Shown: in pieces, positions 1 through 64,000 of the stretch | Layout of the letters: each line of letters opens with the position of its first letter | Numbering within the stretch: the first letter of the stretch is position 1 | Assembly (NCBI GenBank): GCA_028280785.1 | Contig: JANQLF010000122.1 | Coordinates: 23,627-87,626 of the forward strand | Length of the DNA: 64,000 nt | Direction of reading: 5' to 3' | Source: Planctomycetota bacterium | Lineage (GTDB): Bacteria; Planctomycetota; UBA11346 | Notes under the pieces: model-generated | Seen by the model: only the letters and a program-made list of their open reading frames with translations | Told to the model about the DNA's origin: nothing | Databases searched by the model: none | Made by a program: the position numbers and the translations under genes

Positions 1-20
1 TTGACAGTGGGAAATACGAT

Positions 21-572
21 ATGAATAAGCAATTAATTAAAACCAGTAAATTTCTCAGTTTGGTCTTGCGTCATAAACCAGAAGCAATCGGAATTACCTT
101 AGACAGGCAGGGCTGGGTACGCATTGATGTTTTGCTAAAGGCTATGCAAGAAAATGGCAGAGCCATCAAGCGATCAACACTGGAAGAGATTGTCGAGACT
201 AATGATAAGAAGCGTTTTGCTATAAGCACAGATGGCTTATCTATTCGGGCGAATCAAGGTCATTCGCTTGATGTAGAACTAGATTATGCCCCGAAAAAAC
301 CTCCTGCGCATTTGTATCATGGAACAGCAACGCGTTTTCTCGGATCTATTTTCAAAGAAGGATTAACTAAACAAAATAGACATCACGTGCATATGACTGA
401 AAACCGCGAGACGGCAAAGCAGGTTGGTAGCCGTTATGGCAAAGTAGTTTTACTACTGATCGATGCACAGCGTATGTTTGATGATGGGCATATATTCTAT
501 CTAGCTGAAAACAATGTGTGGTTATGTGATGCTGTGCCGAATCAGTATCTTAGCGAAGATAAAGGAGGGTGA
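21..572 (+). CDS. kptA: RNA 2'-phosphotransferase (Tpt1/KptA family)
   Basis: 183 aa; N-terminal LRHKPE...LD..GWV block and central HGT/HVHM motifs typical of Tpt1/KptA; stop at 570-572 followed by GGAGGG RBS of next gene. Confidence 0.75.
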   Translation: MNKQLIKTSKFLSLVLRHKPEAIGITLDRQGWVRIDVLLKAMQENGRAIKRSTLEEIVETNDKKRFAISTDGLSIRANQGHSLDVELDYAPKKPPAHLYHGTATRFLGSIFKEGLTKQNRHHVHMTENRETAKQVGSRYGKVVLLLIDAQRMFDDGHIFYLAENNVWLCDAVPNQYLSEDKGG

Positions 573-576
573 AATT

Positions 577-1035
577 ATGGGCGTTTTAGTGCATGCACCT
601 CAGCTAATTCCTACTACTCATTTAAAATCCGTCTTTTTAGCGGGGACGATCGACAATGGGAGCAGCGTTGATTGGCAAGAAGAACTGAGCCAGCGTTTAA
701 GAGCGCATGATGTGCTCATCTTAAATCCGCGGCGAGAAGAATGGGATGCGAGCTGGGAACAGAGCATTGCTCATCAGCAATTTAAACAGCAGGTAGAGTG
801 GGAACTGGACGGTTTAGAATGTGCTGATTATATTTTTATGTATTTTCTTGGAAAAAGCCAATCGCCTATCACGCTTTTAGAATTAGGTCTTCATGCTCGT
901 TCTGAAAAAATAATTATTGTTTGTGAAAAAGGTTTCTGGCGACGCGGTAATATCGAAGTGCTTGCTGATCGTTATGATTTACTGTTGTTTGACAATTTCG
1001 AAGAAGGAGTGGCGCAGCTTATAACAAAGTTATAA
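577..1035 (+). CDS. nucleoside 2-deoxyribosyltransferase-like protein (Nuc_deoxyri_tr2-like fold)
   Basis: ORF track 514..1035; probable start ATG 577 after GGAGGG. FLAGTID near N-terminus and SPITLLELGLHA, which matches the NDT catalytic-Glu block. 5 bp from kptA stop, so probably co-transcribed. Confidence 0.55.
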   Translation: MGVLVHAPQLIPTTHLKSVFLAGTIDNGSSVDWQEELSQRLRAHDVLILNPRREEWDASWEQSIAHQQFKQQVEWELDGLECADYIFMYFLGKSQSPITLLELGLHARSEKIIIVCEKGFWRRGNIEVLADRYDLLLFDNFEEGVAQLITKL

Positions 1036-1071
1036 GCACTTTTATATTGATTCATAAATAAATGTGCCATA

Positions 1072-1509
1072 TTGTGCGCCATGATAATTTACAATCTGAA
1101 AGCCTTTGTTTCAGTTGGTATACCAGCTGCTGCTACATTCTTATACATGCAATATGTATTGGCAGAGCATTTCCCAGATGCTGAGTGGGGCATGGCTAGT
1201 GTCTTTTTTGTATTTGGTGGCTTGTGTTTTATTGTTGATTGGATGCTCAAAATTAACGGCAAGAAAGAAGATCAGATGGGGAGTGGTGGTACGGTCTTTT
1301 TTATACCAGTGTGGTTTTGGAGTCTGTTGGTAATCGGCCTAGGCGTTTTTATTTTAGTCAATCCACAAGAGTTTGAGCGGCAAAAAGAAAAGATCCCCGA
1401 TGCACCAACGGTTGAAGATCTGCCTGATATACCCAAGCCTGAACAGAAACCGGCCGAAAAAGAAAAACCAATAGGGCCTGTGACTTCAGACAAGAATAGG
1501 GATCTCTGA
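1072..1509 (+). CDS. hypothetical membrane protein with Pro/Glu/Lys-rich C-terminal tail
   Basis: 145 aa, 3-4 predicted hydrophobic helices, low-complexity C-terminus. Confidence 0.45.
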   Translation: MCAMIIYNLKAFVSVGIPAAATFLYMQYVLAEHFPDAEWGMASVFFVFGGLCFIVDWMLKINGKKEDQMGSGGTVFFIPVWFWSLLVIGLGVFILVNPQEFERQKEKIPDAPTVEDLPDIPKPEQKPAEKEKPIGPVTSDKNRDL

Positions 1510-1583
1510 TTTTTTCAGCTCTCTATTTTTCTAACAGCTGTTTGGTATACGGTTTAACTTTATCGAGTGAATGAATAAATAAG

Positions 1584-2144
1584 ATGGCATCTTCATACGA
1601 AGAATACTCGGGTTCTATATTTGTAGTAAGAAATGCGATGAGCAGTGATCTCTGCGAAGAGCTTATTGCTATGAGTGAAGAACGTGGATATGGCGAGGCT
1701 CCGATAACCACGGCTAGAGGTCCTGTATTAAATAAGGACATGCGTAATAATAATCGAGTTATAGTCGATTCATTTGATCTGGCAGATCAATTATGGCCAT
1801 TAGTTGCTGACTATATTCCTGAAATGTGGCACATGCGTAAAAAAATTGGTTTGAATGAGCGCTTTCGTTTTTATCGCTATGATCCTGGCGAGCAATTTGA
1901 TTGGCATTATGATGGCTACTTTCGCCGAGATAATGACGAGAAATCTCAGTTCACTTGTATGTTTTATTTAAATGACAATTTTGAAGGTGGTACGACAGAT
2001 TTTGCCAATTGTAGTGTCGTTCCTGGCCGTGGTGATGCACTGCTCTTCTATCATCATCAATCACATCGTGGTGCCCCTGTACTCAGTGGTAGAAAGTACG
2101 TCATTCGAACCGATGTGATGTATAGTCCGGAAATAGCTGTCTAA
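1584..2144 (+). CDS. 2OG-Fe(II) oxygenase, prolyl 4-hydroxylase-like
   Basis: 186 aa; HxD (WHYD) and distal His (HRGAPV) with jelly-roll spacing; YLNDNFEGG typical of P4Hc family. Confidence 0.7.
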   Translation: MASSYEEYSGSIFVVRNAMSSDLCEELIAMSEERGYGEAPITTARGPVLNKDMRNNNRVIVDSFDLADQLWPLVADYIPEMWHMRKKIGLNERFRFYRYDPGEQFDWHYDGYFRRDNDEKSQFTCMFYLNDNFEGGTTDFANCSVVPGRGDALLFYHHQSHRGAPVLSGRKYVIRTDVMYSPEIAV

Positions 2145-2186
2145 AGCGCTGTTTACTTTTTCTCGTCATTTTCACACTATTTCTCA

Positions 2187-4568
2187 ATGAAGCTAGTTGT
2201 CGTCGAGTCGCCGAATAAAGTTAAAAAGATTCGCTCGTTCTTGGGCAATGATTACAATGTTGGCGCCTCCTTTGGTCATATTCGTGACTTACCAGCTAAG
2301 GGTGATTTGGGGGTCGATTTCAAAGATGGGCACATCGCCCCGCATTATATGGTCACTAAGAAAGACATGGCTTCGCAGTTGCAGCGCTTGGCCAAAGGCG
2401 CTGATGAAATACTTATTGCAACTGACCCGGATCGCGAAGGTGAGGCGATTGGTTGGCATATCGTACAAATCTTGGGTGCTGATAAATTCACTTACAAGCG
2501 CGTGACCTTTAACCAAATTACTAAAAAAGCCGTGCTCGATGCTGTGGCGAATCCAGGCGAATTAAATATGGATTTAGTTAATGCCCAACAAGCTCGTCGC
2601 GTCTTTGACCGAGTTGTCGGTTGGGTGGTTTCACCAACACTGCGACGTGGTGTTGGTAAAAAAGAAGCGCGCAGTGCTGGGCGCGTACAATCAACGGCAT
2701 TGCGTTTAGTTGTAGAACGTGAATTAGCGATTCGTGATTTTGATAATAAAGATTATTTTGAACTGGACGCGCATTTACTTGGCAGCAAAGAACCAGCTTT
2801 TGTTGCGACCTTATTTGAGTGGCAGGGTAAAAAACTTGAGCATCGCCTTACGAGTAAAGAAGAGGCTGAAGCCTTAGTTGAGTCGTGTAAGCCTGGTCCC
2901 TGGTCAATAGAGTCGGTCGATAGAAAAAAATCCAATAAACATGCACCACCGCCGTTTACCACCTCAACAGCCCAGCAGGCAGCGAGTGTTAAATTAAAAC
3001 TTTCTCCTGATCAATGTATGAAGGCATTGCAGGCTTTATTTGAAGCTGGGCACATCACTTATCACCGGACTGACAGCGTATCGTTATCCCCTGAGGCTAT
3101 TAAGGCGGCGCGTGATATTATTCAGAAAAATTACGGTGATGCATATGTGCCAGCCAAAGCGAACCAGCACAAATCAAAAGTTGCCAATGCTCAGGAGGCA
3201 CACGAGGCTATTCGACCCACACATCCTGAACACGGTGCGCAAAATGATCAGGTCAAAGCACATCGCGATGTCTATGAATTAATCTGGCAACGTTATATCG
3301 CCTCGCAAATGGCTGCCGGTGTTGATGATGTTACGGTCTACACCGTTAAAACAGAGAGTAATGATCAGGTACGTTTCCGCACTCGTGGCAGTGTGTGTAT
3401 TTTTGATGGTTGGCGTAAAATCGGTGATGATAGCACCAGCGAAAAGAAAAACGCTAAAGACCAAGATGCCAAGCCGCTGCCAGAATTAGTGGCTGGTGAA
3501 ACATTACAGCTACAAGATCTTAAATTAAATAAAAAGACCACGAAACCACCGCCACGCTATACCCAAGCCTCATTAATTAAAGAAATGGAAAAACGTGGTA
3601 TCGGTCGGCCGTCAACCTATGCCAGCATTATGAAAACTATCATCGATCGCACCTATGTTTTTGAGCAAAAACGAAAACTGCATGCGAGCGATCTTGGTAT
3701 CGATGTTTGTCAGTGGCTTATTAATCATTACCAAGGTAACTTTATTGAAATTGAATATACCTCGGCAATGGAAGAGCGCCTTGATGCGATGAGTCGTGGT
3801 GAGCTTAATTGGGAATCAGCCATTACTGAAGAGTCAGAGCTTTTGGTTTCGATTTCACAGAAAGCAGGTCTGAGTTACAATCCTTTATCCGGTGAAAAAC
3901 CTCAGCCAGCAAAACCAGTGGAGGGTATGCATTGTCCGACTTGCAATGGACCAATGCGCGCAATTAAAAGTGCCCATGGTGAATTTTACGGTTGCATGGA
4001 TTATCCTAAATGCAAAGGAACGCGCCCGGGTAAGGAGCAGGCTGAAGCAGAAAAAAATGCACCAGCCTGTCCTTTGTGTGAAAGCCCAATGCGTTATCGC
4101 AAAAGTGCTCACGGTGCATTTTGGGGCTGCAGTCAGTATCCCAAGTGCAAGGGTCTGCGAAATGTAGACGGCGAAGATAAAAGCCCAAGCAATGATACGA
4201 AAAAATCCTCATCAAAAAAGAAAACGACTAAGCAAACTGTTAATAAAGATGTGCAGTGTCCGCAATGTCAAAAACCTATGCGCCTAGTGCCTGAAAAGGA
4301 AGGGAAGTATAAGGCTTTTTGGTCATGCACTGAATATCCGAAATGCAAAGGCACTCGCCAACACGAAGACGAAACAAAGACTAAAGCTAAGACTAAAACT
4401 AAGTCCAAGAATAATACACAGGCTAAAACAAAGCCTCAAACAAATAACAATGTTTCGCCAGCATGCCCAGAATGCGGTTCAGAAATGTATCGCGTGCCTG
4501 CGCAAAATGGTAAACCAGAACATTATACCTGTTGTCATGCACCAGATTGTTCTGGTACCATTACATAA
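2187..4568 (+). CDS. topA: DNA topoisomerase I (type IA) with four C-terminal Cys4 zinc ribbons
   Basis: 793 aa. N-terminal Toprim (VVVESPNKVKKI), active-site region ITYHRTDS, then four CPxC...C..C zinc ribbons separated by Lys/Thr-rich linkers. Confidence 0.85.
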   Translation: MKLVVVESPNKVKKIRSFLGNDYNVGASFGHIRDLPAKGDLGVDFKDGHIAPHYMVTKKDMASQLQRLAKGADEILIATDPDREGEAIGWHIVQILGADKFTYKRVTFNQITKKAVLDAVANPGELNMDLVNAQQARRVFDRVVGWVVSPTLRRGVGKKEARSAGRVQSTALRLVVERELAIRDFDNKDYFELDAHLLGSKEPAFVATLFEWQGKKLEHRLTSKEEAEALVESCKPGPWSIESVDRKKSNKHAPPPFTTSTAQQAASVKLKLSPDQCMKALQALFEAGHITYHRTDSVSLSPEAIKAARDIIQKNYGDAYVPAKANQHKSKVANAQEAHEAIRPTHPEHGAQNDQVKAHRDVYELIWQRYIASQMAAGVDDVTVYTVKTESNDQVRFRTRGSVCIFDGWRKIGDDSTSEKKNAKDQDAKPLPELVAGETLQLQDLKLNKKTTKPPPRYTQASLIKEMEKRGIGRPSTYASIMKTIIDRTYVFEQKRKLHASDLGIDVCQWLINHYQGNFIEIEYTSAMEERLDAMSRGELNWESAITEESELLVSISQKAGLSYNPLSGEKPQPAKPVEGMHCPTCNGPMRAIKSAHGEFYGCMDYPKCKGTRPGKEQAEAEKNAPACPLCESPMRYRKSAHGAFWGCSQYPKCKGLRNVDGEDKSPSNDTKKSSSKKKTTKQTVNKDVQCPQCQKPMRLVPEKEGKYKAFWSCTEYPKCKGTRQHEDETKTKAKTKTKSKNNTQAKTKPQTNNNVSPACPECGSEMYRVPAQNGKPEHYTCCHAPDCSGTIT

Positions 4569-4608
4569 ACCAAAAGATTAGTTTCTTACAGATTTTTTTA
4601 GATAATCT

Positions 4609-5988
4609 TTGGGAATGAATAGAAAAAACGTCTTATTTATTGCAGTCGATGATTTACGTACCCAGCTTGGTTGCTATGGCATGGATTGGGTACATTCACC
4701 TCATATTGATGCCCTAGCTGCTGCTGGAACCGTATTTGAGCGTGCCTATTGTCAGCAGGCAATTTGTGGACCGTCGCGTGCGAGTGTCTTGTCTGGTTGT
4801 CGACCTGATACGAACGGTGTCCATGATTTGCAAACACAGTTACGTGAGGCGATGCCAGATGTACTGAGTCTGCCAGAGCATTTTAAAAACAATGGCTACG
4901 AAACTATTTCAATAGGCAAAATTTATCATCACAAGAATGACGATTTACAGGGTTGGTCAAAGGAACCGTTTCAATCCAAGGGTGATTGGCAGGGTCGTGG
5001 TTATTTAACTGATGAGGCGATCGAAACTATAGCGCAAGGGGATAAAGAGCGCGAACAACATGGCGATAAACGCCGCGGTTTAGGACCTGCATTTGAAGCA
5101 GCTGATGTTGCGGATGAAGATTATCACGATGGTAAAGATGCCTTGGCTGCCATTGAGGAATTAAATCGCTTAAAAACACTTGATAAACCATTTTTTCTTG
5201 GGTTAGGATTTCATAAACCACATTTGCCGTTTAATGCGCCCAAGCGTTATTGGGATATGTATAATGCTGAATCGCTACCATTAGCAAAGAATCCATTTTT
5301 CCCCAAAGGAATTACAGAATATTCATTAGCTGATTTTGGTGAGTTACGTGGTTATTTTGGTGTGCCGAAAGAGGGGCCGATTCCAGATGAATTTGCACGT
5401 CAATTAATACATGGTTACTGTGCCTGTGTGACCTATATGGACGCACAACTGGGTAAAGTTATTCAACATCTCAAAGATTTAAACCTCTATGATAATACGA
5501 TTATTGTATTATGGGGCGATCATGGTTGGAAATTAGGTGAGCATAATTCGTGGTGTAAGCATTCTAATTTTGAAATTGATACACAGGCGCCACTAATCGC
5601 CGTTGATCCATCGATCCAGCAAAATAGGACCGCGGCTTTAGTAGAGTTCATTGATATGTATCCGAGTTTGTGTGAGCTCTGTAATATTGAAATTCCTGAA
5701 CAATGTGAGGGCCAAAGTTTTGTGTCGCTTATGCATGATGGAGGAGCGCCTTGGCGTGATACCGCATTAAGTCAGTACCCACGCGGTGACGTTATGGGTT
5801 ATACGATGCGTACTGATCGTTACCGCTATACCGAATGGTTAAATAAATCGGACAATGCATTGCGTGCGAGGGAATTATATGATCACCAGGTCGATGATCA
5901 GGAAAACGAGAATATCGCAGAATCAGCAGATGAAGCCTTATTAGTTCAGCTTTCGGCGCAGTTGCATCAGGGTTGGAATATTACTTAA
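4609..5988 (+). CDS. sulfatase (formylglycine-dependent, iduronate-2-sulfatase-like)
   Basis: 459 aa; C-x-P-S-R sulfatase signature CGPSRAS at aa 53-59; VDDLR metal-binding start; no obvious signal peptide. Confidence 0.8.
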   Translation: MGMNRKNVLFIAVDDLRTQLGCYGMDWVHSPHIDALAAAGTVFERAYCQQAICGPSRASVLSGCRPDTNGVHDLQTQLREAMPDVLSLPEHFKNNGYETISIGKIYHHKNDDLQGWSKEPFQSKGDWQGRGYLTDEAIETIAQGDKEREQHGDKRRGLGPAFEAADVADEDYHDGKDALAAIEELNRLKTLDKPFFLGLGFHKPHLPFNAPKRYWDMYNAESLPLAKNPFFPKGITEYSLADFGELRGYFGVPKEGPIPDEFARQLIHGYCACVTYMDAQLGKVIQHLKDLNLYDNTIIVLWGDHGWKLGEHNSWCKHSNFEIDTQAPLIAVDPSIQQNRTAALVEFIDMYPSLCELCNIEIPEQCEGQSFVSLMHDGGAPWRDTALSQYPRGDVMGYTMRTDRYRYTEWLNKSDNALRARELYDHQVDDQENENIAESADEALLVQLSAQLHQGWNIT

Positions 5989-5990
5989 GA

Positions 5991-8900
5991 TTATTTTTGT
6001 GATAATGTAGCGATGCGATATTTCACATAACGTGAAATAGTGGCGCTATGTGTTTTTTTGTAGGGAGGCAATACTAGAAATTCTTGGTAGAGTTCTAACG
6101 CATGTTGCGCACGACCACGGAGGTCATAGTTAACAGCTTGATAAAGCAAATAATCCTGATCGATTGTTGTCTGTGTTGGTTGCTTCATGAAATAATCTTT
6201 ATCTATACTGCCAGTGGCCAATTTACTACAATACCAAGGGCGTAAGCCTTGATACCATTTTCTGTTTTCCTGAAGTTCACGCATGGCCTTTTTAAATACA
6301 TCCTCATTACCGTTGAAGTGCTCAAGTATGGGATAGAGGAAAAAATATTCAAAATTCGGTTGCCTTGCACGTAGCATATAACCGGGTGTGTTATCAATAT
6401 ATTCACGCATATCTGCTAAGGAACTTTTGTCGCCCTGGATATAGCGTTTTAAAGCGAGTGACATGCGGGCGTCAAAACGATAATCCGGTGTAAATTCACG
6501 GTGATTCTCTTGGGCAATTAAAAACCCTTCTTCGTTTTCAAGGTAGAGTTGAACAAGTGTCCATAAAAGGTCACCTTCTTCAGACATATCTTCAATAGCT
6601 TTAAAGTTATTTTCCCCAAAGAGAATAATATTATCATACAAATCTGATTCTTTACCAAATAGTTTTTTGGCCTCTTCGATGCGACCAAGGTTTAGTAAGG
6701 TGCCAAATTTGTCTTCAGGTTTTTTTCCGTATTCATCAAGCCATTTGAGTAATGCTTCGTATTGGCCGGTGGCGCGAAGAGCGTTGGCATAATGACCGCT
6801 CTCTTCAGGAACTCGTTCCATTATTTCTTTATAACGGCCACATTCGCTCATCGCTCGGAGTACATAGGACTCATGTTTTGGAAACCATTCGATTGCCTTA
6901 TCGGCCCGTCCAAGAATAACTAAACTATCGTATATGTTTTTAACAAAAATATCGTTATCTGGAAAATACTTACTGCGCATGGCTAGTAGTTTATCGATCA
7001 TATCGAGATAGCCGTGATCATTAGCTTTCTTTAAAAATATAACCCATTGTAAAATAATACGTTCTCTGCTACTTTTTTTAGCAATTGCTTGCTCCATCTC
7101 TTTGATGATCTGGTATGGTTTGTCATGTCTTATTAAATACATCCATCGGTAATGATAAATATACACATCATAATAAGGATCATCAATACTATCCCATAAT
7201 TCAACGGCTTCGGCATGTTTACCCAGATGATAATTACAAAGACCTAATTTATAAAGGCTATAATTGGCTGTGTCGGTTCCGGCGTGAACGCGACTGATGC
7301 GTTCATAATGTTCAGCTGCTGTTTCAAATTGTTCATGCTGAAATAGTATATCGATAGTTTTGGTAATGTCGGTGATTTCAGGTAATTCTTTATTATAAAT
7401 TTTGATGTTGTCGAAGGCTTTATTGTCAAAATACGCATAGAGTCCTATATAACCACTGTCGATAGGTGTAATTAAATCATGCGAGTTCAAAAGGACGTCA
7501 TCAACGTAAAGACGCAGACGCTTACCGTCAATTTCTGCGCGAATTTTATATTTCTGACCGTTTTCGATGGTAAACTCAGAATAATTAAGGCGGCCGACGG
7601 GCCCATCAATCATGGTGCAGGTATTACTCAGGGCACCAAGTTGTAAATAATAGGCATTGGTGGGTGCTTGTGATTTTCCTTCTTGATTAAATTCCTTAAG
7701 GTCCGGTACATGGATAATTGACAAATCACCTGGCTTAGAGTCTGGCAGGCTTTCACCTTCAAATTCGATGGCAACGCTACCTTTAATTTTATGCTTATAG
7801 AGCCAAGTGAATTCTGGCCCTTTCTTGGCAATCAAACGACCATCTTCAATGGCAAAGGCATCGGAACGATCTTTGCGAAACAGCCAGTCGTCCTTCCAAT
7901 TTTTATCATCATTAAATGACGTTTCAAAGATTGGGTCACCCCATCCAGCAATTTGTCGCTGTTGATTTTTATAGACTCCATAGACAGCGGCAGCAATAAA
8001 GATCAAGAGTACCGCTACCCAGACAAAATGTTTTGATGATTTCTTGAGATGATAGCGGAAATACTCGCGCAGGCTGTATTGATAGGTATCAACCATGCCT
8101 CCACTTTGATATATTCTCAATTCACTGATGAGCGATTGAATATCTGGATAACGATCCTGTGGTTTTGCCGCCATACATTTTTTACAAATGGCGAGTAAGG
8201 GCTTAGGAATTGTTTTAGATTCTCCAAGATTCAATATACCTTTGCGTTTATGCTCCCAAAACATTTCCACGTTTTTACTGCTATATGGAAATTGACCGGA
8301 TAAGACATGATAAAAAGTAGTGCCTAAACAATAGATATCACTGCTTTTTGTTGCTTGTTCTTTACGCGCTTGTTCGGGGCTCATATACATTGGTGTGCCC
8401 GACATACTGCCACTTATATTTTTATCGTCACTGACATCGAGTGCGATGCCCCAGTCAACAAGATAGACTTCACCATAATCACCAACCATTACATTGTCTG
8501 GTTTAATGTCGCGATGAATAACGTTGCGCGAATGGGCATAGGCAACGGCGTCACAAACTTTTAGAAAAACGGAAAGAACCTTGGCTACATCATCTGCATT
8601 TTCGACTTCACCTTGTTTAATATATCGACTTAACGGTTTTCCGTTAATTTTTTTCATGATGTAATATATTTTATTATCTACTTGAATATCGAGGTTGTAG
8701 ACAGGAGGGATGTTGGGATGCTCGAGATAGCTGGTAATTAAAGCTTCGTGCATGAAGCGTTTAACAGTTTTGACCTTCGTTTCGTTATCTGTTGATAGGA
8801 ATTTAATAGCAACACTGCGACGCAGATTGTTGTCTTGGAGTTCATAAACAGCTCCGCTACCACCTGAACCAATCAGTTCTTTGATGTCAAAGCGTTCAGT

Positions 8901-9119
8901 ACAAGGGAACTCGTCCGTGCTATCGAGGACCAAAGTGCCATTGACCAAGATATCTTCGTAACGTGTCTCAGTGGTGGTAGTCTCGCCATCTTCAATGGTG
9001 TTGATGGCCATAACGTCAATGTTATTGCTAACAATCAGATCTGGTGTGTGCTCAGCAATAGTTTGCGCTAACTCGTTAAAGAGCTTCTCATCATCAGAAT
9101 CGTCAAGATCTTGCGTCAT
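5991..9119 (-). CDS. Hanks-type Ser/Thr protein kinase with TM helix and large TPR-containing ectodomain
   Basis: 1042 aa; GSGGSGAVY...AIK ATP-binding, HRDIKPDN catalytic loop, DWG, SGTPMYMSPE activation segment; single TM (VWVAVLLIFIAAAVYGVY); C-terminal approx 650 aa with TPR-like repeats. Confidence 0.8.
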   Translation of the reverse strand: MTQDLDDSDDEKLFNELAQTIAEHTPDLIVSNNIDVMAINTIEDGETTTTETRYEDILVNGTLVLDSTDEFPCTERFDIKELIGSGGSGAVYELQDNNLRRSVAIKFLSTDNETKVKTVKRFMHEALITSYLEHPNIPPVYNLDIQVDNKIYYIMKKINGKPLSRYIKQGEVENADDVAKVLSVFLKVCDAVAYAHSRNVIHRDIKPDNVMVGDYGEVYLVDWGIALDVSDDKNISGSMSGTPMYMSPEQARKEQATKSSDIYCLGTTFYHVLSGQFPYSSKNVEMFWEHKRKGILNLGESKTIPKPLLAICKKCMAAKPQDRYPDIQSLISELRIYQSGGMVDTYQYSLREYFRYHLKKSSKHFVWVAVLLIFIAAAVYGVYKNQQRQIAGWGDPIFETSFNDDKNWKDDWLFRKDRSDAFAIEDGRLIAKKGPEFTWLYKHKIKGSVAIEFEGESLPDSKPGDLSIIHVPDLKEFNQEGKSQAPTNAYYLQLGALSNTCTMIDGPVGRLNYSEFTIENGQKYKIRAEIDGKRLRLYVDDVLLNSHDLITPIDSGYIGLYAYFDNKAFDNIKIYNKELPEITDITKTIDILFQHEQFETAAEHYERISRVHAGTDTANYSLYKLGLCNYHLGKHAEAVELWDSIDDPYYDVYIYHYRWMYLIRHDKPYQIIKEMEQAIAKKSSRERIILQWVIFLKKANDHGYLDMIDKLLAMRSKYFPDNDIFVKNIYDSLVILGRADKAIEWFPKHESYVLRAMSECGRYKEIMERVPEESGHYANALRATGQYEALLKWLDEYGKKPEDKFGTLLNLGRIEEAKKLFGKESDLYDNIILFGENNFKAIEDMSEEGDLLWTLVQLYLENEEGFLIAQENHREFTPDYRFDARMSLALKRYIQGDKSSLADMREYIDNTPGYMLRARQPNFEYFFLYPILEHFNGNEDVFKKAMRELQENRKWYQGLRPWYCSKLATGSIDKDYFMKQPTQTTIDQDYLLYQAVNYDLRGRAQHALELYQEFLVLPPYKKTHSATISRYVKYRIATLSQK

Positions 9120-9235
9120 TTTGAATGATTATCTTATATTGCGCTGTCGTTAGGAAAGAGGACTACGGCTTATCCTAGTGTGCAAATGTGAGATGGCAAA
9201 TCGAGGTCAGTGTGGCGCTGTACTTAAATAGGTCG

Positions 9236-10231
9236 CTAATCGAGAACGCCGCGAGCGAGGTCGCTCTCATCGACAATTTCTTGACCGAGTAATTCCTCAA
9301 GCACATCTTCCATAGTGACGATACCGACGGTTTCGTTCTTATCGTTGCGGACGATAGCGATGTGTTCATGGGCGTTAACGAGCTCGTTATACAGTTCCAC
9401 CAATGTATTATCAGCCTGAACCGTAACGATCGGACGTTTAAATTGTTGCATGGTTTGCCGGCCATTTTTTCCAAGCAATGCGCCGAGCACTTCATCTTTT
9501 AAGACATAGCCAATAATATTATTGACTGTATCATTGTAGAGCGGGATACGTGAGACGTGCCAACTTTTTGATTGTGGTGTTAATTGATTAATTGGAGTGC
9601 TTACAGGAAGGGCAACTAAACGATCCATCGGTGTCATAACGTGTTGCGTTTGTAGATCTTCTTTTTCCATCAGGTTTTCTATAATACGACGTTCATGCTC
9701 GCGAATTAGACCATCACGATGGCCCATACTGGCAACGCGCGTTAAATCTGTTCGAGATAAAATACTTTCTTCTTCGTTACGGCGTAACATTTTTGTAATT
9801 AATTGACAAAACCATACAGCTGGGGCAAGTATAATGGTTAACCAAGTGGTAGTGGTCACAACCGGTTTGGCTAATTGACGCCAGTACACTGCACCGATGG
9901 TTTTAGGAATAATTTCTGAGCAGATTAAAATGAGAATGGTGGCGACAAAACTGACCAAGGTGAGGGCTTCTTCTCCCCAAATCTGTTGAGCAGCGGCCCC
10001 AACACCCGCGGCCCCAATGGTATGGGCAAAAGTGTTGAGGGTTAGGATAGCAGCTAGGGGCTTGTCGATGTCGCGTTTCAGTTTTTCTAACGCATTGGCA
10101 AAGCGACCGTCCTGAGAGGCAATGAAGCTGGGCGTTAAGCTGAGCAATACGGCTTCAAGAACTGAGCACAGGAAGGAAAAGAACAGGGCGATGGCAAGAA
10201 AGCTAAGGAGTAAGATCCAGGCGTGGTCCAT
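9236..10231 (-). CDS. CNNM/HlyC-CorC family membrane protein (DUF21 + CBS pair)
   Basis: 331 aa; N-terminal DUF21 TM domain followed by two CBS-like segments. Confidence 0.7.
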   Translation of the reverse strand: MDHAWILLLSFLAIALFFSFLCSVLEAVLLSLTPSFIASQDGRFANALEKLKRDIDKPLAAILTLNTFAHTIGAAGVGAAAQQIWGEEALTLVSFVATILILICSEIIPKTIGAVYWRQLAKPVVTTTTWLTIILAPAVWFCQLITKMLRRNEEESILSRTDLTRVASMGHRDGLIREHERRIIENLMEKEDLQTQHVMTPMDRLVALPVSTPINQLTPQSKSWHVSRIPLYNDTVNNIIGYVLKDEVLGALLGKNGRQTMQQFKRPIVTVQADNTLVELYNELVNAHEHIAIVRNDKNETVGIVTMEDVLEELLGQEIVDESDLARGVLD

Positions 10232-10340
10232 GGGTGGGTATGATGGGGGCTTTGCGGTGGGGACAAGGATCTAAGTTTCAGCACATTTCTTGGTGAACAT
10301 TTATACTGAGGGTATAGGCTGATGGTAAGAGAGATATGCA

Positions 10341-10571
10341 GTGTTAGGTAAGATGGCGATCATTGGGTATATATTTGTAACAACCTTTATTGGCATAGCA
10401 GTTTTATGTATAGGCATTGAAGAAGAGAGCTCTTCAAGTATTGCTTGGGGTGTTGGACTAATTATTGGGGCACTTGCATTGTGGTTTATTATGGCATTAA
10501 AGCTACGAAACGACAATAAGCGTAGTTTATTGATTTGCCTTTTGCTTTCCTTGATACCGTGGGATATTTGA
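10341..10571 (+). CDS. small hypothetical membrane protein
   Basis: 76 aa, two hydrophobic helices; weak call. Confidence 0.3.
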   Translation: MLGKMAIIGYIFVTTFIGIAVLCIGIEEESSSSIAWGVGLIIGALALWFIMALKLRNDNKRSLLICLLLSLIPWDI

Positions 10572-10599
10572 AAAATTAAATTGTAGTGCACGGTGGTGA

Positions 10600-11133
10600 G
10601 TGAGAACGTCAGTGAATATTATAGATTACAACCAGCCTGATATATTCTCGGTTGAAACAATTCAAAGAGAATACATTCAACTGTGCAAGCAATATGGGAT
10701 AAAAGAACCCCTGCCACTTGAGCCAGAAATTTGGGAGGAAGGTGATCGAAGGTGGATTTATTCTATCTGGGATGAAGTGATAAAGGGTATTGAATCAGAT
10801 GATCTAGCTTGCATTGATCTAAGTCTTAAGTGTTTGGAATATATGAAACCGATTCCCTTTGGTAGAATAACACGAAGCCGTATCGCAAGAAGTCTCAAAC
10901 GAGCCAATCTGAATATGGCGCAAAAGTCAAGAATAAGAAAGTTATGTAAAATAAAGTTAGATTCAGGTCGATTGGGAACGGAATTTAAAGATTATAGCCG
11001 ATTATTAGTTAAAGTTGGTTTTGCTGATATGGTTTTAGATTTTACTGATATCGATAAGGATGATCCTGACTATGTCGTTAAATATAAGAAATATTTTCAA
11101 TTGAAGTATGAAGAAACTAATTGTGTTGAGTGA
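10600..11133 (+). CDS. hypothetical protein
   Basis: 177 aa ORF, no recognisable motif; 4 bp from next ORF. Confidence 0.45.
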   Translation: MRTSVNIIDYNQPDIFSVETIQREYIQLCKQYGIKEPLPLEPEIWEEGDRRWIYSIWDEVIKGIESDDLACIDLSLKCLEYMKPIPFGRITRSRIARSLKRANLNMAQKSRIRKLCKIKLDSGRLGTEFKDYSRLLVKVGFADMVLDFTDIDKDDPDYVVKYKKYFQLKYEETNCVE

Positions 11134-11136
11134 CAT

Positions 11137-11637
11137 ATGATAGACCCAGAATTAATGAATAAAATCAATGCACATGTCGGAATTGTACATGTCCACATAC
11201 TTGAAACCTCTAGTGTTTTATTGGTTGAGATAGTAGATGAGGTGGCTTATGTCATTGGAGCAAGTGATTATAGTTATGAGGATGAGGATAATTTAAAGTT
11301 TATACTGAACATAGAACGTATCAAAGTTGACATTGTCGATAAACAAGATTTAGAATTTTACAGGTCGTTTGCACTGAGTCGTGATTCTGACGGCTTCTAT
11401 GAGCATGTAATTCAATGCGAAAAGAAATTTAAATTTAAATGTCCAAATGACTGGTATGCAATGGACGAAACAAATAACGCAAGAATCCGTCATTGCCAGG
11501 AATGCGATAAGGACGTGTATTTCTGTGTGGATGCCGCCGAAATTCTTAAGGCTAAAACAGAAGGTCTGTGTGTTGGCTTTGTCGAGAAGGATGAAGAAGG
11601 TAGTGATATAACTTTAGGGTTGTTGCAACCGGACTAA
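11137..11637 (+). CDS. hypothetical protein with C-terminal Cys/His cluster
   Basis: 166 aa; CPNDW...HCQEC...FC arrangement suggests zinc binding. Confidence 0.45.
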   Translation: MIDPELMNKINAHVGIVHVHILETSSVLLVEIVDEVAYVIGASDYSYEDEDNLKFILNIERIKVDIVDKQDLEFYRSFALSRDSDGFYEHVIQCEKKFKFKCPNDWYAMDETNNARIRHCQECDKDVYFCVDAAEILKAKTEGLCVGFVEKDEEGSDITLGLLQPD

Positions 11638-11673
11638 TTCAGCTGCATCACTGACATAAAAATCAACACTATT

Positions 11674-11955
11674 TTGGAACAGTTGACTACGATCTCAGCA
11701 AAGTATCACTGCTATCGAAAGTCTGATGAAGCAATGAAGATACGTCCACCATCCCTCGGCATGTTTGCTGCCCTGACCTGCATTTTCGCCCTGATCTCGA
11801 TCACTGGCGTCATGCTCTACTTCACCACTGGTAGTGTCGAAGGTCTTTATATTGGCGGCGGAGCCTCCGCCTTCATCTTCATAGGTAGCTTTTTCGCCAT
11901 ATTCCTATCCTTCATGCTGCTTGCTAAGGGCATCATCAAGAAGGGCAAATCTTAA
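11674..11955 (+). CDS. small membrane protein
   Basis: 93 aa, two TM helices. Confidence 0.35.
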   Translation: MEQLTTISAKYHCYRKSDEAMKIRPPSLGMFAALTCIFALISITGVMLYFTTGSVEGLYIGGGASAFIFIGSFFAIFLSFMLLAKGIIKKGKS

Positions 11956-12043
11956 AGAAAACGCCCTTAAGCCCCTTGACTGGCACCACTTACAAATAGA
12001 TACTGGACAAAGCCAAACACGGCACAACATGTGCCGCCCCGAT

Positions 12044-12120
12044 GCGGGTGTAGCTCAGTTGGCTAGAGCGACAGCTTGCCATGCTGTAGGTCGTGAGTTC
12101 GAGTCTCATCACCCGCTCCA
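12044..12120 (+). tRNA. tRNA-Gly (anticodon GCC) with encoded CCA
   Basis: 77 nt cloverleaf folded by hand: acceptor stem GCGGGTG/CACCCGC, D-arm GCTC/GAGC, anticodon stem ACAGC/GCTGT with loop TTGCCAT, T-arm GTGAG/CTCAT with loop TTCGAGT, discriminator T, CCA. Confidence 0.85.
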
Positions 12121-12122
12121 AA
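12075..12122 (+). repeat. attL: 48 bp direct repeat (anticodon loop to 3' end of tRNA-Gly)
   Basis: Exact 48 bp match to 30178-30225. Confidence 0.85.
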
Positions 12123-12124
12123 CG

Positions 12125-12158
12125 AAAACCCCGTGAGGTATTAACCTTGCGGGGTTTT
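12125..12158 (+). terminator. rho-independent terminator after tRNA-Gly
   Basis: CCCCGTGAGG-loop-CCTTGCGGGG hairpin followed by TTTT. Confidence 0.6.
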
Positions 12159-12237
12159 CTCTTGCTTTAAATTATGGGCCTAAGAAACGTCAGTTGAAAC
12201 GCTGTTGAAAGGTAATTCACTTTAGGGCATCAAGCGA

Positions 12238-12789
12238 ATGGTCACACGCGATACACTCAACGAAAACAAACAAAACAGATACTTGGGAAAACAGCATACC
12301 ATATCGGATAATTTTCTGGTCACTCAAGAACACGATGACTACACATGCTGGGCAGCCTGCATTGCTATGGCAACAATTTGGCACAACGACCCGAAGACTA
12401 TAGATTCAATAGTTGAAGAATTGATGCCCGGTGTGGATAAGAAGTCACCCAAAGCCGCTGTAAATAATTTGGATTTCACATTCGCAACACAAGAAATTAA
12501 ATGCCCTAACAACACCACCTTAACATTTACTCCAATATTAAATACAACCCCAAGCATCGAAGAAATAAAAAAGGGAATTATAAATGGGCCCTACCTGCTT
12601 TGGCTGAAGAGTCAGGATCATACCTCAAATATGGGCCACATTGTATTGGGAGTCGGGGTTTGGCATGTACCAGAGACAGACAGTATACTTGCGTGGTCTG
12701 TTTTAGACCCTAACAATAATTACAATATCCTCGTCAAAAAGCCTGGAATTAATGACATCCACCAGATAAGACAAATAGTCAGGATATAA
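12238..12789 (+). CDS. papain-fold cysteine peptidase, C39-like
   Basis: 183 aa; CWAACIAMA resembles the C39 catalytic Cys block (CGAACLAM); downstream GHIVLGVG resembles the C39 His block; stop is 1 nt before TIR gene start. Confidence 0.5.
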   Translation: MVTRDTLNENKQNRYLGKQHTISDNFLVTQEHDDYTCWAACIAMATIWHNDPKTIDSIVEELMPGVDKKSPKAAVNNLDFTFATQEIKCPNNTTLTFTPILNTTPSIEEIKKGIINGPYLLWLKSQDHTSNMGHIVLGVGVWHVPETDSILAWSVLDPNNNYNILVKKPGINDIHQIRQIVRI

Positions 12790-12790
12790 A

Positions 12791-13390
12791 ATGACCGTAT
12801 TCCTAAGCCATAACAGTAAAGATAAACCAACTGTTAGATCAGTTGCCACACAACTACAGCTAATGAAAATAAACGTGTGGCTTGATGAATGGAATCTACA
12901 ACCTGGCGACATGTTAACGATGAGCATATCGGATGCATTGGATAACTGCGATACAATTTTAGTATTCTGGTCAGAGAGCGCCGCCCAAAGTAATTGGGTC
13001 AATGCCGAAATAAATTCTGCCATTACACAATCCATAACGCATGGAAAAAAAGTGATACCTATTATTCTAGACTCAACTCCGCTACCGGCCCTTCTATCTG
13101 GAATAGTTTATATTAACGGAACGAACCTAAATACACTCCCAATGAACTGTATATCTGCAATAACAGGTATTACGAAAAGAAGTGACCAACTAATGGCCAT
13201 GCAGGATGAATTGGCAAATATCGGCGATTTACATTACAATCCACTCATAGGTAATTTTTTTGTCTGCCCCAACTGCGGCGGAAATGCTAGCGACCTTCAC
13301 TCATCTAGCGCACTCGACGAAGAGCACGATAGAATGTATGGCATCGTTAAATGTAGTAATTGCGGTTATCAAGAAGTCAGCGAAATATAA
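12791..13390 (+). CDS. TIR domain protein with C-terminal zinc ribbon
   Basis: 199 aa. TIR hallmarks are FLSHNSKDK (betaA), VWLD, and SNWVNAEINSAI with Trp-x3-Glu spacing like the catalytic Glu of NADase TIRs. C-terminal CPNCGG...CSNCGY zinc ribbon. Confidence 0.7.
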   Translation: MTVFLSHNSKDKPTVRSVATQLQLMKINVWLDEWNLQPGDMLTMSISDALDNCDTILVFWSESAAQSNWVNAEINSAITQSITHGKKVIPIILDSTPLPALLSGIVYINGTNLNTLPMNCISAITGITKRSDQLMAMQDELANIGDLHYNPLIGNFFVCPNCGGNASDLHSSSALDEEHDRMYGIVKCSNCGYQEVSEI

Positions 13391-13488
13391 TATTACAAGA
13401 GAACATATCACACGTGTATTTTCTCTTGCTAACTGTGTAAATTGTTGGCCTGCGCCGTCCACTAAAATGAACGCTTCATGGGACAGCG

Positions 13489-13800
13489 ATGACAATTACT
13501 ACCGACATTACATTTCGTGAAATAAGTGAAGATGAGTGGGAAATTTTCACAGGCGCACAATCATGGAACGATGAAGAACCTTTAATATCAGAAGGTCATC
13601 TAAATGACCATACGCCTTATTTCATGCTGCTAGATCGCAACGGTGGTTGTATTTTATTATATGACTCACAGGACCAACAGGGATGCCTGCAACTAAATCT
13701 AGAGTTTGCACACCAGGCTGAAGCCAGGGCCTTTATTTATGATAATATTCAAAGGCTCACTCTCGAATGTTTTATCAACGCTGGATTCATGGAGGTTTAA
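13489..13800 (+). CDS. hypothetical acidic protein
   Basis: 103 aa ORF between TIR gene and integrase, overlaps annotated integrase ORF start. Confidence 0.3.
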   Translation: MTITTDITFREISEDEWEIFTGAQSWNDEEPLISEGHLNDHTPYFMLLDRNGGCILLYDSQDQQGCLQLNLEFAHQAEARAFIYDNIQRLTLECFINAGFMEV

Positions 13801-14948
13801 TCATGGGGAAAATAAAAAGCCGCCATGTTCGTTACTGCTCTGTAGTAGACATCCACAAGGCCAAGAAAAAGTCTGGGAAAAAGAACTGGAATATAGGTAA
13901 GAGGTGGCTTGGGCGCGTTCAGATTATTGGCACAAAGAAGTATAGGACCAAAGCGTTTGATGAGGAAGTACAGGCTTGGGAATGGGCAGAGGACTTACTC
14001 GCTAAAATTAAAAGCGGCGCGGACCATGGCAAGAAATGCACAATTTCAGCTATCAAAGATGAATACCTTGCACACCTAAAGGGCATGAACTGCTCGCCCG
14101 GTCATATTAGTCAATGTGAAATGGTTTTAGGTCTTGCCATAAAAAATGGAATAAATGACCTACGACACGACCATATTGCATCTAAAGTTGAAACCTTCAT
14201 CCATAACCTCAAAGCACAAACCAGAAGCAAAGACGGAACGATACGGCGCAGAACAAAGTTAACATTATCTGCACGCACTAAAAATTGTTACCTCAATCAT
14301 TTGCTTGCACTGGTTTCTTTTGCTCACAAGCGCCGATATTTACCGATTGATCCACTCCACGGTATTGTGTCAAAGGTTAAGGGGCCATCAAAAATCAAAC
14401 CGACTTTTACGTTTAAAGAAATCCATCTAATACTTTCTGATCCTAATTACTCAGAGCCTATGATGATACCATTTGCATTTACCATTTATTCGGGCTTGAG
14501 AATTAGTGAGGCTATGCATGTCGAGTGGCAGGATATAGATTGGAAGGAGGGACAGATAAAGATTCGAGTGAAATCTGAATACAGACTCAAGGGTCAAAAA
14601 GAGCGCGTTGTGCTGCTACCCTTGGAATTAGCCAATTTACTACGCCCTATTGCCAAACCGCACGGGTGGATTGTTGATGATCATTTACGGACACATAAAT
14701 CCGTATGGCGGCACTACTTCATTAGACTATTGAAGAATAATGACATCGAACTTGATGGCCGCAGCCCCCATAGTGGAAGGCATACCTGGGCCTGCATATG
14801 TTCCGCTAATGGAATGGATTCTTTTGAACTGAAAACATTGGCTGGCCATGCATCACTCCAAACTACTTGGGGGTACTGTCAGAATGTTAATCATTACAGA
14901 TTTGCAATAAAAGAAAAATCTATGAGTCTGTCATCAAATGTTGGATAA
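13767..14948 (+). CDS. int: tyrosine-type site-specific integrase
   Basis: 393 aa in ORF track (probable real start ATG 13803, MGKIKSRH). C-terminal catalytic R...HSGRHTW...LAGHASLQTTWGY, which is the R-H-x-x-R-Y pattern. Confidence 0.8.
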   Translation: MFYQRWIHGGLIMGKIKSRHVRYCSVVDIHKAKKKSGKKNWNIGKRWLGRVQIIGTKKYRTKAFDEEVQAWEWAEDLLAKIKSGADHGKKCTISAIKDEYLAHLKGMNCSPGHISQCEMVLGLAIKNGINDLRHDHIASKVETFIHNLKAQTRSKDGTIRRRTKLTLSARTKNCYLNHLLALVSFAHKRRYLPIDPLHGIVSKVKGPSKIKPTFTFKEIHLILSDPNYSEPMMIPFAFTIYSGLRISEAMHVEWQDIDWKEGQIKIRVKSEYRLKGQKERVVLLPLELANLLRPIAKPHGWIVDDHLRTHKSVWRHYFIRLLKNNDIELDGRSPHSGRHTWACICSANGMDSFELKTLAGHASLQTTWGYCQNVNHYRFAIKEKSMSLSSNVG

Positions 14949-14955
14949 ATAACAC

Positions 14956-17688
14956 TTAATCAAACTCCATCTTATCGCCATCAGGCTTCGAAGAATATCT
15001 CCAGCCACGTTGCGCAAACGCCTCCTTACCACCCTCTAGCTTAAGAAGAGACTCTCTATTCTCTATATTCTCAATAGCAAATTGTTGCACATTCGTAATG
15101 CCGTTCTCCAGAGAATTTAGAGAAATAACGAGGTCAGCGTCGCCATTTATTACAAAATTAGCATTATGCGTTGCAAATATTATCTGCCTCCGCGATTTTT
15201 GTCGTTTTATTAGGTCAGTCAAATACTCTGCAATTAACGCACTGTCCAGATGTGCCTCCGGCTCATCTATAATCAATGGGTGATTGCCAATACTTAACAA
15301 AATAACTAAAACTGCAGTGCATCTTTGACCAAATGAACAAGTTTCGATTGGTTTGTCTCCATACTCTATATTAACAGATCTGATGCTCTTTATTGAGCAG
15401 AGGCGCTTCATGTACATCAATCTTAAAATTTGAATATTATTTGAGTCTCTCAGGTATTCCTTTAATAAATTAACCGTCTTACCTTCGGGTATTCCATCAA
15501 ATAACGCATCAAATACATCATCATCACTTCCCTCAGCCCATATCTTACCATTTAATTGTTCAATACAGCGCCGCACTTTGTCTGCCCTTAAATTACTCTC
15601 TTCGTACTGTTGGTTCATCAAATCAATCAACTCTGATGCAAGACTCGAATGAGCATAGCCAAAAAGCAAACCGGGCTTAATTACTATTGACTTTACATGG
15701 GGAGACGTCGCTTTTAACAGATCGTTCAAGTCGTCAATTATCGGAATAGAATGCTCCATATAACTCGATAACAATTGATCTGGGGGAGGATTATTATCGA
15801 TATACTCTTTATGTTCCGAAATTTCTTCATTGATATTCGCCAGAGACTGCTTCAGCTCAAGAATATCTTCATTGGCCTTGTTCAAATCAAGTGCATTCTG
15901 GGGCTCCACTCCCTTTTCTGCCAAAAACACTTCTAACTTCTCCCTCTCAGTTGCAATGTCTGCCTCGACACTCAAAGACTTTTTCTGCAAATCTGCAAGG
16001 ATTCGTGTAGTAGGTGATGATTTCCTTATTTCACCATATTGAACTATAACCCCGTCCAACCATTCTTTAGCATCTTCATCTTTTGGTTTTTTAATGCTCT
16101 CTAATGAATGAATTGCCTCAGCTAAAATTGATTCGGCGTTTTCTATGATAGCAATGTCTGACTTATATTCGGACAGCGTTCCTGCGAGCTCACTAATTTT
16201 ATCATTAATCTCCTTATGGGCTGGATCATTCAATGAAGATACAATGCGCTCTAAAGAACCGATTCTTTTTTCTACATTGGCTCTTTCTTTAATTAGACTC
16301 GCGTATTTTCGCATTGAACCCACTAAACTGTCGATCGTATCCCCATTAGCCTCGGCCTCATTGATTATTCCCATCAGCTTATTGCTTGAGTCCAACTGTG
16401 TAATTCTATTGTATATTGCACTCGACAACTCTCGCCCATTAATAGCGTAACCTTCGACCTTATCTTGGGGTAAATATTCCGCTGAATCTGGTGGCGTTCC
16501 ATCATTCAGGCTACAAAAGTCAGACGGCGAGAAAACTTGGCCATTATCATCATGCAAAACACAGCCATCCAAAAAACCAGCTGGTTTTCCCATTCCTGCA
16601 TTAATCAACTGCAACAATGTGCTTTTTCCTGATCCTCGACCTCCAACAACACATGTGTAGGACGGAGAAAATGATATTAATCCTACGCCATTAAAGCAAA
16701 AAGGATAAGTCGATTCTATCTGACCGGCCTTGGACTCAACTGATAATTCAGGGTTAGATAGCGTCAATTTATTTATTACATGTATTGGAGTCTGCGGGGC
16801 ATATTGACCAATGTGCACCCTATACTGAGGTTCATACTTAATCTGCTTTAAACCCTCGAATGTTAATTCAGACTTGATCCAACACTTTCGATCCTTATGT
16901 GGACAAAAAACTTTTTCTAAGTTGTGGGCATCAGAGCCCTTAATGCAGGGCAGCAGCTTTCCGTATCTTTGTTTTATATATTCCTCATCTTTATCCTCGC
17001 TTAAACCCAGGAAATATTCTACATCCTTTGGCCTACCGCTGTCGATGAAATCCACAAAACCATATAAAAAGTCTCTTAATGATTGGAAGGAACCCGCGCT
17101 CAAACCTCCAAGACCATCTTTCGAATTATTGGGAATGCCAAGCAATACATTTTTACGAATTTTTGGATTATCATTAAAAAAATCCATAAGCCTAGTGTAC
17201 GAAACCTTAAACTGACTTATGCCCAGCTCATACGCTTCGTTCTCGCTCAACTCAGAAGAAGAGGCCTGTTGTCCTAGCTTAATTAAATCGTTTCGAGTAC
17301 AAAAATATTCTCCGAATTTCATACTCGGGAAAAATACTCGTTCAAAATCCTCTAAAATATCTGGATTCACCAAAATATGAAAATTAACAGGGTTCCCGTC
17401 TTCCGTCTGAATATCCAGTCGAAGCTCAAGATTGGGTAAATGAAATTCGATATCGTTTGCTCGCCCCTGATCATGAAAATTTTTGAATTTCCTGTAATTA
17501 TCAAAAGAGTAGTAGTCAGTTATTGCAATGGCCTTCACTTCTGGATAGGATTCAATTTTATCCAGATAGGCGCCCCATTTATTACCTGCATCAGATCCAG
17601 CAAACTGATCATTCAGTGCAGTATCTGGGCTGTGTATATGCAAATCCCATCTATTCCAAACAGACCCAATGCAATTTTGCTCACTCAT
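14956..17688 (-). CDS. PHP phosphoesterase fused to SMC/Rad50-like ABC ATPase with coiled-coil (Ppl-like single-gene defence candidate)
   Basis: 910 aa. N-terminal WDLHIHS PHP motif. Walker A GGRGSGKSTLLQL. Approx 300 aa coiled-coil insert. C-terminal signature-like SFGQR, Walker B IIDEPEAHLD and H-loop FATHN. Confidence 0.7.
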   Translation of the reverse strand: MSEQNCIGSVWNRWDLHIHSPDTALNDQFAGSDAGNKWGAYLDKIESYPEVKAIAITDYYSFDNYRKFKNFHDQGRANDIEFHLPNLELRLDIQTEDGNPVNFHILVNPDILEDFERVFFPSMKFGEYFCTRNDLIKLGQQASSSELSENEAYELGISQFKVSYTRLMDFFNDNPKIRKNVLLGIPNNSKDGLGGLSAGSFQSLRDFLYGFVDFIDSGRPKDVEYFLGLSEDKDEEYIKQRYGKLLPCIKGSDAHNLEKVFCPHKDRKCWIKSELTFEGLKQIKYEPQYRVHIGQYAPQTPIHVINKLTLSNPELSVESKAGQIESTYPFCFNGVGLISFSPSYTCVVGGRGSGKSTLLQLINAGMGKPAGFLDGCVLHDDNGQVFSPSDFCSLNDGTPPDSAEYLPQDKVEGYAINGRELSSAIYNRITQLDSSNKLMGIINEAEANGDTIDSLVGSMRKYASLIKERANVEKRIGSLERIVSSLNDPAHKEINDKISELAGTLSEYKSDIAIIENAESILAEAIHSLESIKKPKDEDAKEWLDGVIVQYGEIRKSSPTTRILADLQKKSLSVEADIATEREKLEVFLAEKGVEPQNALDLNKANEDILELKQSLANINEEISEHKEYIDNNPPPDQLLSSYMEHSIPIIDDLNDLLKATSPHVKSIVIKPGLLFGYAHSSLASELIDLMNQQYEESNLRADKVRRCIEQLNGKIWAEGSDDDVFDALFDGIPEGKTVNLLKEYLRDSNNIQILRLMYMKRLCSIKSIRSVNIEYGDKPIETCSFGQRCTAVLVILLSIGNHPLIIDEPEAHLDSALIAEYLTDLIKRQKSRRQIIFATHNANFVINGDADLVISLNSLENGITNVQQFAIENIENRESLLKLEGGKEAFAQRGWRYSSKPDGDKMEFD

Positions 17689-17847
17689 GCCTAACTCGGT
17701 ACACTCCCTGCCTAATAAGCAGGGAGTCTAACACATGCAAATTAAACTTAAAGCCCGTAAGGAACGGCACTTGAAGCTCAACACCTTATGAGAACAAGCT
17801 CCAATTAACACGAGGGTTAACACAAGGACACTGTTTGTGGCCCTTAA

Positions 17848-18213
17848 CTATCTTCGAGCAATTAGTGCTATGATGGCAGCAATGCCTACCACGACCAAGC
17901 CCTTCTTGATCAAATCAGAGGTCTTCGCATCAGATCGAATCTCTACATCGTTTTTTAGGAGATTGGTCCTGGCAGTTTCCGCATCCTTGAACACCTGAGA
18001 AGGCATAACCCCTAGTCCATAACATAGTTTATCTAACAGATCTACGGATACGCTTACATCGCCCTTCTCAGCCCTAGATATCGTTGACTGAGGAATGCCC
18101 GTTTTTTCAGAGAGATCTTTTTGCTCAATACCCTTGGTGGTCCTGTAATGCCTCAATATTGCGCCGACCACTGCTGGGAAGGTGGTGACATTCACCATTT
18201 TTTCATTTGACAT
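17848..18213 (-). CDS. XRE-family HTH transcriptional regulator with C-terminal TM anchor
   Basis: 121 aa; HTH_3 (LSEKTGIPQSTISRAEKGD); C-terminal VVVGIAAIIALIA hydrophobic helix; sits upstream of the PHP-ATPase gene on the same strand. Confidence 0.6.
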   Translation of the reverse strand: MSNEKMVNVTTFPAVVGAILRHYRTTKGIEQKDLSEKTGIPQSTISRAEKGDVSVSVDLLDKLCYGLGVMPSQVFKDAETARTNLLKNDVEIRSDAKTSDLIKKGLVVVGIAAIIALIARR

Positions 18214-18692
18214 ATATGCTTCTCCTGCATATTAGGTTTTCAGCCATACACGCTCAAGGAGCAATTATGCTAGATAATGGCAATTCACCAAGTCCAATAG
18301 ATGACCCGAGGGGCATTCCTGCAGGTACACCAATTTACCTCAATGTGGGGTTTTATAGACATATCGGCATCGTCTCGGATAGGAAAATGCACGGCAAGCC
18401 CATGGTCCTTGAGAAGTCCTTGAAGCGTGGTCGAGCCATGGAAGTCACATGGGATACATTCAGTAATGGTCAACCCATTTATCGATATGACATTCAGTCC
18501 AATACAAATGCCCAAAACGCAATAAGAAACGCGAGATCAAAGCTTGGTGAAACCTGGACACCTTGGAATAACTGCGAGCACTTTGTAAGAGAGTCACTTT
18601 GCGTTGACTCAAGCAGTCCCCAACTACAAACAACTGCGATCTTCACAGGTTTATCCGCGATTCTCTTACTGATATCAATAAAAAGTCGATAA
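18207..18692 (+). CDS. LRAT/PLAAT-like NlpC/P60-fold protein with C-terminal TM anchor
   Basis: 161 aa (real start may be 18267 MLDNG). YRHIGIVSD His block and NCEHFV Cys block characteristic of LRAT/H-rev107 family. C-terminal TAIFTGLSAILLLISI helix. Confidence 0.55.
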   Translation: MTYMLLLHIRFSAIHAQGAIMLDNGNSPSPIDDPRGIPAGTPIYLNVGFYRHIGIVSDRKMHGKPMVLEKSLKRGRAMEVTWDTFSNGQPIYRYDIQSNTNAQNAIRNARSKLGETWTPWNNCEHFVRESLCVDSSSPQLQTTAIFTGLSAILLLISIKSR

Positions 18693-19005
18693 TTAATCTC
18701 ACGCGTGGGAAATATATTTCGCACCAGAGAAGGGGTCAGACAGTGATGCTAAAGAGGAAACTTTTCGCGTCCATAATTGAAAAGTAATATTATATACACC
18801 ATTCCCCTATGCCTCTAACAACATAAATTATGTAAAACAAACATGAATGAGCAGGATAGTTCATGTAGTAAAAACATGGAATAAATTTCCAGAAATATTT
18901 CACCGAGGTCTTTTCATGCTCCAAAAATATTTCTGCCCGTTTATTAGATTCAGAATGTCACGGGAGCGCTCGTCTGGCGTCGGAGATATATCTCTAAACC
19001 AGATA

Positions 19006-19785
19006 TCATCCCTTGTCGCTAATAATGTGCGGGAGCACATGATAGACCCGCTGCCTTGGCATATCAGGCAGCGACATTTTACGTTGATATTTTCCATCTG
19101 AACTCTTTTTAATATACCCATTTTTTGCCAAGACCTTTGCCACAAATCGAGCATCCATGCCCTTGCAAACATGCTGACGCCATGCGTTGGGTAAAAAATA
19201 ATAATGGTTAAGTTGACGTGGTTCATCCTCACCATCAATTAATGTCTGTACTTTATCAATAAATCCAGTTCTGTTGCGAACAGGAAATCCATCTATTGTC
19301 ACCCTGCCATTAAAACGATTAATAACATTCATTTGAGACGGTGCATTATACTCAATATAAGAACGTATTAATTCGATAGCCTGCTGCTCCTCTCGACTAG
19401 TTGTTGAGCCGCGATTTTCAATCCAGGCATTGGCCACCTTAATCACATTTGTTCTTGCAACACCAGATTTCCATCCAGTGATACCCCATTCACTTGCCTT
19501 TTCACCTGCAAATGCAACTTGTGCAAAGCGTTCTAACACGCGAACAATTTGTCCGTCAGAATCCTTTGGCAAAACTTCTTTAAGGAAAATGGCCTTAAAC
19601 TCTTGCCATTCTTCTGGCAGTTCGTCCTGCCAATGCACTGCCTGTGCTATAAACTGTCTACCCGCATAACCAGTGTTTTCCTTGGCCAGCTTTCGAATTT
19701 CATCTGAGAATTGTGCTCCACTTTTAGCCATTATGTAAATCCTCCCACACACCGAGCCCACATCCAGCATCTGCAGGGATATCAA
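19006..19785 (-). CDS. DUF927-family C-terminal segment (possible split gene, probable start approx 19734)
   Basis: 259 aa ORF directly following and overlapping the DUF927 ORF; no independent RBS evident. Confidence 0.4.
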   Translation of the reverse strand: MISLQMLDVGSVCGRIYIMAKSGAQFSDEIRKLAKENTGYAGRQFIAQAVHWQDELPEEWQEFKAIFLKEVLPKDSDGQIVRVLERFAQVAFAGEKASEWGITGWKSGVARTNVIKVANAWIENRGSTTSREEQQAIELIRSYIEYNAPSQMNVINRFNGRVTIDGFPVRNRTGFIDKVQTLIDGEDEPRQLNHYYFLPNAWRQHVCKGMDARFVAKVLAKNGYIKKSSDGKYQRKMSLPDMPRQRVYHVLPHIISDKG

Positions 19786-21076
19786 TAAATCTGGCCTCTT
19801 GACCTGCCTTAACTTGTTTACCTGCTTCTGATAATAGATCAGCTAATGCAATTTCAGAGGATGATAAAACCATAAAATTCCATGTAAAAACTGGTCTGCT
19901 CGTAATAGTTGCTGTCATACGGCGCTTTCCTCTCTCATTGGCAAACATGTACACGGTTTCACCAACTGTACGCGGGACCGCCTGTCCCAACTCATCCAAG
20001 ACAACTAGTCTGTGATTGCTAGAAGCGGCTAACATCTCAAAAGCATTGTCAGTAGAACGCCATGACTGGACCTGTGTTCCATTCACACTTACAGCTAACT
20101 GCAGCAAGACTGTTTTACCTATAGATGAATTACCGCGCAAATTAAAGCACACGGTTGGTAGCTCCAAGAGCGAAGAAAGTGATGCTGCAAAACCAAGGCA
20201 CAAAGCAAAAACAGCGCGGCTATTTCCAATAGATTTTACCGCTAGTTCATTACGCCAGGCTGAATAACTGCCCTTATATTCAACTACATCTGCCATATAG
20301 TCAGATTGAAGAAAAACACGTTCATTCTCATCTTCAGATTTATAAACAACCGTTCCAAGACTATCGCCCATAACATAATGGCCATTATGCCAGCCAGGCT
20401 GACTTACGCTGGTAAAACGTACCTCACTTACGGAATGAAAAACATAGCTAGTCAGCAAATGTATATGCAGTTTTGTGATCGAGTATCTCAATCCACGGTC
20501 TGCTAAGGCTTCCAATAATTGATGCGACTCCTTGGGTATCAGCGATGCTTTTACAGGCAAGTGATGTGTACGACCATCGCCGTCACGCCACCATAGCAAA
20601 ACACCCCAATTAGTGCCGTCCTTTGCACGAGTCTGACCAAGAACTACAAGCGGCGTCGATATCCAGGTACGAATAGTATCTTCTGGTTTTTTATCATTTG
20701 GCTTTAAATACCAGACTCCATGTTGATCAATTTCAAAAAAACCAATTTGTGGTATGTCACGAATCATTGGCAAGACAGGATCAAATTGGATTAATTGGTC
20801 TATGATTTCGGGTTCTGACAATTCGCTATTTTCTTGTTCAATGCAATGATCCTCTGCTAGATCATCATAATCAGGATCAGCAGTAGGGTCATTGTCGTCA
20901 TATGTAATGAGCGTATCGGTCTGCTCTTTACCTTCAGGTACCAGTGTTGTTTCAGTGCGATGTTCAGTCTTTTGGGGCTCCTCATTATCAAACCCAAGCT
21001 CTTCTGCTAGATCATTTATGATATCACTGTGAGACTTACTTTCTGGGTCATCATAGTCATCATCGAAATCTGACAT
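19724..21076 (-). CDS. DUF927/primase-associated P-loop NTPase (P4-alpha / VirE-like replication protein), N-terminal part
   Basis: 450 aa; highly acidic N-terminus; WGVLLWWRDGDG and PGWH blocks as in DUF927; Walker A-like GNSSIGKT. Confidence 0.55.
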   Translation of the reverse strand: MSDFDDDYDDPESKSHSDIINDLAEELGFDNEEPQKTEHRTETTLVPEGKEQTDTLITYDDNDPTADPDYDDLAEDHCIEQENSELSEPEIIDQLIQFDPVLPMIRDIPQIGFFEIDQHGVWYLKPNDKKPEDTIRTWISTPLVVLGQTRAKDGTNWGVLLWWRDGDGRTHHLPVKASLIPKESHQLLEALADRGLRYSITKLHIHLLTSYVFHSVSEVRFTSVSQPGWHNGHYVMGDSLGTVVYKSEDENERVFLQSDYMADVVEYKGSYSAWRNELAVKSIGNSRAVFALCLGFAASLSSLLELPTVCFNLRGNSSIGKTVLLQLAVSVNGTQVQSWRSTDNAFEMLAASSNHRLVVLDELGQAVPRTVGETVYMFANERGKRRMTATITSRPVFTWNFMVLSSSEIALADLLSEAGKQVKAGQEARFIDIPADAGCGLGVWEDLHNG

Positions 21077-21412
21077 GACAGCTTTCCTTATTTAAAACAA
21101 TTGTTCGGCCCACCAGGACCACCAAGTAAGACGGACAAGGTGTCCGCGTTTTGGCGCTGATAGACCCAAAACCAGAGTGCTAGAGAGCAACTTGGGCACC
21201 AAGACCACTTGGGACACAAGATAAAAAGCAGAGTACGGTGCTGGGGAAAGGCAGCACCCAAAGTCTTGCCAGTTTTTTTGTTCTTTGCCTTCCTCAGAAG
21301 TGGACGCGGTGGGCAAGGTGTCCAACCCCACACGGAAGCATTTCTGCTGGGAAAAATACACAAAAGCCATGGCCACTTTGCGGCTCGTGCAAAGTGGCCA
21401 GGGTGGACAACG

Positions 21413-21895
21413 CTAAGCATCACTGCTGAACACTTTGTTCAGTAATGCATCTGCTGCATCAACTTCTACGCAGAGTGTTAAATCAAAATAGAACGCCACA
21501 TCAAGTGCATTCGATAGTAAGGAATCATCAATAGTTGCTGGCTCAATGTCCTTTGGTTTCTTAGCGGCATGTCGCTGTTGATTTCTTACATGAATCCAAT
21601 GCTCAATATCTGCTGATCGCATATTTATGCTCATCGCATAGATGTGTTGTGCTGTCAAAAGCTCACCATGACTCAGACTATGTAGACCAGTTCCCTTCAA
21701 TCCGGGCCGCTTACTAAATAATACAGGCTTGGCATCATCATGCTCGGTAAAGTAATCGTTGGTATGCAATACAATTCCGCACAACAGCATATGGAAATAG
21801 GTAGGATCACGGTTCTTTTTGCCCGATGGCAATGGGCCATCTAGGTCATAATTATTGAGGTCTATATCAGGGATATCAATCACGGCTGTCTCCAT
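21413..21895 (-). CDS. hypothetical protein (island)
   Basis: 160 aa ORF, no motif. Confidence 0.35.
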   Translation of the reverse strand: METAVIDIPDIDLNNYDLDGPLPSGKKNRDPTYFHMLLCGIVLHTNDYFTEHDDAKPVLFSKRPGLKGTGLHSLSHGELLTAQHIYAMSINMRSADIEHWIHVRNQQRHAAKKPKDIEPATIDDSLLSNALDVAFYFDLTLCVEVDAADALLNKVFSSDA

Positions 21896-22214
21896 CCAAA
21901 TACACTTCAGTGATCCAAATCTCTGTGCGCTTAATTAACTCATTCAAACAGTATGTTTCCAGTGCAGGATGACCTTCATCCCGTAAGCCACATATAATTG
22001 TTCTTATCTTTAATGGGTCCAAGCCTGCATTTTTATACTCACGTATGCATTCTTTGACATTATCTTCGACAATTTTTTTAATACTGCTTACCATATCTAT
22101 AGTATAGACAGCATTGCCTTTAGGGTCTGGAGATCCTCCTGTTAAATCCTTGGAACCTTCGATGATCGAAGCAAGCTCCCATGAGCGATCTTCATTTCGT
22201 TGCTTTTCCTGCAT
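21876..22214 (-). CDS. hypothetical protein (island)
   Basis: 112 aa ORF. Confidence 0.35.
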   Translation of the reverse strand: MQEKQRNEDRSWELASIIEGSKDLTGGSPDPKGNAVYTIDMVSSIKKIVEDNVKECIREYKNAGLDPLKIRTIICGLRDEGHPALETYCLNELIKRTEIWITEVYLDGDSRD

Positions 22215-22235
22215 AATTTCTCCTTAGTTACAGGG

Positions 22236-22601
22236 TTAATTGATTGATCTGTTTGAATGGTGCTTCTTATACCAAGCAGCAGCATCGGACTGGTCGATGA
22301 GCCAGATTGACTTGCCGCCAGACTCGACTTTTTCTCCATGCAACTGCCCTGAGTTAAGAGCGTCGTATACAACCTTACGCTTAAGCTTGTACATCTTCCG
22401 GACCTGGGCACCGGAAAGCTTGGTGCTGCGGTTTGCCACGCAGTCCTCGATGAGCCCCGGCAGATCTCTGTAGATCGACTCACGCAATGACGTATGCTCT
22501 GCCTTAAGAGCTAATGCGAATTGCTGAAGGGCTGCAATTATTGAAGTTAATGGCTGATGAAATGGATCATCTGATTTACAACGGCGGTTGTTCATGGTCA
22601 T
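22236..22601 (-). CDS. AlpA/excisionase-like DNA-binding protein
   Basis: 121 aa; C-terminal KLSGAQVRKMYKLKRKVVYDALNSGQLHGEKV...IWLIDQSDAAAWY resembles MerR/AlpA-type HTH with winged tail. Confidence 0.4.
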   Translation of the reverse strand: MTMNNRRCKSDDPFHQPLTSIIAALQQFALALKAEHTSLRESIYRDLPGLIEDCVANRSTKLSGAQVRKMYKLKRKVVYDALNSGQLHGEKVESGGKSIWLIDQSDAAAWYKKHHSNRSIN

Positions 22602-22664
22602 GAGTGGAGGTCATACAGACGACAACTACATTGGCTAAACCCAATCCCAAAAGAGACGCCGGAA

Positions 22665-23735
22665 ATGTCAAAAGGAGCGACTTTTGACATATTGCCACTG
22701 TATTCCAGAGATACACCTATCAGCGCCGCTAACCAAGTTTACAATTGCGGGCATAAGCCAACAAGGAGTCAAACTATGACAAAGGAAAAGATTTTCCTGG
22801 ACCGCAAAAAGGTTATGGACATTGCAAGCAAGAAATTTAGCGAACCAATTATTACTAATTTAGGACATGCAGCATTTCCAGGTTTAAGTAGTGGACCCAG
22901 CTATGTCTCCCGTGCAATTGGGGAGCCCAGAAACAATAGCACCACCAACCGATGGATAACGGTCGGTCAGGCTATAGCCATTGCCAATGCGATTGGAGTT
23001 ACTGACTGGAAAGAGCTGAAGTCTACGACATTCGATGACCAATTAAGCCTTCTAGCAACCACACTACAGTCAGAGGTAAGAGAGAGCGATAGATTTTACG
23101 ATGCCTACTTTCATGGCGAGGAGAGTTTCAACTTTAACATCGATTTAAACCTATGGGAATTTCTCATCATTGCAAAATCCATTAAAAGCCTGCCCGATAC
23201 AGTACAAAAAGACCACTTCCACAGCCACAAAACCCTTAAAGAGAAATTGATCAGTGCACTCATGAAATCTCCCTTATTGAAGCCCGACAGATCCCACGGG
23301 GTAAACAATGAAAATTTTGAATGGGATGCTTTACTTACAGCTGCAGAGGGATTAATAGACACGTTGGAATATGAGTCATGGAATAAAATGAGAACCGAGA
23401 ATTTACTCGATCATTACTCCAATGACCCGGAGGCAGTTAAGCTGATTTCAAAAGAAAAACGCCATGGCTTGAAACGGCTTTCAAAGGACATCGATAAGAT
23501 CACCCGAAAAATCCTTTCAGAAGAGCTTGATAAAAATAATTACATCAATGTTAGCAGATGGCACCAATGGAAAAACAACTCTGAAGGCCGAGAATTTCTG
23601 AAATATTTACACGATCACATCGCGTTCATCCCCCAAATTAGTAGCGCTGAGGATGAGGACTATGATTACTATATCGAAGATCAGTGGTCTGTGATCGAGG
23701 CCGCTCAACGGATTCTACACGCGGTATTAAGCTAA
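22665..23735 (+). CDS. hypothetical protein (island)
   Basis: 356 aa ORF (alternative start MTKEK at 22777); possible HTH-like stretch NRWITVGQAIAIANAIGV. Confidence 0.4.
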   Translation: MSKGATFDILPLYSRDTPISAANQVYNCGHKPTRSQTMTKEKIFLDRKKVMDIASKKFSEPIITNLGHAAFPGLSSGPSYVSRAIGEPRNNSTTNRWITVGQAIAIANAIGVTDWKELKSTTFDDQLSLLATTLQSEVRESDRFYDAYFHGEESFNFNIDLNLWEFLIIAKSIKSLPDTVQKDHFHSHKTLKEKLISALMKSPLLKPDRSHGVNNENFEWDALLTAAEGLIDTLEYESWNKMRTENLLDHYSNDPEAVKLISKEKRHGLKRLSKDIDKITRKILSEELDKNNYINVSRWHQWKNNSEGREFLKYLHDHIAFIPQISSAEDEDYDYYIEDQWSVIEAAQRILHAVLS

Positions 23736-23867
23736 CTAGTGTCAAAGCTGAGTTGATTTGACACTTTAAATCTGAGTCAGAATTATTTTACATGCAGAAA
23801 TGTATTTATAGATAAATTGCGGAGTAAATCGCAGAATCTATAATTCATTTCAATCGGAATTAGTAAA

Positions 23868-25037
23868 ATGCCTGACCCAAGAAAAAAAGACCCAACTCTG
23901 CCTCGTGGCGTGACCATAGAAGACCAATGGGAAAAACGACGACGACTTGGAAAGCCGGTTAACCCCGGCGTGCGGCGATACCTAGCAAAAGCCCTAATCG
24001 GTGGGACTAAATATAAATCCAAAGTGTTTGATAAACGCCGCGACGCTATCGACTGGGCTACCGCTACCGTCGCTCGTATACAAGCAGGACTCGACACAGG
24101 CAGATGCTGCCTTGTGGTAACATACTTGGATGAATATCTTTCGGAATTAAAAAGTCGCCGCCTGTCAGAAGGTTATATTAGACAAGCTGAAGACACACTC
24201 CAATTACTGCATAACAATGGCGCGAAGGACTTAAACAATCCATCATTCATACACACTGCAAAATTGATATTATATAATAAAAAAGCCCTGAAGACCAACA
24301 GAGATGGGTCTGTACGCCGCCAAACACAGTTAAAATTATCACCGTCTACAATTAACAGATACATTGCCCAGGCCAAGACATTCTCAACTTGGTGTAGTGA
24401 CAATGGATATGCAAATCGAGATGTATTAGCGCCGTTAAAGAAGCTACGTGAAGTAAAGAAAAACAAGCCCGTCCTGACTGTGTCAGAGCTCAAGCGTCTA
24501 CTAAATGACGAAAATAGTCACCATTCATTTTGGTTGATGACATGCCTGATGTGCTACCTCGGCTTACGTTGCGGTGAAGCGGCGGGCCTTCGAACTGCCG
24601 ACATTCTCTTCGAAGAAGAAATTGTTCGAGTCTGCATGCCGGATGGCCATGGGATGAAATTAAAATGGCAAAAAGAACGTCTAGTGCCTCTACAACCAGA
24701 ATTAGCTGAGATACTTCGTAAGCAAATGGATCCAAAGGCCAAATACGTGGTAAAGTCTGATAGACCACGAAAGGACAAGACCAAGTGGCGGACTGACTTC
24801 GACCAACTTCTAAGACTGGCAGGAATCACTAAGCGACCAGGGCTCAGCCCTCACAGTTGCAGACATACTTACATATCGCTTATGGTTGCCCATACAGGTG
24901 ACATGCGAAAGGTCCAAAAGAGCGTTGGCCATCAAAGCATCGTCACTACAGAAAAGTACGCTGAAAGTGCAGATGCCTACTACATATTTGTAAAAGACTG
25001 GCCCAAGGACCAGTATCTACACTTGCGCAACTTGTAG
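23868..25037 (+). CDS. int: tyrosine-type site-specific integrase (second)
   Basis: 389 aa; HSCRHTYISLM ... GHQSIVTTEKYAE, which is the H-x-x-R ... Y catalytic pattern. Confidence 0.8.
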   Translation: MPDPRKKDPTLPRGVTIEDQWEKRRRLGKPVNPGVRRYLAKALIGGTKYKSKVFDKRRDAIDWATATVARIQAGLDTGRCCLVVTYLDEYLSELKSRRLSEGYIRQAEDTLQLLHNNGAKDLNNPSFIHTAKLILYNKKALKTNRDGSVRRQTQLKLSPSTINRYIAQAKTFSTWCSDNGYANRDVLAPLKKLREVKKNKPVLTVSELKRLLNDENSHHSFWLMTCLMCYLGLRCGEAAGLRTADILFEEEIVRVCMPDGHGMKLKWQKERLVPLQPELAEILRKQMDPKAKYVVKSDRPRKDKTKWRTDFDQLLRLAGITKRPGLSPHSCRHTYISLMVAHTGDMRKVQKSVGHQSIVTTEKYAESADAYYIFVKDWPKDQYLHLRNL

Positions 25038-25049
25038 CACTGACTTGCT

Positions 25050-28000
25050 ATGACGTTAGTACAAGTGAGCACAGTAGGTTATAGCGAAGACTGGGAGGAA
25101 GGATTATCTGCACCTGTACTCCTAATCCATCTAGCTATTGCTAAGGCCTCATTGGACTTACGTCATTCAAGAGACAGAATCCCTCATGTAACATTAAGCT
25201 GCCGCCTAAGGATGTACTACATGAGCGCTCTTTCCGACCTTCTTGACGATTATCGAAACAAATCACAAACCGAGCGCGAAAAAGGCACCTATTTTGAAGA
25301 GCTGATTAGGACCTATTTCAGGTTTGAAGCGACCTATAAGGATCTATACAGCGATGTGTGGCTATACTCAGACTGGGCCAAAGAGCAGGGACTAGATCAA
25401 AGGGATACTGGAATTGACCTAGTTGCCAAAACACATGCAACAAATGAATTCCATGCCATTCAATGCAAATGCTTCGCTGAAGATTACAAAGTTCAAAAAA
25501 AGGATATTGATAGTTTTTTCACGGCTTCCGGAAAGAAGCCATTTTCACACCGGATCATAGTTACCACAACTAATCTCTGGAGTGAACACGCAGATGATTC
25601 CCTTCGGGATCAACAATTATCAGTTAATAAAATTGACCTCCACGATCTTGAGAATAGTCAAATCGACTGGGCCAAATATAAATCCGACAACAAACCTATA
25701 CTAAAGAAAAAGAAAACTCTTCGGCGACACCAAGAAACTGCGCTCTCAAACGTTGTATCTGGGCTCAATAAAGCAGACCGTGGTAAGCTGATTATGGCCT
25801 GTGGGACAGGTAAAACTTTTACCAGCTTAAAAATAGCTGAACAAATGGCCGGAAAAGGGAAAAGAGTATTGTTTCTGGTCCCGAGCTTGTCTCTACTTAG
25901 TCAAACCTTAACTGAATGGACTCAGCAATCTGAAACGCCAATGCATAATTTTGCAGTTTGTTCGGATAGTGCTGTAGGAAAAAAACGAAAGAAAGATGAT
26001 GATATAGTTCAAACTTTCATGCACGAACTTAGGTATCCAGCAACCACTGATCCCAAGCGCTTGGCTGGTGAAATGAAGAAAAGACACGATGATCAGCATA
26101 TGAGCGTTGTGTATTCAACCTATCACTCAATTGAAGTGATTAATCAAGCACAAAAAAATCATGCACTAGATGATTTTGATCTGATTATATGTGATGAGGC
26201 CCATCGAACTACAGGAGCTACATTCGAAGACGAAAGTGAAAGCAACTTCGTGAAGATTCACGATTCGGGTTTCATTAAATCCAAGAAACGTTTGTATATG
26301 ACAGCAACACCAAGAATTTATGGTGATAGTGCAAAGGCTACTGCCGAAAAAGACAATGTTGCAATATGCTCTATGGATGACGAGAAATTATACGGTAAAG
26401 AACTTCACGTAATAACATTCTCAGAATCTGTTAAACTAGGGCTGCTCACAGACTATAAAGTGATCGTCCTTTCGATTGATGAAGAACATGTTAGCTCAAG
26501 AATACAAAATTTATTAAAAGATGATAATAACCAGTTAAAGGTAGATGATGCTGCCAAAATTATTGGCTGCTGGAAAGCACTCAGCAAACAAGGGATGGAG
26601 GAGGATTTGATCCTTGATCCCAAACCAATGAAAAGGTCTGTTGCATTTTGTCAAGTTATTGACCCAAAATCTGGAAGAAGCCACAAGGTCAGCTCTAAAC
26701 AGATTTCATCAATGTTCCAAGAAGTGGTTGAAGCGTACCAAGAACAGGAAGAAGAACACAATACACTGATATGTGAGGCAAGGCATATCGACGGGAGCAT
26801 GAATGCCAGTGAAAAGACTGAAAAGATTGATTGGTTAAAATCAGAGCCAGCCGAAGACACTAGTCATATCCTCAGTAATGTCCGCTGCCTCTCCGAAGGC
26901 GTTGATATTCCAGCACTAGATGCAGTTCTTTTTCTCACACCCAGGAATTCTCAGATTGATGTTGTCCAATCAGTTGGCCGTGTAATGCGGAATGCCGATG
27001 GCAAAAACAAAGGGTATGTAATTTTACCTGTCGTAATACCAATGGGCATGACTCCCTCTGAAGCTTTGAATGACAATAAAGTATACAAGGTTGTTTGGGA
27101 GGTCTTACAAGCTCTAAGATCTCACGATGACCGCTTTGATGCAATGATAAACAAGTTGGATCTAATCGGCAAAGATACAAGCAAAATGGAAGTCATTGCA
27201 ATAACAGACAAAGTTCAACGAAAGGCAAAAAAGAAGAAAAAACAAGCTGGCAAAGGTAGCAGCACCATTGGCAGCCCAGATCTAAACAACATTCCCACAC
27301 AAATGGACATACAATTCGAAGTTGGTGAAGTGGAACGAGCGTTATATGCAAAAGTGGTTAAAAAATGCGGAAACAGAAACCACTGGGAAGATTGGGCAAA
27401 AGATATTGCTAAAATAGCAAAAACTCATATTGCTAGAATTACAACCATAATAAGGGATAAAAGCAATAAAATAGAAAGAAAGTCCTTCTTTGCGTTCGCA
27501 GAAGAACTTCGAGATGATTTAAACGATAGTATAACTGATGATGAAGTAATAGAAATGCTTTCACAGCATTTGATTACTAAACCCGTATTTGATGCGTTGT
27601 TCAAGGACTATAGTTTTGCTAATAACAACCCCGTATCTCAGGCAATGCAACAAGTATTGGATACTCTCCAAGAACATCGATTGGACAAAGAGACGGATAC
27701 CTTAGATCGTTTTTATTCAAGCGTTCAATTACGTGCAGAGGGCATTGATAGCGCCGAAGGGAAACAAAGGATAATACTTGAACTGTACGATAAATTCTTC
27801 CGTAATGCATTTCCTCGGATGACCGAACGATTAGGCATCGTCTACACACCTGTTGAGGTAGTAGACTTCATAATACACAGTGTTAATGACCTACTTAAAT
27901 CACAGTTCAAACAGACATTAAATAACCAGGGAGTGCACATTATAGATCCCTTTACCGGAACTGGAACATTTGTCACTCGATTGCTTCAAAGTGGTTTAAT

Positions 28001-30080
28001 AAAACAAGAGAACCTTAAAGAAAAATACATGAAAGAAATTCATGCAAATGAAATTGTTTTACTAGCCTATTACATAGCCGCCATAAATATTGAATCGGTT
28101 TATTATAGCATCGTTGGCGGCGAGCATAAGACCTTCAATAACATATGCCTAACAGATACTTTTCAGCTGCATGAAAAAGATGATACCATAAGCGGTTTAT
28201 TGGAAGACAATAGCGACAGAAGGATTAAGCAAAAAAAATTAGACATAAGGGTGATTATGGGCAACCCACCCTATTCAGCAATACAATCGAGCGAGAATGA
28301 TAACAACAAAAAAACTGGTTACCCAAATCTTGACGGGAGAATTCGAGATACATTCGCGCTTGGCTCAAGCGGTGTACTCAAAAATGCCTTGTATGACTCA
28401 TATGTAAGAGCAATGAGATGGGCGATAGATCGTATCGGCAATAAAGGTATTATAGGATTTGTAACTGGCAGCGCCTGGATTGACAGGACATTTGCCGATG
28501 TGATGAGAAAATGCTTGGCTGAAGAATGTACAAGCATTTACATAGTGGACCTAAGGGGCGATATTAGAAAAAATATGCTAAGTAAGGGAGCAGCAAAGCA
28601 GGGAGGCAATATATTTGGGTCAAGCAGCATGACTGGGATCGCCGTTACATTTTTTGTTAAAAACCCTTCTTCATCTAAAAAGAGCAAGATCTACTATTTA
28701 GATATTGGTGAAGATCTTAGCAGTGAGGACAAATTAAATGAGTTATTGCGCCTTAAGAGCTGCAATAATATTTCGGAATTAGGTCTTTGGTCTGAGTTGA
28801 TCCCGGATAAGTATAACGATTGGATTAATCAACGTGACGACAAGTTTGAGTCATACCCGGTCATTGGGAGCAAGAAAAAAGACTCCGGGGTGACTATTTT
28901 CAATGTATATTCGGGCGGCGTAAAAACCAATCGCGATGCATGGTGCTATAATTTCTCTCGAGAATCTGTCGCACATAATATGTCTAATATGGCCGATTTT
29001 TACAACAGTGAGATGATGAGGTACAAAAAACATTGTGAGCGCACCCCCAAGGATCGGAGGACTCCGGTTGATGAATTTATAGATAACAACCCTAAAAACA
29101 TTAGCTGGACAAGAGAATTAAAGAGAGATCTTTTGAATGGAAAAGATCGCCCCTATAATGAATCCGCTATTAGAATGGCACATTATAGACCATTTATAAA
29201 ATGCTGGATGTATTTTGATAGATACTATAACAACTGTATTTACCAGATGCCTAAATTATTCCCGAATCCAGATTCTGCCAATAAGATAATTTGTGTCTCC
29301 GGTATTGGGTCCAGGAGCGGATTTTCTGCTTTAATGGTTGATGCCGTTCCTTGCTTGGACATGATCGAAAAAGGGCAGTGTTTCCCAATTATTCAATATA
29401 AAGAAAGTGAAGAATCTACACAAACAACTTTCATAAACCAAGAAAATTCTACTGAAATTCCTGCTATCACCAGCGAGGGACTTGAGTATTTTCGTAGGAA
29501 TTTGACGGAAATTGAAGTGGATGAAAGTGATGTCTTTTACTATGTCTATGGATTACTTCACAGTAGAGACTATGTGAAAAAATTTGGGAAAAACCTCATA
29601 AAGGAACTGCCTAGAATTCCATGCCCCAAAGAATCTGATGACTTTAAAACATATTCAGTTAACGGAAAGAAACTTTCTGAATTACATCTAAACTATGAAT
29701 CAGTAGAGTGTTATCCTGCTAAAATTGAGACATCTGTTGATAGACTTAGACCCGATCATTACCTAGTCGATAAGATGAAGTTTAAAACCAAAAAAGACAA
29801 GACCATTATTGTGTACAATGAGTTTATCACAATAAATGGGATTCCTGAAAAAGCGTACGATTATCTGGTCAGCGGCAAACCCGCCATAACCTGGGTGATG
29901 GAGAGACAGTCTAAATCAGTTGACAAAAAAAGTGGAATCGTAAATGATGCGAATAATTGGGCTACTGACACAATTGGTAACCATAAGTATCCCCTAGAGT
30001 TACTTCTGCGTGTCGTCACTGTCAGCTTGCAAACACTGAACATTATTGACGATCTACCAAGCATCGAATTTATTGATTGA
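25050..30080 (+). CDS. Type ISP restriction-modification enzyme (Mrr-like nuclease + SF2 helicase + N6-adenine MTase + TRD in one polypeptide)
   Basis: 1676 aa (start may be 25212). N-terminal PD-(D/E)xK Mrr-like block (GIDLVAK...IQCK). Helicase Walker A ACGTGKTFT and DEAH box LIICDEAHRT. Gamma-class MTase GNPPYS (NPPY). Long C-terminal target-recognition region. Architecture as in LlaGI/LlaBIII. Confidence 0.8.
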   Translation: MTLVQVSTVGYSEDWEEGLSAPVLLIHLAIAKASLDLRHSRDRIPHVTLSCRLRMYYMSALSDLLDDYRNKSQTEREKGTYFEELIRTYFRFEATYKDLYSDVWLYSDWAKEQGLDQRDTGIDLVAKTHATNEFHAIQCKCFAEDYKVQKKDIDSFFTASGKKPFSHRIIVTTTNLWSEHADDSLRDQQLSVNKIDLHDLENSQIDWAKYKSDNKPILKKKKTLRRHQETALSNVVSGLNKADRGKLIMACGTGKTFTSLKIAEQMAGKGKRVLFLVPSLSLLSQTLTEWTQQSETPMHNFAVCSDSAVGKKRKKDDDIVQTFMHELRYPATTDPKRLAGEMKKRHDDQHMSVVYSTYHSIEVINQAQKNHALDDFDLIICDEAHRTTGATFEDESESNFVKIHDSGFIKSKKRLYMTATPRIYGDSAKATAEKDNVAICSMDDEKLYGKELHVITFSESVKLGLLTDYKVIVLSIDEEHVSSRIQNLLKDDNNQLKVDDAAKIIGCWKALSKQGMEEDLILDPKPMKRSVAFCQVIDPKSGRSHKVSSKQISSMFQEVVEAYQEQEEEHNTLICEARHIDGSMNASEKTEKIDWLKSEPAEDTSHILSNVRCLSEGVDIPALDAVLFLTPRNSQIDVVQSVGRVMRNADGKNKGYVILPVVIPMGMTPSEALNDNKVYKVVWEVLQALRSHDDRFDAMINKLDLIGKDTSKMEVIAITDKVQRKAKKKKKQAGKGSSTIGSPDLNNIPTQMDIQFEVGEVERALYAKVVKKCGNRNHWEDWAKDIAKIAKTHIARITTIIRDKSNKIERKSFFAFAEELRDDLNDSITDDEVIEMLSQHLITKPVFDALFKDYSFANNNPVSQAMQQVLDTLQEHRLDKETDTLDRFYSSVQLRAEGIDSAEGKQRIILELYDKFFRNAFPRMTERLGIVYTPVEVVDFIIHSVNDLLKSQFKQTLNNQGVHIIDPFTGTGTFVTRLLQSGLIKQENLKEKYMKEIHANEIVLLAYYIAAINIESVYYSIVGGEHKTFNNICLTDTFQLHEKDDTISGLLEDNSDRRIKQKKLDIRVIMGNPPYSAIQSSENDNNKKTGYPNLDGRIRDTFALGSSGVLKNALYDSYVRAMRWAIDRIGNKGIIGFVTGSAWIDRTFADVMRKCLAEECTSIYIVDLRGDIRKNMLSKGAAKQGGNIFGSSSMTGIAVTFFVKNPSSSKKSKIYYLDIGEDLSSEDKLNELLRLKSCNNISELGLWSELIPDKYNDWINQRDDKFESYPVIGSKKKDSGVTIFNVYSGGVKTNRDAWCYNFSRESVAHNMSNMADFYNSEMMRYKKHCERTPKDRRTPVDEFIDNNPKNISWTRELKRDLLNGKDRPYNESAIRMAHYRPFIKCWMYFDRYYNNCIYQMPKLFPNPDSANKIICVSGIGSRSGFSALMVDAVPCLDMIEKGQCFPIIQYKESEESTQTTFINQENSTEIPAITSEGLEYFRRNLTEIEVDESDVFYYVYGLLHSRDYVKKFGKNLIKELPRIPCPKESDDFKTYSVNGKKLSELHLNYESVECYPAKIETSVDRLRPDHYLVDKMKFKTKKDKTIIVYNEFITINGIPEKAYDYLVSGKPAITWVMERQSKSVDKKSGIVNDANNWATDTIGNHKYPLELLLRVVTVSLQTLNIIDDLPSIEFID

Positions 30081-30177
30081 AGCGTAATTGAAATATGACA
30101 TACACATCCAGGACTGTAAAAAATGTAAATTTAAATGACATGCCGTAACCTTACAGTCCTCAACATATATTTCCCTT

Positions 30178-30225
30178 CTTGCCATGCTGTAGGTCGTGAG
30201 TTCGAGTCTCATCACCCGCTCCAAA
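30178..30225 (+). repeat. attR: 48 bp copy of tRNA-Gly 3' part
   Basis: Exact copy of 12075-12122. Confidence 0.85.
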
Positions 30226-30226
30226 G

Positions 30227-30262
30227 AAAAAGCCCTTCGATTATTCGAAGGGCTTTTTCTTT
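30227..30262 (+). terminator. rho-independent terminator (probable original tRNA-Gly terminator)
   Basis: AGCCCTTCG-ATTAT-CGAAGGGCT perfect hairpin followed by TTTTT. Confidence 0.7.
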
Positions 30263-30317
30263 ATAAAACAAATGGATGTAGAGTGTGACTTGAACTCACA
30301 ACTTACCAAGCCTGACA

Positions 30318-31673
30318 TTAGGTATTCACTGGCCAGGGGCCTTTTATGGCGAGTGTGTATCCAGGATTTTGAATATTAACGAATAAGGTTGAACCATCGG
30401 GCGAAAAGCAGGCCCCTGCAAATTCGGATCCATTAAATGCGTTCTCAGCAAAAATGTATGCCTGCCCCTCTGAGGTGACGCCGATTAATCTATTCCTCCG
30501 AGTGGCATTACCGTAATCGTTATCCTCACAGACGATCAAATCTCCCCATGGTGCTATCGTAAGATTATCATTATTTTCCATGATATCATTTGATTTGCTT
30601 TCATAGAATAATTGTAGGAGACCGGGATCATTATTTTCTGCTGCTTCACCTTCTACTTGGCTTGGTGTGTATTTCCATATTTGACCGACACCTGCTTCCC
30701 CACCAGTGCTGGCGGAAAAATATAAACTGTCTTTAGCCCACCATATGCCTTCACCTCGACTAAATGTTTTTGCTCCTAGCTTTTTCCCTGAAGTTCTTGT
30801 TGGTTTTGTTAATGCATCATAGTCGTCAATGGTTACCCATTCGACTGTATATAATTTGACTAACCAGTTGATTTGATTTTTAATTTTTAAAGCTTGAAGA
30901 ATTCCTGAGCTTAAGTCTCCGTAAGTATCCGGAATGAATCTATAAAAAAGTCCATCACCTTTATCTTCAGTTAAATATACAATTCCTGTGTCTGGGTCTA
31001 CGGTAGCAGCTTCATGATTAAAGCGACCCATTTTTTTTAATGGTATGGCATTTTGTAATCCGATAACTTCTGTTGCATCTACTTCAAAAATATATCCATG
31101 ATCTTTAGAATAATTACCGCCAGTGACATTATCTGACTCTTCGCAGGTTAGCCATGTATTCCAGGGTGTTTTCCCACCAGCACAATTAACGTCAGTTCCT
31201 GCAAGGCTTAAATGGCTGCTTACAATTGTCTCTAAATTTAAGTCATAAACAAAATTGGTGGTGCCTCCAATACAGGGAAGAGCACCTGAACCAGAATCGT
31301 ACAACTTGGGTACATCACTAGGAGATAATAAAGATGCATCGGAGCTAAACGGGCTTTCACTTTGTGATGAATAACCAAGCTCGTGGTTACGTACAACAAT
31401 TATTTGACTACCGACATGTGCAAATGTCGCCATGCCATCTGGTCTACCGGGAACCAGATATCCATCATTCATTAGGTTTCCAGTTTGTTGAATAATTTTA
31501 TAACTGAAACCTTCGGGCAAGTTTAATATATTAGAATTGTCAGATAACACTGGACCAAAACCAGCATGCTTAGCTGAACCATTGCCATTACTGCAAGATT
31601 GTAGCATTAAGAGTCCATTAAATGCTAACGATGTTGCACAAAATTGTTTAATAAATTCTCTTCTATTCGCCAT
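30318..31673 (-). CDS. TAT-signal lipoprotein, DUF839/PhoX-like beta-propeller family
   Basis: 451 aa; MANRREFIKQF twin-arginine motif + LQSC lipobox; C-terminal GACFSPDG..LFVNIQNPG resembles PhoX family terminus. Confidence 0.5.
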   Translation of the reverse strand: MANRREFIKQFCATSLAFNGLLMLQSCSNGNGSAKHAGFGPVLSDNSNILNLPEGFSYKIIQQTGNLMNDGYLVPGRPDGMATFAHVGSQIIVVRNHELGYSSQSESPFSSDASLLSPSDVPKLYDSGSGALPCIGGTTNFVYDLNLETIVSSHLSLAGTDVNCAGGKTPWNTWLTCEESDNVTGGNYSKDHGYIFEVDATEVIGLQNAIPLKKMGRFNHEAATVDPDTGIVYLTEDKGDGLFYRFIPDTYGDLSSGILQALKIKNQINWLVKLYTVEWVTIDDYDALTKPTRTSGKKLGAKTFSRGEGIWWAKDSLYFSASTGGEAGVGQIWKYTPSQVEGEAAENNDPGLLQLFYESKSNDIMENNDNLTIAPWGDLIVCEDNDYGNATRRNRLIGVTSEGQAYIFAENAFNGSEFAGACFSPDGSTLFVNIQNPGYTLAIKGPWPVNT

Positions 31674-31756
31674 TGAGATCTCTACCTAGCATTGTAATGA
31701 ATTCTGTAAGATGGCACCTGCTATTATTGTATAAATACAGAACATGGTATAAGTAC

Positions 31757-33007
31757 TTATACCTTCATCAGGCTTTCAATAGCCTTGATGCTCTTTGGAA
31801 TAGCCTTGGTCAATTCTTCACAGCCATCTTTGGTGATGAGTAGATCATCCTCAATGCGTATACCGATACTTTCATCAGCGAGGTAAACGCCGGGTTCGTT
31901 GCTGATGATCATGCCGGGAGCGAGTGGAATATTGTAATCACTTGGATCGTGAACATCCATGCCGATGTGGTGACTGAGTCCATGATGACGTTTGAGGCCC
32001 GCGTCTAAAATAGGTTGCCAGGCAATTTCATTTAATTCATTGATGGTAATACCCGGACGAGCGTGCTTACGGCCGAGTTTATTACAGTGCAATACTAATG
32101 CATATAATTCGCGATAACGCTTGTTGGTGAATTTACCGCTAATAGGTGCACAGCGAGTAACGTCTGCGCAATACGAGCCAAAAGTGGCGCCGGAATCAAT
32201 GAGGATGCCTTTGCGTTTATCGAGTGGTTGGTCGTTATGTGGGTAATGCAGTGTTGCTGCATTAAGGCCACAACCGACGATACTTGAAAATGCTAGCGGC
32301 TCGTGATGGGGACTCACATAATGTTGTAAGAGACAGCTGGCGATTTCAGATTCGTTTTTAAAAGTCGGAATTAATGGCAGTGTCTTTTTTAATCCGTGTT
32401 CGGTAATTTTAATTGCTTTGCGGTGTAAAGCTATTTCATCCTTGTCTTTAATCATGCGCATTGGGGTAAGTGCTGGCTCACCATTGAGCACTTCAATGCC
32501 GCGAAGTTTTTTCTTCCAAACGTCAAACTGAGCTGATTGAAAACCTGGTTCTTTATCACGAGACAACATAACAATTTTACCACGTGCACGTTTGGCTGCA
32601 TCGTGAATGTGATTCACGATATCGTGAACATCCCCAGTTTGGTCAACGCCAAAAGCTTTTTTGGCAGCAGTACCTGGTTGCAATTTTGGGCCTTCCCAAA
32701 TAACTCGTGCTGGATCTCCGGGATCAAGTAAAAGTAAATCGCGTTGTTTTGCTTTTGGATCAATTAACAGTGCAGCACCTGGTTCGTGACAACCACTAAA
32801 ATAATCAAACCATTGGTCCTGACGCGGAGCACCAGCAACGGGTGTGCGCATGGTTGAAAGATCTTCTTCTGGACAGCCAATCAAAAGAAGGGGGACCTGT
32901 TTGCCGAAAGCTTTCTGTAGCAAGCGAATAGCCTTACTGCGTCGACGACGATAGGTGCTGAGAGGAAGAGATCTGCCGCGAATAACCATGATGGTAGTGT
33001 GTGGCAT
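31757..33007 (-). CDS. Xaa-Pro aminopeptidase (M24 family)
   Basis: 416 aa; M24 metal ligand blocks HGLSHHIGMDVHD and ISNEPGVY...IRIEDD. Confidence 0.75.
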   Translation of the reverse strand: MPHTTIMVIRGRSLPLSTYRRRRSKAIRLLQKAFGKQVPLLLIGCPEEDLSTMRTPVAGAPRQDQWFDYFSGCHEPGAALLIDPKAKQRDLLLLDPGDPARVIWEGPKLQPGTAAKKAFGVDQTGDVHDIVNHIHDAAKRARGKIVMLSRDKEPGFQSAQFDVWKKKLRGIEVLNGEPALTPMRMIKDKDEIALHRKAIKITEHGLKKTLPLIPTFKNESEIASCLLQHYVSPHHEPLAFSSIVGCGLNAATLHYPHNDQPLDKRKGILIDSGATFGSYCADVTRCAPISGKFTNKRYRELYALVLHCNKLGRKHARPGITINELNEIAWQPILDAGLKRHHGLSHHIGMDVHDPSDYNIPLAPGMIISNEPGVYLADESIGIRIEDDLLITKDGCEELTKAIPKSIKAIESLMKV

Positions 33008-33029
33008 TTAGGGGCTTGGTAAATAGTTC

Positions 33030-33905
33030 TTGTTTCGAACGTCTGGCAATGAGGATACCTTAATGAGAAGTTTTTTAACCGAATTAGCCCATGTTGCCGG
33101 TAAAATTGCTCGACAACACTTTCGTAGCCTCGGCCATCAAGCCACCAGTAAAAAGGGTCGCAATGACTATGTGACCTTTGTTGACCGCAACATCGAAGAG
33201 ACGCTGAGTGTTCGAATAAAAAGCCAATATCCCGATCATTTAATTGTTGGTGAAGAAACGCATGAAGCATTCGGAGATTATGAGGGCCCCGCATGGATTA
33301 TCGATCCGATTGATGGCACGACTAATTTTGTACGTGGTATCCCACATTTTGCGATTTCTATTGCTTATTGTGAAAAAAACTTTGAACCAAAATTTTCGGT
33401 CATTTATGATCCGATGAAAGATGAGTTATTCTTCGCTGAAAAAAATGCTGGCGTGTGGATGAATAATGAGCGGATCTATACTTCAAATTGTAAGACGCTT
33501 GAGGAATCAATGATCGCCTGCGCAGCACCATTTCGCAGTATGGATGCGACTGATGATGTCTTTGCCATTATTAAAGAATTACAGCCACAAATCGATGACA
33601 TTCGTCGAGCCGGTTGTTGCGCATTAGATTTAGCCTACACCGCGGTTGGTCGTTGTGATGCGTATTGGGAATTAGGTATTTGGCCTTGGGATACCGCAGC
33701 TGGTGAATTAATGGTGCGTTGTGCTGGCGGAATAGTTACCGATGTAAGGGGCAATGAAGGTGATTTATTAACGCGCCGTAGCATCATTGCTGCTGCTACA
33801 CCAGAATTACATGCATTATTATCAAAGGCTTGTGCACGATTACAGCCTTGGTTGGACAAAGCACCGTATACAGATCATTTAGTCGCTTTGCAAAAACAGG
33901 CCTAA
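33030..33905 (+). CDS. inositol monophosphatase family protein (SuhB/CysQ-like)
   Basis: 291 aa; WIIDPIDGTTNFV and WDTAAG motifs. Confidence 0.75.
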   Translation: MFRTSGNEDTLMRSFLTELAHVAGKIARQHFRSLGHQATSKKGRNDYVTFVDRNIEETLSVRIKSQYPDHLIVGEETHEAFGDYEGPAWIIDPIDGTTNFVRGIPHFAISIAYCEKNFEPKFSVIYDPMKDELFFAEKNAGVWMNNERIYTSNCKTLEESMIACAAPFRSMDATDDVFAIIKELQPQIDDIRRAGCCALDLAYTAVGRCDAYWELGIWPWDTAAGELMVRCAGGIVTDVRGNEGDLLTRRSIIAAATPELHALLSKACARLQPWLDKAPYTDHLVALQKQA

Positions 33906-33908
33906 ACT

Positions 33909-34631
33909 ATGCTGATCCTCAGCTGGATCTCTACGGTACATCATCACGGGCATAATCGCCTACGCGGTTTAGTGATAGTAAGTTTACTGTTGCCAATTCT
34001 AGCGGGCATAATCTACGCACTCGAACAATATTTGGCAGGATCATTGGATGCAGATTCTTTGTATTGGCATAATATAATTGGAGACTGTCGGCTTTATAGC
34101 GAATCATTGTTCGATATATGGCAGTTGTGGACTTATGTATTTTTTCACGATAATATTTTCCAATTATTATTAAACGTATTTTTTTTATTGCCCATTGCAT
34201 TTTATTGGGAACGCCATTTTGGATTATGGTTTATTCTCACGATAATTTTACTGCTACCAGTTTGTGTGGTATTTTTCGTATTATCTAACACCATCGTACC
34301 CGATGTCGGTACCAGCCCCTTGGTGGTCGCTATGTATGCTGCAGTTTTATTACATGACCGCGGTATGTTAGCAGAGCTAGGGGTATTCACCTGGTGGGGT
34401 ACTCAGATTCGACTGCGCCGCGTCTCGCTGGCCTTATCATGGATATTAGTGGCATTTATTCTGCTTGATTTAAGTCAATGGTTTTGGCGTTCTTTTGATA
34501 TGTGGCAATTTAGTATTTACGTCATGAATATCATAGTAGCTGCGTGTGCCGGTTCTTCGGTCTACGCGGTCATGGATCATTTGCGTCAACGCTTGTTGTT
34601 AGAAGCGGAAGAGACGCAGTCTGCTACTTGA
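33909..34631 (+). CDS. polytopic membrane protein (possibly rhomboid-like)
   Basis: 240 aa, approx 6 TM helices; no clear GxSG catalytic motif. Confidence 0.4.
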   Translation: MLILSWISTVHHHGHNRLRGLVIVSLLLPILAGIIYALEQYLAGSLDADSLYWHNIIGDCRLYSESLFDIWQLWTYVFFHDNIFQLLLNVFFLLPIAFYWERHFGLWFILTIILLLPVCVVFFVLSNTIVPDVGTSPLVVAMYAAVLLHDRGMLAELGVFTWWGTQIRLRRVSLALSWILVAFILLDLSQWFWRSFDMWQFSIYVMNIIVAACAGSSVYAVMDHLRQRLLLEAEETQSAT

Positions 34632-34672
34632 GTTTTGGAGCAGATCCTAAGGATGCCGCCCCGGAGTAAGCA

Positions 34673-35965
34673 GTGGCTGAACAAATCGATAGTGCCCCCG
34701 TCAAAGGTGTTCGTGATTTCTATCCCGATGACATGCGCGTGCGCAATTGGTTGTTTGAGCATTGGCGTGCAGTAGCCAAGCAATTTGGCTATGAAGAGTA
34801 CGATGCTTGTGTGCTCGAATCTGAATCGCTGTATGTGCGTAAGGCTGGTGATGAAATAGTTGGTCAACTATATAATTTTGCTGATAAAGGTGATCGTAAG
34901 GTTGCATTGCGACCAGAAATGACACCAAGTTTGGCACGTATGGTTTTAGCCAAGAAAAATAGTTTAGCCTTTCCACTGCGTTGGTTTTCCATTCCACAAT
35001 GTTTCCGTTACGAACGCATGCAAAAAGGTCGTAAACGTGAGCACTTTCAATGGAATATGGATTGCATCGGTTTAGACAGCGTTGCCGCAGAGGTCGAGTT
35101 AATGTCTGCGCAGGTGGCATTTTTACAGAATGTCGGTTTCCAAGTCAGTGCAGAGAAATGTGACATCGCATTTAAAGTTTCAAATCGTCAGGTCCTCCAG
35201 GATTATTTAGCAACATTAAATATCACTGGCGAAGATTTTGCCGCGGTCTGTGTCATTATCGATAAGCGTGATAAAATTGGTGATGAAGCTTGCGCTGAAT
35301 TATTGGCAGAAAAAAATGTCGATGGAGAAACTGCAGGGAAGATCCTCGATTTATTAAATGTTCGTGGGCTCGACGATTTAGCACGGGTAGCAGGCGAGGA
35401 AAATGCCGGTTATCAATCATTAAAAGCATTAATGGAATTAGCAGAAGCAAGTGGTATTGCTCATGCCATTCAAATCGATTGTTCTGTGGTGCGCGGTCTG
35501 TCGTATTATACCGGAACCGTCTGGGAATTATTCGATGAATCTGGATCGGTGCCACGCGCCATCGCCGGTGGCGGTCGCTATGATCGTTTAATGGAAACCT
35601 TTGGTGGCCAATCAGTGCCAATGGTAGGTTTTGGTTTTGGTGATGTGGTTATTGCATTATTGCTCGAAGAGCGCGGACTTATTCCTAACTCCGATGCACG
35701 TGTTGATGATTATATTTATCCAATGAATGAATCGGGTTTTGTTATTGCCAATAAAATTGCTGCAAAGCTTCGCACAGATGGTCAGAAAGTTTTAGTCGAT
35801 TATTCCTGTCGCCGCTTCAAACACGTGATTAAAGCGGCAGAAAACGCAGGCGCATCACGGATGTTTACCCTAGGTGATCAAGAAATTGAAGCGGGTATTG
35901 TTAAGGTTCGTACCATTGGTGCCGAACGCGTAGAAAACGACCATCCAATTTCAGAATTTACCTAG
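34673..35965 (+). CDS. hisS: histidine--tRNA ligase
   Basis: 430 aa; GVRDF, motif 2 FRYERMQKGRKREHFQWNMD and class II motif 3 region; GTG start at 34673 (in-frame ATG at 34652 is also possible). Confidence 0.85.
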   Translation: MAEQIDSAPVKGVRDFYPDDMRVRNWLFEHWRAVAKQFGYEEYDACVLESESLYVRKAGDEIVGQLYNFADKGDRKVALRPEMTPSLARMVLAKKNSLAFPLRWFSIPQCFRYERMQKGRKREHFQWNMDCIGLDSVAAEVELMSAQVAFLQNVGFQVSAEKCDIAFKVSNRQVLQDYLATLNITGEDFAAVCVIIDKRDKIGDEACAELLAEKNVDGETAGKILDLLNVRGLDDLARVAGEENAGYQSLKALMELAEASGIAHAIQIDCSVVRGLSYYTGTVWELFDESGSVPRAIAGGGRYDRLMETFGGQSVPMVGFGFGDVVIALLLEERGLIPNSDARVDDYIYPMNESGFVIANKIAAKLRTDGQKVLVDYSCRRFKHVIKAAENAGASRMFTLGDQEIEAGIVKVRTIGAERVENDHPISEFT

Positions 35966-36089
35966 TGTCGCTGTTGCTGACGCCGAGTGACGGTCGTGGC
36001 TATTTGCCACGAATTTTTCATAGCGAAAGCGGAGAAAAATAGAAACGACAAAGTCAGCGAGGGGCTTGGGGCATTGCCCCAAAACAAAA
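35966..36089 (+). repeat. REP-like repeat family member (124 bp copy)
   Basis: Homologous along its length to 44847-44957 and to the right half of 48800-49096; ends with hairpin GGGGCATTGCCCC then AAAACAAAAG. Confidence 0.6.
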
Positions 36090-36131
36090 GGACGTATTGA
36101 GAAAGATCATCAAATTAGCGAATTCTCTTAA
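36090..36131 (+). other. orphan diverged copy of hisS 3' end (14 codons incl. stop)
   Basis: Translates GRIEKDHQISEFS* versus native AERVENDHPISEFT*; several identical residues use different codons (Ser TCA vs AGC). Confidence 0.5.
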
Positions 36132-36142
36132 ATTTTAATTTC

Positions 36143-36259
36143 TCTCACGGAGGCACGGAGCCACAGAGGGATTAAAAAATTGTGTTTATTTATATAAGTT
36201 ACCTTTTGTTTTGACGATTTAGATGGGAAATGCTTTTAAATCTCCGTGCCTCTGTGAGA
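36143..36259. repeat. 18 bp inverted repeat pair separated by 81 bp
   Basis: TCTCACGGAGGCACGGAG at 36143-36160 and CTCCGTGCCTCTGTGAGA at 36242-36259 (1 mismatch); right arm ends 7 bp from AraC-family gene stop. Confidence 0.5.
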
Positions 36260-36265
36260 ATTTAT

Positions 36266-37147
36266 TTAAGTTAATAAATTTTGGGATAGCCGACGTTGTT
36301 TGGCGCGAATTAACTTCGGTTGATAGGTTCCTGCTTTAATATCGATACGATACTGTTTTGGCGATACTTTATACTGTTGTTTAAATGCACGTGAAAAATG
36401 AAATTGATTTTCAAAGCCACATTCTTCAGCAATGTCTTGCACACTGATATCACTACGTGCTAAAATCATGGCGGCGTGGTCTAAACGAATATTGCGCAGA
36501 CATTGTGCCGGACTGACACCGAGTTCTTGCTTAAAGATGCGCACTAAGTGGCCACGTGATACATCAATAGCTGCGGCAATCTCTTCAACGGCGGGACTGT
36601 GCATGCCATGCAATTGCCATTGATTGCGTACGTAGTCCATTGATTTGCTGATTATGGGATGCTCTTCGATGCCAGTTTCAACGGACACACCTTGAGCACG
36701 CTCATAAATAAAACACAAGAGTGCATGTTTTAAACCTTGCACGGCTAAGGTTTGACTAATGCGATCATCGGCCTGGGCGGTGTAGATGACGTGATTCAGT
36801 AAACGAATTAAAAATTGTTCTTCACCGCATTGAATAATGCGTGGCCAATCACGTGGATTACCGAGGACGTGATTTTTATCCTCAATTTCAAAATGAATAA
36901 AACCGTGGCGAGTGCGTTTACCAGGATCCCAAATAAATGAATCAGTTTCACCTGGACGACATAAACACACGCTGCCTGCAGGCATGGCATAGCGTTCGTC
37001 GTCGGCTATCCACTCGACATCGCCACTGACAATCCATACGAATTCGTAGTTGGTGCAGTGGCGCGGTCCAAAGCTGGCTCCGGCTGGATAATCGGCGACG
37101 CCCATGGAATTGGCATGCTGAACGAGGATGTGATCGAGGCCAATCAT
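36266..37147 (-). CDS. AraC-family transcriptional regulator (N-terminal cupin + C-terminal AraC HTH)
   Basis: 293 aa; C-terminal DIAEECGFENQFHFSRAFKQQYKVSPKQYR. Confidence 0.75.
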   Translation of the reverse strand: MIGLDHILVQHANSMGVADYPAGASFGPRHCTNYEFVWIVSGDVEWIADDERYAMPAGSVCLCRPGETDSFIWDPGKRTRHGFIHFEIEDKNHVLGNPRDWPRIIQCGEEQFLIRLLNHVIYTAQADDRISQTLAVQGLKHALLCFIYERAQGVSVETGIEEHPIISKSMDYVRNQWQLHGMHSPAVEEIAAAIDVSRGHLVRIFKQELGVSPAQCLRNIRLDHAAMILARSDISVQDIAEECGFENQFHFSRAFKQQYKVSPKQYRIDIKAGTYQPKLIRAKQRRLSQNLLT

Positions 37148-37241
37148 CTGAATATGTTACAAAAAGATATGAAATTGTCCACAATAGGCATTCAAATGAG
37201 ATATTTGAGTATATACTGAGGGGCTGAAAAGGAGCATGTAG

Positions 37242-38156
37242 ATGCTAAGCACCAAAACCTTACCACAGATCACCGATGCCATGATCAAGCAGTATGTTGA
37301 GGATGGCTTTCTTATTGTAGAAGATCTCTTTGATCCTGAAGACATCACGGCGATGACTGATGAGGCACCCAAAATTGCCCGCGGCCAAAATGGCTTTCCA
37401 GCACTCTTAGAAGATGTTGAAAACAAAGCAGACGAAGAACTCGAGCGTGAAATATTGTGCATTCACTTTCCACATGCCGGTAGTGAAGTCATTCGCGACT
37501 ATGTCTGTGATGAAAGAGTATCGCATGTTTTGTCGAAGGTGACTGCGGCTCATTTACCTGAATCGTGGTGGGATGGCTCGGTGAAGTGCATGCAGTCGAT
37601 GTATTTTTGCAAAGCACCAGGCATGCCTGGTCAGGCTTGGCACCAAGATGAAATTTATATTCCAACCCGTGATCGTAGTTTAATTGGTGCATGGTATGCC
37701 CTTGATGATGCATCTGTCGAAAATGGATGCTTGTGGGTTATCCCTGGTAGTCATCGCAATGGTATTTTATATGAGCAACGTGCGCATCATGATCCAGAAT
37801 TTGATGGCGCCCAACAAAGTTTTGGTTTTGATGACAGTAGCGAAGTTCCAGTTGAAGTGAAAAAAGGCAGTGTTGTTTTCTTTAACGGCTACCTCTTACA
37901 TCGCAGCGCTAAAAATCGCAGTAAAGATGATTTCCGTCGCGTGCTGGTTAATCACTACATGAACTCGTACTCATTGTTACCATGGGGTGGTGCTGAGGAT
38001 GGCGTACCTGTGGCTCGATCAGATAAGCGCGCCGTCATGTTCGTCAGCGGCAAAGATCCATACCCCGAACGTCCATTGCTTGAATGCAATCACATGTCGT
38101 TGAGAGGAAAGTGTGAGGGCGAAAAGTGGGAGGGCGTCACTCGCGAAACAAATTGA
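37242..38156 (+). CDS. phytanoyl-CoA dioxygenase (PhyH) family Fe(II)/2OG oxygenase
   Basis: 304 aa; AWHQDE (HxD) and GYLLHRSAKNRS distal His/Arg. Confidence 0.7.
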   Translation: MLSTKTLPQITDAMIKQYVEDGFLIVEDLFDPEDITAMTDEAPKIARGQNGFPALLEDVENKADEELEREILCIHFPHAGSEVIRDYVCDERVSHVLSKVTAAHLPESWWDGSVKCMQSMYFCKAPGMPGQAWHQDEIYIPTRDRSLIGAWYALDDASVENGCLWVIPGSHRNGILYEQRAHHDPEFDGAQQSFGFDDSSEVPVEVKKGSVVFFNGYLLHRSAKNRSKDDFRRVLVNHYMNSYSLLPWGGAEDGVPVARSDKRAVMFVSGKDPYPERPLLECNHMSLRGKCEGEKWEGVTRETN

Positions 38157-38218
38157 GTCAAGTTGAATTGTTTATTTCCATTAAGAAATGGCGGTTTTTT
38201 ATGTTGATTAACGCTAAT

Positions 38219-39283
38219 TCAAAATCCGAAATCTTTAGGATTAGCTTTGCCGCGTTTATCACTTGCGCTCACGTATAATTTGAATTTGCCATCATCAGCA
38301 AGAAATAGACATTCGATTTTGGTGTTGGTGAATGTGGCGCTGCTTGAAGTACGAGAAGTTGAGGAGCTCTCCATTCCTCCAGCATGTTTATGAACAATGG
38401 TATCACCACTGCTTTGTGCTATGGCAGAAGTTGCTCCCATTTTTAGCATCATAAGGGTTTGGCCTAAGCCACCAAGATTGACTTTTTCCCAACGACTTGC
38501 ACCAATTTTCTTGCCTTTTGGTCCAATAAATTCGACATCCTGTTTTCGATCTGCTGGTATGAGATAGGCCGTATATTTTTGTTTCTTATGATGGAGCGTG
38601 TAGGCCTTGCCGGTTTCTACTTCGATGGGCTTTTCTAGTGAATTAAAGCCATCAATTTTCACAGTCTTTTGTAAATTCTTGGACATAGTAAATGTAAATT
38701 TTTCTCCGGGCTTAATTGGGTTAGCGCTTTTGGCTCCCTGTTTCGGTTTGACGGAGACATTCACCTGAAGAATGAGACTAGCGTGCCAGTTTTGATTAAT
38801 ACGAATATGCGGTTTGAAATCAGAAAACGTAATGGTGAATCCTGAGCTAGTACTTGGATTTTTATCGAGGTAGGATTTCTTCGCCTCTTTTGCTAATTGT
38901 TTGGTGCAAGCACGTTGTGCAATGTGGTACCAATTAAAAAGTCGATCCGCTGATGTTTCGAGCCAGTAGTTTTCAATGCTAAATTGTCCAGGGGCGGTTT
39001 CTTTGATGATGGCATCCTCAGACAAATCTTTGTCAGTTTTCAAAAAGGTGACTGGAATCTTAGTGTTTTTATTTCTTTTGAATGCGAGTGTATATTGTTT
39101 GTTATGCGTCACATGCAGAGCGTTGTCTTTAATACCAACATCATCAATGGTAAATGATATACTGTCTGGGTTAGCAACGTCTAACTTAAATTCTTCAGCT
39201 GAAATGAGTGGAATGATTACAAGCACAAGAAGATGCGATAATAGTTTGAAGATCATTGATTTGCTCCTTAGGCAAGCGCACAT
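38219..39283 (-). CDS. secreted hypothetical protein
   Basis: 354 aa; N-terminal signal peptide LLSHLLVLVIIPLISAEE. Confidence 0.5.
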   Translation of the reverse strand: MCACLRSKSMIFKLLSHLLVLVIIPLISAEEFKLDVANPDSISFTIDDVGIKDNALHVTHNKQYTLAFKRNKNTKIPVTFLKTDKDLSEDAIIKETAPGQFSIENYWLETSADRLFNWYHIAQRACTKQLAKEAKKSYLDKNPSTSSGFTITFSDFKPHIRINQNWHASLILQVNVSVKPKQGAKSANPIKPGEKFTFTMSKNLQKTVKIDGFNSLEKPIEVETGKAYTLHHKKQKYTAYLIPADRKQDVEFIGPKGKKIGASRWEKVNLGGLGQTLMMLKMGATSAIAQSSGDTIVHKHAGGMESSSTSRTSSSATFTNTKIECLFLADDGKFKLYVSASDKRGKANPKDFGF

Positions 39284-39412
39284 TTATAGATGAGATATGA
39301 ATAGGGCAATAAATAAACTGTCGTATTTGAATCGACAACGAGGCGTTCTGTTCTTGTAGGTTAAACAGTCTGAATATTAGACACATTTTTTAAATTATTG
39401 TTGTTACATGGA

Positions 39413-39493
39413 TTAGCGTTGAAATCGTCGTTCTAACTCTGTCCACGATAGATCTAATGTGGTCGGACGACCATGCGGACAATGTTCCATGTG
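39413..39493 (-). other. orphan recoded copy of mutL 3' end (26 codons + stop)
   Basis: Minus-strand translation HMEHCPHGRPTTLDLSWTELERRFQR* is identical to the MutL C-terminus; 17 of 81 nt differ from 39597-39677, all synonymous. Confidence 0.8.
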
Positions 39494-39596
39494 GCTTTTT
39501 GTTTCGAGACTCCGTCTCGGGCTCTGCGCCTTAAAATATCTCAAGAGCCAAGCTCATTATTGAAATATTTTAATGCTTCACGAACACATGGAACGT
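39494..39596 (-). repeat. REP-like repeat family member (103 bp copy)
   Basis: Reverse complement ends ...GGCGCAGAGCCCGAGACGGAGTCTCGAAACAAAAAG, homologous to the ends of the other copies; contains CAATAATGAG motif. Confidence 0.55.
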
Positions 39597-41417
39597 TTAT
39601 CTTTGAAACCTGCGCTCTAGCTCGGTCCAACTTAGGTCTAATGTTGTCGGTCGCCCATGTGGACAATGTTCCATGTGTTCTAACGTATATAATAATTTGA
39701 CTAGGTTGCGTTGTTCGGCTTCGGAGAGTTTATCGCCAGCTTTGACGGCGCGGTGACAGCTGGCGCTGTGAGCAATGCGTTTACGAATGGCTTCGATGCT
39801 TTTGTCTTTATTGCCATCTTCGGCCATGCTTTCGAAAAAACCTTGCCAATTTATTTTTTTCAAAGCGAGCGGATGGGAGCGTAATAAAATAGTGGTTGGA
39901 CCAAAACATTCGGCTTCGATGCCATGTTCACCCAGACTTTCCAATAGCGGCTCAAGCACAGCAACTTCTGCAGCGCTTAATTCAATATTCTTAGGAACCA
40001 ATAATTCCTGACGCCCACTGCCTTCAAAGTCGGTGACGCTGGGGTCTAAACACAAAAATATGGATTTTTCATGGAGGGCATGTTGATCGACTAAGCGAAT
40101 GCCGAGCTCGGTTTCAATGAGCAAATACATATCATTTAATTGTACAATGCGACGAATGCCGGGTAGGTCATCATTACTGTCGACAGCGTAGGTGCTTTGT
40201 TGTTCAGCAACGGTACTGGTGTCGATGGTTTCTTGTGCTGGCATTTGTGGGACGAAGCGCTCTTGTAGTGCTTCTTGCTGATCTTCTGCTGCTTTAACCA
40301 CCGTACGTTTTACAATGTCATCGCCGCTTGTTACCGGTGAGTTCGGTGCAACGGGAGGTGGGCTCGTTAATTCAGGCGCTGCTGCGGTGTGCAGCATATT
40401 GAATCCACCACTGTTTTTTTCGAGAACTTCACGGATGGCATTGCGTAATATTTTAAATATCTCTCGATCATTGCGGAAGCGAACTTCTGCCTTCGTTGGA
40501 TGCACATTCACATCAATCAATTTTGGATCAGTGTCGATGTGAATAAAAACTGGCGGGTGTAGGCGTGGTTCCAAAAAACCACGATATGCTTCGCGAATGG
40601 CTGCAATGATTAATTTGTCTTTAATATAGCGACCGTTTAAAAAAACGAACTGTCGCTTGGCGCGTGGCTTCGCTTCGCTTGGGTGTGATGCGTAACCGGT
40701 TATTTGCGTGGTATAGCTGTGTCCGTCTATGGCAAATAATTGATCGGTAACATTTTTACCAAATATCGCTCGAATGCGTTGTCCAAGGTGATCGTGAACA
40801 GGCAAGTCGTGAATGACTTTATCGCCGGCAATTAATTCAAAGGCAATGTGCGGATGACTTAAAGCCATGCGCTGAACCACATCGGTAATATGACCAGCTT
40901 CAGCGCTTGGAGATTTGAGGAATTTTAATCGCGCAGGTACATTCCAAAATAAATTTCGAACCGTAACCTTCGTGCCCGGGGCCATGGAACAGGCTTGGAC
41001 ATCTTGAATCTCGCTGCCATGCACGCGCAGCGCATAACCACTGTCATTGTCATGGGTACGGCTGGCAATTTCAAATTCAGAAACAGCAGCAATAGAAGGC
41101 AGTGCTTCGCCGCGAAATCCTAAAGAGTTTATGGCAAACAAATCGTCAGCTGCTTGTAGTTTTGAGGTGGCATGCCGACTCAGGGCGAGAGGTAAATCAT
41201 CTTTGTTGATGCCGTGACCATTATCGGCAATGCTTAATAAATGCTGACCACCATCAGCCATGTGAATGGTGATTTGTGTAGCCCCTGCATCGATACTGTT
41301 TTCAATAAGTTCTTTGGCGACAGCAGCTGGGCGTTCAATGACTTCGCCAGCAGCAATCTTATTGGCGATGTCATCACTGAGTTGATGAATCTGCGGTGGT
41401 TTAGTCTTCAATGTCAT
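39597..41417 (-). CDS. mutL: DNA mismatch repair protein MutL
   Basis: 606 aa; GHKL ATPase blocks (ELIENSIDAGA, DNGHGI), C-terminal dimerisation domain. Confidence 0.85.
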   Translation of the reverse strand: MTLKTKPPQIHQLSDDIANKIAAGEVIERPAAVAKELIENSIDAGATQITIHMADGGQHLLSIADNGHGINKDDLPLALSRHATSKLQAADDLFAINSLGFRGEALPSIAAVSEFEIASRTHDNDSGYALRVHGSEIQDVQACSMAPGTKVTVRNLFWNVPARLKFLKSPSAEAGHITDVVQRMALSHPHIAFELIAGDKVIHDLPVHDHLGQRIRAIFGKNVTDQLFAIDGHSYTTQITGYASHPSEAKPRAKRQFVFLNGRYIKDKLIIAAIREAYRGFLEPRLHPPVFIHIDTDPKLIDVNVHPTKAEVRFRNDREIFKILRNAIREVLEKNSGGFNMLHTAAAPELTSPPPVAPNSPVTSGDDIVKRTVVKAAEDQQEALQERFVPQMPAQETIDTSTVAEQQSTYAVDSNDDLPGIRRIVQLNDMYLLIETELGIRLVDQHALHEKSIFLCLDPSVTDFEGSGRQELLVPKNIELSAAEVAVLEPLLESLGEHGIEAECFGPTTILLRSHPLALKKINWQGFFESMAEDGNKDKSIEAIRKRIAHSASCHRAVKAGDKLSEAEQRNLVKLLYTLEHMEHCPHGRPTTLDLSWTELERRFQR

Positions 41418-41631
41418 CGCGGAACCGAATAAACATAACGTGGTCGGTCTCGCTCATGAGGCGGTCTTCATCGTCCATGACTTCACGGGCTAAAGTTTCC
41501 AAGCGGACGCCGAGGATTTTTTCAGCAGGAATTTCACGAAGGCTGCGATTAGTTAAGGTCTCAAGTTGCTCAAGACTATTAGCTGCGTCTTCTATCAGCG
41601 ATATTAAGCGAATCTGAATGTGTTCTGCCAT
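41401..41631 (-). CDS. small acidic hypothetical protein overlapping mutL start
   Basis: 76 aa ORF, 17 bp overlap with mutL. Confidence 0.3.
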   Translation of the reverse strand: MAEHIQIRLISLIEDAANSLEQLETLTNRSLREIPAEKILGVRLETLAREVMDDEDRLMSETDHVMFIRFRDDIED

Positions 41632-41668
41632 GGCTCTACTAGAAATACTCGGTCATAAAACACAAGAC

Positions 41669-42412
41669 TTAAAGTGGGGCGAATTCTTCGCCTTCCTTGT
41701 GTAGATGCGTAAGCCGTCTACCGAGAGAAACAATGTACAGAAGGATGAAATAGGCGATGTAGCACTCTTTCAGTTCTTGCACTTCATTAAAATAAAAGTC
41801 TAAACCAAACCAATCTTCAATTTTAGAAGGCCAAGTTGAAATGGTGGTGATGACAGCCGTTGGCAAGCAAACCCAGGTCGGCCATAGCCACCAAAATCGT
41901 CTGGTGTGATGAACGCGCCACGCTTTGTAGTAAAATAAAAGCGGGATGAATACACCACCTACAAAGACGAGTAACGATACCACGCCTTTTGGATGTCGGT
42001 CAAACCATTCTGAGGTGTTGTGAATATTGGTTTCTTTTTGGTCATTATGCTCAAGAAAGAATTCGCTAGTTTCCCAGCCAAACCAATGTTGTCCCCAGCT
42101 TGCTTCTTCACCAGCAAAATAAATGCAGCCAAGGCAATAGAGAACCAGAAATATTTTCAAGAAAAGATGTAGTGATTTACCAAAACGAACAATGATGCTC
42201 ATGGTACATACAAGGGCAAAAAGCAGGAAAATAACTGTTAAATTTTCAATGATTCCTAATTCATGTTGAAGATAGGATTCTATGCCTTTTTTTGCTGTAC
42301 CAAAAAAGTGAGCGACATAACGAAACACATAAAATAGTATCGGCAGATGTAACCACCAAAACATATTTATTTCATGGTTAATGGAGTCGTCAGTAAGCTC
42401 GGAATCACTCAT
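41669..42412 (-). CDS. polytopic membrane protein, paralog A
   Basis: 247 aa; shares GIIENLTV and GEE.SWGQH.FGW.T.E blocks with adjacent paralog. Confidence 0.55.
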   Translation of the reverse strand: MSDSELTDDSINHEINMFWWLHLPILFYVFRYVAHFFGTAKKGIESYLQHELGIIENLTVIFLLFALVCTMSIIVRFGKSLHLFLKIFLVLYCLGCIYFAGEEASWGQHWFGWETSEFFLEHNDQKETNIHNTSEWFDRHPKGVVSLLVFVGGVFIPLLFYYKAWRVHHTRRFWWLWPTWVCLPTAVITTISTWPSKIEDWFGLDFYFNEVQELKECYIAYFILLYIVSLGRRLTHLHKEGEEFAPL

Positions 42413-42415
42413 AGT

Positions 42416-43159
42416 TTAGGCTGCTGTATTAGAATCTGAGACAGCATCATCTTCATTCTCAGGGTGTAGGCGCAAGAATAATGTGACGATGAAAATGAGG
42501 AAAAAGAGCGTAACCATGCATTCTTTGATTTCGGCAATGTTGCCGGGGTGAGGAATTTTAAAGCCAATTTTACTTAGTCGCTGAGGGAGTGTGATAACAA
42601 AAGAAAGCAAGCCTACCGATACACAGGTAAAAGAAGGCCATAACCACCACATTTTTTTATCGCGATCGCTGTGTAATTTTTTGTACTTAAACCAGCGAAA
42701 GAGTGGCATAAGACCACCAAAAATAAATATGAGGGCACTTAATACTGTTCGTGCTTTATTACCGAATCCATTAATGTTGTGAAGATTTGTTTCCTGCTGT
42801 TTATTAATGGCAGCAAGTGACTCTGGTGTTTGCCAACCGAAAAAATGTTGACCCCAGCTGAGTTCTTCGCCGGCTATGACGAAGCAACCAAGAGCAAAAC
42901 AGACAAGAAATCCTTTAAGTAGTTTATCGCTAGTGAACTGACCTTTTCTAAACAAAATAATTATGGGTATGATAGCAATTACTGCGAATAGGACGGTAAG
43001 ATTTTCGATTATGCCAAATTCACCATGCATGAATGAATTGAAATTACGCACAACTTTCAGCTTATGGAGAATGAAGTAACTGAAGTAGACGATACAGAGG
43101 ACTATGGGTACCCACAGCCACAACCATTTGGGTACTAGGAGTTGATCGTCTCGTTGCAT
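42416..43159 (-). CDS. polytopic membrane protein, paralog B
   Basis: 247 aa, same length and motifs as paralog A, 3 bp apart. Confidence 0.55.
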   Translation of the reverse strand: MQRDDQLLVPKWLWLWVPIVLCIVYFSYFILHKLKVVRNFNSFMHGEFGIIENLTVLFAVIAIIPIIILFRKGQFTSDKLLKGFLVCFALGCFVIAGEELSWGQHFFGWQTPESLAAINKQQETNLHNINGFGNKARTVLSALIFIFGGLMPLFRWFKYKKLHSDRDKKMWWLWPSFTCVSVGLLSFVITLPQRLSKIGFKIPHPGNIAEIKECMVTLFFLIFIVTLFLRLHPENEDDAVSDSNTAA

Positions 43160-43250
43160 GAGTGCTGAGTTTTAGGCATATAATGCCGATGCAAGCTCAC
43201 TGGAAATATTATTATAGACCCTACCATGCGCCCCTCGAGGAGATCCGGGG

Positions 43251-44846
43251 ATGATTACTGCTTCAGAAATCACCGTCGCCTTTGGCGAAAAGCCACTCTA
43301 TGAAAATGTTAGTCTGCGCTTAACCGCAGGTAACTGCTATGGTTTTATTGGTGCAAATGGCTGCGGTAAAACGACCTTTATCAAGGTACTGTCTGGTGAA
43401 ATGGAGCAGAACGCAGGTACGGTCACCTTGGATCCCGGCATGCGTATGGCCACCTTAAAGCAAAATCAATTTGGTTATGAAGATCAAAAAGTCATGGATG
43501 TGGTTTTGCAAGGTTATGAAGAAGTATGGCAGTTGCAGTTGGATATGGACGCCTTGTATGCTAAAGAAGATTTTTCTGATGCTGATGGTGAGAAAGTTGC
43601 AAAGTTACAAGAACGCTACGATGAATTAGATGGCTATTCGCAAGAATCGAATGCCGCTGAAGTATTAACCAATCTTGGTGTGAGCCCTGATGTACATAAC
43701 AGTGCGATGTCTGAAATAGATGCCACGTTGAAGGTGCGTGTTTTATTAGCTCAAGTAATTTTCTCGCGGCCAGATGTATTGTTGCTCGACGAGCCAACTA
43801 ATAACTTGGACATTGAAACCATCGCCTGGCTTGAAAAATTCTTGGCAGATTACGAAGGTTGTATTGCCGTAGTGAGCCATGACCGACACTTTTTAAACCG
43901 TGTTTGTACCCATGTCTGCGATGTTGATTTTCAAACAATCCGAACATTTGTTGGGAATTGGGATGTATACGCAGCATCCGAAGCACTTGCTCGTGCGCAG
44001 CGCAGTAAAGAAAAAGCACGTGTTGATAAGCAAGTGGAAAAATTAAAGAGCTTTGTCCAGCGTTTTAAAGCCAATGCATCGCGTTCGAAGCAAGCGACGA
44101 GTCGTATGAAGCAAATCGACGCACTCGGTTCACAACAAGTCTTACCATCAAGTCGCGTGGCTCCGCGTATTAATTTTAAACAAGAACGTGAAAGTGGTCA
44201 GGATATTATTAAAGCTGAAGGCCTCAGTTTTAAATACGATGATGGTCCCGAAATTTGTAATGATTTAGATCTGCGCTTGGAAAAGGGTGAGCGCTTGGCG
44301 ATTGTTGGTCGTAACGGTATTGGTAAAACCAGTATTATTAAATTGCTCAATAATGAATTAACACCGCAAGCAGGATCAGTGACCCTTGGTGGAACCATTA
44401 AAGTCGGTTACTTCCCACAAGACAGTCGTCATCTGTTTGAAAAAGACATCGATATTGTGACGTGGTTGCAGCAGTTCACGGACAACCAGGACATCAATAA
44501 CATGCGCGCGATGCTCGGTCGCATGCTCTTCTCGGGTGACGATGTGAAGAAATCGGTAACTGTGCTTTCGGGTGGTGAAAAGGTGCGTTGTTTGATGTCG
44601 ATGCTGATGCTTCAAGAAGCCAACTTGCTGATCTTAGACGAACCGACTAACCACTTGGATTTGGAATCGATCGAAGCTCTCCAGGAAGCCTTGGAAGAGT
44701 TCAAAGGTAGCATCATCTTTGTCAGCCATGACCGTGAATTCGTTGACCACGTCGCCAGCCGCGCCCTGGTTATGACCGACGAGGAGGGCATCGTCGATTG
44801 GCGAGGTACTTACTCTGAATACCGCGACTCAAAGGGCCTGGATTAG
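43251..44846 (+). CDS. ABC-F family ATPase (EttA/Uup-like, two ABC domains, no TMD)
   Basis: 531 aa; two Walker A (GANGCGKTT, GRNGIGKTS), two signatures (LSGGEKVR...), inter-domain linker. Confidence 0.8.
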   Translation: MITASEITVAFGEKPLYENVSLRLTAGNCYGFIGANGCGKTTFIKVLSGEMEQNAGTVTLDPGMRMATLKQNQFGYEDQKVMDVVLQGYEEVWQLQLDMDALYAKEDFSDADGEKVAKLQERYDELDGYSQESNAAEVLTNLGVSPDVHNSAMSEIDATLKVRVLLAQVIFSRPDVLLLDEPTNNLDIETIAWLEKFLADYEGCIAVVSHDRHFLNRVCTHVCDVDFQTIRTFVGNWDVYAASEALARAQRSKEKARVDKQVEKLKSFVQRFKANASRSKQATSRMKQIDALGSQQVLPSSRVAPRINFKQERESGQDIIKAEGLSFKYDDGPEICNDLDLRLEKGERLAIVGRNGIGKTSIIKLLNNELTPQAGSVTLGGTIKVGYFPQDSRHLFEKDIDIVTWLQQFTDNQDINNMRAMLGRMLFSGDDVKKSVTVLSGGEKVRCLMSMLMLQEANLLILDEPTNHLDLESIEALQEALEEFKGSIIFVSHDREFVDHVASRALVMTDEEGIVDWRGTYSEYRDSKGLD

Positions 44847-44957
44847 AAATCTATTCCAGACGCCGAGAGCCGTTCAGGCCTACTTGGCCTGACATTTTCG
44901 TAGATAATGAGGATCGACAAAGTCTGCGGGGTCCGGGGCAGAGCCCCGAAACAAAAA
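44847..44957 (+). repeat. REP-like repeat family member (111 bp copy)
   Basis: Hairpins CAGGCCTACTTGGCCTG and CGGGGCAGAGCCCCG; ends AAACAAAAA; homologous to 35966-36089 and 48970-49096. Confidence 0.6.
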
Positions 44958-45005
44958 AGGCGTGGTACATATTCTGAATACCGCGACTCAAAAGGCTTGG
45001 ATTAG
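44958..45005 (+). other. orphan recoded copy of ABC-F gene 3' end (15 codons + stop)
   Basis: Translates RRGTYSEYRDSKGLD* versus native WRGTYSEYRDSKGLD*; 5 synonymous differences (CGA/CGT, ACT/ACA, TAC/TAT, AAG/AAA, CTG/TTG) around a 20 bp identical core. Confidence 0.75.
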
Positions 45006-45084
45006 AGGGTAAGTAAGCCCGAAGCTGCAGTCCAGTAGTTGCTTAGGTTGGATTTGAACTAGCATCTCGCCTCCACTGATTGAG

Positions 45085-45513
45085 GTGGCAAAGGAAGGAC
45101 GAGCTATGAAGCGCATAATAGCACTGTCGGCTATGACGAGTACCTACGTGATGGGTGCCGGTGAAGATCTCACTGCACCAGTTCCAGCAGGACCAGAAAA
45201 CGGTCAGGACCAAAGCCAACAAGCACCGGGCGGAATGGGTTTCCCATTCTTCATGCTCATTTTGATGTTGGTCTTCATGTACTTCGTCTTGATTCGTCCA
45301 CAAAATAAAGAGCAGCGTCGTCGTCGTGGTATGATGGATGATCTCAAGGTTGGTGACATGGTCGTGACCATCGGTGGTCTCCATGGTGAGGTTGCGCGCA
45401 AAGGTGAGAACGACATAGATCTCAAAGTCGCTGAAAATACAGTCATGACCTTTAACCTTGGTGCGGTTAACCAGGTGGTTAAAGACGGCGAAAAATTAAA
45501 CGGTCAAGAATAG
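45085..45513 (+). CDS. yajC: preprotein translocase subunit YajC
   Basis: 142 aa (GTG start; may start later); FVLIRPQNKEQRRRR...KVGDMVVTIGGLHGEV typical YajC. Confidence 0.7.
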   Translation: MAKEGRAMKRIIALSAMTSTYVMGAGEDLTAPVPAGPENGQDQSQQAPGGMGFPFFMLILMLVFMYFVLIRPQNKEQRRRRGMMDDLKVGDMVVTIGGLHGEVARKGENDIDLKVAENTVMTFNLGAVNQVVKDGEKLNGQE

Positions 45514-45523
45514 GTCGAAATAA

Positions 45524-48500
45524 ATGAAGCACCGTTTCGGCTCTATATTTATTGTATTTGTAATAGCAGTAAGCTTATTATATCTGCAAAATAAAGTTTA
45601 TGTCGGCAGTCAGTATTATTTTGCTGAAGCAGTTCCAGTAAAACAAGGTGAAGAGGTTAAGTATCCATTTGTCAGTAAAGAAGGTGGGTATTTCTTACTC
45701 AAGGATATAGCCGGAAAAGCATTCGAACCGACAGCATTACAAATCGAACAATTTAAGTATTTTGCCGAACGTGGTTCTGATGGTAAGCCATTCCTGATTG
45801 ATACAGAAAATATAACCGTCAACGGGATGATGATTGAGTATAAATTTCAAAACTCATCACAAGTTAATTTACGCAGACTGAAAAAATTTGAGAAACGTCT
45901 TTTAGAGTTTTCTTTCTCTGAACCAAATAGTGAACGTGATTTATTATTCGTACCACTTGGTATTGACTTACGTGGCGGTGTTGAATTTATCTGTTCACTG
46001 TACGATGATGATCAAAATCGTGTAGAGGCTGAACAGCAAACTGTCGACATCCTACGCACTCGTTTAGAAACGCGTGGTTTATCAGAGCCACAGGTATCGC
46101 GTTTAACCAACGGTGATATTCAGGTGGTCATTCCGGGCGGCGGTAAAGCAGAAGCGGCTCGGACGCGTAAAGTATTAGAGACCACCGGTAAATTAGAATT
46201 CCGTGAAGTGCTCGAGGTCTTTGGTATTGAAGATGAAGAGGCTTTTAGCAGCCATGAACCCGGTGAACAAATTATTATCAATAAGAAGGGTAAGCCGGCT
46301 TTCAAACCAGGTGGTGGTGCTGGTTTTGATACCCTTGGTGAAAAATTATATCCACTCAAGGCTCCACGCGGTCAAACCCCATTGGCCTTCTATCGTTTGG
46401 GTCCGGCAAAAATCACTGGTCAGCATGTAGAAGATGGCTTTACCACAGCTAACGATGATGGCACGCCAGCAGTTGGTATTAAATTAAATGCAACTGGTGG
46501 TTCGATTAGTTATGAGTGGACTACCGATGTGAAAAAACGCGGTCCACTTGGTGAGAGTACGGGTGGATCTGGTCGTTTTGCAATTTGCTTAGATGGCGTG
46601 GTGTTTTCAGCACCGCGGGTACAGGAGCCAACCGGCGTTCACAGCCGCATTACTGGTCAGTTTACCACCGAAGAAGTAAACAACTTAATTTTAGTTTTAG
46701 ATACGGGTGCATTAACGGTTACCCCAGAAGTGTTATCTGAACGCGTAATTGGTGCGACCTTGGGTAAAGAAACCATCTCAAAGGGTTTGGTCGCAATGGT
46801 AACGTCATTAGCGATCATTCTTGGCTTTATTGTGATGTACTATCGCCGCCTTGGTGTGGTAGCGATGGTCAGTTTGGCAACCACCTTGGCTTTAGTGTGG
46901 ACGGCTGTTTCTGTATTTAGCATCACGATGACTTTGCCTGGCTTGGCTGGTTTGGTTTTAACGATTGGTATGGCGGTCGACGCAAATATTTTGATCTTTG
47001 AGCGTATCCGTGAGGAGATATCAGAGGATGTTGATTTACGTACCTCGTTGGATGCTGGTTATGCGCGAGCATTTTTAACAATTTTTGATGCGAATGTAAC
47101 GACCTTTTTAACAGCGTTTGTCTTGGCTTGGATTGGTACCGGTGCGATAAAAGGTTTCGGTAATACCCTTATGATCGGTATCGTTACCTCGATGTTTGGT
47201 GCGATTTATATTGGTCGGATTATTACCGACTTTTTATATCATAAAATAGACAGCACTAAAGTTAACGATTCCTTGTCGAAATTACCATTAGAGCAACCAT
47301 ATGTCAGTTGGCGTATGCCTGCCGCTATTTTATCGACATTGGTTATTATTGTCGGCATGTACACTTTTATAGCTGGTGGATCTAAGCATTTCGCGATTGA
47401 CTTTACTGGTGGTAACATGGTACAGGCAACCTTGGTGGAGCCGAAGTCTTTAGAGGAAATTCAAGACACCTTGGAAAAAGCTTACAAATCTGACCCAGAA
47501 AAATACAATCTACTCGGTGAAGATTTGCAAATTTTGCCATACTTTAGTGATTTTGAAGAGAGTGGTGAGAAGAGCCGTCAGTATGTGTTTAAGGGTCGTG
47601 ATGATCAGGCGATCATCATTAATAAAAATATGGCCGGTCAGCAAGAAGCCTTATGGAAAGTGAGTGAGAAAAAGAATACCAAACTCAACGAAGGGGTTCC
47701 GTTAACTGATCCAGCAATTAGAGAGTTGAATAAAGAAATCGCTAAATTGAAATTAGAGTTACAGCCATTTAAGGATCAATTAGCTGAGCGTATTGAAGTA
47801 TTTAAATCACAATTGGCTAGCGCTTTAGCAGGTATGATCATAGCAGAGCATTCTGAATTAGTGGCGATAAGCTTTGATGAGCAACGTATGAGCATAACGC
47901 TTACGATGTTAAGTGTTGCCGATGATACGCAAAAAGCTCAGGTCAATGATGGCATGCTTAAGCGCAATGATTTAACAGATGTTTCTATAAGCACAGATGA
48001 TGTGCGCATGACCTTTAATGCTAAATACGTTCGTGACATAGACGTTGATCCAGCAATTGGTGATAAGCAAGTGACTGCCATGAAGGAGCAAGACGCACTG
48101 TGGGCGCGTATGTATGATCAACTTGATGCAGCGACACCAGTCTCTGATCGTTATGCGCATGCGACGTTATTACGTAATTATTACGACACCTGTGTTGATC
48201 GTGCCGCATCAAGTGGTTTGCAGGTAGCGGCGGCTTATCCAGCAACTGACCATTTCTCGCCACAAGTGGCATCGCAAATGAAAAATAAAGCCTACTTAGC
48301 ATTGGGCTTTAGCATGTTGGCTATTTTATTTTATATCGCTATGCGTTTCGAATTCCGTTACGGTGTTGGTGCAATTATGGCATTGACCCATGACGTCATC
48401 GCGACGGTTGGCATTTTGGCTATGCTCGGTGTGCGCATTGATTTAACCGTTGTTGCAGCGTTATTAACCATCGTTGGTTATTCATTAAACGATACCATCG

Positions 48501-48799
48501 TCGTGTTCGACCGTATTCGTGAAAACATCAAGAAATACGGCAAGGCGATGATCGATACGATTGATAAAGCCATTGCTCAAACCATGAGCCGAACCATTTT
48601 AACCAGTTTGACCACTATTTTTGTAATCACCATTTTATTAATTTGGGGTGGTGAGGGTGTACGCTCATTCAGCGTGACCATGTTGGTCGGCTTAATTCTC
48701 GGTACTTATTCTTCGGTCTTTGTTGCATCACCATCGTTGTTGTTGTTTAAAGATCCAGAGCCAGAGGACGAGACGGACGAAGTAGTTCCCGGTACTTAG
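45524..48799 (+). CDS. secDF: fused protein-export membrane protein SecD-SecF with large periplasmic insertions
   Basis: 1091 aa; two 6-TM blocks with SecD/SecF conserved TM motifs (GLVLTIGMAVDANILIFERIRE, TLLTIVGYSLNDTIVVFDRIREN). Confidence 0.8.
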   Translation: MKHRFGSIFIVFVIAVSLLYLQNKVYVGSQYYFAEAVPVKQGEEVKYPFVSKEGGYFLLKDIAGKAFEPTALQIEQFKYFAERGSDGKPFLIDTENITVNGMMIEYKFQNSSQVNLRRLKKFEKRLLEFSFSEPNSERDLLFVPLGIDLRGGVEFICSLYDDDQNRVEAEQQTVDILRTRLETRGLSEPQVSRLTNGDIQVVIPGGGKAEAARTRKVLETTGKLEFREVLEVFGIEDEEAFSSHEPGEQIIINKKGKPAFKPGGGAGFDTLGEKLYPLKAPRGQTPLAFYRLGPAKITGQHVEDGFTTANDDGTPAVGIKLNATGGSISYEWTTDVKKRGPLGESTGGSGRFAICLDGVVFSAPRVQEPTGVHSRITGQFTTEEVNNLILVLDTGALTVTPEVLSERVIGATLGKETISKGLVAMVTSLAIILGFIVMYYRRLGVVAMVSLATTLALVWTAVSVFSITMTLPGLAGLVLTIGMAVDANILIFERIREEISEDVDLRTSLDAGYARAFLTIFDANVTTFLTAFVLAWIGTGAIKGFGNTLMIGIVTSMFGAIYIGRIITDFLYHKIDSTKVNDSLSKLPLEQPYVSWRMPAAILSTLVIIVGMYTFIAGGSKHFAIDFTGGNMVQATLVEPKSLEEIQDTLEKAYKSDPEKYNLLGEDLQILPYFSDFEESGEKSRQYVFKGRDDQAIIINKNMAGQQEALWKVSEKKNTKLNEGVPLTDPAIRELNKEIAKLKLELQPFKDQLAERIEVFKSQLASALAGMIIAEHSELVAISFDEQRMSITLTMLSVADDTQKAQVNDGMLKRNDLTDVSISTDDVRMTFNAKYVRDIDVDPAIGDKQVTAMKEQDALWARMYDQLDAATPVSDRYAHATLLRNYYDTCVDRAASSGLQVAAAYPATDHFSPQVASQMKNKAYLALGFSMLAILFYIAMRFEFRYGVGAIMALTHDVIATVGILAMLGVRIDLTVVAALLTIVGYSLNDTIVVFDRIRENIKKYGKAMIDTIDKAIAQTMSRTILTSLTTIFVITILLIWGGEGVRSFSVTMLVGLILGTYSSVFVASPSLLLFKDPEPEDETDEVVPGT

Positions 48800-49096
48800 G
48801 TTTCGAGGGGCTCTGCCCCTCGTGCTCCCCCGCGACGGTTGCACGGTCAAGCCGCATCAAGATCGCGACTATTTTTCTCCGTTTAGAACTGCGAAAAATC
48901 CAGGTCAAGTAGACCTGACCGTCGCTCGGTCGTAGCCGGTTGCAGAAGCAACCGAAGAGCGCGCCGAGTTCTCGAGGCGGCGAGCACCGATGAATGGTCT
49001 GAGCTATATGCGAAGAATTTTTCGTAGCGTCAGCGTAGAAAAATAATGAAGACAACGCTCGCGGGGGAGCCCGAGGGGCAGAGCCCCTCGAAATAA
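48800..49096 (+). repeat. full-length BIME/MITE-like element with 35 bp terminal inverted repeats
   Basis: TTTCGAGGGGCTCTGCCCCTCGTGCTCCCCCGCGA at 48801-48835 versus reverse complement of 49059-49093 (1 mismatch). Several internal hairpins. Fills the exact interval between the secDF stop and the convergent regulator stop. Confidence 0.65.
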
Positions 49097-50959
49097 TCAG
49101 ATTACTTTATATTGACGCAATTTTGCGTAGAGCGTTGAACGATCTATGCCAAGCACTTCGGCGGTGGCTTTTTTGTTGCCGCCGCAGTGATCGAGGACGC
49201 GAAGGATGTGCATTTTTTCGACGTCAGCTAATGGGGCGATCGGTGAATTAAAGTTTTCATCTTCGCCACCGCTGATGCCGTCGGGTAAATCGCTGGCTTC
49301 GATTACTTTTCCCGCAGCCAAAATATTCACGCGTTCAATAGTGTTGCGTAATTGGCGTACATTACCTGGCCAACTGTAGCGCAGTAATAAGGCGCGTGCT
49401 TCAGGGCTGAATGTTTTTGCGGTTTCACTTAAGCGATTGGCGCTCTCATGTAAAAAGTGATCGATTAATGTGTCGATATCTTTTGGTCGATCAGAGAGTG
49501 GTGGAATATGTACTGATAAAACATTTAGGCGATGATAGAGATCTTCACGGAAATTACCGGCTTTAATCTCTTCCTCTAAATTGCGATTGGTTGCTGCGAG
49601 GATGCGTACATCAACTTGGCGTACCGAGCCTTCACCAACGCGTTGCACTTCACCTTGTTCAAGTGCGCGCAATAATTTTGCCTGTACCGACATTGGCAAT
49701 TCACCGACTTCGTCGAGGAAGAGCGTGCCTTGATCAGCTAATTCGAATAAACCAGGTCTGGTTTCATCGGCACCAGTAAAGGCGCCTTTAACATGACCAA
49801 ATAATGCAGACTCAATTAATGATTCGGCAATAGCGGCACAATTAATAACCTGCAAGACATTGGTGTTACGTTTACTTTGTTGATGAATGGAGCGGGCAAC
49901 TAATTCTTTGCCGGTACCACTAGCACCAGTTACCAAAATTGGCGCGTCAGTTGGTGCAGCTTTTTCAATAAATTGAAAGACAGTATCCATGCTTGGATCA
50001 CTGCCGATCAGATTTATTTTTTGTGTTTCTTGTTCGTCTTGTTGCAGACGTTCTACTTCTGCTTCAAGTTCAGCAACATGATCACAGTTATATAAACGGA
50101 TGGCTAATTGATTGGCAACCGCATGTAAGAATTCTAATTGAACGCGACTAAATGGTTTATCGCCATCAAGACGGTCGACATAAATTAAGGCCTGTAATTC
50201 TTCACCGATACGAATCGGCGCAGCCATCGCACTGCGTACGCCTGCCTGCATCATTGATGAGCTTGGGTCGACGTCACCGCCAATAGTACAGAGCATAGGC
50301 TCTTGGGTTTTACGTACTTGTCGCAGTAAGGTGCCAGCGAAAGGGGTGCTACCGAAGCGGGCGCGTAAGCGACGTTCATGCGGTGGCCATAAGGCCCAAT
50401 CATCAGGCGTTGGTAAAAAGACCGCGCAGCGTTCGCCTTCCAGAGCATCTGCCGCAACATCATCTAAAATTTCAAATAATTCATCACGGGTTTTGACTTC
50501 ATGGCTGCGTAGGACGACTTCATGTAATAACACTAAACAGTCGTGGGCTTCACGAATAATTGGATCTTGAATAACGCTTGAGGTAAACAGGACGCTGCTG
50601 CTGTCGAGGCCTTCCATGTCCCATGAAAAATCATCTTCAGCATAAGCAATAGTTTGGTCGACTTCTTCCGCGCTTTCAGCTTCATAGCGAATGTAGGTAT
50701 GACCGATTCGAAAGATGTAACCATCACTGAGCTCTTGCTGCTCGATGGAACCATTATCATCCCAAATGCCATTGGATGAATTTAAATCGCGTAGGGTGTA
50801 GCGTTTATTGGCAAAGGTGATTTCGCAATGGATGCGCGAGGCTTTAGCGTCCTCCAACTTGATCGCATTGGTACTATCACGACCCAATGTCGCCCGCTTT
50901 TTGTCTAATTTGAGGACAAAGCCTTGTCCGGGACCTTCGACGATTCGTAGTTGTGGCAT
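49097..50959 (-). CDS. sigma-54-dependent transcriptional activator with N-terminal FHA and central GAF domain
   Basis: 620 aa; FHA (ATLGRD...NSSNGIW); AAA+ sigma54 domain (VTGASGTGKE, GAFTGA, ESALFGH); C-terminal Fis-type HTH. Confidence 0.8.
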   Translation of the reverse strand: MPQLRIVEGPGQGFVLKLDKKRATLGRDSTNAIKLEDAKASRIHCEITFANKRYTLRDLNSSNGIWDDNGSIEQQELSDGYIFRIGHTYIRYEAESAEEVDQTIAYAEDDFSWDMEGLDSSSVLFTSSVIQDPIIREAHDCLVLLHEVVLRSHEVKTRDELFEILDDVAADALEGERCAVFLPTPDDWALWPPHERRLRARFGSTPFAGTLLRQVRKTQEPMLCTIGGDVDPSSSMMQAGVRSAMAAPIRIGEELQALIYVDRLDGDKPFSRVQLEFLHAVANQLAIRLYNCDHVAELEAEVERLQQDEQETQKINLIGSDPSMDTVFQFIEKAAPTDAPILVTGASGTGKELVARSIHQQSKRNTNVLQVINCAAIAESLIESALFGHVKGAFTGADETRPGLFELADQGTLFLDEVGELPMSVQAKLLRALEQGEVQRVGEGSVRQVDVRILAATNRNLEEEIKAGNFREDLYHRLNVLSVHIPPLSDRPKDIDTLIDHFLHESANRLSETAKTFSPEARALLLRYSWPGNVRQLRNTIERVNILAAGKVIEASDLPDGISGGEDENFNSPIAPLADVEKMHILRVLDHCGGNKKATAEVLGIDRSTLYAKLRQYKVI

Positions 50960-51008
50960 GAGGTCGCTATGTTGGTGTCAAATAGAGGCGAGGAAAGGCT
51001 TCGATCAT

Positions 51009-52934
51009 CTAAAAACTAGACGTCATCAGCTTCTGGATCCTTTTGGCAAATCCTACATTGTCCTTTATCTGCGAACCGTCTGCGAGTAAGGCCTGATCAC
51101 GAAGGACTTGGATGTAATCATCAAGAACCTCAGCTTTTGAATCGTCGCCATGCAAGTCATTGAGCTTTTGAATCAACTCATGATCTGGATTGAGTTCGAG
51201 AATCCGTTGTTGCGGTGGCAGGGCCTGACCGTTGCGGCGCAGGAGTTCTTCCATCTGACTGGTCATACCGCCGGCGTCATTGACGATGCAGCATGGTGAA
51301 TCTGTTAAGCGTTTGGATAAGCGCACTTCTTTAATGTCTTCACCAAGCGTTTCGTTGGCAAAGTCCATAAATGGTTTGAACGATTCACTCAATTCTTCCA
51401 GTGCTTTCTTATCGTCTTCATCGCTCAGGTCATCGCCACCACTGTTTATATTTACCAGCGATTTTTCTTTGTATTCATTTAAATGCTGTGCAACCCATTC
51501 ATCAACAGGATCGGTTAAATACAGAACTTCATAACCCTTGCTTAAATAACCTTCTAAATGTGGGCTGCCTTTAGCGGCGGCGAGATTTGGTGCGGTGATA
51601 ACATAGATTTTTTCTTGATCTTCACCCATGCGTTCGATGTAGGCATCAAGACTGGTTTTAAGGGTGCCATCTTCTGCTTGTTCTTGTTCAATTGACCATG
51701 AGCTTTGGAAGCGAGCAAGACCGCTGAGCTTTTCTTTGTTTTCAAAATCTTGGACAATGCCTTCGCGCAGGACTGAACCAAAGTTTTCTTCAATAGAATT
51801 AAAGAGTTTTTGATCTTCATCCTTTTTGCTTTTGGCGAGTTTTGCTAAGTGATCGAGGACGCGTTTGACTAATTGTTTACGCAGTTTATCGACAACACTT
51901 TGCTGTTGCAATATTTCACGACTAACATTTAACGGTAAATCATCGCTATCGACAACACCTTTAACGAAGCGCAAATATTCAGGTAATAAATCTTCGCAGT
52001 CGTCCATAATAAAGACACTGCGTACATACAACGACAAGCCTGATTTATTATTGTTAAACATATCCATTGGCTTGCTGCCAGGGATGTATAATAAACCAGT
52101 AAAGGTGAGCGAGCCTTCTACGTTAAAGTGAATCCACGATGCTGGCTCGTCCCATTGCTTGCATGCGGTGCGATAAAAGTTTTTATAATCTTCATCAGAA
52201 ATATCTGATTTAGATTTGGTCCACAGTGCTTTGCCTTCATTGACTTGTTCGTACTCTGCTTCTTTGCCTTCTTTTTGATCCTCTTCGCTGACCGTGCCGA
52301 GCATGAAGATCGGATAGGTGACGTAGTCGCTGTATTTTTTAATTAAGCTACGCAGACGGAAGCTTTCGGCGTACTCATGGGCATTCTCGCGCAGATAGAG
52401 GGTGATGGTGGTACCACGTTGTGGGCGGGCGATGTTTTCGAGTTCGAAGCTGCCGTCGCCGTTGCTTTCCCAACGCACACCTTCGTTGGAACTGAGGCGA
52501 ACGCTGCGGCTTTCGACCACCACGCGCTCGGCTACTATAAAGGAAGAGTAGAAGCCAACGCCGAATTGGCCAATCAGACTGTTAAGATCACTTTGCTGCT
52601 CGGCATCAACTGAACCCAGGAACTCTTTTGTACCGGATTTGGCGATGGTACCGAGGTGCTCTTTGGCCTCATCCAGGCTCAAGCCGATACCGTTGTCGCT
52701 GATCGTGACGGTGTGCTCATCGGCATCGAAGTCGACATGGACCTTGAGATCTTCATCGCCTTTGAGGAGCTCGGTGTTAGTCAGGCTCTCAAAGCGCAGC
52801 TTGTCGCAGGCATCAGATGCATTGCTGATCAGCTCACGCAGGAAGATTTCACCCTCACTGTAGAGGCTGTGGATCATCAGGTGAAGGAGTTGTTGAACTT
52901 CTGTCTGGAACTCGTGTTGACTCATATCGGACAC
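51009..52934 (-). CDS. htpG: molecular chaperone HtpG (Hsp90)
   Basis: 641 aa; IFLRELISNASDACDKLR, GQFGVGFYS motifs. Confidence 0.85.
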   Translation of the reverse strand: MSDMSQHEFQTEVQQLLHLMIHSLYSEGEIFLRELISNASDACDKLRFESLTNTELLKGDEDLKVHVDFDADEHTVTISDNGIGLSLDEAKEHLGTIAKSGTKEFLGSVDAEQQSDLNSLIGQFGVGFYSSFIVAERVVVESRSVRLSSNEGVRWESNGDGSFELENIARPQRGTTITLYLRENAHEYAESFRLRSLIKKYSDYVTYPIFMLGTVSEEDQKEGKEAEYEQVNEGKALWTKSKSDISDEDYKNFYRTACKQWDEPASWIHFNVEGSLTFTGLLYIPGSKPMDMFNNNKSGLSLYVRSVFIMDDCEDLLPEYLRFVKGVVDSDDLPLNVSREILQQQSVVDKLRKQLVKRVLDHLAKLAKSKKDEDQKLFNSIEENFGSVLREGIVQDFENKEKLSGLARFQSSWSIEQEQAEDGTLKTSLDAYIERMGEDQEKIYVITAPNLAAAKGSPHLEGYLSKGYEVLYLTDPVDEWVAQHLNEYKEKSLVNINSGGDDLSDEDDKKALEELSESFKPFMDFANETLGEDIKEVRLSKRLTDSPCCIVNDAGGMTSQMEELLRRNGQALPPQQRILELNPDHELIQKLNDLHGDDSKAEVLDDYIQVLRDQALLADGSQIKDNVGFAKRIQKLMTSSF

Positions 52935-53173
52935 TCCAATGGGGCAGTGTGTAAATGGGCTGCTTCCTATAATAGATGAATTGGATCTGCCAAGTCTTTT
53001 GGGTTTCGGGCTGTGACTTGTAGCAAGCCCTATGCTAATTCATGAGTTACACACACTCGCTATAGTGGCATCAAGCATGCCTTTGACGCTGAAATGGGAT
53101 CTGTCACGATACAATGCTCTCTTGCCGTTAAATCTTAGCTAAATCTGTATCTTACAGATATTTAGCGCTCCGC

Positions 53174-55084
53174 ATGCGGCACGAGAAAGTCGAGGGAGTT
53201 TTGCCAATGGATGCTTTTCCAGTCATCTGGGGCTTGGACATCGGACACAGCACACTTAAGGCGGTTAAATTAGCCCGTTCTGGTCCTGATGTAATCATTC
53301 AAGGTTATGCGATCGAACCTATTGCACGCGGTGAAGATGTTGACCGCGACATGGCGGTACTCGATTCGTTGAAAGCCTTGGTCGAGCGTGAAGAAATGCA
53401 CGACGCACCTGTCGTCGTGGCATTATCTGGTCGTCAGATTTTTACCAAGACCATTAATGTACCCGTTCTGAATCAAAATAAAATTGGCCGCATGGTCGAA
53501 TTAGAGGCGCGCCAACAAATTCCTGGCGACTTTAATGACGTCGAGTGGGATTATCACCTATCGCCTTCTATTGATGGTGCGTCGTATGACGTGACTTTAT
53601 TTGCTGCGCGTCGTGAGTTGGTGCATAATTTGGTTACCTTATGCGACGCTGCTGATTTACAGTTGGCTGGTGTATCGGTATCAAGTTTAGCTGTTTATAA
53701 CTTTGTTAATTATGACCAAGAATTCGAAGAAGAAGAATCGGTGGTTATTCTTGATGTTGGTGCCGAAAACACTGACTTAGTTGTTTATCAAGATGATCAT
53801 TTATGGATTCGTAACTTGGCTTTCTCGGGTAATGATATTACCCACGCTTTCGAAAAGAAATTCCGTGTAAGCTTCGAAGAAGCTGAAAAATTAAAAATGG
53901 AAGTCAACGACAGTCGTCAGGCTGAGCGTATTATGAAAGTGGTCGAGGCGAGCCTTGGCGATTTGACTTCTGATGTGCAACGAAGTTTAGGCTTTTATAA
54001 GAGCCAAAACCCTGATGCGAATTTTGAAAATGTCGTGGTCAGTGGTAATACCTTCCGGATGGAAGCACTCAGTTCCTACTTAGCTAATAAATTAGGTTAC
54101 CCCATTATTACCTTGGTTGAACTTGATCGTATTGAAGTACACGATTCGCTTGAGCGTGAACAATTTGCTCACGATGTGCAATCATTAAGTACGGCAATTG
54201 GTTTAGCACTTGAGGGTGTCGGTGCCGGTACGGCTTCGGTTAATTTATTGCCGAAGAGCATTCGCTTGCAGGCCCTGTTAAAAACCAAGCGTTGGGCGGC
54301 AATTGCGGCATTAATTTTAATTGCTATTGCCTTTATCGTTACCTATTCAATCAAGAGTACCCGTGCAGCTGATTATGCTGAATGGAAAAACCAAGTTACC
54401 ACCGTTCAAGATCAATTAGCTGAAGGTGAAGCACCCGTTCAGGCTTTGGTTGATAAAATCGTACCACAGGCCCAGGAGATGGCTTCGTATCGGACCTTTG
54501 GCCAGCAAAAAGGACATATCCAAAGTATCCAACAAGGCATCATTGTGACCTTGCAATCGATTGCCCAGAATCCTGAATTTACTTTGGATCCACCGAATAA
54601 GAAACCCATCAATGGTGGTGATCCGGTAACCCAGCCAATATTTTTAGATGCAATCAAAATTCCTGAATTAGCTTTAAATGAGAATAACATTTTTACACCA
54701 GACACATCTGGTCGTATTGTAGAGATCGTGGTTTTAATTCACAGCCGTGCTTCGAATGCCAAGATTGTGAAAACCATCGCTGAAAAACTTACCGACCTTA
54801 AAATTGGTAAGGCCTTACAGCATGTGAATGGTTTAGATGCTACACACAAAGTGTTTGTATCTGTAAATAGTGCTTCGGAAGAATCAAAAGACATTCGTTG
54901 GCGCTATCGCCAAGATAACTTTGTCGGTGTTGATGGCGGCATTAGCCACAAGTTAGATCAAAACACCACGCGTTATACGGCAATGACATTTGTCTGTGAA
55001 TTAAATAGTCTCAAGCCACAACCAAAGGTTGAAGCGGCACCTCCTCCACCTGAGGAAGATGTTGTAGAAGAGGAGGCTGAATAA
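53174..55084 (+). CDS. type IV pilus/T2SS inner-membrane assembly protein, fused PilM-PilN-like with extended periplasmic domain
   Basis: 636 aa; N-terminal actin-like PilM fold (VIWGLDIGHSTLKAV), single TM (AAIAALILIAIAFIV), approx 250 aa periplasmic tail; 1 nt overlap (TAATG) with next gene. Confidence 0.65.
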   Translation: MRHEKVEGVLPMDAFPVIWGLDIGHSTLKAVKLARSGPDVIIQGYAIEPIARGEDVDRDMAVLDSLKALVEREEMHDAPVVVALSGRQIFTKTINVPVLNQNKIGRMVELEARQQIPGDFNDVEWDYHLSPSIDGASYDVTLFAARRELVHNLVTLCDAADLQLAGVSVSSLAVYNFVNYDQEFEEEESVVILDVGAENTDLVVYQDDHLWIRNLAFSGNDITHAFEKKFRVSFEEAEKLKMEVNDSRQAERIMKVVEASLGDLTSDVQRSLGFYKSQNPDANFENVVVSGNTFRMEALSSYLANKLGYPIITLVELDRIEVHDSLEREQFAHDVQSLSTAIGLALEGVGAGTASVNLLPKSIRLQALLKTKRWAAIAALILIAIAFIVTYSIKSTRAADYAEWKNQVTTVQDQLAEGEAPVQALVDKIVPQAQEMASYRTFGQQKGHIQSIQQGIIVTLQSIAQNPEFTLDPPNKKPINGGDPVTQPIFLDAIKIPELALNENNIFTPDTSGRIVEIVVLIHSRASNAKIVKTIAEKLTDLKIGKALQHVNGLDATHKVFVSVNSASEESKDIRWRYRQDNFVGVDGGISHKLDQNTTRYTAMTFVCELNSLKPQPKVEAAPPPPEEDVVEEEAE

Positions 55085-56115
55085 TGGATAAAATCAAGCC
55101 ATACTTATTCTGGATTATCTGCGGTGTTGTGTTGATAATCGAATTGGTGCTGATCACGGTGATGCAGCCAGTTAATGATGACGGCAAAGATGTGTATAAG
55201 GCAACTAGAGCTTTAAATGATGCAGTTGACTCCTTTGATAAAGGTTATGTCAATCGCACTAAGCAGTTGCCTCCATCAAGCTTCGCTATCGATAATGTTG
55301 ACTATTTCAATAATATTAAACAAAGTTACTTGGTATCTGACAGTTGGATGCCAGGCTTACAGCAAGTCGATAAAAACTTAAAAACCCATAAGAAAAATGT
55401 TGAAGATAAATTAAAGAAGAGCAGCGAAATTCTACATGAACCAATTAGACGCACCAATTTATTGGCTGATTGGTATACTGCGTATATCGCAAAGACGACT
55501 GCACTGCTGAAACAGTTAAAAGATAACAATCAACTGCAACCGCCAACTAATGATCCATTTGCCAAAGCCAAGGCTAAGGATGAGGAAGCGATGGAGGAGA
55601 TCCTTCGGTCCAATAATGCCGTGCGAAAAATTTGTGGTTTTTACACCAAAGGAGCACAATTCCCAACGACTGAAGAGCATCCAATTATTACTACGCGTTT
55701 TCATATCACCAACGCGATTGTGAAAGCTGCGCTCGAGTCAGAGGGTTCCTTATTAAATAATCGCTTAATGGCATTTGGTGAAACCAACTTTGTCATTCCA
55801 CCCGAAGGTGTGGTACGCCCCAAAATTGAAGAAATTATGTGGGGCACTAATGCAGTTAAATGGGACAGCGAAAATACAATTGGTGTCAAAGGTGGTCGTG
55901 CGATTACTTGTACATTGAAAGCACGCGGCTCAGCATCAGCGTTATTAGCGCTGACTGCAAATATCGAGAAAAGCCAGACCCCAATTTTTATCGTCCATGG
56001 TAGCCAATGGTCACAGCCACGAAATCGTAGGCGTGATAGTGTCAAGGCTATGGATAGTGACATCATCATGACGCTTAAATTAGCCATATTGGATTATCAA
56101 GGAGGTCAGCAATGA
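55084..56115 (+). CDS. membrane-anchored periplasmic protein (possible PilO-analog)
   Basis: 343 aa; N-terminal TM; translationally coupled to both neighbours. Confidence 0.4.
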   Translation: MDKIKPYLFWIICGVVLIIELVLITVMQPVNDDGKDVYKATRALNDAVDSFDKGYVNRTKQLPPSSFAIDNVDYFNNIKQSYLVSDSWMPGLQQVDKNLKTHKKNVEDKLKKSSEILHEPIRRTNLLADWYTAYIAKTTALLKQLKDNNQLQPPTNDPFAKAKAKDEEAMEEILRSNNAVRKICGFYTKGAQFPTTEEHPIITTRFHITNAIVKAALESEGSLLNNRLMAFGETNFVIPPEGVVRPKIEEIMWGTNAVKWDSENTIGVKGGRAITCTLKARGSASALLALTANIEKSQTPIFIVHGSQWSQPRNRRRDSVKAMDSDIIMTLKLAILDYQGGQQ

Positions 56116-57824
56116 AGGTCTTGTTAATGCAACATGGGGAAAAGCTCGTTCTCCTAATCGTTTTGATAATTTTAGGCATGTGGATTAGCGGTGTAAACAG
56201 CGATGGTAAAACCTTGCCTAAAAAGCAGGCAGAAAAAATTAATATCGATAAGAAAATCAAAGAAGCTAAAGATTACACGGCAAAACCAGCACCAATTCCT
56301 GAGAAGCCGATGGATTATACTGGTGTTATTCAAAATCGTTTAGCAGTTTTAGTTGATTTTGCCGATACCTTGCAGTGGTTAACTGCACATCCTGACATCG
56401 TAGAAGGTAGCACCGATGACCGCACGGTTTTCTCTATCTATGAAGTGCTCTCTCCATCGGTGACTGCTGAGGATGAAGTTGGTTCGATTTTAGTCACGGT
56501 TGAAATGCCAGATCGTCGTGGCGGTAAAGGCGGCGATGAGGTGCAAACCGGCGACGAAATTGAATGGGAGCGTGCATTGAAAGGCGGTAAAACCGTCACC
56601 AATACTGCGCGTTGGTTAGGTGTAAAAGTAGAATATCAAGTTGGTGGAAAAGGCGCTTGGCGTCCACTGAAGAGCGTTGGCCTTAAAGATGGCGTGCATA
56701 TTTTCAGAGATGAATCTATGACACCTCCAGAATTCCGTCATAATGGTGTACAAGGTAAACAGCAATATTCGTACCGCGCTTCATTAATTGTTGCGGCAAC
56801 AGGTGTACGCGAAGAAGGCCCAGCTGAGCTCGGTGAAGAGACTATTGTTTATGATGGTGAATATACAGGACAGATCGATCGTTTTGTGTGGGCTCAAGGT
56901 GCTGGACGCATTAAAGGTCGTCTCAAAGCGGTAGAACCGAAAACAGTTCCTGATATGCATCGTGTTACTCTTGGTAAAACCGAAAAACTTTATATTGGCC
57001 GTGCTGGTGAAGCAGGTACCGTCGAGCAAACGGAATCAGATATTATATTTGCAGTAAAACAAATTAGTGCACTTGGTGGCACTGATCCGACATTGCGTGT
57101 CTATATGATGAAAATGGTACGTGATCGCAACGGTAAAATTCTTGGCTGGACCGAAGCATTGGAAATTAAAAATGTTAAGGTTGGTGATAAATTAGGAACA
57201 CCGCCAGAGGGCCAGAAAGGTATTCCAGTTAAATTACGCAATGCACCAGATGGTGGTTTACGCTTGGTGAATTTCCAAACAGATTGGGTAGTTGCTGATT
57301 TAAATATCGAAGGTCGTCGCATTTATTATTACGAAGTGAAAAAGAAAAATGTTGATGGAAAGACCATCTTGTATCTTAATGAAAAAGCACGTACTAATTA
57401 TCATGTTGTAACGTTGAATAATGGTGTTGAAAATATTCAAATCATTCGTTTGGATAAATTGACTCCGAATCGTAATCCTCAATTCTGTTATCCGCTCATT
57501 CAACAAAAGGTTAATGAAACTGAAGAATTTAAAGATGGCGATCCAACTGAGTTCACGCAGCCTATTTTAGAACCAGAAAAACCGGTTGAGTGGCCAGCGG
57601 ATAAAATTCCACCAGATGGTGTGCCTGAGGACTTCCAAACCGACGTGCCATACTTCGTTTTTGCTGATGGTCGCATCGTCTGGTATGACCACGTGAATAA
57701 GAAAATGAAGTCTACCGAGGTGAAACCACCGAAGGTCGAAGAGCCAGAAGTTCCGGAAGGTGGCGAGGGTGAAGATGGCGAAGCACCGCCAGACGGCCAA
57801 GAACCACCGCCAGATGGCAACTAA
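56112..57824 (+). CDS. membrane-anchored periplasmic protein with Pro/Glu-rich C-terminus (possible PilP-analog)
   Basis: 570 aa; N-terminal TM; ATGA overlap with upstream gene. Confidence 0.4.
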   Translation: MKVLLMQHGEKLVLLIVLIILGMWISGVNSDGKTLPKKQAEKINIDKKIKEAKDYTAKPAPIPEKPMDYTGVIQNRLAVLVDFADTLQWLTAHPDIVEGSTDDRTVFSIYEVLSPSVTAEDEVGSILVTVEMPDRRGGKGGDEVQTGDEIEWERALKGGKTVTNTARWLGVKVEYQVGGKGAWRPLKSVGLKDGVHIFRDESMTPPEFRHNGVQGKQQYSYRASLIVAATGVREEGPAELGEETIVYDGEYTGQIDRFVWAQGAGRIKGRLKAVEPKTVPDMHRVTLGKTEKLYIGRAGEAGTVEQTESDIIFAVKQISALGGTDPTLRVYMMKMVRDRNGKILGWTEALEIKNVKVGDKLGTPPEGQKGIPVKLRNAPDGGLRLVNFQTDWVVADLNIEGRRIYYYEVKKKNVDGKTILYLNEKARTNYHVVTLNNGVENIQIIRLDKLTPNRNPQFCYPLIQQKVNETEEFKDGDPTEFTQPILEPEKPVEWPADKIPPDGVPEDFQTDVPYFVFADGRIVWYDHVNKKMKSTEVKPPKVEEPEVPEGGEGEDGEAPPDGQEPPPDGN

Positions 57825-57831
57825 GAAGCAT

Positions 57832-57868
57832 ACAAAAGGCCTGAATCTGCTGATTCAGGCCTTTTTTT
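57832..57868 (+). terminator. rho-independent terminator
   Basis: AAAAGGCCTGAATC-TGCT-GATTCAGGCCTTTTTTT. Confidence 0.7.
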
Positions 57869-58084
57869 GTGGCTGAAAGCGACAGATGCCGATAGAGGTC
57901 AAATACGGCACCATTAGTCGTGCGTTTTGACTAAGAAATATAGACCTAATCACTTGTAAAAATAAGGACTTAGGTGATGAGACACAGTGGCAGACACCGC
58001 TAGGGGCAGTGCCCATCCTTACTTGGTAAGGGCTTGACCGCTATCTAGTCTAATCGGCCCAGATCGCCTAGAGCGAGGAATGTT

Positions 58085-60490
58085 ATGATGAAGCGTCAAT
58101 TGACCATGGTAGCCACCATGACAGCAATGTTGTGTTGGCCTGCTTTACAAGCAGAAGAAGCTCAACCTAAACCAAAGACAGCAGCGGAGTTGCTTGAAGA
58201 AGTTGGCAACGAAGCGGACCTCGATACCTCAGCACGTTATGCCCAAGCCGATGCAGCCTATGTGCAAGCTAAGGCCTATTACGATGCAACGCGTTTCCAA
58301 GAAGCGAAAAAAGAAATCGACCGTGCTATTCGTTTATTTCCAGAGCACAAATTAGCGCAGCAATTGCGTAATAATATTTATTCGGTTTTAGGTAAGCGCG
58401 GTAACGCTTTACAGCAATTGGCGACCTACGCTAACATGCAACAAAATGTTGCGCTCCAAGAGCAAGCAGTGCGCATGATTCGCATGCTCAACGAAGGCGA
58501 TGAATTTTTTGCTGCTGGTGATTATGCCAATGCCTTTGACCGTTACGATCGTGTATCGATTCAAATGCGTACGTTTACCTATCGTTTTGACTGGGGTGAA
58601 TTACCAAAAGAAGTTGAACGTAAATTACGCATGGCCGAAGCTAAAATTCGTGAAGAAGATTTGGATCGTACCAATCAAGCACGTGCGAAAGCGTTAGCCT
58701 TACAAAAAGAAAAGACCCAAATGCAAGAGCAGGCTCTTGCACAAAAAGTTAATCAAATTTTATACCGTGCTGCACAAGCCTATAATCGTCACGATTTTTC
58801 TCGTGCGCAAACCTTAGCATGGGATGCCTATGAAATGGATCGCCGCCGCGAAGATGCGCGTAGCATGTACTTACGTGCGCGTCGTGCCGGTCACGTTCAA
58901 TTCGAAGATTATATTCGTGAAGAGCGCGCTGAGCGTTTAGCACGTGTGAATGAAGAAATGCATCAGACTTTAATTCCACAAGTCGATGTGTTGCTGTATC
59001 CTGAAGATTGGTTCAAGAAATCATTGCGTAAGCCAACAGAGTTGGGCGACGATACCGAAGAGCCATGGGTACAGGTTTTACGCGACCGCTTAGATGAAGT
59101 GGTAACGGTTAACTTTGAAGACACACCACTTGAAGATGCGATTGCCTTTTTGCGTAATCAGACCGGTGTGAACTTCATTATTGCTAACGAAATTTTTGAA
59201 AGCGATCCTCCACCAATCACGCTGCGCGCTACCAACATGAAGCTGCGCACAGCACTGAAGTGGATTTTAGAAGTTACTGATTTGAAAATGGCTATTCGTG
59301 ATGAAGCAATTTTCATTTCAACTGAAGATGTACGTGGCGATATTTTACTGCGCATGTACGACATCAGTGACTTAACTTCTCCAGTTCGTGACTTCCCAGG
59401 TCTTGAGCTTGCTTACAACGCTGCTGGTACTTCTGGCGGTGGTGCAAGTTTATTCGCTGATGCTGGCTTTGATGATGATGAAGGCGGTATCGACCCTGAA
59501 GAAATTGCTGACTTTATTCAAGAAAGTGTGGCGATTGATTCTTGGGATGAAGACGGTGTTGGTATCACAACCCGCGCTGGTGGTACGCTCTTTGTGAGCC
59601 AAACCAGTGAAGTTCATGATTTAATTGGTCAATTATTGGTGAGCTTGCGTAACCAGCAAAGCTTGCAGGTGCATTTACAAATTCGTTTACTTGATGTGAC
59701 CAAAGGCTTCTTCGAAGAAATTGGTGTTGATTGGACGATTGCGAATGACAACCGCAGCGCTGAGTTCCTTGGCTCATCTGATAACAACTTGCCACCACGT
59801 CGAACCACCAACGGTTTCGATCCACAGTTAACTGGTTTATTTTATACACATGACTTGAACTACGATGGCTCGTTTGACTTACCACAGGTTAATGCGCTGT
59901 TAATTGCTGCTGAGTCTGAAAACGATTCACAAATCTTAGAAGCGCCAGAAATCACCTGCTTTAATGGTCAACGTGCAAACGCGACCTTTGTTAACCAATT
60001 CGCCTATATCTTTGACTATGACGTGCAAACTGGTTCTGGTGGTAACGGTACACTCGACCCACAAATTCGAATCTTGAATTTTGGTACGCTACTCGACGTA
60101 CGCCCAGTTGTGTCTTCTGACCGTAAATACATCACCATGGAAGTTCGCCCATCATCAGCGATTTTATTACGTACCGATATCGCTCAGTTGGTTGCATTAA
60201 CCACCGTTGCGAACTTTGGTGTGTCGCTGTTCTTACCAATCGAATTGCCAGTTATCGAAATTCGTACCATGCGTTCGACCGTGATGTTGCCTGATAAAGG
60301 TACCTTGGCGATCGGTGGCTTTACCAATGCGGTACGTCAACGTTCACACGCCGGTATTCCATTCTTGGCACACATTCCGTTCTTAGGCCGTCTCTTCGGT
60401 CGTAACGGTGTCTACGATGATAACCGTCGTCTCTACTACTTGCTGACTGCTGAGATCATTGACCTCGCAGAACGCGAGTCGCTGAACTAA
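58085..60490 (+). CDS. secretin (PilQ/GspD family) with N-terminal signal peptide, TPR/coiled-coil region and STN-like domain
   Basis: 801 aa; STN-like VNFEDTPLEDAIAFLRNQTGVNFII; C-terminal secretin block IRTMRSTVMLPDKGTLAIGG...GIPFLAHIPFLGRLFG. Confidence 0.7.
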   Translation: MMKRQLTMVATMTAMLCWPALQAEEAQPKPKTAAELLEEVGNEADLDTSARYAQADAAYVQAKAYYDATRFQEAKKEIDRAIRLFPEHKLAQQLRNNIYSVLGKRGNALQQLATYANMQQNVALQEQAVRMIRMLNEGDEFFAAGDYANAFDRYDRVSIQMRTFTYRFDWGELPKEVERKLRMAEAKIREEDLDRTNQARAKALALQKEKTQMQEQALAQKVNQILYRAAQAYNRHDFSRAQTLAWDAYEMDRRREDARSMYLRARRAGHVQFEDYIREERAERLARVNEEMHQTLIPQVDVLLYPEDWFKKSLRKPTELGDDTEEPWVQVLRDRLDEVVTVNFEDTPLEDAIAFLRNQTGVNFIIANEIFESDPPPITLRATNMKLRTALKWILEVTDLKMAIRDEAIFISTEDVRGDILLRMYDISDLTSPVRDFPGLELAYNAAGTSGGGASLFADAGFDDDEGGIDPEEIADFIQESVAIDSWDEDGVGITTRAGGTLFVSQTSEVHDLIGQLLVSLRNQQSLQVHLQIRLLDVTKGFFEEIGVDWTIANDNRSAEFLGSSDNNLPPRRTTNGFDPQLTGLFYTHDLNYDGSFDLPQVNALLIAAESENDSQILEAPEITCFNGQRANATFVNQFAYIFDYDVQTGSGGNGTLDPQIRILNFGTLLDVRPVVSSDRKYITMEVRPSSAILLRTDIAQLVALTTVANFGVSLFLPIELPVIEIRTMRSTVMLPDKGTLAIGGFTNAVRQRSHAGIPFLAHIPFLGRLFGRNGVYDDNRRLYYLLTAEIIDLAERESLN

Positions 60491-60514
60491 TAGACTGTAA
60501 AAGGTTTTCGTTTA

Positions 60515-62929
60515 GTGAAGCTAATGAGCACCGCTGTTTTAATTAACAAGGGCCTGACTCTCTGTCAGGTCCTTTTGCTCATGGCATTTATTTCGTTGCA
60601 GGCAGAAGAAATAAAAACAACGCCAACAAAAACTGATGGCAACGTTGATGCCGAAATCATGGCGCTGCTACATGAGGCAAAGAAGCTCGAAGAAGCTGGT
60701 CGTTTTGCTGATGCACGTCAAAAATACTCGCAAGTTTTAAAAATCACTCCAGGTGATTATGATATCCGTCGCAAAATTGTGGAAGTTGGATTGGAGCGTC
60801 CTGACGCAGGATTTAGTTATTTTGTCGAACACCAATTAATGGCTGTTGAAGCGCAGACGCACATGTTACGTGCCGAACAGTTTTATAAAAAAGGGCAAAT
60901 ACAATTAGCACTTGATGAATTAGATTATGCAGAGGCTTTGCATAATCGAACCAAGCAAGCCTTGACGAATACCGATGTTTCACGTTTGCATGAATTGCGC
61001 GTCTTATTATTTCGTGCGCGCAAAGACAATGAGTTAGCGGAGCGTGAAAAACAACGCCTTGAAAATCAGCGTCGCATGGTTGCGGTGGTGCAGGATAATG
61101 AAGTGCGCGAACGTAATATTTTTGAACAACGTTTGGCGCGTATTTCAGATTTAGTTAAAAAAGCCTTATACGAGCGTGCTCTGGTATTAAGCCGTAATTT
61201 AGTTCGCGATTATCCAGCAAATCCAGCAGCTGACACTATGTTCATGCATGTTGTCGATTTAGCGCACAAGCAACGTCAGCTGAGTTTCGATGAAAGCATG
61301 GAGAATCTCAAGCGTGAAATTCGCCATCAGATGCATGAAGGTTTGATTCCTAAAGCTTGGGATGGCATGCCGATTTACCCAGAAGATTGGAATACGCGTA
61401 TTAACACGCGTGAAGTGTCTTACTATGAAATCGATATACCTGATTGGAAAGTAGCACTGCAAAATAAAATGGCTGAGCGCACCTCGGTGAATTTCGAAGA
61501 TCAAGATATTGGTGATGCACTCGATTTTTTAAGTACACGTCTAGGCGTTAATATTGTTGTTGATCCCGATGTCCGTGCATCTGGAACGGTCGTCAATATT
61601 CAAGCGCGTAATATGACCATCGGTAATATTTTATCGTGGCTAGCACAGCAAGCAGATAGCCAGTGGGAATATTATAACGAAGCGATTTATTTCGGACCAC
61701 CGCAAGAACAAGAGCCGGTTACTCGTATTTACGATGTTGGTCAGTTAGTTTATGCTGCCCCTGATTTCCCAGGAGTCGAACTGGTACTTGGCAGCGGACA
61801 ATCAGGCGCGAGTGGTGGTGCCGGTTTATTCAGTGAAGATGATGGTTTCGATACCGATGGCGGCATCGCTCCTGAAGATTTAATCGATTTATTGCAAGAA
61901 ACAGTTAACCCAATTGGTTGGGAAGATCACGATGACTGGGGCATTCGCGTTCGTGGTTCTACATTGATGATCACTGCTAATGCTGATACCCATTTATTGA
62001 TTCGCGAATTTATTCATGGCATGCGCGATGCGAATGATTTATTAGTTAATATTAGTGCTCGTTGGGTAACCATCAGCGATATCTTTGTTGAAGAAATTGG
62101 TTTAAACTTTTTAAACGAAGGTCGTTTAGACAATGTAGTTAACGAAGCCATTCATCCGAGTCGTCCACGTGACCCTGATGATGACGTCGATTTTGGCATT
62201 AATGTTGAGCATGTGCTGCCAGGTTCAGCTGTCTCGACTGCGCAAACAATCTTGGATCGTGGTTTGCGCTTGGACTTCGCGGTCATCGACGCCATTCAAA
62301 TGGTTGCAGTCTTTGAAGCCTTCCAGATCAAAGAAAAGGGTCGCGTCCTCGAAGAGGTCTCACTGACCGTTCATAACGCGGCTCGCGCTAATGCCTTTAT
62401 GGCCCGCAGCATCGCCTACATCCGTGACTATGATGTGGAATCAGGTGCTGTTGGTGGTGGTAATGGTCAGATCAGCCGCCTCGATCCACAAATTGGCATC
62501 CTCAACGTTGGTGCCGCTCTTGATATCAAACCATTTGTGAGCTCAGACCGCAAATACGTGAGCTTGGACCTGCGTCCGAGCTTCACCACGGTTGAGTTCG
62601 ACATTGCCGTTATTGTTGCCATTCAGCAGTTCAATGCTGGTGCTCTGGGGCGTCCGCCTTCAGAGATGGCCTTCCCCATCGAACTGCCGATTGTACGCAG
62701 TAAACAGGTCCGCACGCGTGTCATGATCCCCGATCGAGGCACGATTTTGGCTGGTGGATTCGGTGAGCACATCGAGCAAAATTCCTATGCGCAAATACCG
62801 GTACTTGGTAATCTGCCGTTCATAGGTCGTTTGTTTGGTCGCAGGGCTATACGTGAATCACGTCAATCCCTGTATCTGATGGTGACTCCTAAGATTATCA
62901 TGTTCTCGGAATTGGAGACGTTACAGTGA
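60515..62929 (+). CDS. secretin paralog (PilQ/GspD family)
   Basis: 804 aa; same architecture: VNFEDQDIGDALDFLSTRLGVNIVV; C-terminal VMIPDRGTILAGG...QIPVLGNLPFIGRLFG. Confidence 0.7.
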   Translation: MKLMSTAVLINKGLTLCQVLLLMAFISLQAEEIKTTPTKTDGNVDAEIMALLHEAKKLEEAGRFADARQKYSQVLKITPGDYDIRRKIVEVGLERPDAGFSYFVEHQLMAVEAQTHMLRAEQFYKKGQIQLALDELDYAEALHNRTKQALTNTDVSRLHELRVLLFRARKDNELAEREKQRLENQRRMVAVVQDNEVRERNIFEQRLARISDLVKKALYERALVLSRNLVRDYPANPAADTMFMHVVDLAHKQRQLSFDESMENLKREIRHQMHEGLIPKAWDGMPIYPEDWNTRINTREVSYYEIDIPDWKVALQNKMAERTSVNFEDQDIGDALDFLSTRLGVNIVVDPDVRASGTVVNIQARNMTIGNILSWLAQQADSQWEYYNEAIYFGPPQEQEPVTRIYDVGQLVYAAPDFPGVELVLGSGQSGASGGAGLFSEDDGFDTDGGIAPEDLIDLLQETVNPIGWEDHDDWGIRVRGSTLMITANADTHLLIREFIHGMRDANDLLVNISARWVTISDIFVEEIGLNFLNEGRLDNVVNEAIHPSRPRDPDDDVDFGINVEHVLPGSAVSTAQTILDRGLRLDFAVIDAIQMVAVFEAFQIKEKGRVLEEVSLTVHNAARANAFMARSIAYIRDYDVESGAVGGGNGQISRLDPQIGILNVGAALDIKPFVSSDRKYVSLDLRPSFTTVEFDIAVIVAIQQFNAGALGRPPSEMAFPIELPIVRSKQVRTRVMIPDRGTILAGGFGEHIEQNSYAQIPVLGNLPFIGRLFGRRAIRESRQSLYLMVTPKIIMFSELETLQ

Positions 62930-64000
62930 ATACACATAACATAAGTTGGAAACAGCGCTTACTGCACTTGGTCCCAAGTGTAGCTTTGCTTGTTTCATGT
63001 CAGACCTTTGCGATGGCTGAGGATGCGGCGACCGAGCCAGCAACCGATGATACCGTCAAAACGACTGAAGATGACCCGAAGCCAACCCCTGCACCAGTGG
63101 TTACGGCAGATGATCGTCTGAAGGAACTGGCAGCTGCTCTTGAGCGAGCCAAAGACGGCAACTCAGCGGTGGCCAAATTTAACTACGACCAAGGCCTCAA
63201 AGCTTACGCCGAGAACCGCCTCGATGATGCCATCAATCATCTGCGTGTTGCTGTTGACGCAGAGCCGAATAACGATGGCTACCGCAAGAAGCTGCGTGAA
63301 GTTGCTGCTGCTGCTGGCGCCATTGGCGATCCACGTGATGTGATGGCCGATAACATCGCTGATACCTTATCAGTTGAGCATCAACGTCTCTTAATCGAAA
63401 TCGAACAACGCATCGAAGAGGGTAAGACCCACTTGATGCGTGAAGAATACAGCCAGGCGAAGAAGAGCTTCAACATGGCAAAGGTACGTTTGCAAAACTT
63501 ACCGATTGCTAATCTGAATCGTGAACCACGTCTGCGTGAAGTAGAAGCTTTAATCGAAGAAACTGACAAGCGTAGCCATGCAGCGGATCTTGCTGATGCG
63601 AGCGAAGCAAATGCACAGGCACAACAACGTCAGCAAGAATTACGCGATTATAATTTACGCCTCGAGAAAAACCGTATCGATGCGATGTTAGCACGCGCAC
63701 AAAAAGCGCGTGCCCGTCGTAATTACGATGAAGCCATTTTATACTGCCAAAATGTATTAAAAATTAATCCATCTGAAGCACGTGCTCATGACATGTTAGT
63801 TCGCGCTCGCCGTGAACGTCACGTTTACTTACGTCAAATCACCGCTGACTTGTGGGATGAAGAGCATCTTCGTCTTTCTGAGCAAATTCAGGAGGATATG
63901 CTCCCCCAGCTGGAACTAGTCCAGTACAGCGATGAATGGCATGAAATTGATGCACGACGTTCTGCACCTTCACGTACTGGGCTTGATGATACCGAAGCAG
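62926..64000 (+). CDS. secreted TPR/coiled-coil protein (5' part only; possible third paralog of the secretin N-terminal region)
   Basis: GTG start overlapping the upstream stop (GTGA); signal peptide LLHLVPSVALLVSCQTFA; reading frame open to window end; TPR-like YDEAILYCQNVLKINPSEA. Confidence 0.45.
   Translation, partial: MNTHNISWKQRLLHLVPSVALLVSCQTFAMAEDAATEPATDDTVKTTEDDPKPTPAPVVTADDRLKELAAALERAKDGNSAVAKFNYDQGLKAYAENRLDDAINHLRVAVDAEPNNDGYRKKLREVAAAAGAIGDPRDVMADNIADTLSVEHQRLLIEIEQRIEEGKTHLMREEYSQAKKSFNMAKVRLQNLPIANLNREPRLREVEALIEETDKRSHAADLADASEANAQAQQRQQELRDYNLRLEKNRIDAMLARAQKARARRNYDEAILYCQNVLKINPSEARAHDMLVRARRERHVYLRQITADLWDEEHLRLSEQIQEDMLPQLELVQYSDEWHEIDARRSAPSRTGLDDTEA

Follow-up and report, generated by a model that had tools for sequence, protein, structure and literature searches.

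Probable displacement of the hisS gene end by an imported tail and REP-like element in a Planctomycetota genome

The window, a stretch of 64,000 nucleotides of Planctomycetota DNA, carries on its forward strand hisS (34673..35965), an open reading frame for a histidine–tRNA ligase of 430 amino acids; the enzyme's homologues number 8000 proteins with PF13393, PF00587 and PF03129, and the nearest relatives are 84% identical. The gene ends in the codons GCC GAA CGC GTA GAA AAC GAC CAT CCA ATT TCA GAA TTT ACC TAG (AERVENDHPISEFT and stop), the last part of which forms its working tail, U (35924..35965, +), encoding ERVENDHPISEFT followed by TAG and probably brought in together with the element behind it. 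An 11-nt leader (TGTCGCTGTTG; 35966..35976, +), delimited by alignments of copies, runs from the stop codon to the conserved start of E, a structured repeat (35977..36089, +) recognized by nhmmer, RNA folding and covariation. Directly behind E lies D (36090..36131, +), the putative former tail of hisS—GGA CGT ATT GAG AAA GAT CAT CAA ATT AGC GAA TTC TCT TAA (GRIEKDHQISEFS and stop, that is, G/E-RIEKDHQISEFS plus TAA)—which stands in frame +1 relative to hisS and is untranslated. Between D and a convergent AraC-family gene (36266-37147, −; Pfam) sits an unrelated MITE-like element with 18-nt terminal inverted repeats (36143..36259). The 124-nt insert contains no integrase, and the open reading frames of at least 30 amino acids that overlap it (35987-36100, +, 37 aa; 35951-36082, −, 43 aa; 35962-36087, −, 41 aa) are not conserved in other copies of the repeat.

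The original prediction had placed a member of a repeat family directly after the hisS stop and, directly after that, a diverged but translatable second copy of the gene end. Both are present: leader and E together form a family member of 124 nt (35966-36089; nhmmer E=5e-32), and 36090-36131 matches U at 27/42 nt. Two details had to be amended—the copy comprises 13 codons and the stop rather than the last 14 codons, and literal translation yields 8/13 identical residues (R, E, D, H, I, S, E and F) rather than 9/13, the higher count being reached only if the junction codon is read as native GAA (Glu), with its first bases, GA, taken from the end of the element. The use of unrelated codons for identical residues had been described correctly (Ser TCA vs AGC, Arg CGC vs CGT, stop TAG vs TAA); the 15 differences among 42 positions are spread over the whole length and leave no long identical core.

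Could this arrangement be an artefact, either a chance similarity or a chimeric assembly of two strain variants of the hisS end? We regard this as extremely improbable, even though the window belongs to a genome assembled from a metagenome and assemblies are notorious for going wrong at repeats. A randomization test set beforehand (20,000 dinucleotide shuffles of the 400 nt downstream of hisS) excludes chance: one shuffle reached 27/42 nt, none reached eight amino acids with an aligned stop, and the best peptide match to the hisS tail was seven amino acids. Among 43 ORF tails compared, self-similarity above 22/42 in the downstream DNA was found only for hisS, mutL and a gene for an ABC-F protein. 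As for misassembly, an independent Logan assembly of SRR20820735 (L001) contains the whole hisS junction, base for base, four further assemblies, drawn from the two ENA samples ERZ25074695 and ERZ25043436, show the U–E–D architecture, and a chimeric join would need a k-mer common to the 3' end of E and the gene body, where none exists.

At hisS, E has a predicted RNA fold of -48.1 kcal/mol (z=-4.5), with CTGAC/GTCAG as its closing stem, three hairpins inside, a GC hairpin at the terminus (36067-36081) and AAAACAAAAG as the tail; across 10 copies, compensatory changes occur in the closing stem, stem-loop 1 and the terminal hairpin. The repeat is ~105-125 nt long in outline, individual copies measure 103-148 nt with 3-4 helices, and they share the conserved module GCGGAGCCCGAGGCAGAGCCTCGAAACAAAAAG and a fixed 3' end, hairpin-GAAACAAAAAG. 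Five are found in the window, and relatives contribute more than 10 from about 80 kb, all at gene ends, with starts commonly 0-17 nt from a stop codon and 6/6 antisense copies 0-9 nt from one. Left flanks read GTTG, ATTC, TAGG and AAAG; the left end carries no copy of the terminal hairpin, and no motif common to the insertion points was seen, so a site-specific enzyme step is not evident. Searches of Rfam assigned no family to E—at the gathering threshold only tRNA-Gly passes in the window, and at a permissive threshold the best matches in 35800-36300 have E>3. Pattern scans of public contigs were likewise unproductive, returning one chance match inside a GC-rich ORF from genome contigs, 120 matches from metagenome contigs, none of which the element HMM recognized, and none from viral contigs; the family is thus traceable only via protein-anchored loci. 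Two other identities were discarded, namely a CRISPR-like repeat-spacer unit, for which there is no second repeat, and an integron attC or Xer site, for which there are no matching boxes. The label REP-like, already applied in the original prediction, is apt: in one relative (L134), a gene for a REP-associated tyrosine transposase, or RAYT (ORF 4176-4775; NF047646 at 83.3 bits with a cut-off of 80, PF01797, HVH and YIENNP motifs), lies directly after mutL, with a degenerate E-like sequence 3' of it. The RAYT–E link rests on adjacency in this one relative; within the 64-kb window there is no RAYT gene.

The layout had been likened to those at mutL and the ABC-F gene, and both parallels are real. 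For mutL (39597-41417, −), the working tail of 26 codons plus TAA (39597..39677, −) is followed by a mutL-type element, E_m (39494..39596, −; nhmmer E=3e-11, fold, and homologues at mutL in L130, L131 and L132), which has the 3' module ...GAGCCCGAGACGGAGTCTCGAAACAAAAAGC in common with the main family, and then by a displaced tail (39413..39493, −) encoding HMEHCPHGRPTTLDLSWTELERRFQR and a stop. These tails are 80% identical over 81 nt, with the first 17-26 nt identical and all 16 differences synonymous. For the ABC-F gene (43251-44846, +), the working tail (44802..44846, +) precedes a main-family element with a 10-nt leader (44847..44958, +; nhmmer E=2e-25, fold) and a displaced tail (44959..45005, +), beyond which come native flank and yajC (45058-45513); here, 48 nt (44800-44847 against 44959-45006) are 90% identical and all five differences are synonymous. 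At all three genes, D abuts the fixed 3' end of the element. At hisS and mutL, the frames of D and U differ; beyond the stop codons of hisS and ABC-F, the two copies have nothing in common, and the hisS leader shows no similarity to the DNA after D. Two further main-family copies lie head to head (48801-48948, −, and 48968-49096, +) and take up the space that separates secDF from a convergent sigma-54 activator gene; both run with their 3' ends right up to a stop codon, which they meet on the antisense side, and neither copy has a tail duplication.

The manner in which the copies differ bears on their origin. Under random substitution, exclusively synonymous differences would be expected with P<5e-6 at mutL (16/16) and P=5e-4 at ABC-F (5/5), and the 15 nucleotide differences at hisS produce five residue changes with the stop kept (P=6e-4), indicating that this copy diverged while coding and not while decaying. 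The suggestion that hisS records an older event is therefore unsupported, whereas the more distant donor proposed alongside it fits, given that the HisRS C-terminus evolves fast; the hisS tails of relatives differ among themselves by 15-17/42 nt. The same evidence contradicts an ordinary long target-site duplication that arose on transposition of E into hisS, with later divergence in place. Such an origin would account for the geometry (X..Y, E, X..Y) and for repeat lengths that vary (42, 48 and 81-97 nt), as they do in some retroelement insertions, yet it is very unlikely: a silent copy should evolve at roughly four times the rate of the constrained one, mostly by non-synonymous changes, while non-synonymous differences number 0/16 at mutL and 0/5 at ABC-F, the displaced tails all encode intact C-termini with their stops, and similarity ends at the hisS and ABC-F stop codons. 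Still closer to nil is the probability of a diversity-generating retroelement with D as the template repeat and U as the variable repeat. A diverged, non-coding copy downstream of a gene's 3' end is a hallmark of those systems, but the hisS mismatches fall on all four bases without being tied to adenine (5/15 on either copy), no reverse transcriptase occurs among the annotated ORFs of the window, and the targets are housekeeping enzymes, with two of the three tail pairs encoding identical peptides.

Whether related genomes carry the pattern, a point on which the original prediction had been made to depend, received a divided answer. The U–E–D arrangement occurs at mutL in three related Planctomycetota populations (L130, L131 and L132), always at the same codon, between ..GAA and CAYATGG, while at hisS it was found in this genome only. 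Comparison of the region downstream of hisS revealed the simple tail–leader–E state, without D, in L002, and a single hisS tail in each of L002, L003, L004, L005 and L133; at ABC-F, three relatives (L129, L130 and L135) have empty sites with one tail and no element. All 10 mutL tails, five of them displaced, encode the identical 26-aa peptide and stop from DNA that is only 75-88% identical, and two tails of one genome have diverged as much as tails taken from different genomes, so that no homogenization is seen. Units also stack: L132 reads T_c-E_c-T_a-E_a-T_b, with three tails and two elements, and L130, a co-occurring strain, reads T_a-E_a-T_b. The two differ by exactly one tail+element unit of 184 nt, with 98.4% identity in the shared tail-element part; the mutL bodies are 99.8% identical over the 600 nt before the insertion point and 100% over the last ~700 columns. 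Since E_c and E_a differ throughout the central hairpin, the extra unit in L132 is not a fresh internal duplication. The constant position at mutL could mean that the joint was inherited across lineages by ordinary homologous recombination and not re-made each time.

A phylogeny of mutL tails, meant to find the donor, was set aside, as the tails are about equally distant from each other (61-71/81) and synonymous sites are saturated. Identity between the hisS element of the window and that of L002 is 77%, no higher than for any two copies, and treating them as orthologues, or as a shared 'hisS cassette lineage', is unsupported. Among the relatives compared, none was closer than 84% HisRS identity and neither an empty hisS allele nor a donor was seen; sliding identity to L002-L005 showed no change of pattern that would mark a recombination tract toward the 3' end of hisS. 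We also rejected the flank beyond D as proof that D is ancestral: a similar MITE follows the hisS of L133, but BLAST gave no significant flank homology.

Codon usage offers evidence on which tail is resident, a point the original prediction does not address. At 23 synonymously differing codons in the three genes, D has the codon commoner in this genome 16:7, and the summed ln ratio of D over U is +13.5 (sign-flip P=0.011); hisS alone leans the same way by +0.88 over six codons, which is not significant. At mutL, the codons of U are atypical for this genome (lnL -36.7, 0th percentile), and among eight distinct mutL tails compared, D fits its codon usage best and U worst. The same direction test in L130 and L131 was not significant either way. 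As the displaced copies fit the resident codon preference and the working tails do not, the tail+E unit looks imported in this genome and D native, as far as codon choice can tell. The reverse, in which U is the native hisS tail and E arrived with a foreign tail, D, inserted right after the native stop, is rather unlikely. It draws on the symmetry of the U–E–D arrangement, from which the newer repeat cannot be told by anatomy alone, on the common placement of E copies just behind stop codons, and on L002, to whose hisS tail U is similar at 31/42 nt, about the level of the gene body (76%), and D at 23/42. Besides codon usage, the strain comparison at mutL opposes it: L130 and L132 differ by a tail-then-element unit between the gene body and the next tail, and removing an element-then-tail unit from L132 would not yield L130. 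Moreover, an 'E then tail' donor exists only where U–E–D is already in place, while 'tail then E' is the simple state of L002.

We therefore favor, with a probability of roughly 0.58, the reading that 36090-36131 is the resident former 3' end of hisS, displaced by an imported tail+E cassette of ~166 nt, and that the process recurs in this group of Planctomycetota, of which hisS is one case. The cassette would consist of the last 13 codons and stop of hisS from another lineage, the 11-nt leader and the folded REP-like E of ~113 nt; inserted after codon 417, it would leave hisS ending in the imported U and the old tail untranslated behind the fixed end of E. How such a unit enters can be inferred in outline. 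E would normally land directly behind a stop codon, in the manner of REPs, and thereby be joined to the tail of the gene in question. In the mechanism we prefer, a relative's single-stranded DNA would be taken up and would pair with the conserved gene on its left; the right-hand joint, at the 3' end of E, might be made by a Y1 (HUH) transposase of RAYT type supplied in trans, with a cut of single-stranded E expected at or after ...AAACAAAAAG, or alternatively by recombination within the tail repeat of a circularized unit. We dismissed insertion of E at X followed by donor repair with E as the right homology arm as too contrived for a mutL-specific subfamily. Units could be lost when the direct tail repeats on either side of the hairpin-rich E recombine or slip against each other, which would explain why displaced tails are always intact. 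If the cassette reading holds, some close relatives should have a hisS ending ...GAERIEKDHQISEFS and a stop, followed by the flank from 36132 onward; donor-type genes should end ...ERVENDHPISEFT and a stop, then leader and E; a hisS ending ...ERIEKDHQISEFS must exist somewhere; and tail repeats should occur only at sense-oriented E copies, always intact or absent.

Intact displaced tails (7/7) would also be expected if selection kept both, either because frequent excision of tail+E at the DNA level makes D the working tail or because D has a use of its own, for instance by extending a structured E transcript at its 3' end in the manner of a guide and so marking alleles that are unoccupied. The unit-sized polymorphism between co-occurring strains and the lack of homogenization between tails are compatible with this. 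Some guide RNAs carry the guide 3' of the scaffold, and the scaffold-then-flank layout here resembles them by analogy. Nevertheless, E copies without D are common, the identity of U and D over the first 17-26 nt at mutL would leave U unprotected from a D-derived guide, and the frame of D at hisS and mutL means that read-through cannot translate it, for which reason we also rejected read-through translation of D as such. We consider selection on both tails improbable. Under the cassette reading, the observations point to a little-known route by which tiny repeats enter essential genes without breaking them. A more ambitious version, which we put forward tentatively as a possibility, is a selfish 'home-and-rescue' cassette: a gene-less, RAYT-mobilized miniature element with a synonymously diverged replacement tail would colonize the 3' ends of hisS, mutL and ABC-F and leave each gene functional, the gene would serve as a homing address between species, and tail stacks would record successive invasions. 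If true, this would be a third route of harmless insertion into essential genes, beside splicing (introns and inteins) and integrase-borne ends. Should tail+element units move between lineages, they would also form a hidden channel of horizontal core-gene replacement, including that of mutL, a mismatch-repair gene whose own state governs recombination between species; they would create silent mosaicism that misleads phylogenies built on gene ends, and would provide a minimal natural model for DNA insertion in an essential gene without loss of function.

Among known systems, E is nearest to REP sequences and REPINs, multi-copy extragenic hairpins found at gene 3' ends and between convergent genes, in tandem or inverted pairs and often touching stop codons (PMC3733652). 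E is likewise a short, hairpin-based extragenic repeat with many copies enriched at gene 3' ends; the RAYT-family gene of L134, with its degenerate E-like neighbor, may be a further point of contact. E differs in being 3-5x longer than a REP, in its multi-branch fold and in the lack of a conserved GTAG or CGTC head at the foot of a 20-40-nt palindrome. REP-like repeats are usually seen as passive intergenic passengers, whereas here a gene-less repeat of 100 nt is repeatedly joined to a seemingly swapped-in end of an essential gene, in units that vary between co-occurring strains by gain or loss and form stacks as many as three deep. Our literature searches found no tail duplication or replacement described for REPs, and the word 'duplication' occurs 0 times in the REP survey (PMC3733652). 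Miniature elements derived from IS200/IS605 (PATEs) resemble E in end features of the IS608 type, from which E departs in having neither a matching left-end hairpin nor a conserved target tetranucleotide in the left flank. In the IS608 paradigm, the ends are single-strand hairpins, with a hairpin ~10 nt before the right end, a Y1 transposase acts in trans, and no short target duplication is made.

Replacement of a gene end by an insert is well documented for e14 and phage 21 in the icd gene of E. coli, where the element-borne tail finishes the gene, the resident tail remains on the far side as a direct repeat (the icdC fragment), most differences between the repeats are synonymous and the two recombine on excision (PMC13626634). 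The loci described here are alike in that the insert appears to supply the working gene end and the displaced resident end forms a direct repeat beyond it, with the direction taken from codon usage. They differ in that the elements are gene-less and only 103-124 nt long at hisS, mutL and ABC-F, that one repeat family serves three unrelated genes, that units stack in tandem, and that the repeats have no obligatory identical core (none at hisS; the first 17-26 nt at mutL). Islands in tRNA genes belong to the same class, with an element-borne replacement of the gene end. The window itself contains a classical one, in which the 3' half of tRNA-Gly (12044-12120) is repeated at 30178-30235 across an 18-kb island with integrases.

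Lastly, 'insertion with long target duplication' was described by Nobusato, Furuta and Kobayashi for restriction-modification genes of naturally competent bacteria, with inserts that lack a mobility gene and lie between direct repeats of more than 30 bp corresponding to a single-copy target in the empty genome; the repeats sometimes overlap a gene 3' end and differ slightly, and the mechanism is unresolved (PMC2853133). In our case as well, the repeats exceed 30 bp, are represented by one copy in empty-site genomes (at ABC-F and at hisS in the single-tail relatives named above) and enclose no mobility gene. Those inserts, however, are kilobase-sized gene units between near-identical repeats, whereas here a miniature structured repeat with one fixed end lies between repeats strongly diverged at synonymous sites. 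If tail+element units do move between lineages, they would offer a tractable, enzyme-linked example of this otherwise unexplained kind of insertion.

The hisS gene (34673-35965, plus strand), whose product 8000 homologues confirm as HisRS, ends in AERVENDHPISEFT-TAG and is directly followed by a 124-nt member of the REP-like repeat family (35966-36089; E = 5e-32 with an HMM built from the five window copies) and then by a displaced second tail, reading GRIEKDHQISEFS-TAA at 36090-36131. The original prediction of such a repeat directly after the stop and of a diverged in-frame tail copy beyond it is thus borne out, as are the codon contrasts that it listed between working and displaced tails (Ser TCA/AGC, Arg CGC/CGT, stop TAG/TAA); its count of 9/13 identical residues is corrected to 8/13 as translated, with 27/42 identical bases. 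When the 400-nt downstream sequence was shuffled 20,000 times with dinucleotides preserved, at least 27/42 was reached once and eight or more residues plus an aligned stop never; both junctions recur unchanged in an independent Logan assembly (run SRR20820735), and chance or artefact is excluded as the source of the duplication. Between the displaced tail and an araC-family gene sits a MITE-like element of ~117 nt (36143-36259) bounded by 18-nt terminal inverted repeats (TCTCACGGAGGCACGGAG, 17/18), and hisS in L133, a related locus, is likewise followed by a similar element (about 1660-1800).

When all 43 long ORFs were compared, downstream matches to the gene's own tail exceeded 22/42 just for hisS, mutL and ABC-F, and the tail-element-tail layout anticipated at the latter two was found at both. 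In mutL (39597-41417, minus strand), the tail (39597-39677), element (39494-39596) and second tail (39413-39493) adjoin; in ABC-F (43251-44846), the tail is followed by the element at 44847-44958 and the second tail at 44959-45005. The mutL tails (81 nt) differ at 16 positions, all synonymous, and the ABC-F tails at five, also all synonymous (random-substitution P<5e-6 and P=5e-4, respectively), while the 15 differences between the hisS tails change five residues and keep the stop (P=6e-4). Target duplication followed by silent drift would instead yield mostly non-synonymous changes, the opposite of what the pairs show. The members of each pair must have diverged while both were real gene ends, in different lineages.

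Relatives of this uncultured Planctomycetota member, the nearest with 84% identical HisRS, supply further states of these loci. In three of them the ABC-F gene (80–86% identical) has just one tail and lacks the element, so that the site is empty, and three related populations share the mutL arrangement, placed at one and the same codon (..GAA|CAYATGG) and carrying an element of a mutL-specific subfamily. Each of ten mutL tails, half of which are displaced, encodes exactly HMEHCPHGRPTTLDLSWTELERRFQR-stop at 75–88% DNA identity. The most informative comparison is of L130 and L132, contigs of the same sample: the former carries two tails with one element, the latter three tails with two elements, and the difference is exactly one 184-nt tail-plus-element unit between gene body and next tail. 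Identity is 98.4% in the part that they share; in the mutL body it is 99.8% across the 600 nt preceding the junction and 100% across the final ~700 aligned columns. Because the two stacked elements of L132 differ throughout the central hairpin, a fresh internal duplication is ruled out as the origin of its extra unit. The newest L132 tail (4503-4583) matches the oldest (4870-4950) at 78/81 positions, with a short patch matching the middle tail that suggests gene conversion among stacked tails. Across all fetched loci, tail repeats were found at these genes alone, each with an element.

The layout alone cannot tell which tail is new. The window genome is AT-biased (GC3 0.39), and among 23 synonymously differing codons the displaced tails have the genome-commoner codon in 16 versus 7 (sum of ln ratios +13.5, sign-flip P=0.011), and the direction agrees in each of the three genes; hisS alone gives a small signal (+0.88), and in two relatives, whose codon bias is weaker, the test was not significant. 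Of eight distinct mutL tails, the working one, with codons such as GGG, CGA, CTA, AGG and AGA, fits the genome worst and the displaced one best, so that the latter looks native. The unit separating L132 from L130 has tail-then-element order, and a plain tail-leader-element state in L002, another related locus, is a possible donor form; neither an empty hisS allele nor a donor was seen among the relatives. On evidence that is comparative throughout, we consider it somewhat better than an even bet (roughly 0.6) that hisS received, after codon 417, a tail-plus-element cassette of another lineage, which displaced the resident tail.

The element copies share a 5' CGCCGA motif, a variable first hairpin, an ATTTTTC/GAAAAAT stem, GACAAAG, and a GC hairpin followed by GAAACAAAAAG. 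The closing stem varies (CTGAC/GTCAG, CAGAC/GTCTG, CAAAC/GTTTG); across ten copies, compensatory changes occur in this stem and in the first and terminal hairpins, with double changes in 11/18 predicted pairs. The hisS copy has a predicted fold of -48 kcal/mol (z=-4.5). The element matched no Rfam family, and collection-wide scans did not recover its family. Besides those after hisS, ABC-F and mutL, the window's five copies include a head-to-head pair that takes up the whole space separating secDF from a sigma-54 activator gene. In the hisS-araC gap, L002 has one forward copy and L003, a further relative, four tandem reversed copies (2752-3140), variation that marks the family as mobile and the gap as a hot spot. 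The L003 tandem copies, including two after a PhyH gene (5042-5230), are joined end to start (...AAAAG|CTCGCG...), suggesting that the element inserts beside its own 3' end. All six copies antisense to a neighbouring gene end 0–9 nt from its stop codon, as REPs are known to do (PMC3733652). The unrelated opposite-strand genes for PhyH (L003, 5035-5063) and a fumarase C-terminal subunit (L132, 5154-5164) share the final 11 nt GGGTTAGGCTG where they adjoin an element's 3' end; the last codons and stop of antisense neighbours may come from the element.

How the cassette entered we infer from its joints. The seamless reading frame means that the left joint must have been settled through homology to the gene. 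In every case the right joint lies at the element's fixed 3' end, which abuts the downstream tail; a Y1 transposase might join this end to single-stranded target near the end of the homologous pairing region, or a circularised or repeat-flanked unit might recombine within the tail. Insertion points share no common motif, and the constant mutL position may merely be inherited through ordinary recombination. Slippage or recombination between direct repeats around the hairpin-rich insert should easily remove a unit, a process under which the observed cases would stay young and their displaced tails intact. Annotated window ORFs include no transposase or reverse transcriptase, the sole recombinases being two phage-type integrases in a tRNA-Gly island. 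In the related locus L134, a 199-aa ORF directly after the mutL stop scores as a REP-associated tyrosine transposase (RAYT; 83.3 bits, NCBIfam cut-off 80), also matches Pfam Y1_Tnp, carries HVH and YIENNP motifs, and is followed by degenerate element-like sequence ending GAAACAACAAGC. This gene and an overlapping 129-aa ORF without family match (4176-5161) occupy the site where other lineages have tail-plus-element units.

Other repeats occur in the window. The last 13 codons and stop of an M24 peptidase gene have a diverged orphan copy (11693-11737, plus, versus 31757-31798, minus; SQQSITAIESLMKQ versus PKSIKAIESLMKV, 30/42 nt) 20 kb off on the opposite strand, immediately ahead of a small membrane ORF and the tRNA-Gly island; no element adjoins this copy, which may be left over from a rearrangement or from another event that displaced a tail. 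A 34-nt direct repeat present three times at 3993-4359, within ORF 2187-4568, is ordinary, representing repeated C4 zinc-ribbon modules of DNA topoisomerase I. The 12044-30235 interval is a classical defence island integrated in a tRNA gene: a second copy (95%) of the 3' half of tRNA-Gly(GCC) (12044-12120) lies at 30178-30235, and the ~18 kb between encodes two tyrosine integrases, a TIR-domain protein, a DUF927 protein, an AAA/SMC-like ATPase and a 1676-aa Type ISP restriction-modification enzyme.

In the literature searched, REP-like repeats were nowhere described as carriers of replacement gene ends. Such tRNA-targeting islands follow the same logic as the tail-plus-element cassette, and so do e14 and phage 21, whose insertion into icd leaves an icdC fragment (PMC13626634), although the insert here is gene-less, about 110 nt long and without a shared core. 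The element behaves similarly to REPs with their RAYT but is without REP hallmarks. The outcome at hisS, mutL and ABC-F also corresponds to 'insertion with long target duplication', which is found mostly in competent bacteria and is unexplained (PMC2853133).

Follow-up and report, generated by a model that had tools for sequence, protein, structure and literature searches.

The DNA analysed here, referred to as the window, is a stretch of 64,000 nucleotides from a bacterium of the Planctomycetota. It contains a mutL gene for an endonuclease-type MutL of 606 amino acids, assigned on the basis of the list of open reading frames, Pfam (HATPase_c_3, DNA_mis_repair and MutL_C) and homologs. The last 26 residues of this protein include the CPHGRP and FxR motifs, and the codons for these residues are present twice, separated by a spacer of 103 bp.

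39597..41417 (-): mutL gene
39597..39677 (-): copy A, the working last 26 codons and stop of mutL (translation, alignment)
39494-39596: spacer between copy A and copy B
39413..39493 (-): copy B, a displaced second set of the 26 end codons and stop, starting directly after the tail of the element described below

As originally predicted, both copies encode the same MutL C-terminus, HMEHCPHGRPTTLDLSWTELERRFQR and stop. They differ at 16 of 81 nucleotides, spread over 13 codons; the original prediction had counted 17 changes, which the alignment corrects, while its statement that all of them are synonymous holds. The codon switches (Ser AGT/TCG, Arg AGG/CGA and Arg AGA/CGC), the identity of the first 17 nucleotides (CACATGGAACATTGTCC) and the gap of 103 bp are likewise as it described them. 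The proportion of synonymous sites that differ between A and B is 0.73, which is near saturation, and none of 100,000 simulated random sets of 16 substitutions kept the peptide (P<1e-5). Because the divergence is exclusively synonymous, both copies must have evolved as coding sequence, as had been proposed. A third copy of the mutL end was not found in the window, either in a search with the core allowing three mismatches or in a six-frame peptide search. In an element-free relative, on contig L017, the mutL end differs at 14 nucleotides from each of the two copies at the window's own locus (W in the comparisons with contigs L015-L025), and so favours neither of them as the native end.

An assembly or sequencing artefact, which the original prediction had named as the finding that would undo it, has to be considered, since the sequence comes from a metagenome-assembled genome and assemblers can misjoin short direct repeats. 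However, the Logan assembly of run SRR20820735, although it may share reads with the window's assembly, is 100% identical over 12,768 bp, duplication included. Five further contigs, which stem from three other samples and were built with different assemblers, have the same architecture at the mutL end, which argues that it is no artefact; moreover, A and B are only 80% identical, so that an assembler cannot collapse or expand them. The probability of an artefact is therefore regarded as negligible.

The spacer and its borders have a clear anatomy, in which a structured element is preceded by a short flank that is complementary to the start of the repeated segment.

39668..39680 (-): IR-L, GAACACATGGAAC, spanning junction point X (between GAA and CAC), the start of the repeated segment
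39582..39594 (-): IR-R, GTTCCATGTGTTC, exactly complementary to IR-L and close behind the stop of copy A
39494..39581 (-): repeat element proper, about 88 nt (alignments, covariance model)
39528-39576 (-): long AT-rich hairpin of the element
(-): linker GCGCAGAGCC, between the AT-rich hairpin and the GC hairpin
39505-39519 (-): GC hairpin CGAGAC-GGA-GTCTCG
39494-39504 (-): tail AAACAAAAAGC
39406..39412 (-): TCCATGT after the stop of copy B, possibly a degenerate IR-R-like remnant, weak at only 7 nt

The junction reads GAA followed by CACATGGAAC, with point X between the two. What comes and goes at mutL is a unit of 184 bp, consisting of the 26 codons, the stop, a 16-nt flank with IR-R, and the element. 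It lies in sense orientation in the mutL 3′ UTR and has a strong predicted fold (z = -5.0), in which IR-L and IR-R form a stem of 13 bp; by prediction, IR-R could also base-pair with the beginning of A or with that of B. IR-R is confined to element-bearing mutL loci and tracks the species-specific A/G site variant (GGAACA/GGAGCA) in all four genomes compared. The covariance model matches the mutL element with 89.9 bits (E=5e-22), this copy being one of the six sequences from which the model was built. Compensatory changes affect 10 of the 25 pairs of the long hairpin in an alignment across genomes, and the GC hairpin has compensatory variants as well (CGAGGC/GCCTCG, CGAGAC/GTCTCG, CGGGGC/GCCCCG and CTAAGGC/GCCTTAG). 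The 3′ module of the element is 82-100% identical between genomes whose MutL proteins are only 73-76% identical.

The 103-bp spacer contains no open reading frame, and an Rfam search over 39000-40000 at E<=10 returned only a chance match to a miRNA. No intrinsic terminator or promoter was seen in the unit, the hairpin being followed on the gene strand by A's and not T's. A recombinase gene was found neither in nor beside the unit, as judged by a Pfam scan of nine neighbouring ORFs and the gene list of contig L015 (window 36185-48952). Among these neighbours are a PhyH dioxygenase, an AraC-family regulator, the ABC-F ATPase, HisRS and a rhomboid-domain protein; three ORFs had no match, and 42416..43159 had only a sub-threshold match to DUF6326. 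No gene for a REP-associated tyrosine transposase (RAYT) occurs within the 64-kb window, and the window's own genome showed neither an excised form nor an empty site nor a transposase.

Judged from sequence and predicted structure, the spacer is a member of a dispersed, hairpin-rich non-coding family of about 90-115 nt, REP/BIME- or MITE-like, that resides at gene 3′ ends of this lineage of Planctomycetota; the REP-like nature of the 103 bp had been noticed before. The conserved 3′ module of the family consists of GCGGRG, a GC hairpin with an AGA-type loop, and AAACAAAAAG, GCGGRG being kept 5′ and AAAC 3′ of the hairpin. Five copies are present in the window, and in two further cases besides mutL the element separates two versions of a gene end.

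44802..44846 (+): working end of the ABC-F ATPase gene (RGTYSEYRDSKGLD and stop), the second instance
44859..44959 (+): subfamily 2 element after ABC-F, ending GCGGGGTCCGGGGCAGAGCCCCGAAACAAAAAAG (covariance model 31.9 bits, E=7e-6)
44961..45005 (+): displaced ABC-F end (RGTYSEYRDSKGLD and stop); 5 of 45 nt differ, all synonymous (P=6e-4)
35927..35965 (+): working end of hisS (RVENDHPISEFT and stop), the third instance
35979..36091 (+): subfamily 2 element after hisS, with hairpin TTGGGGC-ATT-GCCCCAA and tail AACAAAAGG (20.8 bits, E=0.01)
36093..36131 (+): displaced hisS end (RIEKDHQISEFS and stop), length and stop position unchanged
48800..48833 (-): repeat 3′ module, its tail abutting the stop of the convergent secDF; one arm of a tail-out inverted pair
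49061..49096 (+): repeat 3′ module and second arm of that pair, its tail abutting the stop of the convergent gene 49097..50959 (-)

The displaced hisS end shows conservative residue changes and a Ser TCA/AGC switch, and it is similar to the ends of orthologous HisRS proteins from relatives (ERIENEHNISEFV among others). At the ABC-F and hisS sites the identical block measures only 4-5 nt. In the relative on contig L017, ORF129 has a second gene end after the tail, in which 2 of 21 nt differ, synonymously; a scan for repeated gene ends returned only the mutL, ABC-F, hisS and ORF129 cases. Family members without gene ends exist as solo copies and as tandem arrays of four, which indicates that the element is an entity separate from the gene end. 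Contig L022, 5.2 kb long, has six family copies, and further ones occur in L018, L019 and L020. The 3′ end, made up of the hairpin and an 11-nt tail, is precise in all copies. No common left end was found across the subfamilies, nor a common target motif at the junctions of the different genes (TAGAA, ATTG, CGAA, TGCA), and a guide-like IR-R exists only in the mutL cassette, as no convincing site-complementary segments were detected in the ABC-F and hisS units.

These data bear directly on the origin that was originally proposed, namely that a large integrase-borne element of the e14 or phage 21 type integrated into the mutL 3′ end and was later deleted down to 103 bp. The order of gene, new end, insert and old end, together with the identical 17-nt block at the 5′ side, does resemble attL and attR with a core, and tyrosine integrases are present in the window. 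However, the 103 bp are a conserved, structured repeat that occupies the same site in five genomes, and does so twice in L018; that large islands decayed independently to an identical 103 bp is not credible. The repeat is also found elsewhere without gene ends, and it adjoins the displaced ends of two other genes of the window with an identical block of only 4-5 nt. A search of the related filled loci for a larger element between the copies, which had been suggested as a check, gave only units of 103-104 bp (five sites). The nearest integrases are 14-25 kb off, inside a separate tRNA-Gly island, the genuine integrase scar of the window, where a perfect 32-bp repeat occurs 18 kb apart with two integrase genes in between. 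With no recombinase beside the unit either, the 103 bp are highly improbable as a remnant of such an element.

Related genomes inform on how the unit behaves, within a small sample of about ten loci from four metagenome samples. Of six related Planctomycetota mutL loci (73-76% MutL identity), five have the array, with one or two 184-bp units each; it is absent from L017 and 14 more distant genomes. The number of mutL-end copies is two in L016, L019 and L024 and three in L018; the second copy of L019 is truncated and has an F to L change in the FxR motif. The closest MutL among GTDB representatives is only 58% identical, and no representative carries the duplicate. A scan of JGI metagenomes with the exact 3′ module gave no matches, and one with a shorter hairpin pattern gave 98 stretches, all of them unrelated coding sequences or other repeat families. 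In L017 a RAYT-class protein is encoded immediately downstream of mutL (4176-4775; NCBIfam NF047646, 83.3 bits at a cut-off of 80), and the REPs that typically flank such a gene are not clear there.

L018 and L024 are two near-identical haplotypes, whose mutL bodies are 97-100% identical and whose downstream sequences are 98.4% identical. L024 has the order mutL-B-sp2-C and L018 the order mutL-A-sp1-B-sp2-C, a difference of exactly one 184-bp unit. The 81-nt copy B is identical in both and is the working end in L024 and a displaced end in L018. This supports the earlier suggestion that the inserted unit brought its own replacement end. However, the difference could equally well have arisen by deletion between the 26 identical nucleotides of A and B in L018, so that gain by insertion is not proven by this pair.

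The anatomy of the unit, its family membership, its recurrence at three genes and in relatives, the one-unit polymorphism and the coding-type divergence are all observed directly. The interpretation put forward for them is that a cassette of 184 bp, gene end plus element, was added at a shared core and displaced the formerly working end; this is considered probable, though far from certain. The cassette would join mutL at the core CAC/T-ATG-GA, the codons for the invariant HME in the endonuclease region of the protein. Its gene end would then take over as the working end, copy A being the carried replacement, and the resident end would be moved downstream to lie directly behind the tail of the element. 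Displaced copies would differ only synonymously because each was a working mutL end until it was displaced. Arrays could lengthen and shorten by recombination within the 81-nt repeats, either of the Campbell type or through unequal crossing-over. We infer that the gene-proximal copy arrives together with the element. For the joining itself there are two candidates: a Y1 tyrosine transposase of the RAYT type that would act on the end formed by hairpin and tail, perhaps aided by pairing of IR-R with the target, and host homologous recombination alone.

A more specific version holds that these are ORF-less mini-elements, autonomous in form but dependent on an enzyme, and that they insert by homing at housekeeping-gene 3′ ends (mutL, hisS and ABC-F), each with a recoded replacement end, and that the 13-nt IR-R at mutL acts as a base-pairing guide for a Y1 transposase of the RAYT type. 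This version is speculative, and it is thought rather unlikely to apply in full. To our knowledge, ORF-less cassettes that home to gene ends with recoded replacements have not been described.

Instead of being imported, the second end may have been made on the spot, by duplication of the segment from X to the stop when the element inserted or recombined, either through widely staggered cuts or through a RAYT-catalysed unequal exchange between the tail and a secondary gene-end site on the sister chromosome. A and B would then have been identical at birth and have diverged later, as either copy was replaced by homologous alleles from haplotypes in which it was working; since such alleles come from working ends, only selected, synonymous variants would appear. 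Several observations are in line with this. In L018, just 3 of 81 nt separate copies A and C. At W, the ABC-F copies share a lineage-specific D in YRDSK as well as 20 identical nucleotides, and are closer to each other (5/45) than to those of L023, L024 or L025; the L018 and ABC-F pairs fit a duplication in place about as well as an imported end. The duplicated length is variable (21, 39, 45 and 81-97 nt) and the copy begins right behind an A-rich tail, as in target duplications. Furthermore, the L018/L024 copy alternates between working and displaced in a recombining population, and the flanks in these two genomes are mosaic, with blocks of 98-100% identity beside one of 30-75%. On the other hand, identity or near-identity was seen in none of nine element-flanking pairs, which differ by 10-36%. 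With 73% of the synonymous sites differing at mutL of W, donors as distant as other genera would be required, and homologous recombination over 81 nt is inefficient between such distant partners. In addition, we know of no bacterial transposition mechanism that makes target duplications of 20-100 bp. Duplication in place is therefore judged a doubtful explanation, but one with a real chance of being correct.

Although heavily diverged at synonymous sites, the displaced copies of W, L016, L018 and L024 conserve the peptide perfectly, which raises the possibility that copy B is itself maintained by selection. Removal of the unit, from either DNA or RNA, might be frequent enough for B to act regularly as the mutL end, or the structured unit and B might regulate the mutL mRNA. 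The strong fold (z = -5.0), the predicted pairing of IR-R with the start of A or B and the sense orientation in the 3′ UTR would suit such a role. However, A and B encode the same peptide, so that switching between them would leave the protein unchanged. The L019 copy is truncated with its F to L change, the displaced hisS copy has residue differences, L020 has the element without a displaced end, and L017 and L021 are without the element. Neither an Rfam family nor a promoter-like or terminator-like site was found. Selection on copy B is thus very hard to credit. Translation of a 25-aa peptide from an ATG in copy B was likewise discarded as a general explanation, as the ABC-F and L019 copies are without an ATG.

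If the cassette interpretation is correct, tiny non-coding repeats can enter essential or conserved genes free of cost, by bringing the displaced codons along, a strategy at gene ends that has so far been known from integrase-borne islands and from mitochondrial homing-endonuclease ORFs. It would also offer a testable handle on the old open question of how REP-like repeats move and choose their sites, through the combination of a precise tail junction, an IR-R complementary to the site and the RAYT encoded beside mutL in L017. Orphan gene-end fragments behind intergenic repeats would then be markers of past exchange between lineages, and not noise. Should the elements indeed home in on gene ends, REP-like repeats would invade coding sequence and move between species, as a bacterial, non-coding counterpart of the mitochondrial mobile-ORF hybrids with phenotypically silent insertion. 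With mutL as the target, an imperfect event would make a mutator and raise homeologous recombination.

Prophage e14 and phage 21 at icd, and many islands at tRNA and tmRNA genes, target the 3′ end of a gene and carry a replacement end. The mutL locus resembles this type in the succession of gene body, new functional end, insert and displaced old end, in the identity block at the junction, in the separate coding history of the displaced end and in the possibility of tandem arrays; end repeats and an identical core are both present (81 nt and 17 nt, the latter 26 nt in L018). It differs in that the mutL insert is 103 bp long with no gene and no integrase nearby. Furthermore, one small repeat lies beside the displaced ends of several unrelated genes, so that there is no single att core.

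Some other systems were considered and set aside. A diversity-generating retroelement does not fit, as the differences affect all four bases, are synonymous and are not adenine-specific; no reverse transcriptase was detected by Pfam in the nine neighbouring ORFs or among the precomputed Pfam hits for L015. A CRISPR-like reading of 'GAAAC' and its flank as repeat and guide was rejected because the units, 184 bp in length, form no such array and the flank matches the target at only 80%. A TnpB/omega-RNA-style homing guide in the flank after the tail was discarded, since the 17-26 identical nt retained in copy A would make it a target of its own guide.

REP, BIME and REPIN sequences are short intergenic GC-hairpin repeats linked to RAYT transposases (PMC3116915, PMC2817692). 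The similarities are the many copies at gene 3′ ends, their occurrence as single, tandem and inverted-pair copies and their orientation, mostly that of the upstream gene, whereas the unit of the mutL family is longer (90-115 nt), with two to three hairpins and an A-rich tail. The RAYT-class protein in the related genome L017 may be a further point of likeness. A conserved tetranucleotide of the GTAG type at the foot of the hairpin serves for cleavage in REPs; in the mutL family the hairpin is bordered by GCGGRG and AAAC. A literature search for REP or IS605 elements with duplicated upstream gene ends gave only the mitochondrial analogue, and we know of no REPs flanked by recoded duplicates of the upstream gene end.

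Members of the IS200/IS605 family recognize their target by base pairing. With their miniature derivatives, the PATEs, the mutL family shares a non-coding nature, a subterminal hairpin about 10 nt from a precise 3′ end, strand- and orientation-specific insertion and a Y1 transposase as the candidate enzyme. It differs from them in having neither a matching left end nor a conserved 4-5-nt target by the insertions; in addition, there is no tnpA or tnpB in the window, and PATEs do not carry host gene ends.

The mobile-ORF gene hybrids of mitochondria, known for atp6 of Allomyces macrogynus and for atp6, atp9, cox2 and nad3 of Glomus, have a foreign C-terminal segment in frame and the native one displaced downstream, and their inserts encode a homing endonuclease (LAGLIDADG or GIY-YIG) that explains their mobility (PMC3630166). 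The present case differs in its bacterial host and in its hairpin repeat of about 90 nt, the 103 bp containing no homing endonuclease ORF. However, it is like them in that the two copies have diverged strongly in DNA while the protein is similar or identical, and in that several housekeeping genes are hit per genome.

The mutL gene of the window is followed by a second copy of its own end, arranged as follows.
41417..39597, minus strand: mutL ORF, 606 aa, with the C-terminus HMEHCPHGRPTTLDLSWTELERRFQR*
39677-39597, minus strand: copy A, the last 26 codons and stop of mutL, encoding HMEHCPHGRPTTLDLSWTELERRFQR*
39493-39413, minus strand: copy B, the identical 26 residues and stop, 103 bp downstream of copy A

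The original prediction of a recoded mutL end at this distance with exclusively synonymous changes is confirmed, although the number of changes is 16 and not 17. These 16 differences in 81 nt are spread over 13 codons, are all synonymous (16/16) and include codon-family switches (Ser AGT/TCG, Arg AGG/CGA and Arg AGA/CGC). The predicted block of 17 identical nt at the gene-proximal edge, i.e., the 5′ start of both copies, was recovered in the alignment of A and B. In a simulation on the mutL copies, the peptide was kept in 0 of 100,000 random sets of 16 substitutions, and 73% of the synonymous sites differ between A and B, which is near saturation. As the Logan assembly of SRR20820735, possibly built from the same reads, carries the same sequence and is identical to the window over 12.8 kb, an artefact is extremely unlikely. 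The duplication is real, and drift of non-coding DNA cannot account for the difference between the copies. No third copy of the mutL end is present within the window.

The repeated segment spans the CPHGRP and FxR motifs of endonuclease-type MutL. Its protein sequence hardly varies within the phylum, so that a distant lineage can supply an identical peptide. The nearest MutL proteins in reference genomes, from uncultured Planctomycetota with at most 58% identity, all terminate in EHMEHCPHGRPTTLDL.W.EL..RFQR*, and no second mutL end was found among the closest MutL homologues in these genomes.

For comparison, the four nearest relatives by MutL (73-76% identity, ENA metagenomes) were taken together with their flanks, and a fifth locus was reached through an ABC-F look-up. 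The related contigs carry the following mutL ends.
L016: two
L018: three
L024: two
L019: two, the second without the first six codons and with one F->L change
L017: one

The comparison covers about 10 loci from four samples, several of them on contigs from low-coverage assemblies (3-5x) showing homopolymer differences. L018 and L024 come from the same sample, and identity between the two mutL bodies is 97-100% over the final 2 kb and 100% over the 400 nt preceding the repeat; the sequence from copy B onward is 98.4% identical. The order is mutL-B-sp2-C in L024 and mutL-A-sp1-B-sp2-C in L018 (sp1 and sp2 being successive spacers), a difference of exactly one 184-bp unit. The same 81-nt copy B is thus the working end in L024 and displaced in L018. 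This is direct evidence that a displaced copy once served, or could serve, as the working end, which accounts for the synonymous-only divergence and bears out the proposal that both copies evolved as coding sequence; that the displaced copy acts as a functional alternative end is very unlikely. Whether a unit was gained or lost is left undecided by this pair, since the first 26 nt of A and B are the same, and a deletion from one copy to the other would leave the same arrangement. Within L018, copies A and C are 3 nt apart and B differs from either by 10-11 nt, while sp1 and sp2 are just 66% identical; units of different origin therefore adjoin in one array.

L018 1-4583 is a mosaic relative to L024. 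Identity is 98-100% in ABC-F and mutL but 30-75% in the ~2 kb that separate the two genes (L018 560-2550, with two unknown ORFs of ~250 aa), which indicates recombination or replacement of the 560-2550 segment. In the window, a 354-aa ORF (38219-39283, minus strand) with a hydrophobic N-terminus (MIFKLLSHLLVLVIIPLISA...) and no match in Pfam or NCBIfam lies directly downstream of the array. The slot between mutL and the PhyH gene holds different genes in relatives.

After the mutL stop, the spacer consists of TGTTCCATGTGTTC (a 13-nt segment termed IR-R), a long hairpin, GCGGAGC, a six-pair GC hairpin with an AGA or GGA loop, and AAACAAAAAG(Y). The long hairpin varies in sequence and keeps its pairing, with changes on both sides in 10 of 25 predicted pairs. 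The 3′ module (GCGGRG, GC hairpin and tail) is 82-100% identical across genomes with saturated synonymous sites, and its GC hairpin shows compensating substitutions among copies (CGAGGC/GCCTCG, CGAGAC/GTCTCG, CGGGGC/GCCCCG, CTAAGGC/GCCTTAG). A covariance model derived from six copies detected further elements. The following elements have no adjoining gene end.
L019 3140-3244
L018 5098-5158
L020, after hisS, without a displaced end
L022, four tandem units near hisS and two more on the same contig

Together, the compensating changes and the copies without gene ends argue for REP/BIME- or MITE-like behavior, and the spacer is best classed as a member of such a family rather than a remnant. The earlier reading of the spacer as the leftover of a larger element does not hold, as spacers of 103-104 bp that align with that of the window separate successive mutL ends in the relatives. 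The proposed parallel with e14 and phage 21, which integrate at the icd 3′ end, is apt for the layout, but here the insert itself is the element, tiny and non-coding, with relatives likewise at other genes; a decayed large island is for this reason quite unlikely. The spacer has no match in Rfam, the unit contains no terminator-like or promoter-like sites, and the family was not found in JGI metagenome scans. The 64-kb window holds five copies of the 3′ module (hisS, mutL, ABC-F and an inverted pair at secDF). The inverted pair bounds the 297-bp gap 48800-49096 between the convergent secDF and 49097..50959, with tails outward at 0-3 nt from both stop codons, a REPIN- or TIR-like layout. All five solo elements in relatives and window (5/5) end 0-4 nt from the stop codon of a convergent gene.

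IR-R relates the spacer to the start of the repeated segment.
39582-39594: IR-R, exact complement of GAACACATGGAAC (39668-39680), which crosses the junction GAA|CAC

In a predicted RNA fold, copy A is closed by this 13-bp stem (z = -5.0). IR-R is confined to element-bearing mutL loci, being missing after mutL in L017 and 14 distant genomes and from the L019 solo element, and it tracks the site variant (GGAACA in the window's genome and L018, GGAGCA in L016 and L019). It is therefore part of the carried mutL segment, and may serve in base pairing as a guide or merely reflect how the unit arose. No equivalent was found in the units at ABC-F or hisS, where a displaced gene end likewise follows the element.
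43251..44846: ABC-F gene, with the end RGTYSEYRDSKGLD* from 44802 onward
44859-44959: element after ABC-F
44961-45005: displaced ABC-F end, last 14 codons and stop, RGTYSEYRDSKGLD*, directly after the element
34673..35965: hisS, with the working end RVENDHPISEFT* from 35927 onward
35979-36091: element after hisS
36093-36131: displaced hisS end, RIEKDHQISEFS*

The ABC-F copies show 5 differences, all synonymous (P=6e-4). As three relatives (L023, L024 and L025) lack the duplication, it probably arose recently in this lineage. The hisS ends have equal length and the same stop position, with conservative residue changes and a TCA/AGC serine switch, and the displaced one resembles real HisRS C-termini of relatives (ERIENEHNISEFV, ERIENEHSLSEFAD). 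L022 has four head-to-tail 113-nt units in reverse orientation between hisS and an AraC gene, with two more on the same 5.2-kb contig, and L021 has no element. The region separating the displaced hisS end from the AraC gene of the window contains an 18-nt inverted repeat (36142-36260; TCTCACGGAGGCACGGAG ... CTCCGTGCCTCTGTGAGA, 17/18 complementary, ~80 nt enclosed), which may represent another kind of hairpin element or a terminator shared by the two genes. A 129-aa ORF of L017 has its final six codons repeated behind a degenerate module (~5340-5398), with two synonymous changes. When the window and all related loci were scanned mechanically for repeated gene ends, no further cases emerged; for at least four genes, a displaced coding-like end therefore begins exactly at the element tail. 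The anatomy and recurrence of the unit are solid.

The account that we lean towards, with moderate confidence, is that a 184-bp cassette of gene end, IR-R and element would be added at the shared core, pushing the resident gene end downstream, and that arrays would later be altered through recombination within the 81-nt repeats. This retains the core of the original prediction, i.e., that the insert brought a replacement gene end; the source of any carried end, the enzyme and the direction of the change between L018 and L024 are what we infer. The main rival, a tentative but serious one, holds that the gene end was duplicated in place at insertion or exchange of the element and that the copies later picked up different alleles through homologous replacement. 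Such a duplication fits the near-identity of A and C in L018 and of the two ABC-F copies, but none of the nine pairs (0/9) is identical and synonymous divergence is saturated in the mutL of the window.

No recombinase gene is encoded in or adjoining the mutL unit. In L017, without a mutL array, a gene of the RAYT (REP-associated tyrosine transposase) class and the unknown 129-aa ORF directly follow mutL (4112-5400). The RAYT gene (4176-4775) encodes a Y1 protein that matches Pfam Y1_Tnp and scores 83.3 bits against the NCBI RAYT cut-off of 80; it fits REP-like repeats, although the connection is no more than an association. Upstream of the RAYT gene, a 27-nt sequence (~4115-4142) occurs that returns inverted inside the gene (~4607-4634). 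The two tyrosine integrases of the window belong to a classical tRNA-Gly(GCC) island (12044-30223), where the final 32 nt of the tRNA gene (12089-12120) are perfectly repeated 18.1 kb away at 30192-30223. The following genes lie between the two repeats.
12791-13390: TIR-domain protein
13767-14948: tyrosine integrase 1
14956-17688: AAA/SMC-like ATPase
19724-21076: DUF927 protein
23868-25037: tyrosine integrase 2
25050-30080: Type ISP restriction-modification enzyme, 1676 aa
This looks like a defense island, possibly two elements in tandem.

Among known systems, the repeat resembles REP/BIME/REPIN elements with RAYT transposases and IS200/IS605-derived miniature elements; we found no literature report in which recoded gene ends flank either of them. 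The layout of the mutL unit is shared by integrase-borne elements at the 3′ ends of genes or tRNAs, but these have an integrase and an element body, whereas the unit has neither. In fungal mitochondria, mobile endonuclease ORFs enter atp6, atp9, cox2 and nad3 and bring along a C-terminal segment of foreign origin, so that the native C*-terminal comes to lie downstream (PMC3630166). Although the mutL unit is without an ORF, these mobile ORFs are the closest functional analogue found.

Follow-up and report, generated by a model that had tools for sequence, protein, structure and literature searches.

The window, which is the whole stretch of 64,000 nucleotides that we analyzed, contains a gene for an ABC-F family ATPase whose 3' end is present twice, on either side of a structured repeat that we call E (Table 1). 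Homologs of this gene have two ABC_tran domains as well as ABC_tran_Xtn and are named ABC-F. The first copy of the gene end (X1) reads TGG CGA GGT ACT TAC TCT GAA TAC CGC GAC TCA AAG GGC CTG GAT TAG and encodes WRGTYSEYRDSKGLD and the stop; the second copy (X2) reads AGG CGT GGT ACA TAT TCT GAA TAC CGC GAC TCA AAA GGC TTG GAT TAG. Five differences between them are all synonymous (CGA/CGT, ACT/ACA, TAC/TAT, AAG/AAA, and CTG/TTG), and the first codon, which is the edge of the repeat, is TGG in X1 and AGG in X2 (W to R). A repeat search detected the two copies as direct repeat pair D6 (48 nt, 90% identical, spacing 159). A sequence-only reading of the window had described this layout at these positions, and it held when we read the sequence directly. 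That reading itself proposed no mechanism.

Table 1. Features discussed in the text, in window coordinates.
Feature	Positions	Strand	Evidence
ABC-F family ATPase gene (531 aa), the host gene	43251..44846	+	ORF list; domains and names of homologs
ABC-F X1, first gene-end copy (last 15 codons and TAG), the working end	44799..44846	+	sequence; ORF; repeat pair D6
20-bp core TCTGAATACCGCGACTCAAA, identical in ABC-F X1 and X2	44814..44833 and 44973-44992	+	read from the sequence
Repeat element E at ABC-F (111 bp, structured, REP/MITE-like)	44847..44957	+	nhmmer E = 5.6e-25 to 5e-19; fold
Inner hairpin P2 (TCAGGCC-TACTT-GGCCTGA) then CATTTTCG, terminator-like in the sense orientation	44874..44892	+	consensus terminator scan
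Terminal GC hairpin P4 (44934-44948) and single-stranded A-rich tail GAAACAAAAA (44949-44957)	44934..44957	+	alignments; fold; GC/AU covariation in P4
ABC-F X2, second gene-end copy (RRGTYSEYRDSKGLD and TAG)	44958..45005	+	sequence; repeat search; C-terminus scan; substitution statistics
Inverted pair of plain E copies, no duplicated gene ends	48800..49096	48800-48936 (-), 48975-49096 (+)	copy census
hisS layout: X1 35924-35965 (ERVENDHPISEFT and stop), E 35966-36089, X2 36090-36131 (GRIEKDHQISEFS and stop)	35924..36131	+	C-terminus scan; nhmmer; ortholog comparison
mutL layout: X1 39597-39677, subfamily-E2 insert 39494-39596, X2 39413-39493	39413..39677	-	repeat pair D1; C-terminus scan; relatives

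E is an asymmetric unit of several hairpins. The copy at ABC-F folds into a closing stem (44859-44868 with 44923-44933), two inner hairpins, a terminal hairpin, and a tail. E folds have z = -2.3 to -5.1, with compensatory changes at 6 of 9 consensus pairs. The remaining E copies have the same GC hairpin as P2, followed by (A)ATTTTT. In the sense orientation, E supplies a terminator-like hairpin; the consensus match is met, and the function is inferred from sequence alone. The insert of the mutL-type subfamily had no match in the consensus terminator scan. P4 and the A-rich tail, which directly adjoin X2, are the best-conserved part of both subfamilies. E also contains GTAG (in TTTTCGTAG) and GACG (the complement of CGTC), and it is not established that these act as tags. 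At gathering thresholds, the sole match to Rfam in the whole window was a tRNA, with no family for the insert, and a permissive scan of 44700-45150 gave only noise and no intron or ribozyme family.

We found about 19 copies of E in the window and nine close-clade loci, arranged as head-to-tail arrays, inverted pairs, and single copies. The ends of E are sharp, with tandem units abutting directly, and the copies end 1-17 nt from stop codons. In the plain copies, which have no duplicated gene end, the A-rich tail lies 1-10 nt from an antisense stop in 6/6 cases. For instance, in the inverted pair of the window, each tail lies 1 nt from a stop codon, that of either secDF or the convergent gene. 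Genes around the units include yajC, secDF, an araC-like gene, and membrane proteins. About 12 of the 19 copies lack a duplicated gene end, so the duplicate is not an automatic by-product of each insertion. We looked for direct repeats flanking the plain copies and found none, and the left junctions and flanks of E share no target-adjacent motif.

A scan of a genome collection with TTTTCRYAGN{25,55}GGGGCANNGCCCC gave 116 matches from unrelated phyla, all apparently by chance: this pattern is too permissive, and the best nhmmer E-value was ~2e-4, as compared to 1e-25 or better for the window copies. Two tight patterns had no matches among viral contigs. A metagenome scan based on MutL yielded just five loci, all distant and high in GC, and the layout was absent from each.

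E is probably moved by a REP-associated Y1 transposase. In the relative L127, the mutL stop codon is directly followed by a gene for a RAYT (NF047646, 83.3 bits; cut-off 80), which is flanked by tail-like motifs; nhmmer found no full E copy beside it. The link to RAYT rests on this one relative, and a cognate RAYT has not been demonstrated. Among the 29 window ORFs that we scanned (of 40 with at least 150 aa), none encodes a Y1 transposase, and none encodes TnpB, IscB, or another RNA-guided nuclease. We also found no reverse transcriptase in the window ORFs scanned. The inserts (103-124 bp) contain no ORF, and there is no recombinase or transposase in or beside the unit.

The layout is not confined to ABC-F. 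We scanned, at the protein level, the end of every window ORF of at least 100 aa for a downstream repeat of its own C-terminus. Exactly three genes have one: mutL (score 155), ABC-F (75), and hisS (46). All other scores were 35 or less, except for one of 42 that was caused by the E family itself. At these three genes the repeat sits between two full versions of the gene end, each with 13-26 codons and a stop. The duplicates are 39-48 nt (ABC-F), 42 nt (hisS), and 81 to ~95 nt (mutL), with X1-X2 spacings of 159, 166, and 184 nt, and two of the three end at the stop codon. Across the loci, X1 and X2 are 60-90% identical, and the differences are only silent or ortholog-like. At mutL both copies encode HMEHCPHGRPTTLDLSWTELERRFQR and the stop; at hisS, every position at which X2 departs from X1 also varies among orthologs. 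The hisS insert is of the same family as E at ABC-F (nhmmer E = 3e-32; 65.5% identity over a 119-column blastn alignment). The mutL insert (E2) belongs to a related sister subfamily that has only the terminal hairpin and A-rich tail (~35 nt) in common with E. The insert has the same orientation at all three loci.

The units are patchily distributed relative to their hosts. The hisS duplicate was found only in the window, and the relatives L130 and L131 have plain E copies at the same spot. ABC-F relatives at 86%, 86%, 80%, and 76% identity lack the unit. The mutL layout is present in four lineages (the window, L002, L126, and L128), whose synonymous sites are saturated, and is absent from L127, even though its nearest relative, L002, has it. 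The inserts of L126 and L128 are 83% identical and their MutL proteins are 77% identical; insert similarity does not follow host similarity.

Because the source is a metagenome-assembled genome and the copies differ as two strains would, two co-occurring strains might have been joined via the repeat into a chimeric contig. We consider this to be all but excluded. The junction of the tail with mid-gene sequence requires real reads, and three such artefacts in 64 kb, all with identical polarity, are not credible. Moreover, the four mutL layouts come from different samples (the window contig, ERZ25074695, ERZ25043436, and ERZ23495666), and their contig-naming styles differ, which suggests different assembly pipelines.

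The three claims of the sequence-only reading (a REP-like insert, a recoded gene end, and a recurrent mechanism) all held, with two qualifications. Its REP-like insert is indeed a structured family that hugs stop codons, with a RAYT in a close relative. Its view of a recurrent mechanism rather than a coincidence is supported by three genes in 64 kb and by mutL in four lineages, and the latter, being independently assembled, also make misassembly, which would have refuted it, very unlikely. The shared orientation held as well. That all three loci have the same insert family was only partly right (hisS does, mutL has the sister subfamily), and a recoded gene end, for which that reading suggested testing each copy of the repeat, is missing from most copies. 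Its synonymously recoded gene end held, given the sequence, the mutL comparisons, and the substitution statistics that follow.

Within each genome, the mutL X1 and X2 differ at 11-17 nucleotides with no amino-acid changes; between lineages, the X2 copies differ at 15-20 of 81 nucleotides, again with none. These differences include serine switches (AGT/TCG and TCA/AGC) and arginine switches (AGA/CGC). Even if only half of the differences arose in an unconstrained copy, finding no changes would have a probability of 6e-4 or less (6e-5 or less in five of the six mutL comparisons, and 5.6e-4 in the L002 pair). With ABC-F alone, five substitutions placed at random would spare the peptide with P = 0.001, or with P = 0.07 if just two of the five were in an unconstrained copy. 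If the five synonymous differences of ABC-F X2 arose in place, then about 7 changes at non-synonymous sites would be expected and we see 0 (P ~0.001); this is our back-of-the-envelope estimate and not the result of a tool. Overall, the two versions of each gene end differ as alleles of diverged lineages do, by synonymous or ortholog-type changes only. The downstream copies are not decaying, which rejects a decaying target-site duplication; the cause of their preservation is unexplained.

The more ordinary scenario is that a long target-site or slippage duplication formed at insertion and then drifted, with the synonymous-only pattern due to chance or to changes in X1 only. The X-E-X geometry does match insertion at a staggered cut, and the ABC-F statistics, taken alone, are moderate. 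However, this scenario is rejected for mutL by the substitution statistics, the hisS changes are ortholog-like, and our rough estimate for ABC-F X2 speaks against it. Also, the absence of direct repeats around the plain E copies shows that long duplications are not a general product of the family, and a length of 39 to ~95 nt, with two of three ending at a stop codon, does not fit. We consider in-place duplication to be very unlikely.

The mutL copies have other features that bear on their origin. The junction is the same in three of the four lineages, with inserts that are 17-31% diverged, and X2 matches X1 exactly over its first 17-26 nt. In 10/10 pairs, third-position identity over the 60 codons that precede the duplicated segment rises to 0.78-0.81 (one-sided p = 0.05 to 1e-5, tested over the last 90 codons). 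This tract of high similarity ends where the duplicated segment starts and does not include X1. Near the gene ends of ABC-F, hisS, and secDF there is no such rise (their profiles are flat). The start of the duplicated segment of mutL forms a co-varying 13-bp stem with the sequence just after the stop, and this post-stop sequence could pair with either copy, which would give two alternative structures. The stem is real at mutL and is not general at the other loci. Finally, in three of the four lineages the tail is closely followed by the ATG of HMEH; L128 has lost this ATG and still keeps 19 of 20 residues.

One rival reading is that X2 is decoded or otherwise used by the host in place, and hence is under ordinary purifying selection. 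The route might be, for example, removal of X1 and the insert from the mRNA, ribosome bypass, re-initiation, or an RNA switch that senses translation. In favor of this, X2 changes at wobble positions only, which is a signature of decoding, and mutL has the two alternative pairings of the 13-bp stem and the ATG after the tail. Nevertheless, we consider in-place use to be very unlikely. The spacings of 159, 166, and 184 nt show that the frame is not conserved, and they lead us to reject read-through or frameshifting into X2. Relative to the tail, X2 is in different frames at different loci, and it lacks a usable start codon at ABC-F and hisS; on these grounds we also reject a small ORF made from an E-encoded N-terminus and X2. 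L128 retains its residues without the ATG, a terminator-like hairpin lies upstream of X2, nothing matches intron or ribozyme families, and both products would be the same protein, with no evident benefit.

We also considered intragenomic gene conversion as the force that preserves X2 and rejected it. The proportion of identical codons between X1 and X2 is about the same within genomes (47%) as between genomes (43%), and conversion that purged non-synonymous changes would homogenize silent sites too. Because synonymous sites are saturated, comparison to orthologs cannot identify the native copy, and codon usage was uninformative as to which copy is live or native.

The explanation that we prefer, which we doubt slightly more than we believe, is by analogy: the unit may be a miniature version, made by recombination, of the elements that integrate at 3' ends and carry a replacement end, such as e14 in icd or the islands in tRNA genes. 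Recombination between diverged lineages at a gene end would create the unit and later renew it. An incoming gene end with its repeat would be joined beside the resident gene end, with the exchange falling within the longest identical stretch; at ABC-F this would be the 20-bp core, which is a possible crossover segment by inference only. One copy would then terminate the working gene and the other would be the displaced end. If recombination between X1 and X2 removed the repeat, the displaced end would return to service, and selection would therefore screen both copies. The logic would be that of prophage e14 in icd and of the tRNA islands, with a passenger of only ~100 bp of non-coding DNA. 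In favor of this reading we count the recurrence of the layout, the second copies that stay intact as coding sequence, the ortholog-type changes at hisS, the patchy distribution of the units at ABC-F, hisS, and mutL, the raised third-position identity beside the mutL unit as a sign of exchange, the character of E as a defined mobile unit, and the precedent of e14.

Several observations count against the recombination reading. There is no recombinase in or beside the unit, with the RAYT link coming from one relative. We have neither a repeat-free allele from the same lineage nor an excision junction, which leaves turnover as an inference without direct observation. Sequences that are ~20% diverged over only 40-80 bp normally undergo homologous exchange very inefficiently. 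The shared mutL junction together with the divergence of the inserts fits a single old insertion; X2 would then need to have been maintained for a long time and not recently imported. And a simple model of co-conversion does not predict that the mutL tract would stop before X1.

Another possibility, which we think rather unlikely, is that X2 is a targeting module, retained for its use by the element in locating a target. X2 could be a portable homology arm or, by analogy with the omega-RNAs of IS200/IS605 elements, whose guide is read from the right flank, a guide transcribed from the 3' hairpin and A-rich tail. With a gene end as the target, itself constrained by its protein, the guide could vary only at wobble positions, which would mimic selection on the protein. 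A bolder form, equally unlikely, is that REP-like repeats invade conserved gene ends site-specifically and in a programmable way: X2, untranslated and matched to a constrained target, would evolve like coding sequence, and the recoded X1 would keep the host gene working while making the occupied site unlike the target. In support of a targeting module, X2 shows codon-like constraint without a plausible route to translation, the best-conserved part of the repeat is the terminal hairpin and the GAAACAAAAA(G) tail directly adjoining X2, and the tails of plain copies always adjoin a gene end (1-10 nt from an antisense stop, 6/6). Also, RAYTs descend from IS200-type transposases (bioRxiv 10.1101/2021.07.10.451892), and the guide RNAs of IS200/IS605 elements cleave vacant sites and drive the element's own retention (bioRxiv 10.1101/2023.03.14.532601, PMC8612924). 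On the other hand, we found no TnpB, IscB, or other RNA-guided nuclease among the window ORFs scanned, no Rfam match, and no target-adjacent motif at the left junctions. The first 17-26 nt of the mutL X2 match X1, so self-targeting is not avoided, and there is no clear route for acquiring a new gene end as the guide.

A third reading is that the units are remnants of classical integrase-dependent elements, either an attL/attR pair after loss of the interior or a mini-element of att arms that is mobilizable in cis. The insert family would then represent arm-type sites to which related integrases bind. Integrative elements at the 3' end of a gene have exactly this geometry, and the identical 20-bp core with differences on both sides resembles an att core. 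The window even contains a tRNA-Gly island, in which the 3' half of the tRNA is repeated 18 kb away and which has two integrase genes inside. But arrays, inverted pairs, and single copies without duplicates are the behavior of REPs or MITEs and not of att arms, it is implausible that three independent elements would shrink to the same ~100-125 bp, and the length of the duplicate varies from 39 to ~95 nt. We think this reading is unlikely.

In the literature that we searched, we found no description, for any repeat family, of intact spare gene ends that are preserved as coding sequence beside the repeat. If the spare ends are maintained, this would be the smallest known element to use a replacement-end strategy, and it would reside harmlessly in the housekeeping genes mutL, hisS, and an ABC-F factor. 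It would also join the REP/RAYT repeats, which are regarded as vertically inherited extragenic passengers, with site-specific integrative elements. Untranslated sequence under codon-like constraint is a rare and easily spotted signature, and genome-wide searches for it could reveal homing driven by recombination or by guides in uncultured bacteria. At gene ends, the units give rise to mosaicism of silent sites and to short pseudo-gene ends, which annotation pipelines and SNP-based strain analyses would misread.

It remains to compare the units to known systems. Diversity-generating retroelements also have a second copy of a gene's 3' end downstream, but we reject this type of element: the differences include T to A, T to C, and A to G, so they are not specific to adenine, and they are silent instead of diversifying, with no reverse transcriptase among the window ORFs scanned. 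CRISPR-associated transposons carry homing spacers against conserved gene ends. Like the units, they carry a copy of a conserved gene 3' end and insert just downstream. These transposons are tens of kilobases long, with tns and cas genes and 32-nt spacers in repeat arrays, and nothing of that kind is found at the units.

Bacterial MITEs (Correia/NEMIS, RUP, ERIC, and Nezha) resemble E in being ~100-150 bp, strongly structured, and adjacent to genes, with effects on transcripts (PMC3733652). The duplications made by MITEs have a short, fixed length, and young ones are identical. In contrast, the repeats here are 39 to ~95 nt, end at or near the stop codon, and have diverged only at silent sites. 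The units do not qualify as transposon target-site duplications, given the variable lengths, the absence of duplications at plain copies, and the 60-90% identity. Non-autonomous derivatives of IS200/IS605 share with E the subterminal hairpins, a hairpin at the right end with ~10 nt between it and the junction, and the lack of a short target duplication. The guide of an omega-RNA is read from the DNA that flanks the right end (10.1101/2023.03.14.532601, PMC8612924), and known guides are plain flank, not a second copy of an upstream gene end. We saw no tnpB among the window ORFs scanned, no conserved target-adjacent motif, and no Rfam match for E, which on this evidence does not fit the group.

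E does meet the description of a REP, that is, a short, structured, multi-copy extragenic repeat found mostly downstream of genes. Like REP/REPIN-RAYT systems and REPs tagged with GTAG/CGTC, it has many copies in arrays and inverted pairs, and a RAYT occurs in its clade (a cognate one is undemonstrated). REPINs consist of two REP units in inverted orientation with a spacer between them; E is not a simple pair of inverted REPs. REPs lie mostly just downstream of genes or between convergent genes, sometimes touching the stop codon (PMC3733652), and they can persist for a long time at orthologous sites (bioRxiv 10.1101/2021.07.10.451892). Neither of these papers mentions coding-preserved duplicated gene ends flanking REPs; in the text of PMC3733652, "duplication" and "target site" have 0 occurrences.

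The closest likeness is to the 3'-end integrators, such as e14 and phage 21 in icd, the islands in tRNA and tmRNA genes, and, as a further example, the tRNA-Gly island of the window. The units differ from these in that the passenger is 103-124 bp of hairpin-rich, non-coding DNA without an integrase, and in that E is multi-copy, is mostly without duplicated ends, and occurs as one family and a sister subfamily at three genes. Of two tests for att-type sites, one is met (each border has a direct repeat of the 3' end of the gene, and one of these repeats completes the gene) and the other, a recombinase that is encoded by the unit or demonstrably acts on it, is not. Prophage e14 is flanked by icd on one side and by icdC, a C-terminal fragment, on the other; its excision alters icd only at synonymous sites plus D417E and D429E, and the authors' model for e14 deletion also has a duplicated C-terminal stretch of 19 residues (PMC13626634). 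Like the units, these integrators have the working end on one side and a displaced, homologous end on the other, with synonymous or conservative differences around an identical core, and when the element is lost, the two ends recombine into a working chimera (PMC13626634).

At the ABC-F ATPase gene, the gene end (X1) is followed by a 111-bp insert and then by a second gene end (X2). X1 and X2 have five internal differences, all synonymous, and the repeat's edge is the first codon, which encodes W in X1 and R in X2. In a repeat search of the window, the pair spans 48 nt at 90% identity with a spacing of 159. The sequence-only reading had described this arrangement (coordinates, insert length, synonymous recoding, and an identical 20-bp core), and all of it held on direct reading. 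Neither the insert nor the second copy is present in four orthologs (86%, 86%, 80%, and 76% identity), so the unit is lineage-specific. Both window copies encode YRDSK; the relatives' residues there are RE, RA, or RS.

When we tested every ORF end in the window (ORFs of at least 100 aa) for a C-terminus that is repeated downstream, exactly three genes stood out: mutL (score 155), ABC-F (75), and hisS (46). The background was at most 35, plus a single 42 produced by the repeat family itself. At hisS, X1 (ERVENDHPISEFT, then stop) is followed by a 124-bp insert and X2 (GRIEKDHQISEFS, then stop). At mutL, X1 (HMEHCPHGRPTTLDLSWTELERRFQR, then stop) is followed by a 103-bp insert and an X2 that encodes the identical 26 residues and stop. 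Sixteen nucleotides separate these copies, with codon switches at Ser (AGT/TCG) and Arg (AGA/CGC and AGG/CGA) among the changes. All three inserts are oriented alike, with the 5' end toward the stop codon and the A-rich 3' tail leading into X2. The earlier claims of the same organisation and the same orientation at mutL and hisS both held. The claim of a single insert family held only in part: the hisS insert belongs with the ABC-F insert in family E, a REP/MITE-like structured repeat, and the mutL insert belongs to a sister subfamily, E2, whose resemblance to E is limited to the terminal hairpin and tail.

Positions of the features discussed (window coordinates unless a relative's locus is named)
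Feature	Position	Strand	Basis or detail
hisS gene	34673..35965		Pfam
mutL gene	39597..41417	-	
mutL 13-bp stem region	39582-39677	-	equivalents in L002, L126, L128
ABC-F ATPase gene, 531-aa ORF	43251..44846	+	ORF call, homologs
ABC-F X1	44799-44846	+	TGG CGA GGT ACT TAC TCT GAA TAC CGC GAC TCA AAG GGC CTG GAT TAG
ABC-F insert, 111 bp	44847-44957	+	read from sequence
ABC-F X2	44958-45005	+	AGG CGT GGT ACA TAT TCT GAA TAC CGC GAC TCA AAA GGC TTG GAT TAG
ABC-F 20-bp core	44814-44833 and 44973-44992		identical in X1 and X2
Inverted pair of E copies	48800-49096		between secDF and next gene
E arrays in L131	2750-3140 and 5040-5236		after hisS; after PhyH-family gene
RAYT gene	L127 4176-4775		directly after mutL stop, at the site of the E2 unit; region 4112-5400
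tRNA-Gly(GCC)	12044-12120		3' 58 nt repeated at 30178-30235, 95% identical
Island at tRNA-Gly(GCC)	12044-30235		~18 kb
Island TIR-domain protein	12791-13390		
Island tyrosine integrases	13767-14948 and 23868-25037		
Island ORF, 1676 aa	25050-30080		
117-bp element	36143-36259		12 nt after hisS X2
Two membrane-protein genes	41669-43159		between mutL and ABC-F
Three tandem paralogous genes	58085-64000		third cut by window end

The window also contains an inverted pair of E copies. E is predicted to form a closing stem that surrounds two hairpins; after it come an independent GC hairpin and an unpaired tail, GAAACAAAAA(G). Fold z-scores are -2.3 to -5.1, and compensatory changes across ten copies are seen at 6 of the 9 consensus pairs. 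The second hairpin plus (A)ATTTTT resembles a terminator in the sense orientation; this is a sequence match, and the function is inferred. The insert had no match in Rfam. Across the window and nine close-clade loci, we found about 19 repeat copies. Where the E tail faces a gene, it lies 1–10 nt from that gene's stop, antisense (6/6 cases); where the 5' end faces a gene, the stop codon is 2–17 nt away. Such placement is ordinary for REP-type repeats (PMC3733652). After hisS in the relative's locus L131, four E units stand head to tail without a gap (...GAAACAAAA/GCTCGCGCCGA...), which sharply defines E at both ends. L131 has a second head-to-tail array, of two copies; both arrays fill the post-gene space and are oriented opposite to the window's hisS copy.

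Two groups of paralogs in the window are tandem: the membrane-protein genes (247 aa) and three genes of ~800 aa each. The 117-bp element is bounded by 18-nt terminal inverted repeats (TCTCACGGAGGCACGGAG / CTCCGTGCCTCTGTGAGA), has a single copy in the window, and bears no relation to E.

The distribution of the units is patchy. At hisS, L130 (84%) has a plain E, without a second copy, in the same place and orientation as the window; L131 (83%) has its four tandem copies, inverted; and L132 (78%) has no E copy. The window, L002, L126, and L128 all carry the full mutL unit; their MutL proteins are 76–81% identical to one another in our own alignment (against the window's MutL, L126 and L128 reach 73–76% identity by BLASTP). 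In L128, X2 has 5 fewer codons and a single F-to-L change. L127 and L129 (58%) lack the unit. The sequence comes from an uncultured member of the Planctomycetota, and misassembly had been named as a possible refutation. Because the assemblies that show the mutL layout come from different samples, an artefact is very unlikely, and we give it the lowest weight of the alternatives.

The second copies show codon-like constraint. Intact mutL X2 copies encode an identical peptide, yet 15–20 of 81 nt differ among them, and each differs from its own X1 at 11–17 nt. Simulated random substitutions in those numbers left the peptide unchanged with P below 1 in 50,000; if only half of the differences arose in the unconstrained copy, P is still ≤6e-4 (≤6e-5 in 5/6 comparisons; 5.6e-4 for the L002 pair). 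At hisS, every difference between X2 and X1 falls at a position where orthologs also vary (RVENDHALSEFM, RIEHDVPIADLI, RIENEHSLSEFAD). ABC-F alone gives P = 0.001–0.07. Plain duplication followed by drift is very unlikely. The sequence-only reading had proposed checking whether a recoded gene end follows other repeats; in the inventory of the window and nine loci, plain copies lack flanking direct repeats. Because X2 does not decay and plain copies have no direct repeats, we reject a target-site duplication decaying in place. We likewise exclude frequent gene conversion within a genome, because X1 and X2 share identical codons at about the same rate within genomes (47%) as between them (43%). 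X1 and X2 resemble each other as diverged functional alleles do.

Could X2 function in place? We hold that reading unlikely. Translation of X2 there is unlikely, given spacings of 159, 166, and 184 nt, a frame relative to the tail that varies across loci, no start codon at two loci, and a terminator-like hairpin before X2.

At mutL, lineages are nearly saturated at four-fold sites (38–49% identical), and the inserts are 69–83% identical, with a similarity that does not track that of the hosts. Third-position identity rises from 0.45–0.6 to 0.78–0.81 in the 60 codons directly upstream of the duplicated segment and drops abruptly to 0.54 within it. The last 90 codons are more identical than the rest of the gene in 10/10 pairs (one-sided p = 0.05 to 1e-5). 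There is no rise against the outgroup L129, and the profiles of ABC-F, hisS, and secDF are flat. This local excess indicates that the DNA beside the unit was exchanged between lineages more recently than the genomes diverged, or that it is constrained at the nucleotide level; we cannot explain why the high-similarity tract ends where the duplicated gene end starts.

A ~100-nt tract, ~225–125 nt upstream of the mutL stop (window ~39720-39820, minus strand, and the corresponding region of L002, L126, L127, and L128), is almost identical in four lineages that are saturated at synonymous sites elsewhere. The window's version of the tract carries an intragenic palindrome, CGCCAGCT...AGCTGGCG. A co-varying 13-bp stem, in which GAACACATGGAAC pairs with GTTCCATGTGTTC, was seen at mutL alone and encloses X1 (last 22 codons): the EHMEH codons pair with sequence directly after the stop. 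In the window, a degenerate copy (TCCATGT) lies after the X2 stop.

L127 encodes a bona fide REP-associated tyrosine transposase (RAYT; NF047646, 83.3 bits, cut-off 80), with E-tail-like motifs, CGAAA(A)CAA(C/G)AAGCAAG, on both sides. A perfect inverted repeat of 28 bp (4116-4143 / 4607-4634) is also present, its second arm within the coding region. Any role of a transposase in forming the units is inferred. A possible but less favored reading has X2 serving to target the element, either as a homology arm or as a guide of the flank type known from IS200/IS605 omega-RNAs. Pfam scans covered 29 of the 40 window ORFs that reach 150 aa, and none encoded a Y1 transposase, TnpB, or a reverse transcriptase. 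The only recombinases in the same scan were two integrases, both inside the unrelated tRNA-Gly island, and it is unlikely that the units are remnants of integrase-driven elements. The island, a classical integrated one, also encodes a 910-aa AAA_21/SMC-like protein and a DUF927 protein.

We favor, by analogy and with rather more doubt than conviction, a miniature form of gene-3'-end integration with a replacement end. A REP-like passenger joined to the gene end of a diverged lineage would be placed beside the resident gene end; recombination between X1 and X2 would remove it, and cycles of loss and regain would expose both ends to selection. This recombination route and turnover are inferred. 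What force preserves the spare copy is the unexplained core of the finding.

Neither REP-type repeats beside stop codons nor integrative elements that bring a replacement gene end are new. The REP and REPIN literature that we examined does not mention a ~100-bp multi-copy repeat between long, coding-preserved host-gene ends, occurring at several housekeeping genes and in several lineages. The nearest known logic is that of e14, a prophage integrated in the 3' end of icd that brings a replacement end: it is bordered by icd on one side and an icdC fragment on the other, its excision alters icd only at synonymous sites and by two conservative substitutions, and the authors' e14 deletion model also has a duplicated 19-residue C-terminal stretch (PMC13626634). 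The tRNA-Gly island in the window is a second example of gene-3'-end integration with a replacement end.
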